Assembly (NCBI GenBank): GCA_050115035.1
Contig: JASFRG010000001.1
Span: forward strand, 24,932-88,931
Reading direction: 5' to 3'
Length of the DNA: 64,000 nt
From: Anaerolineales bacterium
GTDB lineage: Bacteria > Chloroflexota > Anaerolineae > Anaerolineales > Villigracilaceae
Part shown: positions 1-64,000 of the stretch, one piece after another
Position numbering within the stretch: position 1 is the stretch's first letter
Layout of the letters: every line of letters begins with the position of its first letter
Notes under the pieces: model-generated
The model's database searches: none
Told to the model about the DNA's origin: nothing
The model's input: the letters and a program-made list of their open reading frames with translations, nothing else
Program-made: the position numbers and the translations under genes

Positions 1-1509
1 CGATATCATGAACTCTTACCGGTTCGCAACCCAAATCCGACCATCAGCTTAGGAGAAGGTGGTACACCTCTTATCCAAGCTGTAAATCTTGGCATGATGC
101 TTGGTTGTTCAAATTTGTATATAAAGGATGAAAGACAAGGGCCAACATCATCGTTTAAAGACCGCCAGGCAGCGGTTACAATCTCTGCATTGAAAGAAGC
201 CGGAATTACCGAATTGGTGGCAGCTTCCACCGGTAATGTAGCCATTTCCTATTCAGCATACGCCGCACGAGCGGGGATTAAGCTTTGGGCGTTTGTTACC
301 AGTCTTGTCCCATCTGTCAAGATGCGCGAAATAGCTCTTTACGGGAGCCAGGTCGTTAAAGTAACTGGCTCTTATGATCAAACAAAACAAATGGCTTCAG
401 AATTCGCCCGCCAGCGTAATTTGTGTCATGATATGGGGGCAAGAACAATCACATCCGTCGAAGCTATGAAAACAATGGCGTATGAGGTAGCTGAACAGTT
501 AACTATTAAACATGGTCCACCCCTTATTAACGGTAATGGAAGCAAACCGATAAAATGGCGTACCCCTGATTGGTACATTCAAGCCGTCAGCGGCGGAATG
601 GGTCCTCTTGGTGTTGCGAAGGGCTTTAGGGAACTGCAACAGATGGGATTTGTTGACAAACTGCCTGCCATTGCAGCGATCCAGGCTGAAGGATGTGCCC
701 CGATGGTACAGAGTTGGCAGCAAGGACTGGAAACTCCAATTACTGTTACCTCCCCGCAGACATATATTGAAACTTTGGCCACTGGCGACCCGGGTAGGAC
801 ATACAAGTTACTCAAACGAGAAGTCGATGAAACTAACGGAATTTTTGAAAGTGTCAGCGACGAAGAAGCCTTTCGCGCTATGCATATTATTGCAAAAATG
901 GAGGGGCTTTCTGTTGAACCTGCCGCCGGTGTGGCATTTGCTGGATTATTTAAACTGGTACGAAATGGAATAATCAAACCCACTGACACAGTTGTGATAA
1001 ATTGCACGGGTCACACCATGCCAGCTGAGCAATGGTTGTTGGGAGAGAATTGGTCTCGTGACATTGAGTTACCTAGTCGAGAGGAAGCTCCTCAACAAGA
1101 TGGTCTATTGGCAGCATTAAACCGCGTTGCTCCGGATCGGTTTCCACGCATTGCCATCGCCGATGATAGCGGTGATGCACGCCGGCTTATTCGTAGAATC
1201 CTACAATCACAAGGGGACTTTACGATCTTCGAAGCCGGAGACGGCAAAGAAGCGCTAACCTTAATCCAAAAAGAAAAACCTGACCTAATTATTCTTGACC
1301 TGATGATGCCAGAAATGGATGGTTTTGCTGTTATTGACAATTTAAAACGTAACCCCGAAACGGCTAATATTCCTGTTATTGTAGCCTCTGCAAAGGAATT
1401 AACCACAAACGAAAAAGCCCGACTGGAAGGACAAATTCAATCTCTAATGCAAAAAGGCGACTTCCTGAACGACGATTTCCTCGGCGAAGTACGTTCCTTG
1501 CTAGATTAG
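1..1509 (+). CDS. PLP-dependent threonine-synthase-like enzyme fused to a C-terminal response-regulator receiver (REC) domain; 5' end lies outside the window
   Basis: Frame 1 is open from nt 1 (RYHELLPVRNPNPTISLGEGGTPLIQ precedes the first listed Met). PLP-lysine motif SSFKDRQA. The last ~125 aa (RIAIADDSGD...PDLIILDLMMPEMDG...PVIVASAK) form a CheY-like receiver. Confidence 0.8.
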   Translation, partial: RYHELLPVRNPNPTISLGEGGTPLIQAVNLGMMLGCSNLYIKDERQGPTSSFKDRQAAVTISALKEAGITELVAASTGNVAISYSAYAARAGIKLWAFVTSLVPSVKMREIALYGSQVVKVTGSYDQTKQMASEFARQRNLCHDMGARTITSVEAMKTMAYEVAEQLTIKHGPPLINGNGSKPIKWRTPDWYIQAVSGGMGPLGVAKGFRELQQMGFVDKLPAIAAIQAEGCAPMVQSWQQGLETPITVTSPQTYIETLATGDPGRTYKLLKREVDETNGIFESVSDEEAFRAMHIIAKMEGLSVEPAAGVAFAGLFKLVRNGIIKPTDTVVINCTGHTMPAEQWLLGENWSRDIELPSREEAPQQDGLLAALNRVAPDRFPRIAIADDSGDARRLIRRILQSQGDFTIFEAGDGKEALTLIQKEKPDLIILDLMMPEMDGFAVIDNLKRNPETANIPVIVASAKELTTNEKARLEGQIQSLMQKGDFLNDDFLGEVRSLLD

Positions 1510-1518
1510 AGTGCAATA

Positions 1519-2448
1519 ATGTTAGAGCGAAAAGCGGGGGTTCGTGCGGCACTGTTGTCAGCTGGATTTTTTGGACTGACACCAATATTTGGAAAATTAG
1601 CGGTAAATTTTGGCATATCACCTCTTGCAGTTGTCGGATTCCGCACGGTCATGGCAACTTTGTTATTGTTTATTCTTACTGTAATCATTAACAAAAAATA
1701 TTTATACATTTATCCAGCCGGCTTGATTGGATGTGGCCTTGCAGGTCTCCTAAATGGAGTTGGATCTATATTTTATTATGCAGCGCTGGATAGAATAAGT
1801 GCAGGGGTTGGGCAACTTTTATACTCTTTATACCCTCTATTTGTTGCCATTCTATTGTTCTTTGACTCCCAACCGCCAAGTCGATTAACTGTTTTCAGAA
1901 TTATCCTGGCTACGATCGCTATCGTATTCCTTACGAATGCATCCACGGGGACGATCGATATCATTGGCGTTATTCAAATGTTAATTGCCTCTGTGCTGTA
2001 TGCGGCACATTTGCCTGTTAATCAACGTGTTTTATACGATATTCCTGCACCGACAGTTACACTTTACACTTTGTTATCCATGAGTCTAGTTGTATTCCCA
2101 ACATTCTTAATCTTCGATCGTACAGTTCCTGAACCAGGTACTTGGTGGCCGATATTAGGTCTTACACTGGTCACGTTTTTAGCACGATTAACATTGTTTT
2201 TTGGAGTTAAGCATCTTGGTGGCATGCAAACAGCTTTACTTGGCTTATTGGAGCTATTAGTAACCTTGGGTTTAAGCATCATTTGGTTAAAGGAATCCCT
2301 GACGAACTCACAATGGCTCGGTGCTGCAATCCTATGCGCGAGCACCTTATTGGTTTATTTTGAAAAACCTCCGACAGCTCGAAAACCAAGCCAGGGGGGG
2401 TGGTTGGGATGGCTTACTCCTCCCCAACCTCCTGAACTGCGCCATTAA
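1519..2448 (+). CDS. EamA/DMT-family permease
   Basis: 309 aa, almost entirely hydrophobic, about 10 TM segments in two similar halves. Starts 9 nt after the upstream stop. Confidence 0.75.
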   Translation: MLERKAGVRAALLSAGFFGLTPIFGKLAVNFGISPLAVVGFRTVMATLLLFILTVIINKKYLYIYPAGLIGCGLAGLLNGVGSIFYYAALDRISAGVGQLLYSLYPLFVAILLFFDSQPPSRLTVFRIILATIAIVFLTNASTGTIDIIGVIQMLIASVLYAAHLPVNQRVLYDIPAPTVTLYTLLSMSLVVFPTFLIFDRTVPEPGTWWPILGLTLVTFLARLTLFFGVKHLGGMQTALLGLLELLVTLGLSIIWLKESLTNSQWLGAAILCASTLLVYFEKPPTARKPSQGGWLGWLTPPQPPELRH

Positions 2449-2452
2449 GGTG

Positions 2453-3205
2453 TTATTTATCATCTGTTTTCTTTTTCCCTTCGTAAACATATCCTGTACC
2501 CCTTATACTGACTATATGATCAGCCAAGGAAGGAAATTCCGCAAGCTTATGGCGAAGACGACTCACAAGGGGACGTAAAATTTCAGGTGCTTCACGCTGT
2601 GACGTATCATAACCCTGAACTAACAGCACTAACTCTCTATGAGCAAACACCTTACCCTCATTAGCCAATAATACTCGTAGCAACCTACCCTCGGCTGGAG
2701 TCAGATTGACCATTTTATTGTTTTGTTTGATTTGACGCCTTGAAAGATCGATTTCTGTTCCGTCATCTAATGTAACCGTATCGAGCAAATCACCAGTATC
2801 ATGACCATCTACCCCACTGCCTTTAGCTTGCATTCGGGCAGCGCGACGATCAAGCCCTTTCTTAACACTGGCTACTATTTGCGCAGGAGGAGCTGGTTTT
2901 TGCAGGTAATCATGAATGCGCAACCGTAAAGCCTGTATCGCGGTTTCTGTCGATGCAAAAGCAGTCAACAAGATTATCTCTGTATCAGGAGCAAGTTGAT
3001 TGACAACCTGAACTACTTCCAGGCCATCCATACCCGGCATGCGTAAATCTACAACCATCAAATCAATGTGATGAGTGCGGACATGTTCAACAGCTGCCTG
3101 CCCATTGGGAACAGATGCAACTGAATGGCCTTCGAGACGCAATATATCTGTCAACGATTTTCGGGCTACAGGTTCATCGTCAACGATAAGAATACTGGAC
3201 TTCAT
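2453..3205 (-). CDS. OmpR/PhoB-type response regulator (REC + winged helix)
   Basis: ILIVDDEP...DLMVVDLRMPGMDG...LLTAF receiver. C-terminal LTPAEGRLL...IVSIRGTGYVY DNA-binding domain. Confidence 0.9.
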   Translation of the reverse strand: MKSSILIVDDEPVARKSLTDILRLEGHSVASVPNGQAAVEHVRTHHIDLMVVDLRMPGMDGLEVVQVVNQLAPDTEIILLTAFASTETAIQALRLRIHDYLQKPAPPAQIVASVKKGLDRRAARMQAKGSGVDGHDTGDLLDTVTLDDGTEIDLSRRQIKQNNKMVNLTPAEGRLLRVLLANEGKVFAHRELVLLVQGYDTSQREAPEILRPLVSRLRHKLAEFPSLADHIVSIRGTGYVYEGKKKTDDK

Positions 3206-4788
3206 TTTTTTCCTCCGATCGGTAAGTAAATACGGAAGCAGGCTCCGGGTCCGTTGTTCGAAGCGAGTTCAAGAGTTCCGCCATGCGCAGTAACAATATT
3301 GTAACTGACTGTCAGTCCCAATCCAGTACCACCATCCTTAGTACTGAAAAATGGCTCAAAGATGTGTTGCTGCCGTTCGTCAGGAATACCAGGTCCACTG
3401 TCCTGAAGCAGAATCTCCACTCCTTTTTTAACAACATGTGTTTGAATGAATAATTCGCCTCCATCTGGCATAGCATCAAATGAATTCAAAATCAAGTTGA
3501 TTAATACCTGTTGGATTTGACTGCCAACGGCTGTGACAGCCGGCAAGTTTTCTTGTATGTCCGTTCTTACAAGTATGTTTTGTTTTTCGAGCTGTTTCGA
3601 CATCAAATTAATAACGTAGTTCAGTAGCTCATGCAAATCTACTTCCGCTGGCGAAACAGCACCGGGACGATAAAAGTCGAGCATACGCTGCACTGTGGAC
3701 ATTAATCGTTCCAGTTCCTTTTTGGCAAGTTCGAAATATTCTTCTCGCTGTTCTTCGCTCAGGTCCTTTCGGCCAGCAAGATGCAAACAATTTTGCACCG
3801 ATTGTAATGGGTTGTTCACTTCATGTGCTATCGATACAGAAAGACGACCAGCCGTTGCCATTTTTTCGGCTTGTAAAAGGGCCTGCTGAGATTCTTCTAC
3901 TTGTTTGACATACTCTCGCAGTTCTGCGTACAGACGCGCGTTTTCAATTGCGACCGCAGCCTGATTAGAAAGGATCAGGAACATTTCCAAATCTGCTTCC
4001 CGAAATGGGGATTCATCCTTATTCCGGCCGACAAAAAACAGACTATGGGTTTTAAGACGCCTGACTGGAGTAAACATTGCAGCACCCAAATCCAATCTTT
4101 GCAACTGAGTTTGAAAATCCTTCGATCCCGGACCGCTAATGTTTATCATGAGCGAAGAATCATGCGCCTCCATTTTATTCAAGAAATTCTGATCTGCTTT
4201 ATTCCTGGAAGGGTCTGGAACTTTTCCGCTTCCAGACATTAATTGGAACTCACTTTCATCTTCCACATGGTAATACCCGACATGAGAGCATCGTAGATGC
4301 CCTTGAAACGCATTTTTTATCAATTCCAACAACTGGTCTGGACGAGTCTCGGAGAGCAGAGATTCGGTCACGCTGAACAAAGGGCGTAAAGCTTGGATTC
4401 GAGCAGCATCGCGTTTTCGCTCGCTATCGAGCAGGGCCTGTTTGACTGAATCAACAAGCTCAGAACCCTGTTCGAAGGGCTTCAACAATAACCCATCCAC
4501 CCCTTGACGCAAGGCTTGGATCGCCGTTTCTACCGTACCAAAACCGGTCATCACAAGGACAGCGATATCTGGCTGAAGTTTTTTAGCCTGATGGATAACT
4601 TCAAAACCATCCATATCCGGCATGCGAATGTCAACCAGGAGCAAATCAACGGAATTTGCATGCAGATGGTCAAAGGCTGGTAAAGCCTCCGTAAAGGCAA
4701 CAACTTCGTATCCTGCGCGCTTTAGTAATCGGCTGCAAAGCAATGTGATACCGGGTTCATCATCGAGAACTAGAATTTTTTCATCCAT
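3202..4788 (-). CDS. Hybrid sensor kinase: N-terminal REC, GAF-like region, HisKA/HATPase
   Basis: ILVLDDEP...DLLLVDIRMPDMDG. H-box SIAHEVNNPLQS. ATPase boxes LILNSFDAM, DSGPGIP, GGTGLGL. 4-nt overlap with the downstream regulator. Confidence 0.9.
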   Translation of the reverse strand: MDEKILVLDDEPGITLLCSRLLKRAGYEVVAFTEALPAFDHLHANSVDLLLVDIRMPDMDGFEVIHQAKKLQPDIAVLVMTGFGTVETAIQALRQGVDGLLLKPFEQGSELVDSVKQALLDSERKRDAARIQALRPLFSVTESLLSETRPDQLLELIKNAFQGHLRCSHVGYYHVEDESEFQLMSGSGKVPDPSRNKADQNFLNKMEAHDSSLMINISGPGSKDFQTQLQRLDLGAAMFTPVRRLKTHSLFFVGRNKDESPFREADLEMFLILSNQAAVAIENARLYAELREYVKQVEESQQALLQAEKMATAGRLSVSIAHEVNNPLQSVQNCLHLAGRKDLSEEQREEYFELAKKELERLMSTVQRMLDFYRPGAVSPAEVDLHELLNYVINLMSKQLEKQNILVRTDIQENLPAVTAVGSQIQQVLINLILNSFDAMPDGGELFIQTHVVKKGVEILLQDSGPGIPDERQQHIFEPFFSTKDGGTGLGLTVSYNIVTAHGGTLELASNNGPGACFRIYLPIGGKK

Positions 4789-4794
4789 AAGGTT

Positions 4795-7428
4795 TTAATA
4801 TGGTAACCAAACCGTAAAAGTTGTTCCCTGACCCACTTCACTCTCAACTTCAATCTCACCACCGTGGTCGGAAACGATCCCATAGGTGACTGACAATCCC
4901 AGTCCAGTGCCTCCCTGACTGGATTTGGTTGTAAAAAACGGTTCAAATATTCGCTCCTGGTGCTCCGGAGTAATTCCAGAGCCAGTATCTTGTATGGAAG
5001 CCGTCACCCACTTTCGACTATGACGCTGACGAGCAGCGGAACGAATGAAAAGCTGACCGCCCGTTGGCATGGCTTGCAAGGCATTGTGGAACAAGTTTAA
5101 AAAGACTTGTTTCATCTGGTTTCGATCCACCGACACCCAGGGCAGGTTCTTGCTGAGTGCGACATCCAAATGTACACCACTAGTGTGCATCAAATGACTG
5201 GTTAATGAAAGGACATCATCCAGCAATTCATTCAAATCCACACGGGTGCGTTCACTTTCACTGCGCCTGGAAAAATCCAAAAGGCGTCGGACAACGTCGC
5301 GAGCACGACGAGCCTCGCGAAGAACCAATTCAAGGTCCGGACGGTTCTCCTCGGTATCAGACATCTCATTTAGGACAAGTTCCGTAAAACCCGTGACAGT
5401 GGTCAAGGGATTGTTTAATTCATGGGCAATCCCTGCTGCCATTTCACCAACAGCAGCAAGTTTTTCGGCTTGAATTAATCGACGCTCTGCATCCAACTGC
5501 GCTTCGATTCTGGTCTGTAACTCTTGTTGTGTTTGCTGCAACTGATGGACAGTTGCCTGTGAGCGTTGATATTGATCAGCATTGGAAATCACGCTCGACA
5601 AAATGCCAGCCAGTGATTCCAAAGCCATAAAATCATTCTGCCCAAAGGCATTTTTTGAGCTACTTTCAATATCCATCAATCCCATCACACGTCCGCCATC
5701 CTTTAGAGGAACACACAGTTCTGAACCTGCATCCCAACCTTCAATTGAGCGATATAGCGGAGACTGACTAACATCGTTAACCAGCATACTCTCACCAGTT
5801 ACTAAAACCTGGCGTGTGATTCCGCCTCGCTCACTGTCAACCAAGTAGGAAAACTCGGAAAGAAGAGAGTCGGAAGCTGGCGCGCGCGTTCCACCCGCAC
5901 CACAAACCGTAGCCTGTTTTTCCTCATCAACCAAGAGAATCACAGCAAACTCATAACCAAAATACTGAACCAATAGTTCGGCAGTAATTTGCACAACTTC
6001 CTGCTTATCCAGTAAGCCAATTACCTCTTGCACTACCTCATGAATCAAACCCAGATTTCTCGCACGTGCCTCTGCTTCTTCGCGCAAACGGCTATACTCC
6101 AGCAATCCTGCCAGGTGCCCCGCAATAACCGTAATCAAATGCGTGTCGTAAACCGAAAAGTCTTCAGCCCGCGATTTCTCCAACGTCAGTAGGCCATTGG
6201 TCCTTCCACGATAGCGAAGTGGCACCAGCATAATTTCCTGTGCCTTTTCCGATCCAAAAAGAGTCTCTATATTCACACCGCGATTTAGACGCGTAATATG
6301 TCCTCCCTTGAACAATTCTGCCATTGGGTGTCCTGCAAGGCCAGCGGTGTTCACCGCGACCTTCCCGCCATCATTTCGATATTCTCGCACCATCCGTTCA
6401 TCGGTGGACATCAGATACAAACTGCTTATTTCTGTCATGAAGGCACGCGCCAACAAGGCAAAAACACGTCGGGCAATCTGGTCAATATTCTGCCCCGATG
6501 ACACGGTCAAAACGAAATCGTTGAGCATTGCCAAGCGTCGCAAATGTCCACTGAGTTCCGTGAAAGTTATGATCACTTCAACCGACGGAGAAGAACGCCC
6601 AACCAACGTTACAAGCTGCTTCCATTCCTGTTCAGTAAACGCTCGTAACCGCCATAGTGCCACCATACCTATCAGGCGTTGGCCAACAACCAACGGCACA
6701 CATCCCCAAGCGCCTGTTGTCGATTTGATCCCGATCTGGGGAATCTCTGACCAGCCTTCCTCGTTTCGTTCGAAGCGTATCCCAGTATGTGTTTGTCCAA
6801 TCTCGCGCAGTACGTCATTGGCTTCAATTTCTAGAGAAACGCCTTTACATTGTGGAGTCCGCCATTGTGCTTGAATTTCCAAAACATCACCGCGCCGTAC
6901 GGCCAGCCACGCCCCCTGGCAGGGAACCTGCTGCGCAATAGTTGCGATCATCTTATCTAAGGCGACCGGAAGATCAAAGGGAACGCCTTCCTGAATAGCC
7001 GGGACAAGCGTATCCGAAACCACAGGTGATACCTCGGGCTCTTCCGCATCATCCTTTGACAATGTGCTTGCTACCAGTTTCCAGACACGCTGCGCCACCC
7101 CAACTTGTTTTCGTTTTTCTCCACCAACCAGAAGGACACCTGAACTGCCCTCAATTGGATAGGCATACAAACGTTCACAGCCGATATCGATCCCATCCGG
7201 CACCGTGCGCGAACGGCTGGAACGACTCCCTAATGCGCCGCATAACCAGGAATCAACCGTGGATTGGCCCAAATATTCGATAAGGGTAGCCGACCGCTTC
7301 TTTGTCAAGCGATAGGAATCTTGGAACCTCCACTGCCCCACCTGACGCTCCAAATGCACGACCCATGATGCATCAGCAATTTTGGTCGCTTCTTTCAGTC
7401 GATAGCTGGTACCATTATTATTTGACAT
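4795..7428 (-). CDS. Multi-GAF sensor histidine kinase
   Basis: H-box GIAHELNNPLTT; HATPase LFHNALQAM, DTGSGI, GGTGLGL; several GAF-like repeats upstream. The ORF is open to 7482, but that start would overlap the divergent trmFO start, so I chose ATG 7428 (MSNNNGTSYR). Confidence 0.85.
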   Translation of the reverse strand: MSNNNGTSYRLKEATKIADASWVVHLERQVGQWRFQDSYRLTKKRSATLIEYLGQSTVDSWLCGALGSRSSRSRTVPDGIDIGCERLYAYPIEGSSGVLLVGGEKRKQVGVAQRVWKLVASTLSKDDAEEPEVSPVVSDTLVPAIQEGVPFDLPVALDKMIATIAQQVPCQGAWLAVRRGDVLEIQAQWRTPQCKGVSLEIEANDVLREIGQTHTGIRFERNEEGWSEIPQIGIKSTTGAWGCVPLVVGQRLIGMVALWRLRAFTEQEWKQLVTLVGRSSPSVEVIITFTELSGHLRRLAMLNDFVLTVSSGQNIDQIARRVFALLARAFMTEISSLYLMSTDERMVREYRNDGGKVAVNTAGLAGHPMAELFKGGHITRLNRGVNIETLFGSEKAQEIMLVPLRYRGRTNGLLTLEKSRAEDFSVYDTHLITVIAGHLAGLLEYSRLREEAEARARNLGLIHEVVQEVIGLLDKQEVVQITAELLVQYFGYEFAVILLVDEEKQATVCGAGGTRAPASDSLLSEFSYLVDSERGGITRQVLVTGESMLVNDVSQSPLYRSIEGWDAGSELCVPLKDGGRVMGLMDIESSSKNAFGQNDFMALESLAGILSSVISNADQYQRSQATVHQLQQTQQELQTRIEAQLDAERRLIQAEKLAAVGEMAAGIAHELNNPLTTVTGFTELVLNEMSDTEENRPDLELVLREARRARDVVRRLLDFSRRSESERTRVDLNELLDDVLSLTSHLMHTSGVHLDVALSKNLPWVSVDRNQMKQVFLNLFHNALQAMPTGGQLFIRSAARQRHSRKWVTASIQDTGSGITPEHQERIFEPFFTTKSSQGGTGLGLSVTYGIVSDHGGEIEVESEVGQGTTFTVWLPY

Positions 7429-7494
7429 CGAATTATAGACAATATTATACAGCACGAGTCTATAGGATTGTGAATGGTACAATTGCTCCGTTTT

Positions 7495-8853
7495 ATGGAT
7501 AACAAGCTAACAATCATCGGTGGCGGATTAGCCGGTAGCGAAGCAGCCTGGCAGGCAGCACAAGCAGGCATTAATGTTAAACTATACGAAATGCGCCCCG
7601 AATTTACTACAGGTGCACATCAAACCAGTGATTTAGCCGAGCTGGTCTGTTCAAATTCACTTGGCTCAAACCTACCGGACCGTGCATCAGGTGTACTTAA
7701 AACTGAGTTGCGCCGCTTGGGCTCTATGCTGCTTGAATGCGCTGAAGCCACCTCCCTGCCCGCAGGTGCGGCTCTGGCTGTTGACCGAAATCTGTTCGCG
7801 CGCGCGGTTACCGAGCTCATCCAGAACCACCCGTTAATAGAAATAGTCCGCGAGGAAGTTAAATCCATCCCTGATTCAGCAACGATCATCGCATCCGGGC
7901 CGTTAACATCGCCTGACCTGACAAAAGCGCTGGCAAAACTGAGCGGAGAAGAGCATTTATATTTCTTCGATGCAATTGCCCCAATTGTCAATTTCGACTC
8001 CATCAACATGGAAATCGCTTTTCGTGCCTCACGTTATGGCAAAGGAGAACAGGACCAAGGCGATTACATTAACTGCCCTTTCACGAAAGAAGAGTACGAA
8101 GCATTTGTAAATGCACTACTCGAAGCTGAACGCATCGAATTACGCTCATTTGAAGATGCGATCCGTGAAGGTGTAAAAGCCGGGGCACACCATTTTTTCG
8201 AGGGCTGCCTGCCTGTTGAGATCATCGCCGAACGCGGACAAAAATCGCTGGCTTTTGGTCCGATGCGCCCTGTCGGCCTAACAGACCCTCGCACCGGACG
8301 CCGCCCGTATGCGGTTGTGCAATTGCGACAGGATAACCTGGCTGGCAACTTGTACAATCTAGTTGGCTTCCAGACCAATCTTAGATTTCCCGAACAACGG
8401 CGTGTACTGCGCATGATTCCCGGGTTGGAAAATGCCGAGTTCGAACGTTATGGACAGATGCACCGCAACACTTTCCTCGCCAGTCCCAAATTGTTGCGGC
8501 CAACACTTCAGCACAAAACCTGCGATGATCTGTTCTTCGCTGGGCAGATTACTGGCGTCGAGGGGTATATGGGTAATATCGCCACAGGTCTGCTGGCGGG
8601 CGTCAATGCTGCTCATCAGATCAAGGCACAGACATTGCTGACTTTGCCTGAAACAACCATGCTGGGCGCACTCTGTCATTATGTCACCCACGCCGATATG
8701 GCAGATTTTCAACCCATGAAAGCCAATTTCGGTATTCTACCTCCTTTAGAATACACGGGCAAAAAGATGGGCAAACGCGAGCGCGGACAGGCACATGCCG
8801 CACGCGCAATCTCCGATTTGGAACATTATCTCTCCCCACAGAAAATTAAATGA
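7495..8853 (+). CDS. trmFO: Methylenetetrahydrofolate-tRNA-(uracil-5)-methyltransferase TrmFO
   Basis: [21 protein letters not shown]-binding motif, [19 protein letters not shown]. Length is typical of Gid/TrmFO. Confidence 0.9.
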
Positions 8854-9752
8854 CAAAAAAACGGATCGCAATCTATTTGGTTGGTATCGGCATCTTGCTG
8901 GTTATTATCGCAGCCTGGTATGCCTTTGCATTTCTTAATCCTCCCGAACCTGACATTTTTGACGGGCAACGCGCCCTGGCGGATGTCGAAACGCAGGTTG
9001 CTTTCGGCCCGCGAATACCAGGGGCCAGCGGACATGCCCAAACTCAGGAGTGGATGCGGGCGGAATTGGCGGACGCAGGCTGGGAGTCAAGAGTCCAACT
9101 TGCAGAAAAGCTTGGGCATCCTATTGAAAACATCGTTGCGTATCGAGGGAATGATGCGCCCAAAATCATCCTCGGAGCGCACTATGACACACGCATGGTC
9201 GCTGACGAAGATCCTGATCCTGCAAAACAATTGGATCCGGTACCCGGTGCAAATGACGGCGCCTCGGGGGTAGCAGTTCTGTTGGAGTTAGCACGGGTAT
9301 TACCTGAAAACAGCCTTCCTGTCTGGCTGGTCTTTTTTGATACCGAAGACAATGGCCGCATCGAAGGCTGGGATTGGATCCTTGGTTCGCAAGCCTTTGT
9401 GGAAGAGCTGGATTATCACCCGGAGGCAGTTGTCATCGTGGATATGATCGGTGACGCTGACCAGAATATCTATATCGAGCGGAATTCCAATCCTGCGCTG
9501 GTCAATGAAATCTGGGGGATTGCGGCTGAGTTAGGATACCAAGAGTCATTTATCGCCACAGCAAAGTACTCGATGCTGGATGACCACACACCTTTTTTAC
9601 AGGCGGGTATTCCCGCTGTTGACATCATCGACTTCGATTATCCTTATTGGCATACAACTGAGGATGTTGTCGATAAAGTCTCGGCGGAAAGTTTGGAAGC
9701 AGTCGGCAGAACATTGCAAGAGTGGATATCTCAACGCTCAGAGGTTCCATAA
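8850..9752 (+). CDS. M28-family metallopeptidase / glutaminyl-cyclase-like protein, membrane anchored
   Basis: N-terminal TM helix. HYDTR...[19 protein letters not shown]...FFDTEDNG zinc-ligand pattern. ATGA overlap with the trmFO stop. Confidence 0.8.
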
Positions 9753-9812
9753 TTTCGTTGATAGATGCCAAGCAGTTTGCCAAAATTCCTGAGAAAGCGT
9801 AAACTATAGCCC

Positions 9813-11048
9813 ATGGGCGCTCAAGAATTACTGGCAAAAATTCGATCTGTTTGGCTACACCGTGTAGCCCATACAATGGCTCGTGGTGAAGATGTGCGTA
9901 CCAACTTCCAGAAGGAATTGGAACAATTCTTCTCTCTCATGGAGCAGGCTGTCGCAACCGGCGATCCGGGCTGGGTCGATCCGATCCTGGATGAATGGGC
10001 TGGTTCGCCAACTGAGACTGAACTGGAAGAAGGGAAAAATAATGTCACCCTGCTTCTAGGCAAAATGATTGCCCTGACTAACGAAGTAGCGCGTGAAAAC
10101 CTGACAGAACACGAAGCGCTAAATTTGCTGACAGAATTGATCCCAGTTTATACGCATTTGTTGGACAAAGCCGCGCGCTTAGAAATGGAAACCCGCATCT
10201 CTTACGTGGAAAAGGAACTGTTCGAAGTTCAACAGCAGCTTGAGAAACTCGACCGCACCAAATCCAACTTCATATCGGTGGCTGCACATGAGCTGAAAAC
10301 CCCGCTCACATTAATTGAAGGCTATACCACCATGATGCGGGATATGATTGATGCTTCCGGTCAGAATCAATTCGACAGTTTGCTGGACGGTATGAACAAG
10401 GGAGTCCATCGCCTGCATGCAATCATCGATGATATGATCGATGTATCCCTGATTGATAACAATCTGCTCTCTCTTAATTTCCAGAAGGTCACGTTGCTGC
10501 ACATTTTTAATCTGCTTGAGGGAGAACTGGAAAAATCAGTGTCGGACCGAAAGCAAAGGCTAAAAATTAAGCGGTTCAAGGGCATCAGCACCTGGATTTA
10601 CGCCGATTCGGAACGCCTGTACCAAGCCTTGAATAATGTACTCGCCAATGCCATCAAGTTCACCCCCGATAATGGCAAGATCGAAGTAGACGGACGTATT
10701 TTGCCCGGTTTTATCGAGATCACTGTCTGTGATACAGGGATCGGTGTTGCGCCAGAGAATTACACAGCCATCTTCGAAAAATTTGCACAACTTGGCAGGC
10801 CGAACTTGCACTCCAGCGGTAAGATCAAGTTCAAAGGTGGCGGTCCCGGGCTGGGTCTCTCCATCTCGCGCGGAATCATCGAGGCGCACGGAGGCACGAT
10901 TTGGGTAGAATCCGAAGGCTATGATGAAAAGAATTTTCCCGGCTCGACATTCCATATTTTGATACCCATCCGTACCGAAGCCGCTGATCCAAAAATCGAA
11001 AAACTCTTTCCAAAAGTGACAAAGGACAAAGAAGAATTGCATGGCTAA
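9813..11048 (+). CDS. Sensor histidine kinase
   Basis: H-box SVAAHELKTPLT; N box NVLANAIKFT; DTGIGV; GGPGLGLSI. Confidence 0.9.
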   Translation: MGAQELLAKIRSVWLHRVAHTMARGEDVRTNFQKELEQFFSLMEQAVATGDPGWVDPILDEWAGSPTETELEEGKNNVTLLLGKMIALTNEVARENLTEHEALNLLTELIPVYTHLLDKAARLEMETRISYVEKELFEVQQQLEKLDRTKSNFISVAAHELKTPLTLIEGYTTMMRDMIDASGQNQFDSLLDGMNKGVHRLHAIIDDMIDVSLIDNNLLSLNFQKVTLLHIFNLLEGELEKSVSDRKQRLKIKRFKGISTWIYADSERLYQALNNVLANAIKFTPDNGKIEVDGRILPGFIEITVCDTGIGVAPENYTAIFEKFAQLGRPNLHSSGKIKFKGGGPGLGLSISRGIIEAHGGTIWVESEGYDEKNFPGSTFHILIPIRTEAADPKIEKLFPKVTKDKEELHG

Positions 11049-12411
11049 AAGAATTCCCGAACCAACGGTCAAACCGAAAGAACGCGCGTTTCTGGTAGGA
11101 GTAGAACTATTCCAGCAACCGGGTTTGCTATCCTTGGACGACTCACTGACGGAGTTGGAACTACTTTCAGAGACAGCCGGATTGAAAGTTGTTGGCGAAC
11201 TGACTCAAAAGCTGTCCCAACCGCACGTGCAAACTTATATTGGTCCCGGGAAAGTAGAAGAACTCAAAGCGTTGGCAGAAGACAGTTTGACTGAAGTGGT
11301 CGTTTTCGATGACGAATTATCACCCCGCCATCAGCGTGAATTGGAAAAGGCGTTGGGCGCCAACATACGGGTTCTGGATCGCACCGCGCTCATCCTCGAC
11401 ATCTTCGCTCAACACGCCAATACCAGCGAGGGGATGCTTCAAGTAGAACTTGCCCAATACGAATATTATCTACCGCGCCTGACCCGCCAATGGACACATC
11501 TGGCCCGTCAGGCTGGTGGCGGCGCTGGACGCGGGGGAACAGGCGGTGTTGGTTTGCGCGGACCGGGCGAGACCCAACTTGAGGTGGACCGCCGCCAAAT
11601 CCGCAACCGCATCTCAAATCTTAAGAAACAGATCGAGAAGGTACGTGCCCATCGCGAACGATATCGTGCAAAACGCAAACGCGCGCGCCTGCCGACCGTT
11701 GCGTTGGTCGGATATACCAATGCAGGCAAGTCCACGTTACTAAACCAATTAGCTAATGCCGAAGTCTACGTGGCGGATCAACTCTTTGCTACACTCGATC
11801 CTACTACGCGTCGAGTAGAGCTGCCTGGCGGGTATCAGGCGCTGTTCACCGATACGGTCGGATTTATCCAGAAATTGCCCACCACACTGGTAGCGGCTTT
11901 CCATGCCACCTTGGAGGAGATTGGGGAAGCAGACTTACTACTGCATCTGGTCGATATTTCGCATCCCAACGCGCTCAATCAATTTGAAGCCGTGCAGGAA
12001 ACGTTGGACGAGATCGGCGCTGGGCATGTGCCGATTATCACAGCGCTGAACAAGGTCGACCGTCTGAAGCAGCCGGATCAAGCTCAGGAGACGCTGCAAC
12101 ACTTTCCCAAAGCGGTGGCAATCTCGGCCCTGGAAGGAAGCGGTTTACCTGATCTGCTGCGTTTGATCCAACAGGAGCTCTACGAAACATACACACCTAT
12201 CGACGTGCATCTGCCCTATCAGGAGGGTGCGCTCATATCCACATTCCATGAAATGGGACAGGTCGAATTCATCGAACACGAGCGCGGCGGAGTCCATATG
12301 CAGGGACGCATCCCCGGTCGTTTGCTTGCTCAATTCTCTCCCTGGCTTGGGCCGGCTCAACAAAATGAATTAACTGACGAAGACACCTTCAACAAAGAGG
12401 AATTTGAATGA
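11041..12411 (+). CDS. hflX: GTPase HflX
   Basis: G motifs GYTNAGKSTLLN, DTVGF, NKVD, preceded by an HflX-type N-terminal domain. Confidence 0.9.
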   Translation: MAKRIPEPTVKPKERAFLVGVELFQQPGLLSLDDSLTELELLSETAGLKVVGELTQKLSQPHVQTYIGPGKVEELKALAEDSLTEVVVFDDELSPRHQRELEKALGANIRVLDRTALILDIFAQHANTSEGMLQVELAQYEYYLPRLTRQWTHLARQAGGGAGRGGTGGVGLRGPGETQLEVDRRQIRNRISNLKKQIEKVRAHRERYRAKRKRARLPTVALVGYTNAGKSTLLNQLANAEVYVADQLFATLDPTTRRVELPGGYQALFTDTVGFIQKLPTTLVAAFHATLEEIGEADLLLHLVDISHPNALNQFEAVQETLDEIGAGHVPIITALNKVDRLKQPDQAQETLQHFPKAVAISALEGSGLPDLLRLIQQELYETYTPIDVHLPYQEGALISTFHEMGQVEFIEHERGGVHMQGRIPGRLLAQFSPWLGPAQQNELTDEDTFNKEEFE

Positions 12412-12614
12412 TCTCAAGACTGCTCGACTGGTTATCTGAGTTTTTAGCCCACCGCAAAGGCTTACTGCCACTGCTTGGAATCGTGTTGGTCATCATCAAC
12501 TTTATCCTGCAATTCTTTTTCCCGCTCGACCACTGGCTGACAGGCACTAATCTGTTATTACACCTGGGGGTCGTCATCGCGATCTTCGGCATGATGCTAG
12601 CCTGGGCACTATAA
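12408..12614 (+). CDS. Small two-TM membrane protein
   Basis: 68 aa and hydrophobic. ATGA start-stop overlap with hflX suggests translational coupling. Confidence 0.5.
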   Translation: MISRLLDWLSEFLAHRKGLLPLLGIVLVIINFILQFFFPLDHWLTGTNLLLHLGVVIAIFGMMLAWAL

Positions 12615-12645
12615 TTTTACAAACTTTCGCAAGAATGACGGGTAA

Positions 12646-13707
12646 ATGTTCCAGCGCAAGCGACCCAAGAAAATTTTCGGTAAAAAGAGTACGCCGCGCT
12701 TACCCATCGGCTTGATCCTTCTCGGTTTACTGGCGCTGCTTTTTTTTCTAGTTCCGACTTATATGCCAACAGAAGAGATCGAGCCACCGCCAACATTTAC
12801 TCCCCAACCGACTCAACCAGCCACCCTTTCACCTGCCCCGCCACCGACCTATACACCTGAGCCCCTTCCAACTGGCCTACATGGCGGGCGCATTATCTTT
12901 ACCTGTACGCGTGGTGATTACAACCATTTGTGTATGGTCAACCGTGATGGCAGTGGTCTACTGCGTCTCACGGATGAGTTTGCCAATGACTACTATCCGG
13001 CTTTTTCCCCGTTGGGCGGCGCAATCGCCTTTGCATCCAACCGCAGCTTGGGCACCTTTGATCTATACTTCATGGTGCTCAGCACCTCATCGCTCGTGCA
13101 GTTAACATATGAAATTGGCAACGCTTTTTCTCCCGACTTCTCACCGGATGGCGAGCGCGTGATTTTTGTCAACAAGGATGAGCGTGGACAAACATCTCTT
13201 TACATTGTTGACCGCACTGGTGAGAACCTGCGACTGCTTTTCGAAGGACCCAATTTCAGCGGACCGACCAGTATTGTAGGCGCAGCCTGGTCACCGGACG
13301 GAAGCACTATTGCTTTCGCCATGGCCATAACCGAACTGTTCGAATACGAAATCTTTCTGATCGATGCGGACGGAAATTCTCCGCCTCAACAACTTGAAAC
13401 AGGCCTGCTCGGCATTACCGGAAGTCTTGACTGGTCCCCAGAAGGGCGCTACCTGCTCATCTCTGCCGGCCCTCCCAATGACAAAGACATTTTCAACCTG
13501 GATTTACAGGAGGGGGTCATTACGCGCCTTACTTACGGTGGAAACAACAATTCCCCATCCTTCTCTCCTGATGGAGAGTTTGTCGCTTATAACTCGTTAC
13601 GCAACGGCGGCCAGGCGGACATCTACATCATCCGTCCTGACGGAACAGACGAACAGCAGCTTACAAACAATCCCGAACCGGACTGGCAGCCACAGTGGGA
13701 ACCGTAA
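12646..13707 (+). CDS. TolB-like PD40 beta-propeller protein, N-terminally anchored
   Basis: TM anchor, Pro/Thr-rich linker, then repeated ..P.FSPDG..I.F.. units (AFSPLGG, SPDFSPDGERVIF, AWSPDGSTIAF, SPSFSPDGEFVAY). Confidence 0.8.
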   Translation: MFQRKRPKKIFGKKSTPRLPIGLILLGLLALLFFLVPTYMPTEEIEPPPTFTPQPTQPATLSPAPPPTYTPEPLPTGLHGGRIIFTCTRGDYNHLCMVNRDGSGLLRLTDEFANDYYPAFSPLGGAIAFASNRSLGTFDLYFMVLSTSSLVQLTYEIGNAFSPDFSPDGERVIFVNKDERGQTSLYIVDRTGENLRLLFEGPNFSGPTSIVGAAWSPDGSTIAFAMAITELFEYEIFLIDADGNSPPQQLETGLLGITGSLDWSPEGRYLLISAGPPNDKDIFNLDLQEGVITRLTYGGNNNSPSFSPDGEFVAYNSLRNGGQADIYIIRPDGTDEQQLTNNPEPDWQPQWEP

Positions 13708-14073
13708 TTTCGGAAGCCACAAGCGGCTTCCTCCACCTGTCTGCATTTTAATGCCATTTTCTATGTATGTCATTGTTCCGGCTTCGGCACGAATATCTTC
13801 GCCATAATTCAATTCTACATACACCAACTGTAAATCATCCCCGAATATCTGATAGTCGATCCATTTGCTATTTTCATCTCCTTCATTAAGATCTATTTTA
13901 AAAAATAAATATGGGGAAGAAAAAATAGCAGATTTCTGCTAATTCAATTTGGATATTCTTTATGTTTTTAGTGTATGATTATGGTATCGACAAAGAGCAA
14001 ACGCGGGTTGCTCACCATATTTCCGGGCTTTTTTTATGCATTTTTGGAAATCCTGGATAAGAGCATTTGAATA

Positions 14074-16152
14074 ATGGAGGAGATAATGGAACAACAACTT
14101 CGGTCAGTCCAGGACAAACCTATGGGGAATCCACAGAAAATATCAACAACACCAACACCAACTCAAATACCCAAGAAACAAAATCGCAAAAAGCGAATGC
14201 AAAAAACATATACGCATCAAGAAAAATCTGAAGGTGTAAAATCGGAACAGGGGAATTTGATCAGCCGATGGCGGGGTAGGACAAACAATCAAAGCGATTC
14301 AAAATGGGAGGCAGGTACTGCGTTTCGTATCAGCAACCGCACGAAAGAAGATATTTTCCTCAAGAGTGATAAAAACGTCTTACTTGAGACCATTAATGCA
14401 AACAGTGCAAAAACATTAGACGGCGAGAGACTGCAAGAATTCGAACAGGAAAAATTCAAACGGCTGATAGGTGCAAACCAGATATCATGCAAAGCACTGG
14501 AATATAAGCAAAATATTTCGTACGTTATCAGTAATCTAACTGCCAAAAGGATAGCCATTAAACATAATTATTTCTCCACCAGTCTTTTTCTACCCGCCTT
14601 CGGATCACGAACAATAAAGGGAAAAACCTTACTGGAACATGATTATTCAGATTGGGAAAACCAGGGGCTGATAAAGATCGAGATCGAGAGCACACCCGCT
14701 GAGGATGAAAGTACATATGCGATCTTAGGTTTGTTGATCATCATCCTTGGGTTATTTCTGCTTGTAAGCATCCCGGTGACAATTTTCACACAGGCCATCT
14801 CTTGGAGAACAATAGGAATTGTCACAGCTGTTGGCGTGGTTTTGATGGTAATCTCGCTGTCAATGGCAGGCCGGAACATGCGCGTGCTCTTCAACAACAT
14901 CACCAGTTGGCTCAAATTACTCCCTGGGATCGTGCTTGTTTTAGCAACCGGGATTGGCTTACCAATCGTTATTGTTTATTTTTTCGGTGATGGTAAAAAC
15001 CTTTTAGATTCTCAATCCATTGAACTCAGTTCTCTCGGGAGACTGATGCAGGTCGGATTCATCTCCATCGCGTCTATGCTGCCGGCCTTTCTATTTTATC
15101 TTTTTGGCAGACAACAGGTTGAAAAACAGAAGGAAAATTTTTATCGAGAAGCCATGCTGCTCGACCCTAATGTTTGGTCAGACAACGAAGCAAAAAATAA
15201 GTACGAGCCGCTGCTAAACTCCGTGTTTGATACGGGAAACTCTCCCTTTTCAATTCTCCTGCTTGTAATTTCTACCAGCTTATTGGTTATGGGCTGGATT
15301 ATCGCACTATCCCCCATCGGTTCAGGGCATCAAGAACTCACAAGTCTGATCGACTTCTTTATTCCAGTAGCGACACCCTTTACGTTTGGATTCCTAGGAG
15401 CTTACTTTTTTACGGTCAACATGATTTATCGCAGATATGTGCGCGCGGACTTGACCACAAAGACCTACGCCTACATTACCATGCGTTTGTTGGTCACCCT
15501 CGTTCTGGTCTGGACCGTCAGCACGCTACCCCAATTCCGGGCTGGTTCTGCCCTTGAAACGGGGTTGTTTGTGGTCGCCTTCATTATCGGGATTTTCCCG
15601 GAAACGGGCATGACGCTGATTCAAGACCAGTTCAGACTAATCACGAAACAAGCTCAGGAAAAGGACACGTTTTCTCTTACACGTCTGGAAGGCATGAACC
15701 TGTATGATCGAGCCAGGCTTTTAGAGGAAGGTATCGAAAATATCGAAAATTTAGCCCACCATAATCTTATGGAACTAATTGTCCGTACCCGCATCACCAC
15801 ACCTCGTCTGGTTGATATGTTCGACCAGGCTATCTTATATTTGCATCTTGGTCTGGAGACCGGCAACGAAAATAGCGAGAATGGAAAAGATGACTCGCGC
15901 GATCTGCTTAAAAGCCTGGGCATCAGAACTGCCACCGACCTGATCAAATGCAAGAATGAGTTAAAAATGTTCGCAGAGGATGGAAGATACAAAACGATCA
16001 TCAACAAGCTTGATGTGATCACAACCGCTCTCGAGGATGACGAATGGCTCAACTATGTTCAGAACTGGCGTTCATATTCATCCTCCCAGGACAAACCTAT
16101 AGACGATCCGTTCAAGTTTTACGAAACCGCTGCCAATGCTCACCAAATTTGA
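14074..16152 (+). CDS. Orphan 692-aa polytopic membrane protein (basic soluble N-terminus, about 8-10 TM, C-terminal helix-hairpin-helix-like region)
   Basis: Long uninterrupted ORF in a low-GC stretch with an AT-rich 360-nt upstream region and a terminator downstream. I recognise no catalytic motif. Confidence 0.7.
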   Translation: MEEIMEQQLRSVQDKPMGNPQKISTTPTPTQIPKKQNRKKRMQKTYTHQEKSEGVKSEQGNLISRWRGRTNNQSDSKWEAGTAFRISNRTKEDIFLKSDKNVLLETINANSAKTLDGERLQEFEQEKFKRLIGANQISCKALEYKQNISYVISNLTAKRIAIKHNYFSTSLFLPAFGSRTIKGKTLLEHDYSDWENQGLIKIEIESTPAEDESTYAILGLLIIILGLFLLVSIPVTIFTQAISWRTIGIVTAVGVVLMVISLSMAGRNMRVLFNNITSWLKLLPGIVLVLATGIGLPIVIVYFFGDGKNLLDSQSIELSSLGRLMQVGFISIASMLPAFLFYLFGRQQVEKQKENFYREAMLLDPNVWSDNEAKNKYEPLLNSVFDTGNSPFSILLLVISTSLLVMGWIIALSPIGSGHQELTSLIDFFIPVATPFTFGFLGAYFFTVNMIYRRYVRADLTTKTYAYITMRLLVTLVLVWTVSTLPQFRAGSALETGLFVVAFIIGIFPETGMTLIQDQFRLITKQAQEKDTFSLTRLEGMNLYDRARLLEEGIENIENLAHHNLMELIVRTRITTPRLVDMFDQAILYLHLGLETGNENSENGKDDSRDLLKSLGIRTATDLIKCKNELKMFAEDGRYKTIINKLDVITTALEDDEWLNYVQNWRSYSSSQDKPIDDPFKFYETAANAHQI

Positions 16153-16206
16153 TTAACAAGCCCTGACGAATAAGTCGGTTGATTCAACAGTTACCTTGAT
16201 ATTCTC

Positions 16207-16250
16207 AAAACGGACAGGTTTGTGACACCTGTCCGTTTTGTTTTGTTTTG
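16207..16250. terminator. Bidirectional rho-independent terminator between convergent genes
   Basis: AAAACGGACAGGT-loop-ACCTGTCCGTTTT, with T-runs on both strands. Confidence 0.8.
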
Positions 16251-16265
16251 TCTTAATCTAATCGG

Positions 16266-17912
16266 CTATACCTGCGGCCCTGCCCCCAGAACTTCTCTTG
16301 GTGTGCCTGCCTCGAACTTGGCAAAGTTTTGGATAAACCGCATCGCCAGGTCTTTATAGCGCTTGTCATACTCCTTACGGCTGGACCAGGACGACCAGGG
16401 TTGCAGAACTTCTGACGGAACATCCGGACATGACTTCGGCACAGAAAAGCCAAAAACCGCATCCTGGTAATATTCCACATCTTCCAATTGGCCTGACAAG
16501 GCCGCATTAAGCAAGTTACGTGTATGCCGGATGCTGATCCGTTTTCCGATCCCATACGGACCACCGACCCACCCCGTATTGACCAGCCAGCAGGTTGCAT
16601 CATAACGCTCGATCTTTTTCCGCAACAGCTCCGCATATTGGGCTGGGTGATGCACCATAAATGGCGCACCAAAACAGGCAGAGAAGGTGATCTCCGGCTC
16701 ATCCCGCAGACCGACTTCCGTACCACCTACTTTGGCGGTATATCCTGAAATAAACTGGTACAAGGCCTGATCGGGCGTCAGTCGCGCAATGGGCGGCATA
16801 ACACCGCTGGCGTCGCAGGTCAGCATGATGACGTTTTTGGGATGGCCGGCCTTTTTCTCGGGTACAGCATTCGAGATGAACTCCAGCGGATAGGAAGCAC
16901 GGGTATTCTCAGTAACGGATTCGTCATCCAGGTCGATCATGCGGGTGACCGGATCGTAGGTCACGTTTTCAAGAATAGTTCCATACATGCGCGTGGTGGC
17001 GTAGATTTCCGGTTCGGCAGAGGCGGACAGACCGATCACCTTGGCATAGCAACCACCCTCGAAGTTGAAGACACCTTCGTCGCTCCAGCCGTGCTCATCG
17101 TCGCCGATCAGTCGGCGGGTAGGGTCAGCTGAGAGCGTAGTCTTGCCCGTTCCGGAGAGACCAAAGAAGAGCGCCACATCGTTCTCGTCCTGCGGGTTGA
17201 CATTGGCCGAGCAGTGCATCGAGAGCACACCTTCCAGGGGCAGCAGGTAGTTCAAGATTGTAAAAACCGACTTCTTGATCTCACCCGCATAAGCAGAGTT
17301 GCCGATGATAGCCAGCTTCTTCTCGAAGCTGAGCGCGATGAAGGTTTCGGAGTTGGTGTTGTCTACCCGGGGGTCGGAATTGAACCCGGGAGCGGCGACA
17401 ACCGTAAATTCCGGGACGAAGCGCTTGTACTCTTCCAGAGATTCGGGCAGATTGAACATATTGCGGGCAAACATGCTATGCCAGGCCAACTCCGTCACAA
17501 TCCGCACGGGCAGACGGTATTTTTCGTCCGCACCGGCATAGACATCTTGCACGAAAACGTCGCGTCCCTGCAAATAGCCGAGTAAACGCGCGTAGAGTTC
17601 ATCGAACTTCTCGCCAGACATGGGACGGTTGTACTGTCCCCACCAGATGTTGCCCTCGGTGTCGGTCTCGCGCACCACGAATTTGTCGTTTGCGGAGCGG
17701 GCTGTATGTTTCCCGGTAAAAGCCACAAACGGACCTTTATGCGTGGTAGCGCCCTCTTTGCGAAAGATGGCTTCCTCGTGCAGAGCCTCACTGGGCAGAT
17801 TCCAATAAGCTAAACGCAGGTTTCGCATCCCATGATTAGAAAGGCTGAGATCTGCCTTGCGCGTCTGCGCCGTACTTTCGGCAGGAGTCTTGATATTCAA
17901 TAGATTGTTCAT
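16266..17912 (-). CDS. pckA: Phosphoenolpyruvate carboxykinase (ATP)
   Basis: FFGLSGTGKTTLS kinase-1a motif, IGDDEHGW. Full-length PckA-like sequence. Confidence 0.95.
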   Translation of the reverse strand: MNNLLNIKTPAESTAQTRKADLSLSNHGMRNLRLAYWNLPSEALHEEAIFRKEGATTHKGPFVAFTGKHTARSANDKFVVRETDTEGNIWWGQYNRPMSGEKFDELYARLLGYLQGRDVFVQDVYAGADEKYRLPVRIVTELAWHSMFARNMFNLPESLEEYKRFVPEFTVVAAPGFNSDPRVDNTNSETFIALSFEKKLAIIGNSAYAGEIKKSVFTILNYLLPLEGVLSMHCSANVNPQDENDVALFFGLSGTGKTTLSADPTRRLIGDDEHGWSDEGVFNFEGGCYAKVIGLSASAEPEIYATTRMYGTILENVTYDPVTRMIDLDDESVTENTRASYPLEFISNAVPEKKAGHPKNVIMLTCDASGVMPPIARLTPDQALYQFISGYTAKVGGTEVGLRDEPEITFSACFGAPFMVHHPAQYAELLRKKIERYDATCWLVNTGWVGGPYGIGKRISIRHTRNLLNAALSGQLEDVEYYQDAVFGFSVPKSCPDVPSEVLQPWSSWSSRKEYDKRYKDLAMRFIQNFAKFEAGTPREVLGAGPQV

Positions 17913-17926
17913 AGTATATTTCTCGT

Positions 17927-17997
17927 TTCACCACAGAGCGCACGGAATCCACGGAGAAATAATTAGTTTTTCTCTGTGGTCTCTGTGACCTCCGTGA
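17927..17997. repeat. Heptad-based inverted repeat (CACAGAG/CACGGAG units)
   Basis: CACCACAGAGCGCACGGAATCCACGGAG ... CTCTGTGGTCTCTGTGACCTCCGTG, between the aminotransferase stop and the pckA start. Confidence 0.6.
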
Positions 17998-18005
17998 TTA
18001 ATTCT

Positions 18006-19223
18006 CTACAGCCAGTCCCGGATCAACTTCCGGTCACCAATATAGATCTCATTCGGGCTGGTGGGATCGAGCGCCCATTTGATACGTGCCATTCCCTCGG
18101 TCACATCTTTGACTGTCCCGCTAAACGACAATCTGATATGCCCCTCCATGCCAAATTCCTTGCCAGGCACGGTTACCACCAGAGCTTTCTTGAGCAGGAA
18201 CCTGGAGATTTCCACCGAACTATTGTTGAAGGCACGCAGGTCTGGCAGTGCATAGAATGTACCGTCAGGAGGAATCAAACGCGCGCCTGTGAAAGACTTC
18301 ATCTCTTGCAGGAGCACATTGCGGTTGTTTTCGATCTGCAACCGCAAAGCCTCGATGACTGACTGCATACCATTCAAGGCGCCTTCCGCCGCTGCCTGCG
18401 AAACCGGGGACACACCCGAAGTCACCTGCACCGTGACGTTGGTCATCACGCGCGTCAGTGCACGCGGCGCAATCGCCCAGCCCACCCGAAAGCCAGTCAT
18501 GCCGTACAGTTTTGCAACGCCATTGACTATGATCAGATATGAATCTTCGATGTCCTTCTTTGAATAGCGGTAAGCCGGAACCGCTTCATTGCGGTCGAAA
18601 ACCAATTTGTGATAGATGTCATCACAAATCATGAAGATGCCCTTACTTTCACAGAAACCGACCAATTTTTCGATCACCTCTGACGGATAGATCGCCCCGG
18701 AAGGGTTGTTCGGGCTGTTGACAATAATTGCGCGCGTATAGGAAGTGACTGCTTCTTCGATATCCTCAAAACGCGGGACAAAGGTGCCGTCTTCGGGTGT
18801 AACCACCACCGGACGCGCATTGCACATCTTGACAATCTCCGGATACGAGACCCAATACGGCGCCAGGATGATGGCTTCATCTTGTGGGTTCAAGATCGAG
18901 TACAGGATGTTGAACAGGGATTGCTTGGCGCCATTGGTCACCAGCACATTCTCGGGCGCAACCAGGCGATCGTAGTTCTCTTCAGTGTAGCGAATAATGG
19001 CTTTCTTCAGTGCCAGTGTACCATCAGCGGGTGTGTATTTCACCTCCCCACTGGTCAGTTTGGCTGCCGAAGAAAGGATCGCGTTGATAGGCGTCTTGTT
19101 CTTGGGTTCGCCAATCCCCAGATGAATGACCGGTTCGCCCCGCTCCCGAAGCTGTCGCGCTTCTTCGTTCAGGGCCAGCGTCGGCGATTCGACAATCTCA
19201 CTGGCAAGTTTGCTCAGTTTCAT
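18006..19223 (-). CDS. Class I/II (AspC-type) aminotransferase
   Basis: LGIGEP, NSPNNPSG, and a PLP-lysine context VAKLYGMTGFRVGW. Start ATG 19223 follows AAGGAGA. Confidence 0.9.
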   Translation of the reverse strand: MKLSKLASEIVESPTLALNEEARQLRERGEPVIHLGIGEPKNKTPINAILSSAAKLTSGEVKYTPADGTLALKKAIIRYTEENYDRLVAPENVLVTNGAKQSLFNILYSILNPQDEAIILAPYWVSYPEIVKMCNARPVVVTPEDGTFVPRFEDIEEAVTSYTRAIIVNSPNNPSGAIYPSEVIEKLVGFCESKGIFMICDDIYHKLVFDRNEAVPAYRYSKKDIEDSYLIIVNGVAKLYGMTGFRVGWAIAPRALTRVMTNVTVQVTSGVSPVSQAAAEGALNGMQSVIEALRLQIENNRNVLLQEMKSFTGARLIPPDGTFYALPDLRAFNNSSVEISRFLLKKALVVTVPGKEFGMEGHIRLSFSGTVKDVTEGMARIKWALDPTSPNEIYIGDRKLIRDWL

Positions 19224-19494
19224 GAAATCTCCTTGATTTTTCAACCGCCAAGGAATCTCGGCGAGTTAATTAACCCGTTTGCGATCCTCGCGTTCTTAGC
19301 GGTTCAATTTTTACACCTTTTGACAGAATCAAAATCTGGTCAGATTGCTCTGACCAGATAGATTTCCATAACCGCTCAGGGGCGGCGCTGACAAGCAAGT
19401 TGTCAGACAAAGTTTTCATACCCTGATTATACACTGGAAAACGATTCTCAATCGTCAGCCAATTTCCAGGCAGACACATTACGCCAAATTCATA

Positions 19495-20007
19495 TCACCA
19501 ATATTCGTAGCGCACCAGGTCGTTCAACGGTTTACGAGTCTTTTCCCCAGGCTGATCTGCCGGATAACCCAATGGGGTGAAGATGACCGGTTCAGCTTCA
19601 TCGGGGAGCCTCATGACGCTGCGTGCTGCCTTCACATTGAAAGCAGCAATCCAGCAAGTTCCCAGCCCTAAATTAGTAGCCGCCAGGATAAGATGGTCAG
19701 CCACAATCGCCGCATCGATCAGGCGCGCATTGAAGCGGTCACTTTCCCGCACCCAAGCCTGAGAAGAGATCGCGCACACACCGAGCACAATCGGCGCCTG
19801 CACAAACCAATGACGGCGGTAAATCTTGCCAATTTCCTCTTCGCGTCCAGCCGTGTGCATCACAACCAACTTGAAAGGCTGATGGTTGGCAGCTGTTGGC
19901 GCCAGACGTGCCGCTTCTAAAACGGCTTGAAGTTTTTCATCTTCAACTGGATCGGGGCGATAAGCTCGTACGCTGTAGCGTGCCGCGATCAACTCTGAGA
20001 ATTCCAT
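19495..20007 (-). CDS. Nitroreductase-family protein
   Basis: ARYSVRAY...LEAARLAPTAANHQPF signature. Confidence 0.85.
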   Translation of the reverse strand: MEFSELIAARYSVRAYRPDPVEDEKLQAVLEAARLAPTAANHQPFKLVVMHTAGREEEIGKIYRRHWFVQAPIVLGVCAISSQAWVRESDRFNARLIDAAIVADHLILAATNLGLGTCWIAAFNVKAARSVMRLPDEAEPVIFTPLGYPADQPGEKTRKPLNDLVRYEYW

Positions 20008-20069
20008 TCATTGCCTTCCTTATTTCAATCTAAGAATAGTATTTTTTTGCAAAATTTTTTGCTCATGCA

Positions 20070-20873
20070 TCATTCAATCACAACCCCATCCAGATTATCT
20101 TCCGGCTCCGGGAATTTCATCTTCAAACCCTCTAGCGTTTCTATCAGCACAGAAGAAATGACCAGGTCGCGATACCACTTGCGATTGGCCGGGACGATAT
20201 ACCAGGGTGCGTATTCAGTGCTGGTTTTGCTCAGGACATCTTTATAAGCAGCCATGTATTCGGGCCACAACTTACGTTCTTTGAGATCACCCAGGCTGAA
20301 TTTCCAATTCTTATCCGGCTCATCCAGGCGCGCCTGCAAGCGCTCTTTCTGTTCGTCCAGGTCGATATGCAGATAGAACTTCAGGATAGTTGTCCCATTC
20401 TCGGCCAGGATACGCTCGAACTGGTTGATCTGGTCGAAGCGTTTTTTCCACACCTCCGGCGGAACCATATTGTGCACGCGTACCACCAGCACATCTTCGT
20501 AATGGCTGCGGTTGAAGATCACAATCTGGCCGTTTCCAGGCGTTTCTTGGTGGATGCGCCACAGATAATCGTGACTCAGTTCTTCAGGAGTAGGCACTTT
20601 GAAACTGGCCACTTTTACACCCTGCGGGTTGACGCCCTCGAACACATGCCTGATGGTCCCGTCTTTCCCGCCGGTATCCATCGCCTGTATAACGATCAAC
20701 ACCTTGTGTTTACCTTCGGCGTATAATAATTCTTGCAGGGCCTCCAGTTTCTTGTTCAGCTTTTTCACTTCAGCCCGGCCTTCCTTTTTCCCGCCTTCGA
20801 AATCGCCTTTATCGTTTGGGTCCCAATTTGAGAGTTTTACTTTCTCTCCAGGTTTGACAAGATATTTTTTCAT
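20070..20873 (-). CDS. Polyphosphate kinase 2 family protein
   Basis: VLIVIQAMDTGGKDG Walker-A-like motif, RSHYED, PWYIVPAN. Start ATG 20873 follows GGAG. Confidence 0.9.
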   Translation of the reverse strand: MKKYLVKPGEKVKLSNWDPNDKGDFEGGKKEGRAEVKKLNKKLEALQELLYAEGKHKVLIVIQAMDTGGKDGTIRHVFEGVNPQGVKVASFKVPTPEELSHDYLWRIHQETPGNGQIVIFNRSHYEDVLVVRVHNMVPPEVWKKRFDQINQFERILAENGTTILKFYLHIDLDEQKERLQARLDEPDKNWKFSLGDLKERKLWPEYMAAYKDVLSKTSTEYAPWYIVPANRKWYRDLVISSVLIETLEGLKMKFPEPEDNLDGVVIE

Positions 20874-20977
20874 TTTAAGTTGCTCCAATATTTTAGTGTG
20901 ACATAAGTTCCCAGTTATCTTTATTTTCCGCATCTAATTGTAAGGCACATTTAGAAGAAGCATTATTTATTACACCC

Positions 20978-21769
20978 TCAGGTTTTAGATAATCGTTTTC
21001 TACCCCAAATGAATAAAACAACTGTGGCAGCTATGACCAGTAACCCAAAATCTATCCAGCGACCTAATTCGGTTGTCCAAAATGGGACCACTGCCGCTGA
21101 AATATTTGAAATCGAATGAAAAACAATTGCTATAAATACGCTACCGCCCGTGTTGTTGTGTAACCAAGTATAGAATATAGACAGTACAATCGTTTGTAAA
21201 AAATACTGATACATGGGGATTGCAGCCTGGGTCGTCCCTTCGATAAAGAACAACGGCAAATGCCAAATCGCCCAAATCAAGCCCAGAACAAGGCTGGCGC
21301 CTAATGCGGATGTGCGTTTTTGAAGTGGGTCTAGTGCAAATCCGCGCCATCCATACTCTTCTGGAAGTGCATTCGTAAAGTATATTAACAAAAAAACCGG
21401 GATGACCATCACTACTGGGATGCCATACTCGCAGGAGAATGAGCCCTGCACAACAATCAAAATGAAAACCGTGAGAAGAGCAGTTACAGGACCTAATAGC
21501 AGGGTTGGAAGCAGCCAGACCTTTCTGAAGTTCTGCTGCCACCCACGTTTCCAAAGTACTTTTACGCCTTCCTTTCCATCATCTCGCCAAACAAGAAAAA
21601 AAGCAGCCACCGCCGGCCCAAAGGGAGCGAACATACCTGGCAGCCCTACAATATCTGGCAATCCAAGAAAGCCATTGAACTTCAGTACTTGTGGCAGCCA
21701 CAGAATCCAGGAAAATGCAAATGTGAATATAAAGAAGTAAGTTAATTTGCGATTACTTATTTCTTTCAT
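20978..21769 (-). CDS. CPBP-family intramembrane glutamic protease
   Basis: EEYGWRGF, WAIWH and FHSISN motifs in a polytopic protein. Confidence 0.8.
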   Translation of the reverse strand: MKEISNRKLTYFFIFTFAFSWILWLPQVLKFNGFLGLPDIVGLPGMFAPFGPAVAAFFLVWRDDGKEGVKVLWKRGWQQNFRKVWLLPTLLLGPVTALLTVFILIVVQGSFSCEYGIPVVMVIPVFLLIYFTNALPEEYGWRGFALDPLQKRTSALGASLVLGLIWAIWHLPLFFIEGTTQAAIPMYQYFLQTIVLSIFYTWLHNNTGGSVFIAIVFHSISNISAAVVPFWTTELGRWIDFGLLVIAATVVLFIWGRKRLSKT

Positions 21770-21929
21770 GGTTTCTTACATCCTCTCAAAGACGCTTATA
21801 GTTCATATCTAGTTGCTGTGAAAACCGATTTTCTTCTTTGTGTTGCGAATCCCACCTGCCTGCCCCCTTTTGGGCATCGGGTACAAGCTGTGGGCACATA
21901 CTGTATCCTCAAAACGTACCTGTTTTAAA

Positions 21930-22313
21930 CTAACCGTTCAAATTTGTGGATGCATGGATCAATGCTTTAATATCGTTCCATGGGGCATCGTCAAATGACG
22001 AAATGTCCATGTGCCGCATATAAAGACGATCCCCTGTAAGCAAAGATTTTGGATCATCCAGGAACACGCCGAGACCGAAACGTAACCTCACATAGCCATC
22101 TCGGATGTCAACAAAGCAGATACCGCCCTTTATGGTACCGCCCTTATCAGGATCGTAAAAGGTGAGCCCGCGAGGGTGGATCCGCTCAGTAGCCAAAGGG
22201 CTCACTCTCATCACAATATTTCTGACTTCAAGCAATAGCTCAACCAAATCCGGTCGTAGAAATCTGAAGGCTTTTTCAATCTCAGCGAGGGAATGGAAGC
22301 GAGTTTTAGTCAT
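21930..22313 (-). CDS. Small DUF1801/YdhG-like protein
   Basis: 127 aa with overall resemblance to the YdhG-like family. Weak recognition only. Confidence 0.55.
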   Translation of the reverse strand: MTKTRFHSLAEIEKAFRFLRPDLVELLLEVRNIVMRVSPLATERIHPRGLTFYDPDKGGTIKGGICFVDIRDGYVRLRFGLGVFLDDPKSLLTGDRLYMRHMDISSFDDAPWNDIKALIHASTNLNG

Positions 22314-22361
22314 GGGAATATGATATTCGGGGAAGTTACCCCATTGGATAACTTCAATTCC

Positions 22362-22742
22362 TCATTCACCACTAGCCGGTAGCTCCCAGAGTTCCACCTT
22401 GTTCCCTTCCGGGTCCATAAACCAGCCAAACTTCCCAAATTCATATTCCTGAATATCGCCTACGATCTCGGCGCCCCCTTCCTTCACCTGTTGGAGTGCC
22501 CCACTCAGATCATCCACGATCAGGTTGAACATGTACTCCTTCGCTGATGGCGCGAAGTAATCAGTTTTGGATTCAAATGCGCTCCATACGGTAACACTAT
22601 CCTTGGGCATGTCCTGATGCGGAAAGGCGAACCCTGACCCCGGCTCTGCTTGAAAACCCAGCCAGCGTTCATACCAATGATATAGTTTCTTTGGATCAAC
22701 TGACTTGAAGAAAATGCCACCGACACCGAGCGCTTTAGCCAT
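22362..22742 (-). CDS. VOC (glyoxalase/bleomycin-resistance fold) family protein
   Basis: 126 aa with the GWFMDPEGNKVELWE C-terminal signature. Confidence 0.75.
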   Translation of the reverse strand: MAKALGVGGIFFKSVDPKKLYHWYERWLGFQAEPGSGFAFPHQDMPKDSVTVWSAFESKTDYFAPSAKEYMFNLIVDDLSGALQQVKEGGAEIVGDIQEYEFGKFGWFMDPEGNKVELWELPASGE

Positions 22743-22800
22743 AGTTAATTACTCCTTGAAGCAGGCGATTTTTTTATTGCCTGGATTTTGCAAAGTATTT

Positions 22801-23226
22801 CTAGCCCTCCGTCAGCTCACCTTCCTTGAGCTGCCACAGATCATTCACGATTTTCCAGGAACCTTCGATCTTTGCGACGTGCAAATAATCAACATACGTG
22901 TGAGATTCAACTTTGACGGAAGCAATGTGCCTGAACGTATCGAAAACGGTAATCTTATAGATTTGATCTTCACTGGCTAAATCACTTTCTCCCCCTTCCT
23001 CTGTCCAGCCAATCAGCATGGCGGCATTGGCTGATCTTCGAAGTCGCATGGTGCCATCCTTCGAATCTCGATATAGAGATCGCTTCACGAGTTCTGGGTG
23101 GAGACTATTCTCCATTCGATCAGCGTCTGCTGAATACCAGGCTTCGATGAATTCACGAGCCACTTCTGTGATAACCTGCACCTCTGCAGAATGCTCACCG
23201 TACTTTTTTTGATCATTTGTTTTCAT
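22801..23226 (-). CDS. NTF2/SnoaL-like (putative lumazine-binding) protein
   Basis: 141 aa, IEAWYSADADRM...HVAKIEGSWKIVN pattern. RBS GAAGGAGA upstream. Confidence 0.7.
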   Translation of the reverse strand: MKTNDQKKYGEHSAEVQVITEVAREFIEAWYSADADRMENSLHPELVKRSLYRDSKDGTMRLRRSANAAMLIGWTEEGGESDLASEDQIYKITVFDTFRHIASVKVESHTYVDYLHVAKIEGSWKIVNDLWQLKEGELTEG

Positions 23227-23269
23227 GGTCTGTCTCCTTCAAAACGAAGTATCAGAACATCATAACATC

Positions 23270-23300
23270 GCCTAACGAGACTGTCGAAAACTCCTAGTGT
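23270..23300 (-). repeat. Junction repeat copy A (minus strand ACTAGGAGTTTTCGACAGTCTCGTTAGGC)
   Basis: Ends in GTTAGGC, which fits the integron core consensus GTTRRRY, 43 nt upstream of the next ORF start. Inverted partner at 23420-23437 plus 25494-25512. Confidence 0.6.
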
Positions 23301-23437
23301 GAAAAACGTTTATATAATTCTCCCACAACAGACTCAAAAACGCCAAAATGTTGCCAGAGCACAAAAACCAGGTGCTTTTCGATGTTTCTGCTCCACTTTT
23401 CAAAATCATTCTTGAAAAGGGACTTTTTCGACAGTTT

Positions 23438-25493
23438 ATCGCGGTAGGACAGCCAGTTACCTGGTTGCCCCCGCACAGATCCCGGCGTGCGGAACTACCG
23501 CACCGGGCTCTTCAGAAATACTCACATCCGCAAAGGCTTTATGCCAGACCAGGGACAAATGCCCTTCTTTCACATCTGGGGCGATGGACGATATAGGGTT
23601 TCACGACACCGAAACGGGTCAATAGCTGCTTGAACCCTTCCCAATTATAGCTTCTACGCTGGCTGCGCTGGTTGAGATACTCCCACAGATAGCGGACTGC
23701 TCGGTAATAGAACTGAGCCAGGCTGGAATAGTTCCCATGCACGCCAAAGTGATTGAAGTACCCTCTCAGTTTAGCATTCAGCAGACTGAACAAATCGGGT
23801 AAACGGCGGTGTCGGTTCTCCTTGCACCATAGCTTGAAGCGCATCAGGGAGTTGTTGAGGCTTTTGCGGGAGGTGCGCTTGTCTACATGTGGCTTACCTG
23901 CCCGATCTTTACCCCAGCGAAACTCGAAACCCAGAAAGTTGAACGGCACACAGCCCTTCTGCCTGGACGGACTGAATGGGATGATGTGCGTTTTCTCGGC
24001 AGAGAGTTCCAGGTTGAATTTCTTCAACCGTTTTCCCAATGACTGGTAGAAACGCTGCGCGTCTTCTACCTTTTCAAAGGCGCAGACAAAATCATCTGCA
24101 TACCTGATCAGACAGGCTTCTCCACTACAGTTTGGGATCACTACTTTATGAAACCACTGATCAAGCACGAAATGCAGGTAGATGTTGGCGAGGATCGGGG
24201 AAACGATCCCACCTTGAGGTGAACCCGTGATCGGGTGTACCACCTTGCCATCCGTTTCCAGCACTCCGGCTTTCAGCCACTTTCCGATCAGCCACAGAAA
24301 CGACTTGTCATCCACTCTTTCAGCCAACATCTTGAACAACCATTCGTGGTCGATGTTATCGAAGTAGCCAGAAATGTCTGCCTCGACCACATAGTTGTAT
24401 CTCCCAAATTGTAGTTTGACGGTTAGTTTGTCCACGGCGTCCAGCACACCGACGCCAGGGCGATAGCCGTAACTACAGTTCAGGAAGTCTTGCTCGAAGA
24501 TGGCTTCCAGTATGCGTTTGACTGCAATTTGCAGCAGCTTGTCTTGGGTGGCCGGTATCCCCAGTGGGCGCCACTTGTTATTCCCTTTTGGAATGTAACG
24601 CCGCAGGATATTCTTGGCTCGGTAGCGTTTCCGTTTCAGTTCTTCCACCAATTGGTGGATATTCGCTTCCAAGTTCTGCCCATATTCATCTGCGCTTACC
24701 CTATCAACGCCGTAGGCGGCGTTTTTGCGGATGTAGCGCCAACTGTCCCTGAGCATGTCCTCATTCAGCAACCTGAACAAGTCACGAAACCGGTACCCCG
24801 GCCGTTCTCTTGCCTTCTTTGCTATGGCTTGCAGTGAGGTTAGCACGCTTGCTTTCCGTTCCGACATGTACGGTTGTGTTCTCCTGTGCAAACTACGTAC
24901 TTCTGTCAGCCCCTTCCCCTTGTGAACGGCTTTCCCGTCTCCGAGTACTATGAGCTGATCTGACTCCCGATTGTTTCTGGCTTCCCTACTTGGTCTTTCG
25001 TTCGGCCTACCCACCTTGCGGCAGGAACGTTCGGGTCTCCCAAGTTCTTGTGCGTTTCTCTCGACACACGCCACGCCTTATGTAAACCCCGGCAGATCCT
25101 CCGAAAGCTCACCAAAACGCTTCCTTTGTGTTGGCTTCTGGGCCGTTGATCCCATCGCCATCTGCTTTTATGGATCGCTCCATCGACGCAATAACGAGGC
25201 TATTTCAGACTTCAGGAAGTGCGGTCTTCCCTATGGCTTACATCGTTCCCTGTGTACGCTTCAGTGATGTCGTTCGGTCGCTGATGTCAGAAGTTTGTGT
25301 CCCTAAATTCAGGCTCGTTGAAGTTGCTGACATCCCTGCTTCAACGCCGAGGTTTTCTCTGCGCGACGGTCACTCCTCAAACCGACCTGAGCGTTCTCCT
25401 TCATCACTGCAACACTCGGTATGAATGGCTGGTTAGGCCTTGTTCAGCAGGGACTTTCACCCTGCAAGAAACGCCAAGCTTCGCTTGGCGCAC
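23438..25493 (-). mobile_element. Complete group II intron (about 2.06 kb) with an endonuclease-less reverse transcriptase/maturase
   Basis: 5' GUGCG at 25493. Domain V GAGCCCGGUGCGGUAGUUCCGCACGCCGGGAUC (23510-23478): 8 bp, a 2-nt bulge, then 5 bp. Domain VI has a GUAA tetraloop and a bulged A 7 nt before the terminal AU at 23438. The IEP ORF lies in domain IV. Confidence 0.9.
23539..24867 (-). CDS. Group II intron reverse transcriptase/maturase (no En domain)
   Basis: RT blocks IPKGNNKWRPLGIP, GYRPG, SPQGGIVSPILANIYL, YADDFV; X/maturase RGYFNHFGV. The ORF is open to 25074, but ATG 24867 (MSERKAS) matches typical IEP N-termini. Confidence 0.9.
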   Translation of the reverse strand: MSERKASVLTSLQAIAKKARERPGYRFRDLFRLLNEDMLRDSWRYIRKNAAYGVDRVSADEYGQNLEANIHQLVEELKRKRYRAKNILRRYIPKGNNKWRPLGIPATQDKLLQIAVKRILEAIFEQDFLNCSYGYRPGVGVLDAVDKLTVKLQFGRYNYVVEADISGYFDNIDHEWLFKMLAERVDDKSFLWLIGKWLKAGVLETDGKVVHPITGSPQGGIVSPILANIYLHFVLDQWFHKVVIPNCSGEACLIRYADDFVCAFEKVEDAQRFYQSLGKRLKKFNLELSAEKTHIIPFSPSRQKGCVPFNFLGFEFRWGKDRAGKPHVDKRTSRKSLNNSLMRFKLWCKENRHRRLPDLFSLLNAKLRGYFNHFGVHGNYSSLAQFYYRAVRYLWEYLNQRSQRRSYNWEGFKQLLTRFGVVKPYIVHRPRCERRAFVPGLA

Positions 25494-25512
25494 CAACGGC
25501 TGGCGTTAGCGG
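25494..25512 (-). repeat. Junction repeat copy C, 5' half (GCTAACGCCAGCCGTTG), split from its 3' continuation at 23420-23437 by the intron
   Basis: After removing the intron, the minus strand reads GCTAACGCCAGCCGTTG^AAACTGTCGAAAAAGTCC. This is the inverted partner of copy A (ACTGTCGAAAA, 11/11). Confidence 0.55.
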
Positions 25513-25695
25513 CTCGTGGGTGGGTGTAGACTATACTCATTATACGGAAAATGCTCAGGTTTTGAATATTGACGTTTTAGCGGCGCGAATCCCACCAGTC
25601 ATCTGTGTTACGCGTTGTTAGACAACCTTACGAAAGGTCAGATTCTTGAACGATCATTGTCTGCTGCTTGATTTTAGACACAAGATAAATTTCAC

Positions 25696-26172
25696 TTAAA
25701 CAAGGTGAAGTAAATAAGCAAAACCTAATATCAGACAGGAAAGTCCAAAACCATTTGCCACGACCAAATACAACCAAACTAAACTTACAGCTTCTTTTTC
25801 TAAAACAGCCACTTCATGAATTTCAGGATTGTAAAAAACATCTACTTTCTTTCCCACTGGATATTCTTTATGAAGATAATCTTGTACAACTTCATAATCA
25901 TTTTTCAACCTATGCGGTAGAGTAACATTGCCACCTATGTACTCCACACCAAGCACCGAATACCGATATTCAACATCGGGGAGGAGTGCTGCTGCGCCAG
26001 CCGGTTTCACATCCGATTGGATAATTACTCCCTGAGTAATCATCCAATCGCTCATGTTTCGGGTTATGAAATAAAGCTTCCAACCAATATAAAGAGAATA
26101 ACAACCTGCAATAATTACTAGGAGGGGGGCTAGGATTGTTGTAATCGTGTTCAAATTACTTACTCCACTCAA
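25696..26172 (-). CDS. DUF3592-like two-TM membrane protein
   Basis: N-terminal TM, a beta-rich middle (VEYRYSVLGVEYIG) and a C-terminal TM. Low-GC gene. TTG start as listed; the exact start is uncertain. Confidence 0.6.
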   Translation of the reverse strand: MSGVSNLNTITTILAPLLVIIAGCYSLYIGWKLYFITRNMSDWMITQGVIIQSDVKPAGAAALLPDVEYRYSVLGVEYIGGNVTLPHRLKNDYEVVQDYLHKEYPVGKKVDVFYNPEIHEVAVLEKEAVSLVWLYLVVANGFGLSCLILGFAYLLHLV

Positions 26173-26198
26173 TTGACATTAGTTTTCAAAAACAGGTT

Positions 26199-26294
26199 GC
26201 CTAACAGTCCGCCTGCCCCGCATGGGGTTTTGCGGGGTCCGCCGCAGATAGCCCCGTCGAGCGTAGTGAGAACGGGGTGCACGCCGTATTGGAC
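26199..26294. repeat. GC-rich hairpin-mosaic repeat, copy 1 (begins GCCTAAC on the plus strand, i.e. GTTAGGC on the minus strand)
   Basis: Hairpins CCCCGCATGGGG/TTTTGCGGGG and CCCCGTCGAGCG..ACGGGG. The right module ACGGGGTGCACGCCGTATTGGACG is shared with copy 2. Confidence 0.65.
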
Positions 26295-26313
26295 GTCGAT
26301 TTGTGGGGGGCTA

Positions 26314-26832
26314 CTATACATTCTCCTTCATGTCAAACCAAACGGCATGACATTTATATTTCTTCTGCAAAAACTGAGGAATTGGATTTGTGTCAATGTC
26401 GATTGTGGCTATTCCTGCGACAATCCCTTTTTCTTTTTCAATTAATTCAATGGCCGCTTGCATTTGAGCGCCAGTTTCAATCCATTCATCAACAACCAAT
26501 GTGTTAGCAAATTCTCGGATAAGTCCTTTTCGTAGTTCAAGTATTTTGTGTTTTCCTGAATAGTCTATAAAGTCTTTTTTGACAGTATCCACAGGCAACT
26601 TACCTTCTTTGCGAATTGGAATGAAACCCTTTTGAAGGTATATTGAAATGGCTGTACCAAGTATGAAACCTAAAGCGTCTATCCCTGCTACATAGTCAAT
26701 CTGTGTTGACGTAAATGGAAGTGAAAGGTCTGTTACTAATTGTGCAAAAGCAACGGGGTTTGCGAATAGCGAAGTAACATCGCAGCGCGGTCCCGAAGTA
26801 TTTGTTTCAATAAGTTGCAAATATTCTTTCAC
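26314..26832 (-). CDS. Phosphoribosyltransferase (APRT-like) family protein
   Basis: VAGIDALGFILG and the PRPP-loop LVVDEWIETGAQM. GTG start. Confidence 0.75.
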   Translation of the reverse strand: MKEYLQLIETNTSGPRCDVTSLFANPVAFAQLVTDLSLPFTSTQIDYVAGIDALGFILGTAISIYLQKGFIPIRKEGKLPVDTVKKDFIDYSGKHKILELRKGLIREFANTLVVDEWIETGAQMQAAIELIEKEKGIVAGIATIDIDTNPIPQFLQKKYKCHAVWFDMKENV

Positions 26833-26886
26833 GATACCTATCTTTCAAAAAGCTAAATGCTAGCCGTCCGCGCGCACGCAATGTTA

Positions 26887-27465
26887 CTAGGAAGATTCTT
26901 TTTTTCTCTTTGGGGTGAATAGATACCTTGGTACCTCTGAGCAATAATTCTCATAGTCCTTTCCAAAAATCCGAGATAGATATTCTTCTTCTGAAATTAT
27001 CATCCAGTGCGATATTATTGCATATATAAGAATCCACCCTATTCCAAAAAGCGATGGCCATTGCATAAAAGCCCCAATAACCAATAGGTAGCCCCCAAGG
27101 ATTTGTGGATTTCTACTTTTTTTGTACGGGCCATGACGAGTTAATCCTTTAACCTTCACGCCGAAGGCTTTTCCGATTCCAAACCAAGCCATAGTTCCAA
27201 AAGCAATAATGAAACCACAACATATTAACCCCAGGCCAAGCATGTGAAAAAAAGGGTTTACCGAACTGTTTTGCTTCCAAAACCATGACCATTCTGGAGG
27301 ATTGTAGAGATATGGAAAGCTGAAAAATCCACAGAATACAAGAAGCTGTAATATAGATCCAAACATGCTAAGTTGTCTATGATCACGATAATCATGTTTA
27401 ACAATTACTCGGAAAACTATATAGGCAAATAAAAGAAGCAAAACCACAATTGAGAGATAGGTCAT
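26887..27465 (-). CDS. Isoprenylcysteine carboxyl / phospholipid methyltransferase-family membrane protein
   Basis: HGPYKKSRNPQILGG...EEEYLSRIFGKDYENYCSEVPRY signature. ATG 27465 sits 1 nt after the upstream stop (TAAtATG). Confidence 0.75.
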   Translation of the reverse strand: MTYLSIVVLLLLFAYIVFRVIVKHDYRDHRQLSMFGSILQLLVFCGFFSFPYLYNPPEWSWFWKQNSSVNPFFHMLGLGLICCGFIIAFGTMAWFGIGKAFGVKVKGLTRHGPYKKSRNPQILGGYLLVIGAFMQWPSLFGIGWILIYAIISHWMIISEEEYLSRIFGKDYENYCSEVPRYLFTPKRKKESS

Positions 27466-27466
27466 A

Positions 27467-28183
27467 TTAGGCAGATTCAAGAGTGCATTGCTCCCACTGC
27501 TCGACGTTTACACCCTTGATCAAAAGCCACAAGTAAAATATAAATTCCCCAATAAACGCAAACAAGCCCAATATCATCGTGTCGAAGTTGGGATATAGAA
27601 AGAATAAAACTGCCTGAATGGAATAGCATATACCCCCAATCATCAATAAGAGGCCTAGTATTCTGGGCAGGAAACCCGACTTGAAAACTAAATAACCGAG
27701 GAGAAGTACCCATAGGGAAAAAATTCCTGGGATAAAAGTTCCATAATTGCGCAACTCAAGAAAGAACATCACTAAAGTATTCAATTGATCTGCTCCGAAT
27801 GCTGTCTGATAGTCAGCAACGGTCGACAGCAGTAGTGCTGCAAAATGGTTTAGCTCATTTAGCATCGTGATAGGGATACTGATCAAAGCGAATATAACCA
27901 TAAGCATCGCTATGCTTTTGTTAACTGGTTTGAGTAACTTGTATAAAACTAGAACCAACAACAGTATGAACATTTGGCGGATGAGATCGCTCACAAGGGA
28001 GAGACGAAATAGCGATTCGGAAGCAACAATATTATTGACCGTTGTTGCCGCATCTCCGGGTACGATAATATCCGGACGAATAAAAAGTTCGGCAGACATC
28101 CCTTGGAAAAATATGATCAGGAACACGATCGCCGCAACTCTTGCGGTCTTTTGGGGTGAATACCTTTTTTCATTTCTAGTCAT
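27467..28183 (-). CDS. DUF4386-like polytopic membrane protein
   Basis: Start ATG 28183 (MTRNEKRY) follows AAGGAGAA. The listed 5' extension to 28507 runs through repeat copy 2. Confidence 0.65.
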   Translation of the reverse strand: MTRNEKRYSPQKTARVAAIVFLIIFFQGMSAELFIRPDIIVPGDAATTVNNIVASESLFRLSLVSDLIRQMFILLLVLVLYKLLKPVNKSIAMLMVIFALISIPITMLNELNHFAALLLSTVADYQTAFGADQLNTLVMFFLELRNYGTFIPGIFSLWVLLLGYLVFKSGFLPRILGLLLMIGGICYSIQAVLFFLYPNFDTMILGLFAFIGEFIFYLWLLIKGVNVEQWEQCTLESA

Positions 28184-28294
28184 CGTATTCTCCTTCTTGG
28201 CTTGTTTTGATTTTGTAATTTTAGCTGTTGTCCATAGCAATCTTACCGAAACGTTAGCAAAACCCAAAGCCATGAAAAAAGACAATAAACGGTG

Positions 28295-28416
28295 AGAATC
28301 CAGCCCACCTGCTCCGCTAGGCCACGCAGGCTTGCGGAGCTTAGCGGAGTGGTTCGGGGGCCGCGCCGTTCTCCCCGCGCTGCAAAGCAGTGACGGGGTG
28401 TCCGCTGTATTGGGCG
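28295..28416. repeat. GC-rich hairpin-mosaic repeat, copy 2
   Basis: CCACCTGCTCCGCTAGG..CTTAGCGGAGTGG long hairpin; CCCCGCGCTGCAAAGCAGTGACGGGG hairpin; right module ACGGGGTGTCCGCTGTATTGGGCG aligns with copy 1. Confidence 0.6.
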
Positions 28417-28473
28417 AGGAAAGAGTGAGAATAATCTCCGATGTTGAGAACAGGAATGAAAGGGCAGTTTCAA

Positions 28474-28767
28474 TCAAAATCTCTTTGGGTTGATAATAGA
28501 AAAGCACTCAACTATGATATAGCATATGTTTGGATTTTGAGTATCCCATGAAATTATTACATTTTGGACAACCCTGATTGCTGCTAACGCGTTTATTCCA
28601 ACAATTACGACAAAATGTTTACACTGACCAAAATTACCACCACACTCAATCATATCTATACAGCAAATTTTATTATGGCATTCTGCACATTTGTATTTTT
28701 CTCCCTTATTGCACCAATTGTAGGGGCGATCACATATTGCACAGTGACCTGCATCGAAAATAGACAT
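28474..28767 (-). CDS. Small Cys-rich (zinc-ribbon-like) protein
   Basis: 97 aa from ATG 28767 (RBS AAGGAGAAG). CxxC pairs: HCAICD, CNKGEKYKCAEC, ICCIDMIEC. Confidence 0.5.
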   Translation of the reverse strand: MSIFDAGHCAICDRPYNWCNKGEKYKCAECHNKICCIDMIECGGNFGQCKHFVVIVGINALAAIRVVQNVIISWDTQNPNICYIIVECFSIINPKRF

Positions 28768-28917
28768 GATCTTCTCCTTTCGATGGCTGGTAATTTGAGC
28801 CTTTGTTATATTCTCCACTATCAGTATACATTTTTTCGTTTTTGGTGCAATAGTGCTGTCTATCGGAAATCCGGTGTGCAATTGATTAACTTTCAATGTC
28901 CATTCCCTTTGCCCCCC

Positions 28918-28950
28918 ACCTAACGAGCCTGTCGAAAAAATCCTAGTCTG
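28918..28950 (-). repeat. Junction repeat copy B (minus strand ACTAGGATTTTTTCGACAGGCTCGTTAGGT)
   Basis: Near-identical to copy A over about 29 nt and ends in GTTAGGT. Lies between two minus-strand ORFs. Confidence 0.6.
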
Positions 28951-28974
28951 AAAGAACTGAAAAAAATTGACGCT

Positions 28975-29619
28975 TCAAGCCTCGAATTTACCTTCCAGAA
29001 CCTTTTGAAACAAATATACACTCGCAGTCTTTTTATAGCCCATACCTTTTTGAAGCTTTTCGAGATAATCCCTTGTGATCTGAATTTGCGACTTTGAGAC
29101 GAAATATTCATCAAGGTTTGTCTCGCTGATTCGATGTTTTCCGTTCCTAACAGAGAACACAGCCCTCAACCGAAAATCATCATCAATGGCAGCCAAACCT
29201 GAGTCCCCATGACTGTTATTTGCCAAAAGGAAACCACCTGATTTTAGAAATGTTTTGCAATGTTGTCCGACAAACCCGGCATATAGCGAAATTAGAAGAT
29301 CAAAAGTCTCGAACGGCTCATCAAAACTATTTCGGTAATCGGCGAAGTGAAAGGTGACTTTCGATGCTTGTGGATACGTCTTTCTTTCAGCGATGAAATT
29401 GAAAATTTCGGGCTTGGTAAAGAATTGCTGCGCTTGTTTGTCGTTGTCCACATAAACTACATCGGGGAAAACGAAGGAAGGTGTGATGTGTATAAAACTA
29501 CCTGGATACAAAGCTCTCTGAACATTGAATGTTTCAGCGATGATTTCAAATAAATCGAGCCGCTCAAATTTTCTATCTTGAAAATACTTTCGATACAACT
29601 CAAGAACGGATTTTGGCAT
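28975..29619 (-). CDS. Hypothetical protein, possibly Rossmann-like methyltransferase fold
   Basis: 214 aa from ATG 29619. DLLISLYAG...SGGFLLANN is loosely reminiscent of class I methyltransferases. Weak call. Confidence 0.5.
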   Translation of the reverse strand: MPKSVLELYRKYFQDRKFERLDLFEIIAETFNVQRALYPGSFIHITPSFVFPDVVYVDNDKQAQQFFTKPEIFNFIAERKTYPQASKVTFHFADYRNSFDEPFETFDLLISLYAGFVGQHCKTFLKSGGFLLANNSHGDSGLAAIDDDFRLRAVFSVRNGKHRISETNLDEYFVSKSQIQITRDYLEKLQKGMGYKKTASVYLFQKVLEGKFEA

Positions 29620-29667
29620 GTCTTTCTTAGTGTTGGGCAACCTTTAAACTACCAAAACGCTGGCGGA

Positions 29668-29841
29668 TTAAAGTTGCTTACTCTCGACAGGTTTAACAAA
29701 AATGAATGCCAAAGCACTTAAAACAGGAATAGCAACAATTAGGAATGCCCATAGAACTTGATTTGTTCCTGTCAGATCCTTACGACGTAAAGCGAATAAC
29801 GCAGCAAGATTGAAAAAAGGCCAGCTACCGAAGATAAGCAT
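29668..29841 (-). CDS. Small membrane protein (PLD-nuclease N-terminal-domain-like)
   Basis: About 57 aa, two TM, LWAFLIVAIPVLSALAFIFV motif. Confidence 0.45.
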   Translation of the reverse strand: MLIFGSWPFFNLAALFALRRKDLTGTNQVLWAFLIVAIPVLSALAFIFVKPVESKQL

Positions 29842-29897
29842 TTGGATAAGCAAAAAGCCTCAGTTAATGCCAATTTCATCCATGACCATACTCCCTG

Positions 29898-30293
29898 TTA
29901 TTTAATAGTCTTGATCAGATTTTTGGTGAAATTGAACAGCAAGGCTAGCCCAATAGCACCTGCAATCAAAAACGGTATCCAGCCGTTCAATGAAGATAGG
30001 TTTCCGTTCAATACTTCGAAAATCGCAAGAATTAGAGGGACGACAAGGACTAACCCTAACACTCCGCTAAAAATCAAGACAATAGGATTATTGATCCTTA
30101 ATTGACCTGCAAATAGGTTTTGAAGGAAAGAGCCGGATACATGCGCGGCTTCAGTACGAGTATCAATTGGATCATAGCCAGAACGGCCATCTCTCGTGCG
30201 ATACCCAGGCCAACCTGGCAAGGCACTTGGATTTTCTCGATTATCTTTTTCGGTTGGAGTTTCAGGTAATTTATAAGCATTCTTTTTGCTCAT
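29898..30293 (-). CDS. Hypothetical two-TM membrane protein
   Basis: 131 aa: polar N-terminus followed by two hydrophobic helices. Low GC. Confidence 0.5.
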   Translation of the reverse strand: MSKKNAYKLPETPTEKDNRENPSALPGWPGYRTRDGRSGYDPIDTRTEAAHVSGSFLQNLFAGQLRINNPIVLIFSGVLGLVLVVPLILAIFEVLNGNLSSLNGWIPFLIAGAIGLALLFNFTKNLIKTIK

Positions 30294-31019
30294 GTTATTC
30301 CTTTCTCAATCTGGTTGCCCAACTATTAGTCAAAGGAATATTTTCATCTTAGCAACAACCTATGGGATGAAATTTTTCTGTATAAGCCATGTCCTTCGAG
30401 GTACATCAGTTGCGTAAATTCTACAATAATAAATCTTTCGAGAACATACAGAATTTTCTTAACTATACGATTCCCAAACTCCAAATTCAACTGCTCTTTG
30501 TCATTTAACTCCAACCCCTCCCCGCCCTCTCCAAACTCAATACCAGCAACTTTCGCAAAATCTTCTCAATGGTTAAAGTTAACATAAGTATACAAGAAAT
30601 AACGAACCGGGCAATAAATTTGCAAAATCTTCAAAATTTCTATCCCCGCCGCAAGCGGACGGCGTATTACGAAATTTTGCCCCTACGGGTACAGATTTTG
30701 CTAAGGCACAGAACCCGCGTAGCAAGCCACGGGGTATTCTATGAAGAATAAAGAAAGCTTTGCGGTTGCACCTTAGATTAAAGAGAAAAATCATAATCCC
30801 ATGTGGTTATACGCAGAATGCTAATTTACACAAGGTTCATCCACAACCCCTCCCAAATATAAAAACTGAAATATAATCTAATTGACCTGCATTCCCTAAG
30901 ATTACCTTTGGGAATTGTGCGGTTGAATGGGATATTTAATGGCAAATGGCGTAAGCGCTAAACAAATTTCATAGCAGTTTTGGATATATTTTTGAAGTTG
31001 CTAAAATCTGGAGAATGGA

Positions 31020-33167
31020 TTGACCAATAAAACATGGTTCCTGATCGTCCGTTCAAGTATGGATGGCTTCCATGAACATTCTATTGTGCCCGGAAAGAAC
31101 AGGATTGGCAGGTCATCTGATAATGACATCATACTGCAAGATCCTGCCGCATCGAACTTTCATGCCGAAATCTCCTTGGATGAAAACACCGGTGGCATCT
31201 CAATCCGGGATCTCAATAGCACAAACGGCACTTTTATCAATGGAAAGAGAATCAATCGATCTCACAGCCTTCACCAGGATGATCAAATCCGTATAGGTCA
31301 CAGTTACATCTCCATTATAAAATCCAGAAAGGATTTATCACAGAGGTTCCCAGCGCGACTTGTACCAACGAAAGTCACAGGGGAATTGATCCTCGAATCG
31401 ATCGATCAATACGGTGTCTTGCTCAGTGAAATTGGTCGACGATTGGTCAACATCCCAAATTTGGACATCGCATTGGTCGAAATAGCAGCTTTGGTCAAAC
31501 GCATGATCGGGGCTGAAGAATGCCAGATCATCCTGGAAAATAATTTTGACAGCTTGAAGGGACTGGGGATTTCAGACGCGCTTTCCAAAAATATTATTGA
31601 GAAGAATTCTGCGCTTATCTTCTCAGACTCTCTTAACCAATCGGAGAAAAGCAAGAACCCTGATACACAACCGATAAAGTCTATGCTGCTGGCACCGGTC
31701 ATGTTGGATAAAAAAGTTGTCGCACTGATCTTTGCCAGAAAATCAAAACAAGCGCCCAGCCCCTTTAACAACAATGATCTTCAACTCGTGCTGGCAGTCA
31801 GCAACCAGGTGGCAATGTCAATCCAGCGCAGCCGCGTTGAGAGTGAGTTATTACACACTTCCAGCCACGATCCTCTTACAGATCTGCCAAACCGCGCTTT
31901 GTTCCTCGACAGGCTTAACTGGTCGATCATCCGGGCCAATCAAGAAGTGGGCTTCGAATTCGCGGTGTTATTCTTTGATATCGATGACTTTAAAGATGTC
32001 AACGACAGCCTCGGGCACGCTGTGGGCGATAAATTGCTCATTGCTGTGGCTGAAAGACTGAAACACAACGTGCGCAATCTTGATGAAAACACGGTTATCG
32101 CTCGCTTTGGTGGGGATGAATTTGCCATCCTTCTGGATGATATAAAGAGTGAACTCTACGCCTTAGCATCTGCAAACCGGCTCAAAGATATTTTGTCAAA
32201 ACCCTATAAGATCGATGAGAAACAATTGTACGCCACCGTGAGCATCGGTGTAGCTGTCAGTTCAATTGGGTATGAAAATCCGGGTGATATTCTTCGCGAT
32301 GCTGATATGGCCATGTATCAAGCAAAAGAGCTGGGGAAAGCGTGCGTTGAGATCTATGACAAAGAAATGCACGATCGTGTGAAAAAACGCCTGAATATGG
32401 GAACAGCTCTCAGGCAAGGCGCCCTGCAAAAAGAATTCCGCTTACATTACCAGCCAATCATAGCCCTCCAAAGCGGGAACATCGTTGGTTTCGAAGCCCT
32501 CATACGCTGGTATACCCCCGACAGAGGTATATTGAACCCGGCTGATTTCCTGTTTGCAATCGATACGGCCGGACTGATGCTTTCAACGGATCTCTGGGTG
32601 CTTCACACCGCTTGCATTCAAACTGTCGAATGGCAAAATAAATTTCCGCAATCCCCACCCCTCTTCATCTCTGTAAATCTTTCTGCAAAAAATATCAGAC
32701 ATCCAAACCTGGTAAAAAATATCAAAAACATTTTGCAGGTTACAAAACTAAATCCAAAAAGTTTACATTTGGAAATCACAGAAAAAGTCAGCGCACCAAA
32801 TGATGAGAAATCGATTGAAGTATTAAGCCAGTTGCGTTCATCAGGCATTCGGATCAGCCTGGATGATTTTGGGACAGGCTATTCAGCTTTGAATTATTTA
32901 TCTCATATGCCAATTGATGTCCTGAAAATTGACCAGTCTTTTATAAAAATGATCGGTAGGAGCAATGACAGTCAAAAAGTAATCGAGATGATAAAAATGC
33001 TCGCGGATCATCTGGGCATTACGGTGATTGCAGAAGGGGTCGAAGAGGCTGAGCAAATCTCATACCTTCAATCTATTAATTGCCAGTATCTACAGGGATA
33101 TTATTATGCAAAGCCACTGAATGCCCAGTCAGCCACAGAACTTTTAAAAGATGTTCGGCAAAAGTGA
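31020..33167 (+). CDS. FHA-GAF-GGDEF-EAL multidomain c-di-GMP signalling protein
   Basis: FHA (GRSSDNDIIL...STNGTFING), RFGGDEFAI, EALIRW, DDFGTGYS. TTG start 7 nt after GGAG. Confidence 0.9.
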   Translation: MTNKTWFLIVRSSMDGFHEHSIVPGKNRIGRSSDNDIILQDPAASNFHAEISLDENTGGISIRDLNSTNGTFINGKRINRSHSLHQDDQIRIGHSYISIIKSRKDLSQRFPARLVPTKVTGELILESIDQYGVLLSEIGRRLVNIPNLDIALVEIAALVKRMIGAEECQIILENNFDSLKGLGISDALSKNIIEKNSALIFSDSLNQSEKSKNPDTQPIKSMLLAPVMLDKKVVALIFARKSKQAPSPFNNNDLQLVLAVSNQVAMSIQRSRVESELLHTSSHDPLTDLPNRALFLDRLNWSIIRANQEVGFEFAVLFFDIDDFKDVNDSLGHAVGDKLLIAVAERLKHNVRNLDENTVIARFGGDEFAILLDDIKSELYALASANRLKDILSKPYKIDEKQLYATVSIGVAVSSIGYENPGDILRDADMAMYQAKELGKACVEIYDKEMHDRVKKRLNMGTALRQGALQKEFRLHYQPIIALQSGNIVGFEALIRWYTPDRGILNPADFLFAIDTAGLMLSTDLWVLHTACIQTVEWQNKFPQSPPLFISVNLSAKNIRHPNLVKNIKNILQVTKLNPKSLHLEITEKVSAPNDEKSIEVLSQLRSSGIRISLDDFGTGYSALNYLSHMPIDVLKIDQSFIKMIGRSNDSQKVIEMIKMLADHLGITVIAEGVEEAEQISYLQSINCQYLQGYYYAKPLNAQSATELLKDVRQK

Positions 33168-33245
33168 CGGGATCCAAAATTGGTCAATGCGTTTGCAAAA
33201 TGTTTTTTTTGATCATCACAATATTGTTTCACCTTAAATCAAACA

Positions 33246-34436
33246 TCATTCACATGGGATATCCGCCGGGTCAGGATCACTTCCCTGCGCCCAGACGCGC
33301 TCAAACTCCTGGATATATAACGCAGCGATCTCTGGGTTATCTATGATGAGAACATTCTCATCGTTGCTCTCTTCAGCATTGGTCGAGTAATTGAGTGAAC
33401 CGGTCATAACGATGCGCTCATCCACGACAATATACTTGTGGTGCAAAAATGACGGGTTGCCGTCCTGGCGCACAGGCACGCCAGCGCAATGCAGAGTGCG
33501 CAACTCTGCAAATTCGGTCTCGCTGCCCACCTTTTCGAAAACACCAGCCACATCTACGCCCGCTTCTGCACGGTCGATCATGGCTTTTGCCAGAGGATAA
33601 TCTGTAAAGCTGAAAGCCAGGAAGCGCACGCTGCTCTGGGCGCCCTCAACTACCGGAATGATGTGGCCGAGCACGCCATCCTCAGCCGCAAATAACACCT
33701 GGACGGGCGTACCGTTGATGGTTGTCGATTGCTGCTCCACAGTAGACGGAGAACGGATTCCAAATTCCCCATTCCACATCTCCTGGAATTCGCGCTCGTA
33801 GATTTCCGCCAGTCTTGTCGAGCGGATGGAGATCACGTTATTGTTCTGTTTGAAAATGCCGTTTACGGTGATATTGGTAGAACCCGTCCAGACCTCTTGA
33901 CCATCGAAGATCCAGAATTTATTGTGCATAAGACCCGAGCGCGCATCATCCTTGATTTCGATCCCGGCTCCTTCAAGCATCGCAAATTGACCGTGCCCGG
34001 GCTCCTCATCCGCTTCCAAGCCGTGCTCGTTATCAGTCACCCAACGCACATCTACTCCACGCTGTTTTGCCGCAATCAGCGCCTCGGCAACTGGTGTCAG
34101 ATCGAATTCAAAGGAAGCAATATGGATACTCCTTTGTGCCGCATTAATCTTATCGATCAGATGCGCCTCAATAGAATTGCCCCAGTTATTCGGGTCGTTG
34201 ATCGTGATCGGGTCCGCAAAATAGACCCCCCACCACTCACCGGAAGCGTTTGAAACCGGTGGCACCTCTGGGAGCGTCACCGGGCCATTTCCATCAGGAG
34301 GTGTTTCCGTTGGTGTAAAGATGCCCAGCACGTCCGAACCGGTAAATGTATAAATTGTGCCAAAACATAAGACTACAACAAAAATAATGAGCATCAATGT
34401 GCTGTTCGCGCTAGATGATTTTTTCCTGGGTGACAT
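33246..34436 (-). CDS. Phospholipase D-family protein (two HKD motifs), N-terminally anchored
   Basis: HNKFWIFDGQEVWTGSTN and HHKYIVVDERIVMTGSLN. Confidence 0.85.
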   Translation of the reverse strand: MSPRKKSSSANSTLMLIIFVVVLCFGTIYTFTGSDVLGIFTPTETPPDGNGPVTLPEVPPVSNASGEWWGVYFADPITINDPNNWGNSIEAHLIDKINAAQRSIHIASFEFDLTPVAEALIAAKQRGVDVRWVTDNEHGLEADEEPGHGQFAMLEGAGIEIKDDARSGLMHNKFWIFDGQEVWTGSTNITVNGIFKQNNNVISIRSTRLAEIYEREFQEMWNGEFGIRSPSTVEQQSTTINGTPVQVLFAAEDGVLGHIIPVVEGAQSSVRFLAFSFTDYPLAKAMIDRAEAGVDVAGVFEKVGSETEFAELRTLHCAGVPVRQDGNPSFLHHKYIVVDERIVMTGSLNYSTNAEESNDENVLIIDNPEIAALYIQEFERVWAQGSDPDPADIPCE

Positions 34437-34438
34437 TG

Positions 34439-34900
34439 TTAATCCTGTTTATTGGAATTTTGTGCTTCGAAGTTTTTTCTCAAGCTTGTGATGATTTGCC
34501 CTGCTGATTCACCTCCGGACAAACGTTCCATCACATCCTCCAGATTTGGAAACAGTAAACTTTCCCCATACAACATACGGGCGTGTTTCTGGACACTATC
34601 CCACAGCCACTGCTTTCCCTCGGCATCCATGTCCAGCCCTTCGCCCAGCAAGCGTCCCAGATGGCGCATCAGTTTCCGTAAGGCTTTCAATCGGTCTGCC
34701 ATCGACAATTCGGCAGTCTCGTCATCCATACCCTCAGTGGAGGAGGCAATTCCCTCCGCACTTTTCAGACTCCAGGAAAGCATCTCGCTGGCAGCGGCTT
34801 CATCCAATGAACCACCCAGAGCTTCATTACCCACGATATTTTCCTGCACGCGCCGGACGCGCTCACGGACAGCCTGACTTTTTCCTTCCTCTTCACGCAT
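34439..34900 (-). CDS. Hypothetical acidic helical protein
   Basis: 153 aa, tightly spaced between fabD and the PLD gene. No motif recognised. Confidence 0.5.
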   Translation of the reverse strand: MREEEGKSQAVRERVRRVQENIVGNEALGGSLDEAAASEMLSWSLKSAEGIASSTEGMDDETAELSMADRLKALRKLMRHLGRLLGEGLDMDAEGKQWLWDSVQKHARMLYGESLLFPNLEDVMERLSGGESAGQIITSLRKNFEAQNSNKQD

Positions 34901-34939
34901 AGTTCACCTCGCCGGAAGTATAGCAGGAATTTTAATGGT

Positions 34940-35884
34940 TCAACTTTCCAGATTCTCAAAATCGGACGGAACCCCCAATGTACACCTGGATACACCCGCG
35001 TCTATCCGTTTGATCATTCCAACCAGTACACTTCCGCTTCCCACCTCGACGAAAGCCTGCGTGCCGACCTTCACCATTCCCTGCACCGATTCGATCCAGC
35101 GCACGCGCGAGTCCATTTGCGCTTTTATATCATCCCGCAGTTCTTCGGCGGTGGTCATTGCTTTCGCGTGGACATTGCCTACGACAGGGATTTCCGGGTC
35201 GCGCATCTCACAGTCATCTACAGCCTGGTTCCAAGCATCTTGAATGGAAGCCATCAAGGGCGAGTGCGCCGCAATGCTGACCGCCAATGGAATGCCGCGT
35301 TTGGCACCCGCAGCCTTTGCCCCCTCGATTGCGCGAGTCACCGCCTCTTTTGCGCCCGAGATGACCACCTGCCCGGGACAGTTATCGTTCGCCACCTGCA
35401 CGATCTCATCCGGCGTACTAGCTTCTGCGCAAACTTTTTCCAATGCAGGAATATCCAGTCCCAGGATGGCGGCCATACCGCCCGGCGACAATTCGCCGGC
35501 GCGCTTCATCAATTCACCGCGAGCCCGCACCAGGCGCAATCCATCCGCATAGGATAAAGCCCCGGCAGCGGACAGGGCCGTCAGTTCGCCCAGCGAATGC
35601 CCGGCCACGGAGGCAGGCTTGAAGGTCGGGTAGAGATGCGCGAAAACTCGTTGCGCGGCCATCGAATGAACGTACAAAGCCGGCTGCGTGTTGACTGTAT
35701 CATTCAATTCATCTTCCGGTCCCGTCCACATCAGTTGAGAAAGAGAAAATCCCAGCACATCATCAGCCTCTTCGAATGTCTGCTTTGTCTGTGGATACGC
35801 TTCGGCCAGTTCGTGTCCCATTCCAACGCTCTGTGAGCCCTGGCCCGGGAATATAAAGGCGGTTGTTTTTGGATCAAGTTTCAT
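34940..35884 (-). CDS. fabD: Malonyl-CoA:ACP transacylase
   Basis: FPGQGSQ, GHSLGE, VSIAAHSPLM. Confidence 0.95.
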   Translation of the reverse strand: MKLDPKTTAFIFPGQGSQSVGMGHELAEAYPQTKQTFEEADDVLGFSLSQLMWTGPEDELNDTVNTQPALYVHSMAAQRVFAHLYPTFKPASVAGHSLGELTALSAAGALSYADGLRLVRARGELMKRAGELSPGGMAAILGLDIPALEKVCAEASTPDEIVQVANDNCPGQVVISGAKEAVTRAIEGAKAAGAKRGIPLAVSIAAHSPLMASIQDAWNQAVDDCEMRDPEIPVVGNVHAKAMTTAEELRDDIKAQMDSRVRWIESVQGMVKVGTQAFVEVGSGSVLVGMIKRIDAGVSRCTLGVPSDFENLES

Positions 35885-35951
35885 GAAATCACCTCATGCC
35901 GCTTAAACACAAACGAGCCGTGTTCGTCACGGCTCGCTGGTGGTTTTGTGA

Positions 35952-36146
35952 TTATTCCGACTTGTCTTTGTCGACTTCGATCACTTCGCGGCCCTGGTAA
36001 TGCCCGCAATTTGGGCAGACCGTGTGCGGCAGGCGCATGGAACCGCAATTACTGCACGAAACTAAGGCGCGCGCCGAAATTGCATCATGGGCACGGCGGC
36101 GATCACGGCGACCTTTGGATACTTTCCGTTTAGGCTGTGGGGTCAT
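35952..36146 (-). CDS. rpmF: 50S ribosomal protein L32
   Basis: PKRKVSKGRRDRRRAH plus a CxxC...CxxC zinc ribbon. Confidence 0.9.
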   Translation of the reverse strand: MTPQPKRKVSKGRRDRRRAHDAISARALVSCSNCGSMRLPHTVCPNCGHYQGREVIEVDKDKSE

Positions 36147-36272
36147 GTCTTTCTCCTTACAAAATTATACCGGGCACATGCCCGGCGCTTGTTTTCCGAT
36201 AGCAGGCCGATTATATAGGCAGGTTGCAAATGCGTCAAGCGTAGAATAGTGACTTCGTAGTAAAATCTAAGC

Positions 36273-36986
36273 ATGGAAGTTCAAATCGCAGTTGCCAAAA
36301 TCAACAAGTACGCTTCCTCTGAAAGCGGTGATACGCTGGAGGTTGTAGAGCGCCCCAACGGAGGCTTATCGGTTGTGCTGGCCGATGGGCAGACGTCGGG
36401 ACGAGGGGCCAAAGCTGTTTCTATGATGGTGGTCCGCAAGGTAATTAGTCTGCTGGCCGAAGGGGTACGCGACGGAGCCGCCGCCCGGGCTGCCTCCGAC
36501 ACGTTGTACACCGATAAAAATGCCAAGGTGTCCTGCACACTTAACATCGCCTCCATCGACCTGGAAACCAATACGGTCGTAATGTCGCGGAACAACCCCT
36601 CTCCCATTTTCATTTGCCACGAAGAACAGGTCGATTGTATGGGAACGGAAAGCATGCCGCTCGGGGTACGCCGGGACATCAAACCGGTCATCACAGAGGT
36701 GGAACTCCAACATGGCCTGACCGTTGTGATGTACACGGATGGATTGACGCATGCCGGAAAACGCCGCGGCACACCAATGGACGTCTGCAACGCCATCCAG
36801 GCCATGCTCGAAGACCAGGATCCCACACCGCAGGAACTGGCTGACTCGCTGTTAGCACACGCCGTCAACCTGGATGAAGGCCGTCCCGCAGATGACATCA
36901 GCGTGGTGGTGCTCAAAGTCCGCAGCATCAACGGTGACCAGGTGCGTCGGATGAGTGTGCGGCTGCCCCTGCAACCTGTTTTCTAA
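36273..36986 (+). CDS. PP2C/SpoIIE-family protein phosphatase
   Basis: ESGDT...LADGQTSG...MYTDGL...DDISVVVLKV metal-binding Asp pattern. Confidence 0.7.
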   Translation: MEVQIAVAKINKYASSESGDTLEVVERPNGGLSVVLADGQTSGRGAKAVSMMVVRKVISLLAEGVRDGAAARAASDTLYTDKNAKVSCTLNIASIDLETNTVVMSRNNPSPIFICHEEQVDCMGTESMPLGVRRDIKPVITEVELQHGLTVVMYTDGLTHAGKRRGTPMDVCNAIQAMLEDQDPTPQELADSLLAHAVNLDEGRPADDISVVVLKVRSINGDQVRRMSVRLPLQPVF

Positions 36987-36995
36987 GGAAAGGTT

Positions 36996-38033
36996 GTGCA
37001 CAGATCAAGACGCCGCATGCTGCGCGCATCCTTGCGCGATACGGCGCTGCTGCTCAGAGAATTCCGCACGGCATTGGTCGTTTTTCTGATGGCAATTCTC
37101 AGCAGCGCGGTGCTCTATTTTTCCATTGCCCGCCAGGTAGGGGAACCCATACGTAATTTTACCGAAGCTATTTACATCGTTATATCCTTGGCCTTTTTTC
37201 AACCGCCGGGTGACTTTCCTGAAAGTCCTTTTCTCGAAGCGTTCTTCTTCATCATGCCCTTGGTTGGCATCGGATCGCTAGCATTGGGTCTGGCTGATTT
37301 CGGGTATCTGTTATTCAATCGTCGTGCACGCAGCAAGGAGTGGGAAATGGCTATTGCCTCCACATTGGAGAATCACCATGTTCTGGTCGGCCTGGGGCAT
37401 TTGGGCTTCCACGTCGTTGAACACCTCAAGGTGGCTATGAACCAGGAAATCGCTGTTATCGAGCAGAATCCTTCGGTAGATATGTTCAAGGCTGTCCAGG
37501 AAATGGACATCCCGATCATTGCGGAGGATGCCAGCCGTGAATTCGTACTGGAGGCAGCCGGTGTGCGCCGCGCGAAATCCATTATCCTGTGCATGCAAAA
37601 TGACGCCATCAATTTAAAGATCGCCTTGAAAGCGCGCAGCTTGAACCCTGATATCCGCGTCATCATCCGCATCTTCGACGACGACTTTGCCAAAGCACTC
37701 ACCGAACAGTTTGGGTTTGTGGCGCTGAGCGGTACGGGTTTGGCCGCCCCGGCCTTCGCCGCCTCCGCCACCGATGCCGAGATCACACGCCCGGTCAGCA
37801 TCGAAGGGGAAGCGCTCAGTCTGGCACGCATCCATATCAACCCGGGCTGCAAACTCGATAACGAGACTGTCGGTGGCATTGAAGACGGTTACAACGTCAG
37901 CATCATCCTGGTGCGCCAGGATGGCAAATCAAATTTTCATCCAGTTGACTCGCATCCCATCCGCGCCAACGATATCATTGCCGTGCTGGGACGCCCGGAC
38001 ATCCTACATCAATTGATCCATGACAGCCAGTGA
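36996..38033 (+). CDS. Ion-channel-like membrane protein with RCK/TrkA-N and TrkA-C domains
   Basis: Two or three N-terminal TM helices, then the VLVGLGHLGFHV Rossmann motif. GTG start. Confidence 0.7.
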   Translation: MHRSRRRMLRASLRDTALLLREFRTALVVFLMAILSSAVLYFSIARQVGEPIRNFTEAIYIVISLAFFQPPGDFPESPFLEAFFFIMPLVGIGSLALGLADFGYLLFNRRARSKEWEMAIASTLENHHVLVGLGHLGFHVVEHLKVAMNQEIAVIEQNPSVDMFKAVQEMDIPIIAEDASREFVLEAAGVRRAKSIILCMQNDAINLKIALKARSLNPDIRVIIRIFDDDFAKALTEQFGFVALSGTGLAAPAFAASATDAEITRPVSIEGEALSLARIHINPGCKLDNETVGGIEDGYNVSIILVRQDGKSNFHPVDSHPIRANDIIAVLGRPDILHQLIHDSQ

Positions 38034-38391
38034 TTCGTTCTTGATCGGTGTAGTTGGTCCCTGTGGAGCGGGCAAATCCACCCTGATCGAAGGGCTGGAT
38101 GAGCTCGGCTACGCCACCCGTCACATCGCGCAAGAACACTCCTACGTACGGGATATGTGGCAGCGCATGACCAACCCGGATGTGCTGATCTTTTTGCAAG
38201 TCTCTTTTACTGTCTCACAAGAGCGCCGCCCCATGAACTGGAACGAGGCTGAGTACAACGAGCAGCAGCGCCGTCTGTCACATGCGCTGGAGCATGCCGA
38301 CCTGGTTTTGGACACGGACCAGCTAAGCATCCAGGAAGTGTTCGAACAGGTATTGGCTTTTCTCAAAAAAAGCGAAGATCAGCAAAATTAA
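38020..38391 (+). CDS. Small P-loop NTPase/kinase-like protein
   Basis: Walker A GPCGAGKST. Overlaps the upstream stop by 14 nt. Confidence 0.6.
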   Translation: MTASDSFLIGVVGPCGAGKSTLIEGLDELGYATRHIAQEHSYVRDMWQRMTNPDVLIFLQVSFTVSQERRPMNWNEAEYNEQQRRLSHALEHADLVLDTDQLSIQEVFEQVLAFLKKSEDQQN

Positions 38392-38473
38392 AACCCCTCC
38401 GCATACCCGTGCCCTTTGTGAACAAATTTGTTACCATAAGAACTGAAATCAAATCGCACTCAGGAGACTCAGC

Positions 38474-40009
38474 ATGAAAAAGGCTATTGTGTGGATCATC
38501 GTCGGCGTTCTACTGGTCAGCGCTTGCCGCTTGTTCTCAGATCTTTCAGGACAAGAAAATGAACCCGTACCCCCACCAGCTACATCCACCCCTGCCCCTC
38601 TCGAATCGGAAACCACCGATCCGGACGATGAACTTTCTATCTTCCGTGAGGGACTGATCGAGTCACAGCAGAAATCGTTGGATAAACTCTCCGATGCAAG
38701 TTTCTACGAGATTCAGTTCACAATCCAGGATGACATCGCCACAACAAAAGGTTTGGAAGAAGTGCGCTACACCAACCGTGAAGAGGTCCCGCTGGAAGAG
38801 ATCCAATTCCGCTTGTTTCCCAACGCGCTCAACGGGGAGATGCGGGTTGCTACCGTGCGAGTGAATGATCAGCCCTTCGAGCCACTCTACGAACTGCAAG
38901 ACAGCCTGATGCGAGTTCCGCTCTATGAACCTCTACAACCCGGAGAAAGCGCGGCCATTTCCATTCAATTCACCGTAACTGCGCCCACGACCATTGAATC
39001 AAACTACGGCATCCTGGCATATTACGATGGTGTGCTGACCCTGGCACATGCCTACCCGATGATTGCCGTTTATGACGATGAGGGCTGGAACGCCGAAATT
39101 CCACCCAACCAAGGCGATCCCACCTACGCGGATGCCAGCTTCTTCCTCGTAACAGTAGATGCGCCAGATAAGTTGGTGTTGGTTAGCGCGGGACGCGAAG
39201 TCAGTCGTGAAGATAAAGGAGGCAGGCAGGTCGTCACGTATGCCGCGGGTCCGGCTCGGGATTTTTACCTGGCTGCCAGCGCGGATTACGAAGCCACCAG
39301 TCAGACTATTGGCGGAGTTACATACAACAGTTACACACTCACCGGCCTGGAAGATGGTGCGCAAGTCGCTATCGATGATGCCGCAAAAGCGGTCGCGTTT
39401 TTTAGTGAGCAATACGCTCCTTACCCTTATACCGAGTTCGATATCGTTTCCACGCCTACCTATGCATTAGGGATCGAGTACCCGGGGATCATTGCGATCA
39501 CGAATCGTATTTATGACCTCGGTGGCACTTTAAATGGTACGCCGAACAACATTATGTTGGAATCGACTGTGGCGCATGAAGCTGGCCATCAATGGTTTTA
39601 TAACCTGGTCGGCAATGACCAGCTCGACGAACCCTGGCTGGATGAATCGTTAACTCAATTTGTGACCTGGCAATATTATGCCGACCAATATGGGCAAAAC
39701 GGTGAAGTAGGTTTCAGAGAGTCGCTGGCCGGGCGCTGGGCGCGTGTGAACAGTGAGCCCATCCCAATTGGGATGCCGGTTGCAGACTATGACGGCGTAG
39801 CTTACAGCGCCATCATCTATGGGCGCGGACCGTTTTTCTTCGAGGCCATGCGCGAGCAGATGGGTGAAGAGAATTTCGAGGCTTTCTTGAAAGATTACGT
39901 GGTCAGCAACTCTTGGGGGATTGGCACAGGCGAGAACATGAAAGCCTTGGCTGAAAAGCATTGCAACTGCAATCTGACTAGCTTATTTAACGACTGGGTT
40001 ACACCGTAA
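38474..40009 (+). CDS. M1-family zinc metallopeptidase, lipoprotein/secreted
   Basis: Signal-like N-terminus ending VSAC. HEAGHQWF followed by WLDESLTQ (HEXXH-E). Confidence 0.85.
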   Translation: MKKAIVWIIVGVLLVSACRLFSDLSGQENEPVPPPATSTPAPLESETTDPDDELSIFREGLIESQQKSLDKLSDASFYEIQFTIQDDIATTKGLEEVRYTNREEVPLEEIQFRLFPNALNGEMRVATVRVNDQPFEPLYELQDSLMRVPLYEPLQPGESAAISIQFTVTAPTTIESNYGILAYYDGVLTLAHAYPMIAVYDDEGWNAEIPPNQGDPTYADASFFLVTVDAPDKLVLVSAGREVSREDKGGRQVVTYAAGPARDFYLAASADYEATSQTIGGVTYNSYTLTGLEDGAQVAIDDAAKAVAFFSEQYAPYPYTEFDIVSTPTYALGIEYPGIIAITNRIYDLGGTLNGTPNNIMLESTVAHEAGHQWFYNLVGNDQLDEPWLDESLTQFVTWQYYADQYGQNGEVGFRESLAGRWARVNSEPIPIGMPVADYDGVAYSAIIYGRGPFFFEAMREQMGEENFEAFLKDYVVSNSWGIGTGENMKALAEKHCNCNLTSLFNDWVTP

Positions 40010-40122
40010 ACACCGTAATCCGTAACGATTTTCAAATCGCCCCTACCGAACCCCTTATAATGGGTGTATAATCACTCCCGCCAGCCAACGGCTGGCATTT
40101 TCGTGGATGGAGAAGTGAACGT

Positions 40123-41541
40123 ATGATTCGAAATGTTTATACCCGCTTGATCGTCATTCTGGTCATCCTGGGGGTGGCCCTGTGGGTCGACTTGAACGAC
40201 AACATTATCATTTATAACCCCTTCAACGATACTCGTATCGTCGATCATAATGTGAGCACCCGCCTGGGTTTGGATTTGCGCGGTGGCTTGCAGGTTTTGC
40301 TGGAAGCTGATCTTCCTGCAGACACACCCGTTGATGCTGACTCCATGGAAACGGCCCGCACCATCATGGAAAACCGCACGAACGCGTTGGGCGTTAGTGA
40401 GAACGTGCTTCAGATCGCTGGTGAGCGTCGTATTGTTGGAGAATTCCCTGGGCTGGAGAGCGCCGATGAAGTGTTGGGCACCATCCAACAAACAGGCTTG
40501 CTCGAGTTCGTCGATACCGGCGATACCTCATTGCCTGCCGGAACAACTGTGCAGACGGATTTTGCAACCGGCGGTGGAACTACATCTCCAACTGCTACCG
40601 AAACACCGCCCCCCGGTGAAGCGGCAGCACCTGATGCGACTCCGGCACCTACCGAAAGCGCGCCCGCCACCGTTTACCACACGATCATGACCGGAAAGGA
40701 TCTCAAACAAGTACAGGTCACGCAGGACCAGCTTGGACAATATGTGATCCAGTTCGACCTGACCGCCGATGGCGCTGATATTTTTGCCGAATACACAACG
40801 GCAAATGTAGGCAAATACCTGACCATCGTACTCGACAATCGGGTGATCTCTTCGCCGGTTATCAATTCCCCCATTCCGGATGGGTCGGGCATCATCCAGG
40901 GCAGCTTTACCGCTGAAAGCGCCAATGCGCTGGCCGTGCAACTGCGCTACGGTTCGTTGCCGATCCCGCTCAAGGTAGTTGAGACCCGCATCATTGGACC
41001 GACCCTAGGTGAAGATTCGCTTAGCCGCAGCCTGATCGCAGGCCTGGTCGGTATGGCCATCGTCATCCTGTTCATGGGCATTTATTACCGCCTGCCCGGA
41101 ATCACCGCCGACATTTCGATCTTGCTGTATGCGGTCATCCTATTCGCGGTCTTCAAGTTGATCGGCGTAACGCTGACCCTGCCCGGTATCGCAGGCATCA
41201 TGCTCAGTACCGGTTCAGCGCTGGACGCCAATATTCTGGTGTTCGAGCGCTTCAAAGAAGAACTGCGCAGCGGAAAGAGTCTAAAACAATCCTTCGACCA
41301 GGCCTGGACACGCGCATGGCCCTCGATCCGCGATTCGAATGTAGCGGCAATTATTACGGCTCTCATCCTGTACTGGTTTGGCAGTACCTTTGGCGCCACC
41401 ATCGTAAAAGGCTTCGCGCTGACGCTGATGATTGGTATCTTCATCAGTTTGTTCTCCGCACTCTACATCACGCGTACATTACTGGCATTGGCACTGGACT
41501 GGTTCAAGCCTGAAAACCTGGAACGCTGGGTCGGAATTTAG
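40123..41541 (+). CDS. secD: Protein translocase subunit SecD
   Basis: Large periplasmic loop followed by a 6-TM block; LDANILVFERFKEE. Confidence 0.9.
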   Translation: MIRNVYTRLIVILVILGVALWVDLNDNIIIYNPFNDTRIVDHNVSTRLGLDLRGGLQVLLEADLPADTPVDADSMETARTIMENRTNALGVSENVLQIAGERRIVGEFPGLESADEVLGTIQQTGLLEFVDTGDTSLPAGTTVQTDFATGGGTTSPTATETPPPGEAAAPDATPAPTESAPATVYHTIMTGKDLKQVQVTQDQLGQYVIQFDLTADGADIFAEYTTANVGKYLTIVLDNRVISSPVINSPIPDGSGIIQGSFTAESANALAVQLRYGSLPIPLKVVETRIIGPTLGEDSLSRSLIAGLVGMAIVILFMGIYYRLPGITADISILLYAVILFAVFKLIGVTLTLPGIAGIMLSTGSALDANILVFERFKEELRSGKSLKQSFDQAWTRAWPSIRDSNVAAIITALILYWFGSTFGATIVKGFALTLMIGIFISLFSALYITRTLLALALDWFKPENLERWVGI

Positions 41542-41554
41542 GAGAAAGTCAATT

Positions 41555-42466
41555 ATGAATATCCTTGGAAAACGCTACTTCTTCTTTGGCCTGTCCCTGG
41601 TCATCATCATCCCCGGGTTGATTATCCTGTTCACGGGCGGTTTGCCTCTATCTATTGACTTTACCGGTGGTAGCCTGCTGGAAGTTTCCTTTGCAAACGC
41701 TTCGCCCGCCCCAGCCGACATAATTGCAATCTATGATGACGCCAACATCAGCGATGTACAGGTCCAGACCAGCGATACCGGCAGCTACATCATCCGTTCA
41801 GAATTTCTCGAAGATACTGACCGGGATGCAGTTCTGACCGCGATGAGTGACAGCATCGGCGAACCAACTGTTGTGCAATTCGACAGCGTGGGTCCTAGCA
41901 TCGGCGAGCAGGTGACCTCCCGCGCCGCGATGGCCGTTGCAGTGGCTGCCCTTTTAGTGGTCTTGTTCATCGCCTGGTCATTCCGCGGCGTGCAGAACGC
42001 CTTCCGCTATGGCATCTCCGCTATCCTGGCTATGATCCATGATGTGGCTATCATCTTCAGCGTGACGGCCATCGGCGGGCTGTTCTTCGGCTGGGAGATC
42101 GATTCGCTTTTCCTGACCGCGCTGCTGACCGTGATCGGCTTCTCGATGCAGGACTCGATTGTTGTGTTCGACCGCATTCGCGAGAACGCCAACATCTACC
42201 GCCGGCTTGAATACGAAACGCTGGTCAACCACTCGATTATCCAGACCTTACAACGTTCGATCAACACACAGTTAATGACGGTGGAGTTCTTGCTGCTGGC
42301 GCTGGCATTGTTCGGCGGCGTGACATTGCAAGAGTTCGCCGTGGTGCTGCTGGTTGGCCTGATGAGCGGTACTTATTCGTCTATCTTTATCGCCGCGCCC
42401 ATCCTGGTGGTCTGGGAAAATCGGGAATGGAAGACCTGGTTCCGCCGCGGGGAAGCTACAGCCTGA
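41555..42466 (+). CDS. secF: Protein translocase subunit SecF
   Basis: MNILGKRYFFF start after AGGAGAAAG; DSIVVFDRIREN. Confidence 0.9.
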   Translation: MNILGKRYFFFGLSLVIIIPGLIILFTGGLPLSIDFTGGSLLEVSFANASPAPADIIAIYDDANISDVQVQTSDTGSYIIRSEFLEDTDRDAVLTAMSDSIGEPTVVQFDSVGPSIGEQVTSRAAMAVAVAALLVVLFIAWSFRGVQNAFRYGISAILAMIHDVAIIFSVTAIGGLFFGWEIDSLFLTALLTVIGFSMQDSIVVFDRIRENANIYRRLEYETLVNHSIIQTLQRSINTQLMTVEFLLLALALFGGVTLQEFAVVLLVGLMSGTYSSIFIAAPILVVWENREWKTWFRRGEATA

Positions 42467-42582
42467 AGACAAATCTGATATTCAAAAAGCGCGAAGGTTT
42501 AAAAATTAGCCTTCGCGCTTTTTATTAGCATTAGCCGGTAATCTTGCCGACGTTCTCCCCGGCTGGAGCTAACAAAATTCTT

Positions 42583-43254
42583 TTATAAACGTAATTTCCC
42601 GCCATTATCTTTCAACCATTTTCTGCGCCGTTTGTAATCAGGCAAGATCGCTTCCACTTGCGCCCAATAAGCCTTCGAGTGGTTCATCTCTTTCAGGTGA
42701 CACAACTCATGCACAACCACATAATCGATCACGTCCAGCGGGGCCATCACCAGCCGCCAGGTAAAACTCAGGGTGTCCTTCGAGCTGCACGAACCCCAAC
42801 GCGTGCGCGCCGATGAGATGCGGATTTTCCCGATTTTGAAAGCGTGCTCTCGCGCGAAGAAATCGACACGTTCGGTCAGCACCATTCGGGCCTGACCCCG
42901 GTACCAGGTTATAAATACAGATTCAGCTTTCGAATGCGCAGACTTTGTCAGCTTGAACGAGCCGTCCATAACGAGAGCAGGCTTCCCCCTCGGAACGATG
43001 CGCAGCGGGATTTCTTTTCCAAGGTACCAGAAAGTCTCTCCCTCTATATATTGACGAGAGATGGACGCATCTTCCCGGGCTTTGGCCTGTTTCCGTTTAA
43101 TCCACTCCTGCTTGGCTTCGATAAAACGGCGGATGTCAGCTTCCTTCATCTGCAGCGGTGCGCGGACGGTGAGCGTGCCATCCGTCTCGACAATTAAGGC
43201 CAGTGTCTTGCGTTTGCTGCGCACGAGCTTGTTGATTTCGATCATGACGGCCAA
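42583..43254 (-). CDS. YgjP-like (DUF45/M48-like) metal-dependent hydrolase
   Basis: HELCHL zincin motif near the C-terminus. Confidence 0.8.
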   Translation of the reverse strand: MAVMIEINKLVRSKRKTLALIVETDGTLTVRAPLQMKEADIRRFIEAKQEWIKRKQAKAREDASISRQYIEGETFWYLGKEIPLRIVPRGKPALVMDGSFKLTKSAHSKAESVFITWYRGQARMVLTERVDFFAREHAFKIGKIRISSARTRWGSCSSKDTLSFTWRLVMAPLDVIDYVVVHELCHLKEMNHSKAYWAQVEAILPDYKRRRKWLKDNGGKLRL

Positions 43255-43337
43255 CTATACCACGTAAGTCGGGTTGGCAACCCGACCTAGCGCTAAAAAC
43301 GAGTGCGGGTATAATCGCCAAAAAAAGCGGAGGAACA

Positions 43338-43781
43338 ATGCGCCCTGACTGGGACTCTTACTTCATGAAAATTGCTTCGGCTGTATCCGAACGCTCCACC
43401 TGCGACCGGGCCATGGTGGGCTGCGTGCTGGTGCGTGACAAACGCATCCTGACAACCGGCTTCAATGGTTCCCCCTCCGGGCAGGGTCACTGCGATGAAA
43501 TCGGTCATCTGATGGTGGAAGGACATTGCGTGCGCACTATCCATGCCGAGACCAATGCCATCATTCAGGCCGCACTGCACGGTGTCTCCTCTCGAGACGC
43601 CACATGCTATGTGACCCATCTGCCCTGCATCAATTGCACCAAAGCGCTCATCAACGCTGGCATCATCCGCATCGTTTATGGGGAGGCCTACCGCATGGAT
43701 GAAAATGCCATGATGTTCTTGAACGCTGCCGAGATTGAAATCGTGCAACATATCAACGGGTTTCAAACAGAAAATTTATAA
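43338..43781 (+). CDS. dCMP deaminase (ComEB-type)
   Basis: HAETNAI and PCINCTKALINAGI zinc motifs. Confidence 0.9.
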   Translation: MRPDWDSYFMKIASAVSERSTCDRAMVGCVLVRDKRILTTGFNGSPSGQGHCDEIGHLMVEGHCVRTIHAETNAIIQAALHGVSSRDATCYVTHLPCINCTKALINAGIIRIVYGEAYRMDENAMMFLNAAEIEIVQHINGFQTENL

Positions 43782-43783
43782 AT

Positions 43784-44227
43784 ATGGAATCAACAGAAGT
43801 CTTGAGTGAACCGATCTACCCATACGAATTCACGATTCCAGACGAAGCTGTCGATGAGAACGGACATGTCAATAACGTTATGTACGTGCAGTGGATGCAG
43901 GATGCAGCCGTGAGACATTACGAAGCCATGGGCGGCAGACAGATCACGATAGACATTGGCGCCACCTGGGTGGTACGTTCACACATGGTCGAATATCTGC
44001 GTCCGGCTTTCGCAGGTGAGCGCATCAAAGTGCTGACCTGGGTGGTTAATATGCGCCGGGTACGCTCCCTGCGGCGCTACCAGTTTATCCGCATGGAAGA
44101 TGAGCAATTGTTGGTGCGCGGTGAAACGGACTGGGTCTTCGTAGATATGGAGAAAGGTTCTCCGCGGGCTATTCCTCCTGAAGTTTCGAGTCTATTTAAG
44201 TTGCTACCGGATGAAGTCAAAACATAA
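43784..44227 (+). CDS. Hotdog-fold acyl-CoA thioesterase (YbgC/4HBT-like)
   Basis: DENGHVNNVMY active-site context; about 147 aa. Confidence 0.75.
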   Translation: MESTEVLSEPIYPYEFTIPDEAVDENGHVNNVMYVQWMQDAAVRHYEAMGGRQITIDIGATWVVRSHMVEYLRPAFAGERIKVLTWVVNMRRVRSLRRYQFIRMEDEQLLVRGETDWVFVDMEKGSPRAIPPEVSSLFKLLPDEVKT

Positions 44228-44306
44228 ATTTTGTGATATGCTAAACCCAGCATTGAGCGGAGTTGCCCCCCTTATTTGCAGTTTCTTTTCAAGAAATACG
44301 TAAGGT

Positions 44307-44540
44307 TTACAAAAGAAAGACAGGCCCAAAATAGCGACAGAAAACATCATCTTCTGGCTGGTTCTTGATCCTATCACGTTCGGACTGGGCTCCATCGGGG
44401 GTTACATCCTCTTTCGCGAATTCGTCGAACATGAGCGGCTTCCCCACCGCGATGAATGGGTTCCGCTTTTCAAACAGCATTGGTTTGCTATCCTGGCGCT
44501 TGGGATTTCGATAAGTTATTTTTTCTATCGCCTGATCCAT
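44307..44540 (-). CDS. Possible small hypothetical protein
   Basis: 77-aa ORF in an otherwise empty 320-nt gap. No motif and no clear RBS. Confidence 0.25.
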   Translation of the reverse strand: MDQAIEKITYRNPKRQDSKPMLFEKRNPFIAVGKPLMFDEFAKEDVTPDGAQSERDRIKNQPEDDVFCRYFGPVFLL

Positions 44541-44640
44541 GTTTTGAATGGGGGCTAAATTTCACCAGAATGCGAAGGACTTCTTTGCGCAAGGAAGTCC
44601 TTTTCTTTTTTCAGTTCAATGCTTCGACTATAATCCGGGC

Positions 44641-45630
44641 ATGAAATTACGGTTGCTGGCAGTGCTTGTGTTTCTTATTTCTCTCACAGCATGCGTCCCT
44701 GGAATAAAACTTTCGAAAACAAATACTGCAGCCCCACCCGCAACAGATATCATTTCTACACAACAATACAACGTCCATCAGAAAATATCCCTGGTTAATA
44801 CAGGAGACCATAAACCGGGTAAGCAAAATTTATGGGTGGCGCTTATTCGTGACCTGTCACCCTATCAGGAAGTCATTTCAAGGTCGATCTCCCCCAGCGG
44901 ATATGTGCTCTCAAAGGATGAATACGGGAACGAATATGCCGAGTTCGATCTATCCGAGCATGCGCCCGGAACAACCATCAGCATAGAAATTGATTATCAG
45001 GTTTCCGTCAATGAACTAACCTATGATTTGTCAAACTGTGAGGGAGAAACACCGGACGAATTCACGCAGCCCGAGCTTCACATAGAATCTGCGAACCCGC
45101 AGATTGTGTCACTCGCCGAAGAGCTATCAAAGGGCAAGAGCACTGCCTGCGAGCAGGTCCGAGCGTTCTATGATTATGCCGGTGACGAATTGATTTATAC
45201 GTACAACCGTACGGCCTGGGGGGCGCAGGCCACCTTCGGCCTGATGGGCGCAGACTGCACGGAGTACGCCTCCCTGGTGGCTGCTCTCAGTCGCGCCGAG
45301 GGGATCCCGGCCAGATATTATGAAGGATTGCTGTATCTTGAAGAAACTAGTGCTGACAAAGACAAAGCCATCGCTCAGACCGAACATGCCTGGCTGGATG
45401 TCTATCTGCCAGGGATTGGCTGGACCGCCTTAGACCCCACCATGGGACGGGGGGCGGTCAACCGAGAAACGTACTTTGCACACTACACACCCGATCACAT
45501 CATCGTAACGACCGGGCGAAATCCCTCCACCTTGCGTGGGGCCAGCTACTGGTCGCATCTGTACTGGCCGGGGAACCTGACCAACATCAGTGTCTCGGAA
45601 GCCAGTTGGGACATCCAGCCGGTTCAATAG
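44641..45630 (+). CDS. Transglutaminase-like cysteine-protease-fold lipoprotein
   Basis: Lipobox LTAC after MKLRLLAVLVFLISL; Cys-His-Asp context GADCTEYA...HAWLDVY...LDP. Confidence 0.8.
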   Translation: MKLRLLAVLVFLISLTACVPGIKLSKTNTAAPPATDIISTQQYNVHQKISLVNTGDHKPGKQNLWVALIRDLSPYQEVISRSISPSGYVLSKDEYGNEYAEFDLSEHAPGTTISIEIDYQVSVNELTYDLSNCEGETPDEFTQPELHIESANPQIVSLAEELSKGKSTACEQVRAFYDYAGDELIYTYNRTAWGAQATFGLMGADCTEYASLVAALSRAEGIPARYYEGLLYLEETSADKDKAIAQTEHAWLDVYLPGIGWTALDPTMGRGAVNRETYFAHYTPDHIIVTTGRNPSTLRGASYWSHLYWPGNLTNISVSEASWDIQPVQ

Positions 45631-45815
45631 GAGTCCAACGTTTCCCAACGTTAGCGCCAAAGACAGAGACTTTGGACTCCTTCATCTTTCAGGTAAATCG
45701 ATCAAGTGCTTGATATTTACCCCGTTTTCCCATACACTAAGGGTAGCAATTTTATAGACTGTTTCTTGTCCCGGGGGAACCATTTGCCGTTCAGGGTATG
45801 AATTGGAGAAAAAAT

Positions 45816-48800
45816 ATGAAAACTGAAGATACAAAAACCATAAAAGTTCTCGGGCAGAGCAATGAAGCCTTGAAAAGAGTCAACTTTGGCGGTGAACTCA
45901 AGAACTTCACGGTATCCCACGCGGTGCAGTTCGCGTCAGACCGTGCTGCAGCCACCCCGCAAGTGATAAAAGACTTGGGGGATGATGATATTGTCGAGCT
46001 GATCTTCGAGGACAATATCCATCGTTGGGTCACGGTGGCGGAACTCGAAGAGCAGTTCAAATATCAAATCTCGCGCGGATCAGAGCCGGGCGTCATCGAG
46101 ATCCCCAGCCGATTGCCTTCGGGAGATACCTCGCGCGGGGCCACCTCCTGGGTCTTGAACGGGCTGCGTGTGCTTAAATTCGATCCTGTGGAGAAAACCG
46201 TAGAAGGGGTGATCAAAAACTACGACAAGAAGAAACTCATGCCAGAACCGGGACTTTACCGCTTCGCAGAGAAGCTCGACAAGCGCGGTGAGAAACTCGA
46301 TAATCCAAAGATCTCACCCACGAAACCGGTCCTGCTGTTCATCCATGGCACGTTCTCGAGCATTGAGAACGGGTTCGGCAGCTTGCGCCCGGAGGTCTGG
46401 GCCAGGCTGCAGGGCAAATACGAGCAGCAAATCTTCGGCTTCAACCACCGCACGCTGTCCGAGAGCCCGATCCAGAACACATTGGAACTGGTAGAAAAAC
46501 TTCCCGAAGGCGCAAAGCTGGACATAGTTACGCACTCACGCGGCGGCCTGATCGGTGAATTACTGTGCCGCAGCGGCAGAACCGGCGGACCGGCGTTGTT
46601 TGACGAGGATGATGAAACCCTGATGGCAGAAGACAAAGCTGCTTTGGTCAAACTCTCCAGGCTGCTGCAGGAAAAGAAGATCAAAGTGGAGCGCTTTGTG
46701 CGTGTGGCCTGCCCGGCACGCGGGACCACGCTGGCCTCCAAACGCGTCGACCGCTGGCTGGAAGTCATCGTCAACGTGGTCGAGAAAGTCCTGCCACCCG
46801 GCCCGGGCAATATCTTCGGCGTGCTGGCCGACCTGCTGCTTGAAATCAAAAAACAAAGTTCCAATCCGGAAGCCATCCCCGGCCTGGCCGCAATGGATCC
46901 CGCATCGAACTTCATCAGGATGATCAACCGCGAAGACGTGAAAGTCGAGGCCGACCTGACCGTGATCGCAGGAGATATCGAAAAGAACAATCTTACTGGC
47001 CGCCTGGCGGTCTTCTTTACCGACCTGTTCTATTCTGACGAAAACGACCTGGTCGTCAACACACCGGCCATGTATGGCGGCCCTGCACGCACAGACGGGC
47101 GTTATTTCTTCGACAAAGGCGCGAACGTCAACCACTTCAACTACTTCTCTAACCAGAAGACAGCGGAAAAGCTACAGGATGCGTTGTTGGAAGAACTTGG
47201 TACCTTGGGCGCACAAGGTTTCAGACCGATCAAGGAAGCTTACGTCAGAGTTGTCCCGGATGTGGAGATCACGGCGCGTTCCTACCAGAAACGCTCCAAC
47301 ATTTCGCAGCCGGTCGTTTATATCCTTCCGGGGATCATGGGGACACACCTGGCCGAGCGCGGGAACCGCATCTGGCTGGACGCGCTCGATCTGGCCCTGG
47401 GGAAGATGGTCAACCTGCAAATCACAAACAAGGATGTTCAACCGCAAGCGCTGATCGCCTTCGCCTACGCGGACCTGGTCGAGTATTTGAGCGCCACCCA
47501 TGAGGTCATCCCCTTCCCCTACGACTGGCGTCTTTCGGTCCTGGATGAAGCCAACCGTCTGGGGGACGAGATCGAGAAAAAGCTCGAAGAGACCGAGCAG
47601 CCCATTCGGATCATTGCGCATTCTATGGGCGGGTTGGTGACGCGCGCCATGCTGGGGTTGAGGCCAGACCTGTGGAAGGAGATGCGTAAGCGCGACGGAG
47701 CGCGTTTCATCATGCTGGGGACGCCCAACGGCGGCTCCTACCAGATCCCGCGTTTGATCCTGGGCCAGGAAAAGACCCTGAGAATGCTGGCGACAGTCGA
47801 CATCAGGAATTCGGCCCGCGACCTGCTGGAAGTTATTACACGCTTCCCCGGTGTGCTGGGTCTGCTGCCCATCGAAGAAGAGCCCTGGAATTTCCTGGTG
47901 GCCGGCACCTGGGACAAATTTCCGAACACGGGCAGGAACAAATGGGTCAAACCGCTGCAAAAAGACCTGGATAAAGCTAAAGAACTGCACGACCTGCTGA
48001 AGGCAGAAAAGAGCATGATCGCTGAGGATGATCCCATCCTGTATGTGGCCGGATATTCGCGCGGCGCGCCGGTGGCTGTAGATATCGATAAAACCCAGGG
48101 GGTGCTCATTCGGGGGACGAACCAGGGAGACGGCACCGTGCCATGGGATTCCGGCATCCTGCCTGAATTAAAAGACGGCCGCACCTATTATCTGAACGCC
48201 TCGCACGGCGACCTGGCCAATACCAAAGAGTCTTTCCCGGCCATTTACGAACTGCTGACCAAAGGCAGCACGGAACGCCTGCAGAAAATACCGCCCAAGT
48301 ATGACCGCGGCCAGGAAGAGAATTACATCCTCCGGGATGAAGACGTGGAGATCTATCCGACGCAGATCGACATCGAAACGACCATGCTTGGGGCTGCTCC
48401 CGTCAAATACGAAGCGCCGCCCGAAAAGCCTGTGCGCGTATCGGTGGCGCACGGGAACCTTTCGTTCTGCAGCGACCCGGTCGCCGTCGGTCATTACGAA
48501 AACGACGGCCTGTACAGCGCAGAAAGAGCCTTGAACCATCACCTGAACGGACGGCTGAATGCCCGTCACGTGCTTGGGCTGTATCCCGGCCCGGAAGGCA
48601 CGGTAGAGGTGGTTTTGAACGAAATCGGCGAAAAACCGGGCGGCGCTGTCATCGTCGGGCTTGGACAGGCAGGCGAACTCTCACCGTTCAAGTTGACGCA
48701 AGCCTTTGCGATGGCCCTGCGGGAGTACGGAATCAAGGCCGTCGAAAGCGGAAGGGTGGGCGATGATGGAGAGATCAGAATCTCGACCCTGCTGGTGGGC

Positions 48801-51191
48801 ACAGGCGGCATGGGACTGACAGTCACCAACTCGGTCGACGCCATCCTGAACGGCGTGCTGCAAGCCAACAAGAGCTTCACCCAGCTTATGGAGGTCAAGC
48901 AGGCGCAAGAACACCTGGACTATAACGTGCGTATCGCTGAGGTGCGGTTCATCGAGTTATTCAAGGACCAGGCCATCCTGGCAGCCAGAGCCCTGGCGCC
49001 TTTCATGGACAAAGAGGAATTTGCGATCAATCCTTTGCTGCAAACCATGCGCGGCGGGTGGAATCGTGTCGCATATGATGAGCCGGCCGGATGGTGGAAC
49101 CGAATCTACATCCGGGCCAGCGAGGACAATACGCTGACCTTTTCCGTGCCCACCGACCGGGCCCGTGCGGAAGAGTCGCGCCTGGGCGTGCAGCGCAATA
49201 ACGTGGACAGCCTGATCGCGCAATCGGTCAGGAACCCCAACTGGGATGAGAACCTGGCAACAGCCATGTTCGAGTTGATGATCCCCAACCGGCTCAAGGG
49301 CACTTTCAAAGACATGAACGACGTGCTGTTCGTGGTGGACAAAGAGTCAGCCAGCTATCCCTGGGAACTGCTCTACGACCGCCGCATGGGCGGCGATAAA
49401 CCCATCGTGGCGCAGGTTGGTATGATCCGGCAATTCATCACCAGGACGTTCCGGGAAAACGTAGTGGACGTCAAGAACAAGAACGTGCTGGTGGTCGGCA
49501 ACCCAGCGGATACTCCGGCAGGCTTTGCCGATCTGCCGGGCGCGGAACAGGAAGCCGTGCTGGTGGCTGCCAAGTTCAAGGAGAACGGCTACGAGGTAGC
49601 ACCTTCTATCCACGCCGACTCGAGCGCCATCATGGTCGACCTGTTCTCGAAAGATTACCGCGTCCTGCACCTGGCCGGACATGGCGTCTATAACTACCGC
49701 TATCAGGACGTCACTGAAGATGAACCCAGAACGGTTACCGGTATGGTGCTGGGAAACGGGGTCTTCCTGACCGCCAACGAGATCCAGAACAAGATGAATA
49801 TCCCCGAGCTGGTCTTCATCAATTGCTGTCATCTGGGGAAGCTGTCTGACCAGGGCGAAGAAGTTGTGACCGGCCGGAACGAGTTCAACAAATTTGCAGC
49901 CAGCCTGTCTAAGGAGTTGATCGAAATGGGCGTCAAGGCGGTAGTAGCAGCCGGCTGGGCGGTCGATGACGCTGCGGCTCTGTCGTTCGCGGAGATCTTC
50001 TACGACCATCTGCTCAGGGGCTATCAATTCGGAGACGCGATCAAAGCCGCGCGCGCTGAGATTTACGAACAACACGGAGACCGCACCAACACCTGGGCCG
50101 CGTACCAATGCTACGGGGATCCAGCCTATCGTCTGGTGGTGAAATCGGGAGCGGGTCGAAACTGGAAAGAAAGATTTGTGGACATTGAGGAAGCCATCGT
50201 CAAGATCGACCAGCTCTACGAGCGCGCCAAAACCGCTTCGGCGCTGGGCATCAAGAGCCTCAAGGACGAGCTTACCAGCCTGTTGAAAGGCATCGAAGAA
50301 GATAACCCCGGCTGGCTGGATAACCCCAGGCTATTGGAAGTCTTTGGGCAGGCCTACGCCGAAGTGTACCTGTTTGGGGATGCGGTCAAGTTCTATGACC
50401 GGGCGATCGTCAGCAGCAATTCGTCCGCTTCGATCAAATCCATCGAGCAGGCGGCCAACTGTCATATCCGCCTGGCCGTGCAGGCTTTCGAGAACGACCC
50501 CGGCCTGTACACCGAATCCAAGAAAAAGATCGAAAAATATATCGAAACCCTGACCCGCCTTATGGCCACTCTAGGGGAAACAACGGAACGTCTGTCGATG
50601 GTGGGCAGCGGCTACAAACGCCTGGCGCTGATCTCCAGCAGCAAGCCATCCAATGTGTGTAACGAAGCGCTGGAGCAGATGGAAAAGTATTATCGTCAGG
50701 CCTGGACGCTGACGAAAGAAAGAGCGAAAGGCAACAAGCCTCTCGACCCTTACCCCCTGATCAATGCGCTGGTGGCCCGTATCGCGTTTTTGGTGCGCTC
50801 AGGCGATGAAAAACAGGCCGCCGAGGAACGTAAAGAAATACTGAGAGTAGAAAAAGGGGTGGCCCAACACCTGGCTCAGGCTCTGGAAATGGCCAAACCC
50901 GAAAGCTTCTGGGCTGCAGTTGGGGTGGCAGATACCAAACTGCTGGATGCGCTGATCGAATATCTGTCGCTCAGGACGAAACGGGTGCCCGATAGGGTGC
51001 ACAAGGAGTTGGTGGAAGATTACCGCACAGCCTGGAAACAATACGGCTCCACACGTGAACTCAACTCGGTCATCGAACACTACACCTTCCTGGTGGACGT
51101 TATGAAGGATTTCGATGAGGAAAATAACCTGTGCGGCGTGCTCGAGAACATCCACACCGATCTACGCGCGATGTCGGAGGAGGTGGATTGA
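45816..51191 (+). CDS. Giant multidomain protein: N-terminal domain, alpha/beta hydrolase, LCAT-like lipase/acyltransferase, helical middle, CHAT caspase-like protease, TPR-like tail
   Basis: HGTFSS (46344) and THSRGG (46530). YDWRLS (47520), AHSMGG (47616), GDGTVPWDS, SHGDL. CHAT dyad HLAGHG (49668) and FINCCHLG (49815). ATG 45816 lies 7 nt after GGAG; the ORF is open from 45798. Confidence 0.85.
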   Translation: MKTEDTKTIKVLGQSNEALKRVNFGGELKNFTVSHAVQFASDRAAATPQVIKDLGDDDIVELIFEDNIHRWVTVAELEEQFKYQISRGSEPGVIEIPSRLPSGDTSRGATSWVLNGLRVLKFDPVEKTVEGVIKNYDKKKLMPEPGLYRFAEKLDKRGEKLDNPKISPTKPVLLFIHGTFSSIENGFGSLRPEVWARLQGKYEQQIFGFNHRTLSESPIQNTLELVEKLPEGAKLDIVTHSRGGLIGELLCRSGRTGGPALFDEDDETLMAEDKAALVKLSRLLQEKKIKVERFVRVACPARGTTLASKRVDRWLEVIVNVVEKVLPPGPGNIFGVLADLLLEIKKQSSNPEAIPGLAAMDPASNFIRMINREDVKVEADLTVIAGDIEKNNLTGRLAVFFTDLFYSDENDLVVNTPAMYGGPARTDGRYFFDKGANVNHFNYFSNQKTAEKLQDALLEELGTLGAQGFRPIKEAYVRVVPDVEITARSYQKRSNISQPVVYILPGIMGTHLAERGNRIWLDALDLALGKMVNLQITNKDVQPQALIAFAYADLVEYLSATHEVIPFPYDWRLSVLDEANRLGDEIEKKLEETEQPIRIIAHSMGGLVTRAMLGLRPDLWKEMRKRDGARFIMLGTPNGGSYQIPRLILGQEKTLRMLATVDIRNSARDLLEVITRFPGVLGLLPIEEEPWNFLVAGTWDKFPNTGRNKWVKPLQKDLDKAKELHDLLKAEKSMIAEDDPILYVAGYSRGAPVAVDIDKTQGVLIRGTNQGDGTVPWDSGILPELKDGRTYYLNASHGDLANTKESFPAIYELLTKGSTERLQKIPPKYDRGQEENYILRDEDVEIYPTQIDIETTMLGAAPVKYEAPPEKPVRVSVAHGNLSFCSDPVAVGHYENDGLYSAERALNHHLNGRLNARHVLGLYPGPEGTVEVVLNEIGEKPGGAVIVGLGQAGELSPFKLTQAFAMALREYGIKAVESGRVGDDGEIRISTLLVGTGGMGLTVTNSVDAILNGVLQANKSFTQLMEVKQAQEHLDYNVRIAEVRFIELFKDQAILAARALAPFMDKEEFAINPLLQTMRGGWNRVAYDEPAGWWNRIYIRASEDNTLTFSVPTDRARAEESRLGVQRNNVDSLIAQSVRNPNWDENLATAMFELMIPNRLKGTFKDMNDVLFVVDKESASYPWELLYDRRMGGDKPIVAQVGMIRQFITRTFRENVVDVKNKNVLVVGNPADTPAGFADLPGAEQEAVLVAAKFKENGYEVAPSIHADSSAIMVDLFSKDYRVLHLAGHGVYNYRYQDVTEDEPRTVTGMVLGNGVFLTANEIQNKMNIPELVFINCCHLGKLSDQGEEVVTGRNEFNKFAASLSKELIEMGVKAVVAAGWAVDDAAALSFAEIFYDHLLRGYQFGDAIKAARAEIYEQHGDRTNTWAAYQCYGDPAYRLVVKSGAGRNWKERFVDIEEAIVKIDQLYERAKTASALGIKSLKDELTSLLKGIEEDNPGWLDNPRLLEVFGQAYAEVYLFGDAVKFYDRAIVSSNSSASIKSIEQAANCHIRLAVQAFENDPGLYTESKKKIEKYIETLTRLMATLGETTERLSMVGSGYKRLALISSSKPSNVCNEALEQMEKYYRQAWTLTKERAKGNKPLDPYPLINALVARIAFLVRSGDEKQAAEERKEILRVEKGVAQHLAQALEMAKPESFWAAVGVADTKLLDALIEYLSLRTKRVPDRVHKELVEDYRTAWKQYGSTRELNSVIEHYTFLVDVMKDFDEENNLCGVLENIHTDLRAMSEEVD

Positions 51192-51252
51192 TCCCTTGCA
51201 TGTCATTCTGAGCCCGCAAGTTCGTTCTGAGTGGCACAATCTTTACACCCAG

Positions 51253-51292
51253 AAAGCTCCCGGTGGATTTGCTCTGCCGGGAGCTTATTTTT
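51253..51292 (+). terminator. Rho-independent terminator of the giant ORF
   Basis: AAAGCTCCCGG-loop-CCGGGAGCTT followed by ATTTTT. Confidence 0.8.
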
Positions 51293-51335
51293 CGAGATTA
51301 TCTCACATCTCATAAAAACTTTAAGGTAAAAGTGA

Positions 51336-51364
51336 TTGACTTTCAACCTTAAAATCTGTATACT
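51336..51364 (+). promoter_or_regulatory. Near-consensus sigma-70-type promoter
   Basis: TTGACT (51336-41), 17-nt spacer, TATACT (51359-64). Confidence 0.65.
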
Positions 51365-51368
51365 GAAA

Positions 51369-51668
51369 GTGCAGGGAATTCCTAGAAATTGGAACCATCT
51401 CTGTCGTACGGGCCGAGAGTTTGGAAAGGGTTCAGAAGCGCAAGTAGAAGAGCCCCTGAAAAGTTCAAAAGCCAACTTTTCTCTCACAGAGTACCAGTGA
51501 CGAGTAAGTCCAATCACAAGAAAGGGCTGAAAGTAAATGGGAAAATGAAGAGAAATCTTGAAGCAAACTGTGTAACACAAGCCTTACATTATCTGTAGGC
51601 TGAAGGCACGGTTAGCAAAGAGAGCGACAGGGTGAAAAGGTTACTGGGGATCCCTGCACTTTTTATTT
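51369..51668 (+). ncRNA. Candidate ~300-nt structured RNA of unknown class
   Basis: Starts about 7 nt after the -10 box. 5' GUGCAGGGAAUUCC pairs with GGGGAUCCCUGCAC (51646-59), which is followed by UUUUUAUUU. CUCUGUCG (51399-406) pairs with CGACAGGG (51625-32). Internal hairpins at 51458-81 and 51581-600. No convincing ORF. Confidence 0.55.
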
Positions 51669-51694
51669 AAGGGAGGCTGCATTCTGCCAAAAGT

Positions 51695-51727
51695 AACCAA
51701 AAACAGGGTGGGCAAACGCCTACCCTG
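51695..51727 (-). terminator. Rho-independent terminator of hpt
   Basis: Minus strand CAGGGTAGGCGTTTGCCCACCCTG followed by TTTTTGG. Confidence 0.75.
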
Positions 51728-51741
51728 TCTTTGGTCTTCTC

Positions 51742-52335
51742 TTACTCCTGATCTTCCGATTGAGCGTTTTGAAACACATCCGGGCTGAGCAGACCGATAA
51801 AAGGCAGGTTGCGATATTTCTCCCTGAAATCCAATCCATACCCGACCACAAATAAAGACGGCAAATCAAAGCCTTTGTATTTTATAGGGATATTCAACAA
51901 GCGGTTGCTGGACTTGTCAAAGAGCACGCAAACTTCCAGGCTGGCGGGCTGGCGCGCCTTCAGATTTTTAAGCAGATAGTTGAGCGTAAAACCGGAATCG
52001 ATCACGTCCTCAACGAATAAGACATGACGACCCCGGATGGAGGTCTCCAGGTCTTTGACCAGGCGCACCATGCCATAGTCGCGCGCTTCCGGCGAATAAC
52101 TGGAAACCGCAATAAAGTCCACCTCGGCCGGGATCGTCACGGCTCGCAAGAGGTCCGCCATAAAAAAGACCACCCCTTTCAAGACACCCACCAGGATAGG
52201 GTTCAGGTCCGCATAATCGCGGGAAATGGTCTCCCCAAGCTCGGCAACCCGCTGCTGGATCTGCGCTTGTGTATACAGGACCTCCCGGACACCCCTGGTC
52301 AAATCCGGATGTCCCCCGGGAACTTCAGCCTTCAT
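51742..52335 (-). CDS. hpt: Hypoxanthine phosphoribosyltransferase
   Basis: PRPP loop VLFVEDVIDSGFTL; FVVGYGLDF. Confidence 0.9.
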   Translation of the reverse strand: MKAEVPGGHPDLTRGVREVLYTQAQIQQRVAELGETISRDYADLNPILVGVLKGVVFFMADLLRAVTIPAEVDFIAVSSYSPEARDYGMVRLVKDLETSIRGRHVLFVEDVIDSGFTLNYLLKNLKARQPASLEVCVLFDKSSNRLLNIPIKYKGFDLPSLFVVGYGLDFREKYRNLPFIGLLSPDVFQNAQSEDQE

Positions 52336-52711
52336 TCTGGCCGCCTTTCTGAGCCTCTGTGCCGATAATCTGATGCGCCTGTTGATCGAGACCGAACTTG
52401 ACCATCATATTGCGCAATTCCTTACGTTTGAGCAGGATCAGATTGACCTCCGGATACAACTCGGCCATCAGGCGCTGCTTGTAGTTTTTCTGGTTGGCCA
52501 GCTTGGGACGCAGGGTGGTCAATTCGATATAGACATCCTGGTCGGGCAGGTAAAAATCCGGCGAGAAGGCCATACTGACATTGCCATCTTCATCCCACTC
52601 CAGGTCAAACGTGCGCGGCTCGTATTCCCAACGAATCTTGTAATAATCGAGGATATTCGCAAATTCTTCTTCTATTGGATGGGCAAATTGCGGTTGATTT
52701 TCTGGTTTCAA
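52325..52711 (-). CDS. Hypothetical protein, possible PD-(D/E)xK nuclease-like fold
   Basis: 128 aa. FSPDFYLPDQDVYIELT resembles a D...E-x-K/T core. TTG start. 11-nt overlap with hpt. Confidence 0.5.
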   Translation of the reverse strand: MKPENQPQFAHPIEEEFANILDYYKIRWEYEPRTFDLEWDEDGNVSMAFSPDFYLPDQDVYIELTTLRPKLANQKNYKQRLMAELYPEVNLILLKRKELRNMMVKFGLDQQAHQIIGTEAQKGGQNEG

Positions 52712-52731
52712 TGCTTGCTTCCGTATTGTCT

Positions 52732-53301
52732 TTATTTTGTTTCCACCATAGAAGTCACGGCCAGACAGATCAGTTCGGCCGCCTTGGGGACATCCAGGGT
52801 CGCGGTGTTCAGCACGAGGTCATATAAACTCGGTTCGCTCCAGTTGACGTGGTAAGCGCGTTCGACAAAGCGCTCCCGCCTGCGATCGCTGGTCTGTATC
52901 TGTGCCAGGGCTGCTTCTTTTGAGATGCCCTGCTCATCGACCAGGCGATTCACCCTGACCTCCAGAGGCGCAATGACCCGCACGTGCAAGGTATCCGGCC
53001 AATCCTGCAGGACCGCCTGTCCGCCTCTACCGACAATGACGATATTGTCATCTCGTGCCAGTTCTTCGATAAGCTCGCATATGGCGTCCAGGTATTCTTT
53101 TTCAACGGACAGGGAAGGTTCAATCCCAAAAAGCCCCAACTCATCTAACATCTCCAGGGCCATTTCCGGGGTACGCGCCCGGCGGGCTGCCTGGTTGATC
53201 AATCCCCGCCATGCCTTGCGATAACCCAGCCGCTGAACGACTTCATCGGCGACCTCACACCCCAGGCTTCCCAATTGACGAGAGATGGTAATCACTGCCA
53301 T
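52732..53301 (-). CDS. Cytidylate-kinase-like family protein
   Basis: MAVITISRQLGSLG N-terminus typical of this family. RBS AGGAG. Confidence 0.7.
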   Translation of the reverse strand: MAVITISRQLGSLGCEVADEVVQRLGYRKAWRGLINQAARRARTPEMALEMLDELGLFGIEPSLSVEKEYLDAICELIEELARDDNIVIVGRGGQAVLQDWPDTLHVRVIAPLEVRVNRLVDEQGISKEAALAQIQTSDRRRERFVERAYHVNWSEPSLYDLVLNTATLDVPKAAELICLAVTSMVETK

Positions 53302-53459
53302 AGCACCACTCCTAACGCTATTTCATTATACAGGAAAATCACAGGAGAGAAGCGGGGAACGGAGCGCCTTCCAATACCCGATCGGATGCGAAACAATTGC
53401 ACCAGGGGTATCTTCCATCCACGCCAGGTGTATTAACTCTTGGAGAAAGGAGTTAATCC

Positions 53460-53837
53460 ATGTCATACAAAAACATTACCACGGTTGCTTCCGTTGTTGC
53501 TTTCATCTTTGCATTGGGATTCATTTTCATGCCCGCCCAACTGACCGGCTACTACAATATCGCGCTCAGCGATGGTGGTGTACTGATCGGGCGGCTCTTC
53601 GGCGCGGCCCTATTCGGTTTCGCGGTGCTCAACTGGTACGGCAGGCACTACACCGATGAGCAGGCGCAACAGGGACTGGCGATGGCCAACTTCGCCGGTG
53701 ACACGGTCGGCTTCATCTTAACCCTGCTCTCGCAAATGAACGGTGCGGCCGGCGTGAACGCATTGGGCTGGTTAAATGTGCTGATCTATCTGTTGCTGGC
53801 ATTGGGATTCGGTTACTTACGCTTTATTGCAAAGTAA
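53460..53837 (+). CDS. Small four-TM membrane protein
   Basis: 125 aa and hydrophobic. RBS AAGGAG. Terminator downstream. Confidence 0.6.
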   Translation: MSYKNITTVASVVAFIFALGFIFMPAQLTGYYNIALSDGGVLIGRLFGAALFGFAVLNWYGRHYTDEQAQQGLAMANFAGDTVGFILTLLSQMNGAAGVNALGWLNVLIYLLLALGFGYLRFIAK

Positions 53838-53879
53838 GATTCGATTGCCCATAAAGTAAGCCAATACCTCGAACAACAA

Positions 53880-53928
53880 AACATCAACGGAGCGGGCTGG
53901 AAAGCCCGTCTGTTGATGTTTTTTATTT
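53880..53928 (+). terminator. Rho-independent terminator
   Basis: ACATCAACGGAGCGGGC-loop-GCCCGTCTGTTGATGT followed by TTTTTATTT. Confidence 0.8.
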
Positions 53929-53939
53929 CTGTGGAGATA

Positions 53940-54097
53940 CCAGTGGGTAAGGTGCCCCGAATGGGGTAAAGCTCGACCCCTGAAAACCGCCCGGTCCTAA
54001 ACGACCGGGCTATTTATACGAAGCCACCTAAAGCGGCTTAAGCCCCGAATGGGGCTTCCTAGAACTAGCCGGGGACTTGAGTCCCCGGCGGTTTGCC
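53940..54097 (+). repeat. Hairpin-mosaic intergenic repeat, copy 1
   Basis: CCCGGTCCTAAACGACCGGG CTATTTATACGAAGCC ... AAGCCCCGAATGGGGCTTCCTAGAACTAGCCGGGGACTTGAGTCCCCGGCGGTTTGC. Collinear with 60392-60575. Confidence 0.8.
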
Positions 54098-54123
54098 TAC
54101 CACCGACCTACGGAACAAAAGCC

Positions 54124-55314
54124 TTATTTCCACAAACCAACTGAGCGCAATAGTTCGGTCAAACAACCATCTCCCTGCGGCGCGGGGGGTGGTTCGGGCG
54201 CGGGGTCTGGGGTGGGTTCAGGAGCAGGCTCGGGGACGGGTGTGACCGTGATCCCAACGCCCGCCCAGCCGTTCTTGATGGCATTCTGTTCTGGGCTGTC
54301 CCAGCCAAATAACTCCCCAGCCGCTTCGAAGGTCAGGTCCGCCGCGCCCTGGAAGTCCGTATCGCTGCTCATCTTCTCGGTGAGCGCTTTGTACCAGACC
54401 TGACCCGCCTTCTCCCAGGCATACCCGTCGATCTCAAGGGCAGTCAAATAAAAGGCGTGGTTGACAATGCCTGAGTTGATATGCACGCCGCCATAATCCA
54501 GACCCGTATTTACGTAATCGTCCATATGTGCGGGCTGCGGATCTTTGCCCAGCACGGGATCATCGTAGGCCGTGCCGGGCGCCTTCATAGAACGGATACC
54601 CACGCCGTTGACATTGGCGGTGAACAAACCTTCGCCGATGATCCAATCTGCCTGATCGGCAGTCTGGCCGCGCTGGTATTGCTTGACCAGGGAGCCAAAT
54701 ATATCGGAAACGGCCTCGTTCAGGGCACCGGGCTGATCTCTGTAGACCAGATTGGCTTCGTATTGTGTTACGCCGTGCGTCAGTTCATGACCGATGACAT
54801 CCAGCGCAATGGTGAAGCGGTTGAACAGGCGTTGGGACTCGGGCAGGTCTTCATCCCCATCCCCGTAGACCATTTGCGCGCCGTTCCAGAAGGCGTTGTC
54901 GTATCCAGTCCCATAGTGGACAGTAGATTTCAACTGGAGCCCATAACCATTGATGGAATTCCTGCCATAAATGGCGTCATACAGATCAAAGGTCGCGCCG
55001 GAGCCGTCATAAGCTTCATTGACAGCCACATCGGAGACAGCAGGGTCGCCTTCGCCGCGCACCAGGTCCCCCGGTAAGCTGGTGCCTGAATTGGCCGTAT
55101 AGACGGCGCGTTGTTTGAGCGCCCGGGCAACGGCTTCGCCCCGGGCGGGAGTGGGCGCGGCAGCGGGGACTATGCTTTGCCGCTCTTCGCGGATCTCCTG
55201 TGAGATGTTCAGCGCCTGGGCTGCCTGATCGCTCTGCGCACCGGAGCCGTTCTCTACGATCTGTTCGAGCATGTAAGGGGGCAGGATGCATAAGATGGAA
55301 TGACGGTGGGACAC
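54124..55314 (-). CDS. M4 (thermolysin-family) metallopeptidase, protealysin-like (no signal peptide)
   Basis: HELTHGV and GALNEAVSDIFG zinc motifs. N-terminal CILPPYML propeptide-type motif. GTG 55314 lies 5 nt after AAAGGAG. Pro-rich C-terminal tail. Confidence 0.85.
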   Translation of the reverse strand: MSHRHSILCILPPYMLEQIVENGSGAQSDQAAQALNISQEIREERQSIVPAAAPTPARGEAVARALKQRAVYTANSGTSLPGDLVRGEGDPAVSDVAVNEAYDGSGATFDLYDAIYGRNSINGYGLQLKSTVHYGTGYDNAFWNGAQMVYGDGDEDLPESQRLFNRFTIALDVIGHELTHGVTQYEANLVYRDQPGALNEAVSDIFGSLVKQYQRGQTADQADWIIGEGLFTANVNGVGIRSMKAPGTAYDDPVLGKDPQPAHMDDYVNTGLDYGGVHINSGIVNHAFYLTALEIDGYAWEKAGQVWYKALTEKMSSDTDFQGAADLTFEAAGELFGWDSPEQNAIKNGWAGVGITVTPVPEPAPEPTPDPAPEPPPAPQGDGCLTELLRSVGLWK

Positions 55315-55361
55315 GGGAACTCCTTTATTTAAATAAATCCAGTAAATCACAGATTCAAGAT

Positions 55362-55555
55362 GTCATTGCGAGGAGCGTTCTTTGCGACGACACTTGCACC
55401 GCGCTGCGTTTGCCGCCTCGCACCGGCGTGCTCGCGGCACGAACGGTGGTGCAGTGCAGGTGAGCAATCTCCCGTCAAGTGGCGAGTATCACACGACAAA
55501 ATTGACTTCACGAACGTGAGATTGCCACATCGGCCTACGGCCTCCTCGCAATGAC
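55362..55555. repeat. 194-bp element bounded by a perfect 14-bp inverted repeat
   Basis: GTCATTGCGAGGAG (55362-75) and CTCCTCGCAATGAC (55542-55). GC-rich interior with no ORF. Confidence 0.7.
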
Positions 55556-56098
55556 ACCACATTCGTGATTTACTGAAATTAGCTTTAATCCTTATCCGAG
55601 TATACACGATGAATGTTGATAAACAATTCCCGACAGCTGCAACCTATCATTTTGTCGGGATGATCTCATTGCTGAACGCCTGCCTGGGATTGGGTTCGAG
55701 GCGTGGGAAACGGGATGCAATGCAGAAGCGGCAGTCCCCTTTGCTTCGACGGGCCGATTGTTTACAGAATCATTAATTAGCCCCCCACCTTTCAAAGCCG
55801 TAAGCCAGGCTAATTGACGAGAAAATCCAGATTCTATAGAATATCCGCATGGGGCAAAACAACAGACAGACCGGGCATTGTCGCGGCCAGAGAAGAAAGC
55901 CCTCCGGCCCCGGGAGGGGAAGGCCACCGGGAAGCGGCGCAATCAAAAACAACGAGCACAGGATGAACGGAACCAAAGGCGGAAGAATAACGGAAGCATG
56001 ACGGAATCACGACGGAAAACCCTCCTAGCGCGAGCCTAGACTGAGCCTAGGCTGAGTATAGAGCGAGTACAGGCCAATCCAGGAGAAAGCAGGCAACT

Positions 56099-56665
56099 AT
56101 GGCAAAAATCCAAAAGAATTCGATCTTAGGGGGGATCAGAGGCAGCATTGGGGACATGGTTATCCGGCAAATGCCGGATGGCAGCGTACGGGTGAGCGCC
56201 AAATCCCTCAAAAAGCGTAAATTCAACCAGGCGCAGAGGGACAACCAGGATCGATTCAAGTTGGCGCAGGCGTACGCGCGCGAGGCCAAGAACAACCCTG
56301 TCTACCTCGAGCTTGCCCAGGAGACGGGCAGGAGCGTGTACCATCTGGCGCTCTCGGACGGCTTGATCCCGCCGGTCATCCACGCGATCGAGCGCACGGA
56401 CGGACGGGTCTGCGTGATAGCCAGCGACAACTTCATGGTAGCAAGGATCTGGGTGCGCATCCTGGACGGGGAGGAGAACCCCCTGGAAGAGGGGCATGCG
56501 GCGCAACCGGACCCGCTCCACGATCCTGAGCGCTGGGAGTACACCTCCCACGCCGAGGGCACGGTCGAAGCCACCGCCTGGGACCTAGCCGGAAACCGGA
56601 CAACTCAATTCCTTGTCAATTGCGAGGCCGCCCGGGAACAAGCGCATGCCGCTCGATTCAATTGA
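56099..56665 (+). CDS. Hypothetical protein
   Basis: 188 aa. RBS CAGGAGAAAG upstream. No motif recognised. Confidence 0.55.
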   Translation: MAKIQKNSILGGIRGSIGDMVIRQMPDGSVRVSAKSLKKRKFNQAQRDNQDRFKLAQAYAREAKNNPVYLELAQETGRSVYHLALSDGLIPPVIHAIERTDGRVCVIASDNFMVARIWVRILDGEENPLEEGHAAQPDPLHDPERWEYTSHAEGTVEATAWDLAGNRTTQFLVNCEAAREQAHAARFN

Positions 56666-56828
56666 AGGTCACATTGCCTGGGTAGTTTACGGAAAGAAAG
56701 AAGGCCAGCCAGTATTCCGCCGGATCACACCTATTGCGGGCATCATGGTTTGGGCTGGGGTATGTAAAACGGAGCCGGGTGAGTTGATTTTGAGAGAAAC
56801 AAAGCGCACATCTAAAGGTATACTATGA
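56646..56828 (+). CDS. Possible small hypothetical protein
   Basis: 60 aa from ATG 56646, overlapping the upstream stop. Weak. Confidence 0.25.
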   Translation: MPLDSIEGHIAWVVYGKKEGQPVFRRITPIAGIMVWAGVCKTEPGELILRETKRTSKGIL

Positions 56829-56866
56829 GTAACTGCTACTTTGATATTCACTAATGGGACCTTGCT

Positions 56867-57136
56867 ATGCCCTCTACCCCACTAACTGACACATCCCCTG
56901 CTGCGGAGCGCCTGCAAATCGAACTGATGCGACAAGCTCCTACCTGGCGCAAAGCCTATCTGGTCGGGCAGATGACCGAATCAATACGCTTGCTAACTTA
57001 CACTGGGCTTCGCCAACGCCATCCCCAGGCCACACCGGATCAACTACGAAGGATGTTGGCAGAATTGTGGCTGGGACCGGAATTGGCAGCTCGTGTATAT
57101 GGCCCGCTACCGGAGGAAAACGCTCTTGCTGCCTGA
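56867..57136 (+). CDS. Small helical protein paired with the downstream nucleotidyltransferase
   Basis: 89 aa. Its 3' end overlaps the next ORF by 44 nt. Confidence 0.5.
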
Positions 57137-57695
57137 ACCGATCGCAGTGACCTTGCAAGTTGCAGATGTCCTGGAAACGCTAGGTGTGCCTTATTTCATC
57201 GGTGGCTCGCTTGCCAGTGCCATTCATGGCATCAGCCGCGCCACAATGGATGTGGATATCGTTGCAGATTTACAGGCAAAGCATGTACAACTCTTAGTCA
57301 GGTTACTTGCAGACGCATTTTTCATAGACGATGAATCGCTTCGCAAGGCCGTTCGCGAACATGGTAGTTGCAATTTCATTCACCGGGATACGATGTTCAA
57401 GGTGGACATATTCGTCCGAAAAACGAGGCCCTTCGACCAATCTCAACTTGACCGCCGAGAACGACAATCCCTGGCCACCGAGCCGGAGCGTTTTGCATAT
57501 GTCGCTTCTGCTGAAGATATGATTCTGGCTAAATTGGAATGGTATCGTCTCGGAGGTGAAGTTTCCGAGCGACAGTGGCGCGATGTCCAGAATATTCTGA
57601 AAGTACAGGGAGATCGTCTTGATGAAGTTTATTTGCGAAAATGGGCCGCTCAATTGGGGGTCATAGACTTGCTTGAGCGCGCTCTGGCTGAATGA
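57093..57695 (+). CDS. Minimal nucleotidyltransferase (MNT/pol-beta-fold) family protein
   Basis: [21 protein letters not shown] fits G[GS]-x(9-13)-DxD. GTG start as listed; the exact start is uncertain. Confidence 0.65.
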
Positions 57696-57702
57696 ACGCT
57701 AC

Positions 57703-58020
57703 ATGCTAAAAATGGACACCTGGTATACCAAAGAACTGGGCGATGGGATCATGGCCAGCACCCCTGCGGAAGAAATCAGACAGGCTTTTCAGCGCGCTGT
57801 TCAATCTGAAGGAGCGCTGCCGGAGATGGCTGTTTTTACGAGACTTGAATCGGAAGGCCGGCTGCACTGCGAAAGGATCGTCTACTTTTCTCCGGCCGCC
57901 AGGGAGCTCGCCCTGGCTTTCGAAGCCCAGCCGTGCGCAAAACCGACGCGGGCAGGGTTGGGTCTGCTGGCAGGCCCGCAGGAGTCCTGGGCGCTGCTCT
58001 TCCCGGAAAGCGCCGGATAG
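57703..58020 (+). CDS. Hypothetical protein
   Basis: 105 aa from ATG 57703 (MLKMDTWYTKELGDG). No motif recognised. Confidence 0.5.
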   Translation: MLKMDTWYTKELGDGIMASTPAEEIRQAFQRAVQSEGALPEMAVFTRLESEGRLHCERIVYFSPAARELALAFEAQPCAKPTRAGLGLLAGPQESWALLFPESAG

Positions 58021-58280
58021 AGCTCCCTGAAGGATATTTGAAGAAAGATTGAACCGGGACCTCACATAGGCGCAGCACTGTTTTCCCTTCCGCTTGACCC
58101 GACAATGAAAAAGCCTATAATCTAAAATAAAGAACCGTGATAAGTGCCCGACCAACGTGATATTGGTGGGTGAGGTCATCTTTTGTCTGCGGTACCTTAC
58201 CCCATCATAAATATGGTTTCCGGGTACCAGCTAGAAAATGTGATCGGGGGCTGTCATGTTTTTTGATTGGAGCAGCCACA

Positions 58281-59210
58281 ATGAAGAAGGAAGAGGCGCT
58301 TGATTTATTGAGAAGGGGCGAATCGAGCATTTGGAACGAGTATCGAAAAAGACACCCTAACTGGGCCCCGAATTTCGAAGGCGAAGATCTCTCCGATCTC
58401 GATTTCCACCCCATAAATAAAGAACCATTCGACCTGTCCCATGCAAATTTAGTCGCCGCGAAACTCCCCTCCATCGATAAGCTGCTTCCATTTGGGGACC
58501 AATTCAGGCCCGGAAATAATTCTATTCTTATCAATGCCATCGCACCGACCTCCGCTGAAGATGCAGAAAGTATTCAGGATATATTTCAGCATATTTCAAA
58601 AGACATGCTTGAAGGCGGACCCCTTTCAGGCGCGTTGATCAGTCTCTCCACCACCATCGAAGGCGGTACCAACCTGGCTCTGCTGGTGAAATTCGGGGCA
58701 GTGTTCGTAACCGAAGATGAACTCAAGAGACGCAGAGCATCCGTCCCGCATAAGGTGTTCATCAGTTACGCCTGGGCGGATGAGCAGGTGGTTCTTGCCA
58801 TCGAGCAATGGCTTCGTTTGCGCGGTCTGGACACGACCATCGACAAGAGAGACTTTTTTGCAGGCGCAAAAATCCGGAACGAGATCATGCGGAATATGAG
58901 CGCTGCGGACGTGATCCTTATTTTTCACTCCGAACGCTCTAAAGATAAGCCCTGGATCGATTTCGAACGTGAATTTGCAGCCGACCTCGAAATGGATGCG
59001 AAGCAGGCCGGCCAGGAACCTCCTCGGATCATTTTTGTCGTCATCGACGGCACCCGCCTGCCGGATGCGACAGAAAGAAACCGGCTGGCCATTATGGCCA
59101 AAGGCAAGCGGTTCGAAGAAGTCTGTCAGGAAATCTATGACAATATCCTGCTCATTCCACGGACGAGCAGCGACATCGATCTGGAGCAATTCAAGGATTA
59201 TAAATTTTAG
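58281..59210 (+). CDS. TIR-domain protein with a pentapeptide-repeat-like N-terminal region
   Basis: ATG 58281 lies 8 nt after GGAG. N-terminus LLRRGESSIWNEYRKRHPNWAPNFEGEDLSDLDF...SHANLVAAKL. C-terminal KVFISYAWADEQ...DVILIFHSERS...IIFVVIDG is TIR-like. Confidence 0.75.
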   Translation: MKKEEALDLLRRGESSIWNEYRKRHPNWAPNFEGEDLSDLDFHPINKEPFDLSHANLVAAKLPSIDKLLPFGDQFRPGNNSILINAIAPTSAEDAESIQDIFQHISKDMLEGGPLSGALISLSTTIEGGTNLALLVKFGAVFVTEDELKRRRASVPHKVFISYAWADEQVVLAIEQWLRLRGLDTTIDKRDFFAGAKIRNEIMRNMSAADVILIFHSERSKDKPWIDFEREFAADLEMDAKQAGQEPPRIIFVVIDGTRLPDATERNRLAIMAKGKRFEEVCQEIYDNILLIPRTSSDIDLEQFKDYKF

Positions 59211-59383
59211 AGACTGGCAGATCATCCCCTGATCCCGTTAAGGGAACGTATAGACATGTCAGTCCTGGGAGATTGATCCCGGAACTCGAAGCACCAGCAG
59301 CGAGGCTGTTGTGCAGATACATATCGTGAAGGTCTGTTTGTGTGGGAGATGTGGTAGAGTCAGGACAGCGAGAGGAATAATCC

Positions 59384-59911
59384 ATGTCCGCTGAAAATAA
59401 TGTACTTGTTAGACATGCCAGAGAGCAAGATATCCCCACAGTTCTGGAAATCGATGCGGAGGCTTTCTCCCCTTACGGAATCGCAGAGAAGCCAGAAACG
59501 TTTCAACAACGACTGACAGCTTTCCCAGATGGTTTCATTATCCTGGTCACAAATCATGAAATTGCAGCCTTTGGTTGTTCGGAAAAATGGTCCATTGAGC
59601 GCGAGCCAGGCCTGGACGAGGACCCTTCTGTGACTCACCAAGAGGATGGCAGAGTGTTCTGCATCACCGCCATGGCTGTCAAAAAGAAGTATCAAGGGCG
59701 AGGCTTTAGCTTGCTCATGCTTGATAAGCTGATTGAGGTTGCCCACAACCATGGTTGCAGGAAAATAATTTTAGAGACATCGCATTCCCAGGAACTGTAT
59801 CAAAAACGAGGCTTCAAGACGGATCAAAACCGCACGGAAGGCGAGGTTTCGTTGGATGTAATGTCTCTTGAAATTGAATCCTATGGCAGCCAGGCGAAAA
59901 CAGAGGCGTAA
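59384..59911 (+). CDS. GNAT-family N-acetyltransferase
   Basis: ITAMAVKKKYQGRGFSLLMLDKLIE acetyl-CoA-binding motif. Confidence 0.8.
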   Translation: MSAENNVLVRHAREQDIPTVLEIDAEAFSPYGIAEKPETFQQRLTAFPDGFIILVTNHEIAAFGCSEKWSIEREPGLDEDPSVTHQEDGRVFCITAMAVKKKYQGRGFSLLMLDKLIEVAHNHGCRKIILETSHSQELYQKRGFKTDQNRTEGEVSLDVMSLEIESYGSQAKTEA

Positions 59912-59944
59912 AGCGGTCATCCCTGCGCAGGGAATTTCGAAGGC

Positions 59945-60346
59945 TTATTTCCCAAACACATCCTTCCATAACAATATTCCACCAATCCCCATAACGACAA
60001 TTGCCAAGCTGTATGTGATCAGCAGTCCAATCGCGATCCCCCATTGCAAACTGCCTGGCATCACATCTCCCAAAACCATCAGGACAACGACCGAACCAGC
60101 GGCCAGGCCGCAGGCCCAGAACATGATCCTGCGCCGTAGTCTGGCGCGCAGCGCTCCCCAGATGAGGAGGGCGCCGCCCGCGAAGGCCACCAGCCCCAGC
60201 TCCACGGGCATGAGATAGTCAAAGCGGTAGATGCCGTCCGTGACCAGGGAGAATAAACCCAGGAGCACCGGCGCAAGAACTGGAAACCACACCAAAACCG
60301 TCCCAAGGACGGCAAGAATTTTCGAGAGTGTATCTTTCTTCCCCAC
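59945..60346 (-). CDS. Four-TM membrane protein
   Basis: 133 aa. GTG start 6 nt after GAAGGAGG. Confidence 0.6.
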   Translation of the reverse strand: MGKKDTLSKILAVLGTVLVWFPVLAPVLLGLFSLVTDGIYRFDYLMPVELGLVAFAGGALLIWGALRARLRRRIMFWACGLAAGSVVVLMVLGDVMPGSLQWGIAIGLLITYSLAIVVMGIGGILLWKDVFGK

Positions 60347-60391
60347 GTTGTACCTCCTTCTCAGGCGCGTTTAATTGATTTATATCGATCG

Positions 60392-60575
60392 ACCCGCCCG
60401 GACGTAAACGTCTGGGCTATTTCTACGAAGCCTGCTTCGCAGGCTTATCCCCTACGGGGATAAGCCCCCCAGGGGCTTCCTACTTTTAGCCGGGGACTTA
60501 AGTCCCCGGCGATTGCGGAATGAGATTCTATAGAATCTAAATGCTCCTCCTTGCCCCATGCGGGGTGCTTTACCC
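60392..60575 (+). repeat. Hairpin-mosaic intergenic repeat, copy 2
   Basis: CCCGGACGTAAACGTCTGGG CTATTTCTACGAAGCC ... AAGCCCCCCAGGGGCTTCCTACTTTTAGCCGGGGACTTAAGTCCCCGGCGATTGC, then ATTCTATAGAAT and TTGCCCCATGCGGGG. Confidence 0.8.
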
Positions 60576-60647
60576 CAGTACGGAGTATATACTTCCTTGG
60601 CAGCATTCCGCCACCTTAGTAGTTTTTAGATTTCTCGATTCCTCTTC

Positions 60648-63026
60648 TTACTTACTCCGACCACTAAAGCGGGCCAGTTCTTCAGCCATATCCGCCAGGC
60701 GCTGGTTGGCGCGGTAGAAAACGCTCTCCGGGGCAAAACCGGGTTCATCTTGTATCCCAGCCGGGAGGCCGGTCAGTACCTCAATCCCTTCCGCGATAGT
60801 ATCCACCAACCAGATGTGGAACTTCTCCGCTTCTACCGCCGCGATGATCTCCTGTTTGAGCATCAGGTTGGAGCGGTTGCTGGCCGGGATCATGACGCCC
60901 TGTTCGCCGGTCAGCCCTTTGGCCTTGCAGACCGCGTAAAAGCCTTCGATCTTCTCGTTCACACCCCCGATGGCCTGCACTTCGCCCTTCTGGTCCACCG
61001 AACCGGTCACGGCGATGCCCTGTTTGATTGGCAGGCCTGAGAGTGCTGACAGGATGGCATACAACTCCGTGCTGGAGGCGCTGTCGCCGTCCACGCCGCC
61101 GTAGTTCTGTTCGAAGACCAGGTGCGCGTTCAGACTGAGCGGCTTATCCTGCGCAAATACCCCTGCCAGATAGCCCGCCAGGATGAGCACACCCTTGGTG
61201 TGGACCGGTCCGCTCATCTCGGCTTCCCGTTCCACATTGACCACGCCGCTCTCCCCCAACCCGATACTGGCGGTAATGCGGCTGGGCTGCCCGAAAGAAA
61301 TATCACCCAGTTGCAGCACCGACAACCCGTTGACCTGTCCCAGCGCTTCGCCAGTCACCTCGATCTTGATCACGTCCCTGGCGATTAGCTCCTGGATACG
61401 TTCCTGGATCAGCGCCGAGCGGTAGTAGCGTTCGTCGATGGCTTTTACTATGTGAACCGCTGTCACCAATTCAGTCTTTTCCTGCCGGGCATAGTAGCTG
61501 GCTTCGCGGATCACATCCGCAATCTCACCAAAGCGCGTGGATAATTTCTCCTGGTCCTCTGCCAGACGCGAACCATGCTCGACCACGCGCGCCAAGCCTG
61601 AGGGGTCGAGATGCGTCAGGTCTTCCGTCGCACACAGGGCGCCTACAAAGCTGGCGTACTCTTGAATGTGCGCATCCGTGCGTTCCATCTGTGAGTCGAA
61701 ATCAGCTTTTACCTTGAAAAGTTCGATGAAATGTTCGTCGTAGGCCAGCAGCAACTGGTAGATTTCCCCCCGGCCAACCAGGACCACCTTGGCATCCAAA
61801 GGGACGGGCTCCGGGCGCAGGCTCTTGGTAGTAAAGACAGGCTGTTCGATAGGCTGCTCGATGGCGATCTCGCTGTTCCGCAGGCAGCGTTTCAAACTCT
61901 CCCAGGTGAAGGGGTTGCGGATCACATCTTCCGCAGGCAGGACGAGATAGCCGCCGTTGGCTTTGTGCAGCGAGCCGCCGCGGATCAGCGTGAAATCGGT
62001 CACCAATGCGCCCATAAAGGCCTCCTGCTCGATGCGCCCGAACAGGTTGCTATAGGTGGGGTTCATTTCGACAACCACCGGCGCGCCTTGTAATTTGTTG
62101 TTATCCACCAGGATATTGACCTGGTATTTGTCGGTCGGCGTGCGCTTCGCTCCCGGGAGGCGCGGCTCATTTTCTTCGGCCTGCGGCTTGAACTGGGGAA
62201 TATTCTCAAGGATATCCTTTTCAATCGACTTCAAGAAATCCAGGATATCGGACTGGGCTTTGTATTTTTCGAGCAAGCGCTCCAGCGCGTGCTGCAGCAC
62301 AAACTGGACCACCTGACGGTCGAGCTTTTCCAGTGCTTCCTGGGCGCTGTTATCCAGGCTGCGCGTCTGGCGTAAGGCGTTTTCGACCTCGTTCTGGATC
62401 TTTTCCTGCGTAGCTTTCATCCCTTCGCGCTCAGCCTCAGACAGCCCCAGGAAATCCGCTTCGCTCATCGGTTTCCCTTCTTTGACCGGAACGGGGATAA
62501 CGCCCATGGGCGTGGCCTGCAAGCCGAATCCGTTCTTCCGGGCGAACGCGCCCACGTTTTCGATCAGCTTCTCCTTCTGCTCCTGGAAAGAACTCAGCGC
62601 GTTCTCGCGCTCGCTGGCATATTGTTCGCTCTCAAAGGCAGCCCGGATCTCCTGCGTGATGGATTTGATAAAGCCTTCGGTATCCTTTTGGAACTCGTGC
62701 GCCTGCCCGGCAGGCAAGCGGATGGCGTGCGGCCGGTAGTTATCCTCAAAATTATTGACGTAGCACCAATCATCGGGTGCCGGTTTGGCGCTGGCGATTT
62801 CGTCTAGGAAACGTTCGATGGCGGTCGTACGTCCGGTGCCAGGGCGGCCAGCCACGAAGATATTAAAGCCCTTATCCTGGATGTCCAACCCGAAACGCAT
62901 GGCGCGTACGGCCCGGTCCTGTCCGATAATGGTCCCCTTTGCGCTGACCTCCGCGCTGCTGCTGTATTTCATCGTCTGCGGGTCACAGGGAATGTGAAGC
63001 TCGCTCGCAGATAGTTTGTGGATCAT
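60648..63026 (-). CDS. Lon-related ATP-dependent protease (AAA+ plus S16 protease domain)
   Basis: Walker A GRPGTGRT. C-terminal GPVHTKGV...GGVDGDSASSTELYAILS...GSVDQKGEVQAIGG is a Lon Ser-Lys protease pattern. Confidence 0.85.
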   Translation of the reverse strand: MIHKLSASELHIPCDPQTMKYSSSAEVSAKGTIIGQDRAVRAMRFGLDIQDKGFNIFVAGRPGTGRTTAIERFLDEIASAKPAPDDWCYVNNFEDNYRPHAIRLPAGQAHEFQKDTEGFIKSITQEIRAAFESEQYASERENALSSFQEQKEKLIENVGAFARKNGFGLQATPMGVIPVPVKEGKPMSEADFLGLSEAEREGMKATQEKIQNEVENALRQTRSLDNSAQEALEKLDRQVVQFVLQHALERLLEKYKAQSDILDFLKSIEKDILENIPQFKPQAEENEPRLPGAKRTPTDKYQVNILVDNNKLQGAPVVVEMNPTYSNLFGRIEQEAFMGALVTDFTLIRGGSLHKANGGYLVLPAEDVIRNPFTWESLKRCLRNSEIAIEQPIEQPVFTTKSLRPEPVPLDAKVVLVGRGEIYQLLLAYDEHFIELFKVKADFDSQMERTDAHIQEYASFVGALCATEDLTHLDPSGLARVVEHGSRLAEDQEKLSTRFGEIADVIREASYYARQEKTELVTAVHIVKAIDERYYRSALIQERIQELIARDVIKIEVTGEALGQVNGLSVLQLGDISFGQPSRITASIGLGESGVVNVEREAEMSGPVHTKGVLILAGYLAGVFAQDKPLSLNAHLVFEQNYGGVDGDSASSTELYAILSALSGLPIKQGIAVTGSVDQKGEVQAIGGVNEKIEGFYAVCKAKGLTGEQGVMIPASNRSNLMLKQEIIAAVEAEKFHIWLVDTIAEGIEVLTGLPAGIQDEPGFAPESVFYRANQRLADMAEELARFSGRSK

Positions 63027-63584
63027 GTTACTCCTCTCCCGGGGTGTGGTCCCTTACCTACCCGTCAATCTCTTTAAATTTATTGTAGAGCGGATGGAGC
63101 GGCAATTCAAGTACATTTAAGGCATTCTTAAAGAGAACGATGCTATCTATTAAAGTGAGTCATGGATAAGGAAAAATGACAGCTCTTATTTCTTTATCAC
63201 TACCCATATCGGTAAGAGCAAAAACGATCAGAACGGGCTTTTAGTCCCCTGTATTAGTAGCAAATAAGAATTAGGCGATTCCCTTAAAACTCACCTGTCC
63301 CCCCTCAGAATATGATATAAGAAAGTCAGCTCTGCTGTGTTCGTGATGTTGCGTCTCGGTTTTGTGCCAACACTCTCATATAGGGCTCTGATCTCACAGA
63401 AATAACGCGATAGGCCTGAGCCAAGGCGGCGTTTCTGGGTAGGGGCCCACCCTGCGAAGGCAGGTTCAAAACTTTGCAGCACACGGCATCAGCGGGCCCC
63501 TTTGCAAGGGAGCAGGTCTGGCAGGAATTCCTGTCAGACCTTTGATTTAAGGGGGAACAGGAAATACGGAATTGTTATTTCTCG

Positions 63585-64000
63585 CTACAACCCGGCTTCT
63601 TCGAGCAATTTGTCTATCACATGAATTGTAACTTTATGGTGGTGCGCACGCATGTTCTCAAGCATCCGGCGGGCATGCGGTTTTGCCCAATCGGATGCTA
63701 CCAAAGCCCGGAAAATTTCAAGATTGTAACTTAGAACACCAATCCGGCCTGTGAACTCTTCAACCTGCGGCAGGATGTCACGATAACCGCTGGTAATGCA
63801 GACGGCATAGAAGAAGGCATATAACACTGCAGCATTCTTGCCCCGCAGGTCGAGAACATCTTCTATAAACTGGCAGTCTTCCACCGGAATTTGTTTGGGC
63901 AGGGCCTGAAGAAAGGCCAATGTTTGGATATTAAGCCAGTCCGTCACCTGTCCCCTAGTAGGCCGGGTCCCGTTTTTGTAGGCCGTCAAAACATCCTGGA
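63585..64000 (-). CDS. C-terminal (leukotriene-A4-hydrolase-C-like) part of an M1 aminopeptidase; 5' part lies outside the window
   Basis: The ORF is open to the window edge. The helical repeat sequence resembles the C-terminal domain of LTA4H-type M1 peptidases. Confidence 0.6.
   Translation of the reverse strand, partial: QDVLTAYKNGTRPTRGQVTDWLNIQTLAFLQALPKQIPVEDCQFIEDVLDLRGKNAAVLYAFFYAVCITSGYRDILPQVEEFTGRIGVLSYNLEIFRALVASDWAKPHARRMLENMRAHHHKVTIHVIDKLLEEAGL

Follow-up and report, generated by a model that had tools for sequence, protein, structure and literature searches.

Death effectors that a protease switches on are increasingly seen as a principal strategy of bacterial immunity. In bacterial conflict systems, domains of the caspase superfamily consistently occur together with an alpha/beta-hydrolase (Kaur et al. 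2020, PMC7159879). In the LcCaspase/LcHydrolase pair of Lysobacter capsici, a clan-CD cysteine protease fused to a sensor domain is coupled genetically to a lipase-like alpha/beta-hydrolase of ~300 aa, and two cuts by the caspase-like protease at conserved R|G sites near the N-terminus activate the hydrolase zymogen, leading to cell death (Evans et al., bioRxiv 2025, PMC12642450). Arg at P1 is the specificity of bacterial caspase-like proteases (bioRxiv 10.1101/2024.10.24.620036). SAVED-CHAT, a protease of type III-B CRISPR/CBASS-like modules (Steens et al.; PDB 8tl0), carries its ligand-sensor domain directly N-terminal to CHAT and activates a second protease, PCaspase, by cleavage (bioRxiv 10.1101/2023.06.23.546230). 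Csx29 (TPR-CHAT) of the type III-E Craspase joins an N-terminal TPR region, which docks on Cas7-11, to a CHAT domain and acts on its substrate Csx30 in trans. Thoeris systems employ an Arg-specific caspase-like protease as effector in type IV (ThsE), a Macro-domain effector in type II and the TPR protein ThsI in type VIII. To our knowledge, the hydrolase branch of protease-gated effectors has so far been studied only as two-gene pairs.

The window analyzed here, a 64,000-nt stretch of an Anaerolineales genome, holds a gene in which an alpha/beta-hydrolase is linked to a caspase-like protease carrying a sensor, all in one chain. Its product is best read as a new fused variant of known protease/hydrolase logic. 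Unlike LcCaspase/LcHydrolase, it is one polypeptide of 1,791 aa, with the parts in cis; it has two different hydrolases (DUF7379 and LCAT-like), a third candidate cleavage site in a linker, a TPR-S domain as the sensor and an added macro-fold domain. The Arg-Gly sites and the death outcome of the Lysobacter pair have counterparts here as candidate sites and a predicted phenotype. A preliminary description of the locus did not recognize the architecture as a described system. The fusion is new, but its logic has been published and databases already contain the family, which makes the protein less novel than first believed.

Domain architecture of the protein

The uninterrupted open reading frame at 45798-51191 (+ strand) comprises 1,797 codons in the ORF list and its translation. 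ATG 45816 is the preferred start, because GGAG lies 9-13 nt 5' of it and the N-termini of homologues align at an equivalent MKTIKVLG; it is likely the true start of the 1,791-aa protein, and residues are numbered from it. The features of the locus are as follows.

45710..45738, + strand: sigma-70-like promoter candidate TTGATA-17-TACACT, 5' of the gene (consensus scan only, 9/12 matches)
45816..51191, + strand: whole gene, 1,791 codons and stop (mechanical ORF start possible at 45798)
45816..46190, + strand: beta-rich N-terminal domain, aa 1-125, with two conserved S-R-G loops (AF2 secondary structure)
46071..46079, + strand: S86-R87-G88, candidate Arg-specific cleavage site 1, in loop 85-88 of the N-terminal domain (pLDDT <50)
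46131..46139, + strand: S106-R107-G108, candidate cleavage site 2, in loop 104-110 of the N-terminal domain (pLDDT <50)
46233..47240, + strand: alpha/beta-hydrolase module 1 (DUF7379), aa ~140-475 (Pfam PF24096, 1.2e-41)
47304..48281, + strand: alpha/beta-hydrolase module 2 (LCAT/LPLA2-like), aa ~497-822 (Pfam LCAT, 9.7e-13)
48282..48428, + strand: variable linker, aa 823-871, between the lipases and the protease core (gap-rich, 0.31 identity)
48306..48311, + strand: R831-G832, candidate cleavage site 3, in the linker aa 823-871 (coil by DSSP)
48429..49001, + strand: macro-fold domain, aa ~872-1062, like the N-terminal domain of leucyl aminopeptidase (Foldseek)
49002..49253, + strand: beta/helical connector, aa 1063-1146, leading into CHAT (AF2 secondary structure)
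49254..50120, + strand: CHAT caspase-like protease, aa 1147-1435 (Pfam CHAT, 1.9e-32)
50178..51188, + strand: all-helical C-terminal TPR-S sensor-type domain, aa ~1455-1791 (Pfam PF20308)
51254..51295, + strand: intrinsic terminator of the gene (14-bp stem 51254-51286 with 8 G-C pairs, then ATTTTT)

In a whole-protein Pfam search, DUF7379, LCAT, CHAT and TPR-S each score above the curated cut-off, and the AF2 models of the protein are confident (pLDDT ~86). One uninterrupted frame with four modules had been proposed from the sequence, and both this layout and every motif quoted for it, from HGTFSS to FINCCHLG, were recovered. The two lipase triads and the CHAT dyad claimed there are upheld by profile searches, structure prediction and conservation: in alignments of 62 and 169 relatives, in which conservation was scored, the catalytic residues are unchanged or almost so in both sets and kept in 165-169 of the 169. 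The gene has its own terminator as described, a stem followed by a T-run, and the structured RNA said to follow it directly corresponds to a structured region of ~300 nt at 51370-51668, 3' of the terminator. The promoter candidate is weak. Three parts do not appear in the preliminary description: the beta-rich domain at aa 1-125, the macro-fold domain and the connector.

Module 1 scores 143.2 bits against DUF7379 (cut-off 33). Its oxyanion residues H177-G178 belong to HGTFSS (177-182), and its triad comprises the nucleophile S241 (46536-46538) of THSRGG (239-244), D411 (47046-47048) and H440 (47133-47135), kept in 168-169 of 169 members. The AF2 model of the N-terminal half matches bacterial lipases in Foldseek, the aligned module being unspecified in the output. 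Module 2 exceeds the cut-off of LCAT (PF02450; 48.5 bits against 21). In the whole-protein search, DUF676 also passes its cut-off (23.4 against 20.3) and PGAP1 falls below its own (22.4 against 24.3). The module displays YDWRLS (569-574, including D570-W-R572), AHSMGG (601-606), GDGTVPWDS (771-779) and SHGDL (796-800), with a triad of S603 (47622-47624), D772 (48129-48131) and H797 (48204-48206) that is retained in 165-168 of 169 members. A PDB profile search retrieved LPLA2 4x90 at 1.5e-6, and Foldseek matched LPLA2 and LCAT at 4e-9 to 2e-6 (4x92 at 4e-9, TM(target) 0.55). Module 2 thus has the same fold, Ser-Asp-His triad and family motifs as LPLA2/LCAT (PDB 4x90, 5txf), but it is bacterial, cytoplasmic and part of a multidomain protein, and identity is only ~17-21%. 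The lipid substrates of the hydrolases are predicted from fold and family similarity only. No signal peptide or transmembrane segment is found in the 1,791-aa protein (maximum 19-residue hydropathy 1.25).

The domain at aa ~872-1062, between the lipases and CHAT, adopts a macro fold. It matches 2dx6, macroH2A1.1, PARP9 macro 2, MACROD2 and the PepA N-domain in Foldseek, with probability 1.0 and TM(target) of 0.6-0.67 to 2dx6, 1zr3, 9qyh and 6y4y. A PDB profile search matched PepA 3jru at 1e-3, and Peptidase_M17_N reaches 20.5 bits, below its cut-off of 23.4. We name the domain macro-fold rather than a Macro-domain member because it has no Pfam Macro match and gives no signal against E. coli YmdB in hhalign (probability 0.6%). 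It occupies the place that the ligand sensor holds in SAVED-CHAT, directly N-terminal to the protease; there is no SAVED domain. The connector that leads into CHAT contains conserved R1084, R1096, R1115 and R1117.

The CHAT domain (PF12770) scores 113.3 bits against a cut-off of 24, covering profile positions 3-289 of 289. Its motifs are HLAGHG (1285-1290) and FINCCHLG (1334-1341), and the putative His/Cys dyad would be drawn from H1285 or H1289 (49668-49682) with C1337 or C1338 (49824-49829). H1285, H1289 and C1338 are kept in all 169 members, C1337 in 168. The fold is that of the caspase-hemoglobinase group, with Foldseek matches to SAVED-CHAT 8tl0, Csx29 8eex and 7y9x and gingipain 4ief at E values of 7e-7 to 1e-4; Csx29 7zoq is likewise among the matches of the CHAT half. 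The structure that fits the protease core best is SAVED-CHAT, and Csx29 is matched with probability 1.0. Unlike in SAVED-CHAT, the effectors are fused lipases and not a second protease, and no CRISPR or CD-NTase gene was found in the window. Unlike in Csx29, the TPR-type domain is C-terminal, no Cas gene lies nearby and processing is putatively of the protein itself. Genes for Cas7-11/Csx30 or gasdermins are found neither in the ~10 kb that flank the gene to its left and right in the window nor among recurrent family neighbours, and we treat the gasdermin and type III-E parallels as analogies only.

The helical tail of ~350 aa reported earlier corresponds to aa ~1455-1791 and is, specifically, a TPR-S domain (PF20308: 37.9 bits against a cut-off of 27.6, 2.7e-9, match over aa 1522-1653). 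It is modelled entirely as helix (AF2, pLDDT ~90) and matches TPR proteins in Foldseek; precomputed Pfam annotation lists TPR-S for nearly all full-length homologues. The tail is predicted to be a signal sensor. Across the 169 relatives, mean pairwise identity is 0.47-0.52 in the enzymatic cores against 0.31 in TPR-S and the N-terminal domain, the most variable domains. An HMM of the N-terminal domain, searched among the fetched loci, matched family members only.

Conserved Arg-Gly sites and a proposed mechanism

The two SRG motifs of the N-terminal domain coincide exactly with the segments of pLDDT below 50 in the AF2 model (85-88 and 104-110). Among the 169 members, R87 is kept in 93% and followed by G in 69%, while R107 is kept in 99% and followed by G in 98%. 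R831, in the linker, is kept in 97%, the next residue being G (73%), A (16%) or S (7%), and short forms of the family start just past this point. No conserved Arg site was found between hydrolase 1 and hydrolase 2 in the same alignment. R87, R107 and R831 resemble the R|G sites that activate the caspase-paired hydrolase zymogen, a likeness that is by analogy; the conserved loops could instead bind a ligand or partner. CHAT proteases need not be Arg-specific; Csx29 cleaves Csx30 after a hydrophobic residue.

We lean, with modest confidence, towards the protein being a cytoplasmic single-chain sensor-protease-effector of a conflict or programmed-cell-death system, in which a protease licenses a double lipase. 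In the resting state, DUF7379 and the LCAT/LPLA2-like phospholipase/acyltransferase would be held inactive within the intact polypeptide, the N-terminal beta-rich domain being a putative pro- or inhibitory region. The variable TPR-S domain at the C-terminus, perhaps aided by the macro-fold domain beside CHAT, would perceive a trigger, and CHAT would then be switched on, probably by oligomerization as in SAVED-CHAT. The active protease would cut behind the arginine of each candidate site, at S-R87|G and S-R107|G near the N-terminus and at R831|G in the linker, removing the inhibitory N-terminal piece and freeing a double-lipase fragment of ~80 kDa (aa 108-831). The fragment would degrade membrane phospholipids, so that the cell is killed or arrested and the infection aborted. 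An effector that attacks lipids once proteolysis licenses it had been suggested from the sequence alone; this idea is supported, by analogy, by the published caspase and alpha/beta-hydrolase pairs (PMC7159879; PMC12642450), and reinforced by the conserved Arg-Gly sites in flexible loops and by one short form, L031, whose neighbours on its two sides encode a MACPF-like protein and a Tle1-like phospholipase. The LCAT/LPLA2-like module offers a direct lead to the chemical target, predicted to be membrane phospholipids, which published hydrolase work has left open.

Family distribution and gene neighbourhoods

The family, which combines sensor, protease and two lipase-type effectors in one gene, falls into at least 1,553 clusters when grouped at 50% identity and is present in at least 595 species of about a dozen phyla. 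Its distribution is patchy but broad, and members share only 33-40% identity across phyla. Twenty plasmid records carry members, whereas the phage and viral-contig collections searched hold none. Cultured hosts exist, and tractable homologues occur in Paracoccus yeei, Thiothrix lacustris and Nitrobacter vulgaris and on a plasmid in Azotobacter chroococcum. The composition of the protein is modular: the Macro-CHAT-TPR-S core occurs alone, without hydrolases, in ~10% of the top 150 representatives (L031, L039 and L050 among the loci), L079 has the core with hydrolase 1 only, and P0092 and P0119 carry an added C-terminal TIR domain. None of the PADLOC-DB v2 models was matched by the protein, the best being SAVED_CHAT (E = 0.024, 11.6 bits), and the family is in no defence catalogue queried.

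In the window, the gene is solitary among housekeeping-type genes. Those upstream encode SecDF, YgjP, a TadA-like deaminase and a thioesterase; those downstream, a phosphoribosyltransferase and an M4 peptidase. The left flank is shared only by near relatives, and in none of the four related genomes is the right flank the same; there is no conserved housekeeping synteny beyond close relatives. The preliminary description had named such synteny, devoid of mobile or defence links, as evidence that would speak against it, and the family instead displays varying flanks, plasmid copies and defence-type neighbours. We surveyed 140 immediate neighbours of 79 family loci by raw counts. Most neighbours across the family are unremarkable, but caspases, TIR, TPR-S and other peptidases are enriched by raw count among immediate neighbours in other genomes: 15 Peptidase_C14, 7 TIR_2, 7 Peptidase_M15_3, 4 TPR-S, 4 astacin and 3 clostripain. 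PADLOC assigned its caspase model to 13 neighbours and TIR effector models to several. The Azotobacter plasmid copy lies within a plasmid defence island, where genes for type I R-M, Fic and a PD-(D/E)XK nuclease accompany recombinase and IS genes. The short form L096 is near SIR2 and nSTAND1 genes and two genes away from a TIR-FGE-sulfatase gene.

Alternative readings

In a possible, though not probable, alternative, the same effector would respond to a nucleotide signal of the Thoeris kind. A TIR protein, adjacent, fused or encoded elsewhere, would produce an ADP-ribose-derived signal upon infection, and its binding by TPR-S and/or the macro-fold domain would activate CHAT. [quoted passage not shown] The TPR of the type VIII effector ThsI is proposed to perceive cADPR, and its role in TIR signalling is there ascribed to a prediction by Aravind and colleagues (bioRxiv 10.64898/2025.12.03.692087); equating this TPR with Pfam TPR-S is, however, an assumption. 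TIR genes or TIR fusions do occur in a minority of the family, as TIR_2 immediate neighbours, as TIR genes within three genes in 9 of the 79 loci, in the two C-terminal TIR fusions and near the L096 short form, but ~90% of loci are without a nearby TIR gene. The window itself encodes a TIR_2 protein at 58170-59210, with weak bSEFIR/ThsB matches; it is not effector-adjacent, lying 7 kb from the gene with unrelated genes between, and it is missing in the syntenic relative L001. Ligand binding here is putative, and the macro-fold domain displays no sequence similarity to an ADP-ribose-binding macro domain in hhalign against YmdB, its sequence resembling instead the PepA N-domain. We know of no ADP-ribose binding by the PepA N-domain. 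A lipase payload is also foreign to the described Thoeris types, except for predicted phospholipase effectors.

It is rather unlikely that the main substrates of CHAT lie in trans, whether a separate PCaspase-like C14 protease whose cleavage would start a cascade or cellular proteins that it would degrade directly, with the hydrolases regulated without cleavage or serving as independent effectors. Suggestive of a cascade is a stand-alone Peptidase_C14 gene directly upstream and on the same strand, often 0-30 nt away, in ~13-15 of the 79 loci (~17%); SAVED-CHAT, the best structural match, activates PCaspase by cleavage. Clostripain and M15 peptidase genes also recur in operons of some clades. 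The window and most loci are nevertheless without a partner protease, and conserved Arg-Gly sites in flexible loops of the very chain that carries CHAT fit cis-processing more easily. The cis and trans models are compatible and not mutually exclusive. A more far-reaching combination, which we consider doubtful, is that the family represents an unrecognized single-gene module of immunity or cell death, very widespread and working in trans as an "orphan" effector of the Thoeris type: a diffusible NAD-derived signal from a TIR protein elsewhere in the genome would reach TPR-S and/or the macro-fold domain, CHAT autoprocessing at the three Arg-Gly sites would free a two-headed phospholipase, and in some clades CHAT would also fire the PCaspase-like protease and M15 cell-wall peptidase, so that a bacterial caspase cascade would finally destroy lipids and the envelope.

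Less probable still is a role other than anti-phage defence, as an enzyme for regulated cell death, development or the remodelling of membrane lipids in filamentous or social bacteria. HetF is a CHAT protein that acts in cyanobacterial cell differentiation. The gene does show weak NCBIfam HetF similarity (E = 0.0019), but this is confined to the CHAT core and reaches 16.5 bits against a family cut-off of 1,200. In four related Anaerolineae-type genomes the gene is kept vertically at one chromosomal position near housekeeping genes, and many hosts are filamentous or aggregating environmental bacteria (Anaerolineales, Thiothrix, Nitrospira, Competibacter, Geobacter), multicellular habits having been linked to such systems by Kaur et al. 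(PMC7159879). The patchy distribution over about a dozen phyla at low identity, the plasmid copies, the variable sensor domain and the TIR, caspase, SIR2, STAND and R-M genes among the neighbours argue against a developmental function. A secreted or contact-delivered lipase toxin aimed at other cells, like the type VI Tle effectors, with CHAT as its maturation protease, is very improbable: lipase/phospholipase folds are typical of Tle-type antibacterial effectors and a Tle1-like gene adjoins one short form, but the protein has no export signal, PAAR, VgrG, Rhs and MIX markers and an immunity-gene pattern are not found in the window, and secretion genes do not recur among family neighbours.

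The modularity of the parts speaks for the sensor-protease-effector reading. Elsewhere, the LCAT-like module is found fused to a trypsin-like peptidase, in a CHAT fusion beside SIR2 and NucA genes, and adjacent to a serine protease.

Domain composition of the fusion protein

A six-frame scan finds one open frame of 1,797 codons at 45798-51191 (+), and its translation contains every hydrolase and CHAT motif quoted in the preliminary description, bearing out the single uninterrupted ORF proposed there at 45816-51191. The ATG at 45816 appears to be a better start than 45798, because a GGAG lies upstream at the right spacing and homologues begin at an equivalent MKTIKVLG; residues are numbered here from its Met, which gives a protein of 1,791 aa. 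The gene has its own intrinsic terminator, as had been proposed (51254-51286, +). G+C content is 0.57-0.58 across 46001-50000, within the gene, versus 0.49 at 44001-46000 just upstream, and ranges from 0.40 to 0.58 over the whole window; AT skew at 46001-50000 is strongly positive (0.13).

Four Pfam families exceed their curated cut-offs in the protein: DUF7379 (143 bits), CHAT (113 bits across the full-length profile), LCAT (48.5 bits) and TPR-S, or 'Tetratricopeptide Repeats-Sensor' (37.9 bits). The claimed order of two hydrolases, a CHAT protease and a TPR-like tail is supported for all four parts, the tail being TPR-S. AlphaFold2 was run on two halves of the protein with 62-sequence family alignments as input, and both models are confident (mean pLDDT about 86; pTM 0.85 for the N-half). 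Compared with the PDB by Foldseek, the N-half matches lysosomal phospholipase A2 and LCAT (E from 4e-9) and also many bacterial lipases; in the C-half, the protease matches SAVED-CHAT (8tl0), Csx29 (8eex, 7y9x, 7zoq) and gingipain, and the tail matches TPR proteins. This structural check, suggested in the preliminary description, recovers the lipase, CHAT and TPR folds.

Segments of the fusion protein, from N- to C-terminus, with the source of the assignment
aa 1-125: N-terminal beta-rich domain
aa about 140-475: DUF7379 alpha/beta-hydrolase, module 1 (Pfam)
aa about 497-822: LCAT/LPLA2-like hydrolase, module 2 (Pfam, Foldseek)
between module 2 and the macro-fold domain: variable linker
aa about 872-1062: macro-fold domain (Foldseek)
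between the macro-fold domain and CHAT: connector
aa 1147-1435: CHAT (Pfam, Foldseek)
aa about 1455-1791: TPR-S helical domain (Pfam, Foldseek)

The modeled segment at about 872-1062 is a macro domain at the level of fold only. Its Foldseek matches comprise TTHA0132, macroH2A1.1, PARP9 macro 2 and MACROD2, together with the leucyl aminopeptidase N-domain (TM(target) 0.6-0.67), and Pfam returns a sub-threshold Peptidase_M17_N match at about 890-970 and no match to Macro. Sequence-level membership was rejected: when the family profile was aligned to E. coli YmdB with hhalign, the probability was 0.6%, and our claim is therefore limited to the fold. In the loci retrieved, an HMM built from the N-terminal domain hits family members only. 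The best NCBIfam match to the protein is HetF, which scores 16.5 bits where the cut-off is 1,200.

Conserved residues and candidate processing sites

Across 169 non-identical members of the family, almost no exceptions are seen to retention of the catalytic residues: H177, S241, D411 and H440 of module 1, S603, D772 and H797 of module 2, and H1285, H1289, C1337 and C1338 of CHAT. The lipase triads and the His/Cys dyad first noticed from the sequence alone are thus backed by both Pfam and near-total retention, and this near-invariance indicates that all three enzymes are under selection to remain catalytic. By mean pairwise identity, the enzymatic cores and the macro-fold domain are the best conserved parts (0.47-0.52); the N-terminal domain and TPR-S (0.31) and the linkers (0.22-0.31) are the least conserved.

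When all Arg residues kept in at least 80% of members are enumerated, three stand out in flexible, otherwise variable sequence: R87 in S-R87-G (R in 93% of members, G in 69%), R107 in S-R107-G (99% and 98%), and R831 (97%), followed by G in 73%, A in 16% and S in 7%. The two SRG motifs are exactly two of the four N-half segments in which the AlphaFold2 model has pLDDT <50 (85-88 and 104-110). R831 lies in a gap-rich coil linker at the boundary between the second hydrolase and the macro-fold domain, and the natural short forms of the family, which lack the hydrolases, start just past it. These Arg-Gly loops matter because of results from other conflict systems: a caspase-like protease cleaves two conserved R|G sites in the alpha/beta-hydrolase paired with it, and only the cleaved form kills cells (Evans et al., PMC12642450); a bacterial caspase-like defense protease is strictly Arg-specific at P1 (Rousset et al., bioRxiv 10.1101/2024.10.24.620036); and the caspase-superfamily domain in conflict systems is always accompanied by an alpha/beta-hydrolase (Kaur et al. 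2020, PMC7159879). R87, R107 and R831 are, by this analogy, putative sites of self-cleavage.

Drawing on sequence, predicted structure, comparative genomics and analogy, we lean on balance towards a single-chain sensor-protease-effector as the best-supported model. A trigger would be perceived by TPR-S, perhaps together with the macro-fold domain; CHAT would be switched on, probably via oligomerization as in SAVED-CHAT, and would cleave after R87, R107 and R831; the freed double lipase would then attack membrane phospholipids, and the cell would die or stop growing.

Distribution and genomic neighborhood of the family

The family is large. A word-indexed search yields at least 3,943 clusters at 90% identity, the best 120 of which are nearly all 1,750-1,860 aa long with the same Pfam set, and exhaustive HMMER with the Macro-CHAT-TPR-S half as query yields at least 1,553 clusters at 50% identity (E <= 1e-30). 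With one genome per GTDB species, relatives at only 33-40% identity occur in at least 595 species. Host groups among the matches listed include Chloroflexota, Desulfobacterota, Nitrospirota, Acidobacteriota, Alpha-, Beta- and Gammaproteobacteria, Bacteroidota, Verrucomicrobiota, Planctomycetota, Bacillota, Methylomirabilota, Gemmatimonadota and Actinomycetota. Copies are present in Paracoccus yeei, Thiothrix lacustris DSM 21227 and Nitrobacter vulgaris DSM 10236, among others. Of the relatives that bear a name, Anaerolineales MAGs are the closest. Relatives are present on 20 plasmid records, and none were found in phage genomes (INPHARED) or viral contigs (IMG/VR).

A stand-alone Macro-CHAT-TPR-S core is encoded at loci L031, L039 and L050 and by about 10% of the best representatives. 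The L079 member joins the core to the first hydrolase only, and two proteins (P0092, P0119) carry an additional C-terminal TIR; a TIR fusion is known from Geobacter. The short form of L031, from Bacillota, lies between a MACPF-like gene and a Tle1-like phospholipase gene, and that of L096 beside TIR-FGE-sulfatase, SIR2 and nSTAND1 genes. The LCAT-like module is fused to a trypsin-like peptidase in L087 and to CHAT in L092, with SIR2 and NucA genes next door, and adjoins a serine protease in L091. Such modular variants would be expected of a protease core that drives interchangeable hydrolase effectors.

We surveyed the two immediate neighbors at each of 79 family loci (140 proteins), with the longest ORFs called mechanically, which may err in high-GC genomes. 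As raw counts with no genome background, the Pfam matches include Peptidase_C14 (15), TIR_2 (7), Peptidase_M15_3 (7), TPR-S (4), astacin (4) and clostripain (3); PADLOC, likewise in raw counts, assigns its caspase model to 13 neighbors and also matches TIR effectors, SAVED-TIR, Cas6, MzaA and a CBASS phospholipase. TIR neighbors and TIR fusions, together with published TPR and Macro domains that act as Thoeris receptors, make a TIR-derived nucleotide a possible trigger, if not a likely one, as about 90% of the loci have no nearby TIR gene. One of the loci with neighboring TIR genes is that of Nitrospira sp. MA-1. The C14 gene is typically directly upstream of the family gene on the same strand; a CHAT protease working chiefly in trans, on a PCaspase-like partner, seems rather unlikely to us. 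On a 76-kb mobilizable plasmid of Azotobacter chroococcum HR1, a family member, WP_198868265.1, is found amid type I R-M, Fic, PD-(D/E)XK nuclease, recombinase and IS genes. C14, TIR and the plasmid genes favor the defense link that such a survey was proposed to reveal, although most neighbors are ordinary genes. A developmental or stress-related role in place of an antiviral one is, in our judgment, decidedly improbable. A secreted toxin is hardly credible, as the protein has no secretion markers and its hydropathy reveals no hydrophobic stretch fit for a signal peptide or membrane helix.

Family genes mostly stand alone, and the one in the window is solitary. Clade-specific operons occur elsewhere: four betaproteobacterial loci encode, in this order, a C14 caspase, the fusion protein, an M15_3 peptidase, whose start overlaps the stop codon of the fusion gene, and an unannotated protein of ~520 aa. 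In other clades a clostripain gene lies upstream (e.g. L019), or there is a gene for a 680-aa TPR-S protein (e.g. L044).

Genes adjoining family members
L060, L072, L073 and L081, about 6100-15100 in each: C14/M15_3 operon
window 44548-45630 (+), L001 8613-9608, L094 660-1604 and L095 2111-3127: transglutaminase-like gene
L094 7118-15100 and L002 15556-16944: regions of the adenylosuccinate-synthetase-like gene

In the window the gene is preceded by genes for SecD, SecF, YgjP, a TadA-like deaminase, a thioesterase and a transglutaminase-like protein, and is followed by a structured RNA candidate and by genes for a phosphoribosyltransferase, a cytidylate-kinase-like protein and an M4 peptidase. 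The left flank is kept in three close relatives (L001, L094, L095), whose proteins are 80-88% identical, and the right flank differs in every one of these genomes; the gene therefore borders a variable region. No synteny with the window locus is seen in more distant Anaerolineales, so the conserved housekeeping synteny that would have spoken against a defense role is absent beyond close relatives. The papain-fold transglutaminase-like gene is directly upstream and co-directional in the window and all three relatives. Elsewhere among the 79 loci it is an immediate neighbor only in L062, and we set it aside as a functional partner; the adjacency is probably synteny, a functional link being less likely. 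An adenylosuccinate-synthetase-like (PurA-like) gene is convergent and immediately 3' of the family member in two unrelated loci (L094, L002); in the right flank of L094 it is followed by Nuc_deoxyri_tr2, an ISL3 transposase and a TCAD9/phosphatase protein, an arrangement suggestive of a nucleotide-centered conflict island.

The architecture had been thought undescribed, and this stands in part. No PADLOC model matches the protein (best SAVED_CHAT, E = 0.024), and the literature searched does not describe the cis-fused architecture, in which two different hydrolases are combined with a macro-fold domain and TPR-S, the size and breadth of the family, the three conserved Arg-Gly loops, or the operons that particular clades form with C14, M15, clostripain, TIR and TPR-S genes, nor does it mention the name 'DUF7379'. 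However, every domain falls in an existing Pfam family, databases label relatives 'CHAT domain-containing protein' or 'DUF7379 domain-containing protein', and the protease/alpha-beta-hydrolase logic was described by Kaur et al. 2020 (PMC7159879) and tested by Evans et al. 2025 (PMC12642450) for a two-gene pair, whereas the window protein is one chain with two different hydrolases. It does not belong to the Craspase, gasdermin, CBASS or Thoeris systems as defined, because the defining partner genes of those systems are absent here.

The candidate downstream RNA and other features of the window

A candidate non-coding RNA lies directly 3' of the terminator (51336-51672, +), with a promoter (TTGACT-17-TATACT), about 300 nt with pairing between the 5' and 3' ends, and a terminal U-run. 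Its fold (MFE -98.4 kcal/mol, z = -4.7) and the lack of any Rfam family at gathering or permissive thresholds agree with the earlier reading of an orphan structured RNA. Conservation is ~90% in the closest relative (L095 8715-9030), where the 88 pairs show nine one-sided changes, one compensatory change and no broken pair; the RNA is not present in L001.

A 346-aa protein at 58170-59210 (+) has a C-terminal TIR_2 and weak PADLOC matches to bSEFIR, SAVED-TIR and ThsB. It is surrounded by small unannotated ORFs (56099-60346), and L001 has GIY-YIG, transposase, ResIII and methylase genes in place of this stretch, which looks like a variable island; TIR signaling from this protein to the fusion protein is speculative. 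A group II intron D1-D4 match (Rfam, 97 bits) at 25078-25457 (-) is immediately adjacent to a 511-aa ORF on the same strand (23539-25074), presumably the intron-encoded protein. The window also contains a LonC/LonB-like AAA protease of 792 aa (60648-63026, -) with a weak PADLOC mad8 match (E = 3e-6), and a 6S/SsrS RNA (63326-63502, +) scoring 58 bits, above the Rfam gathering score.
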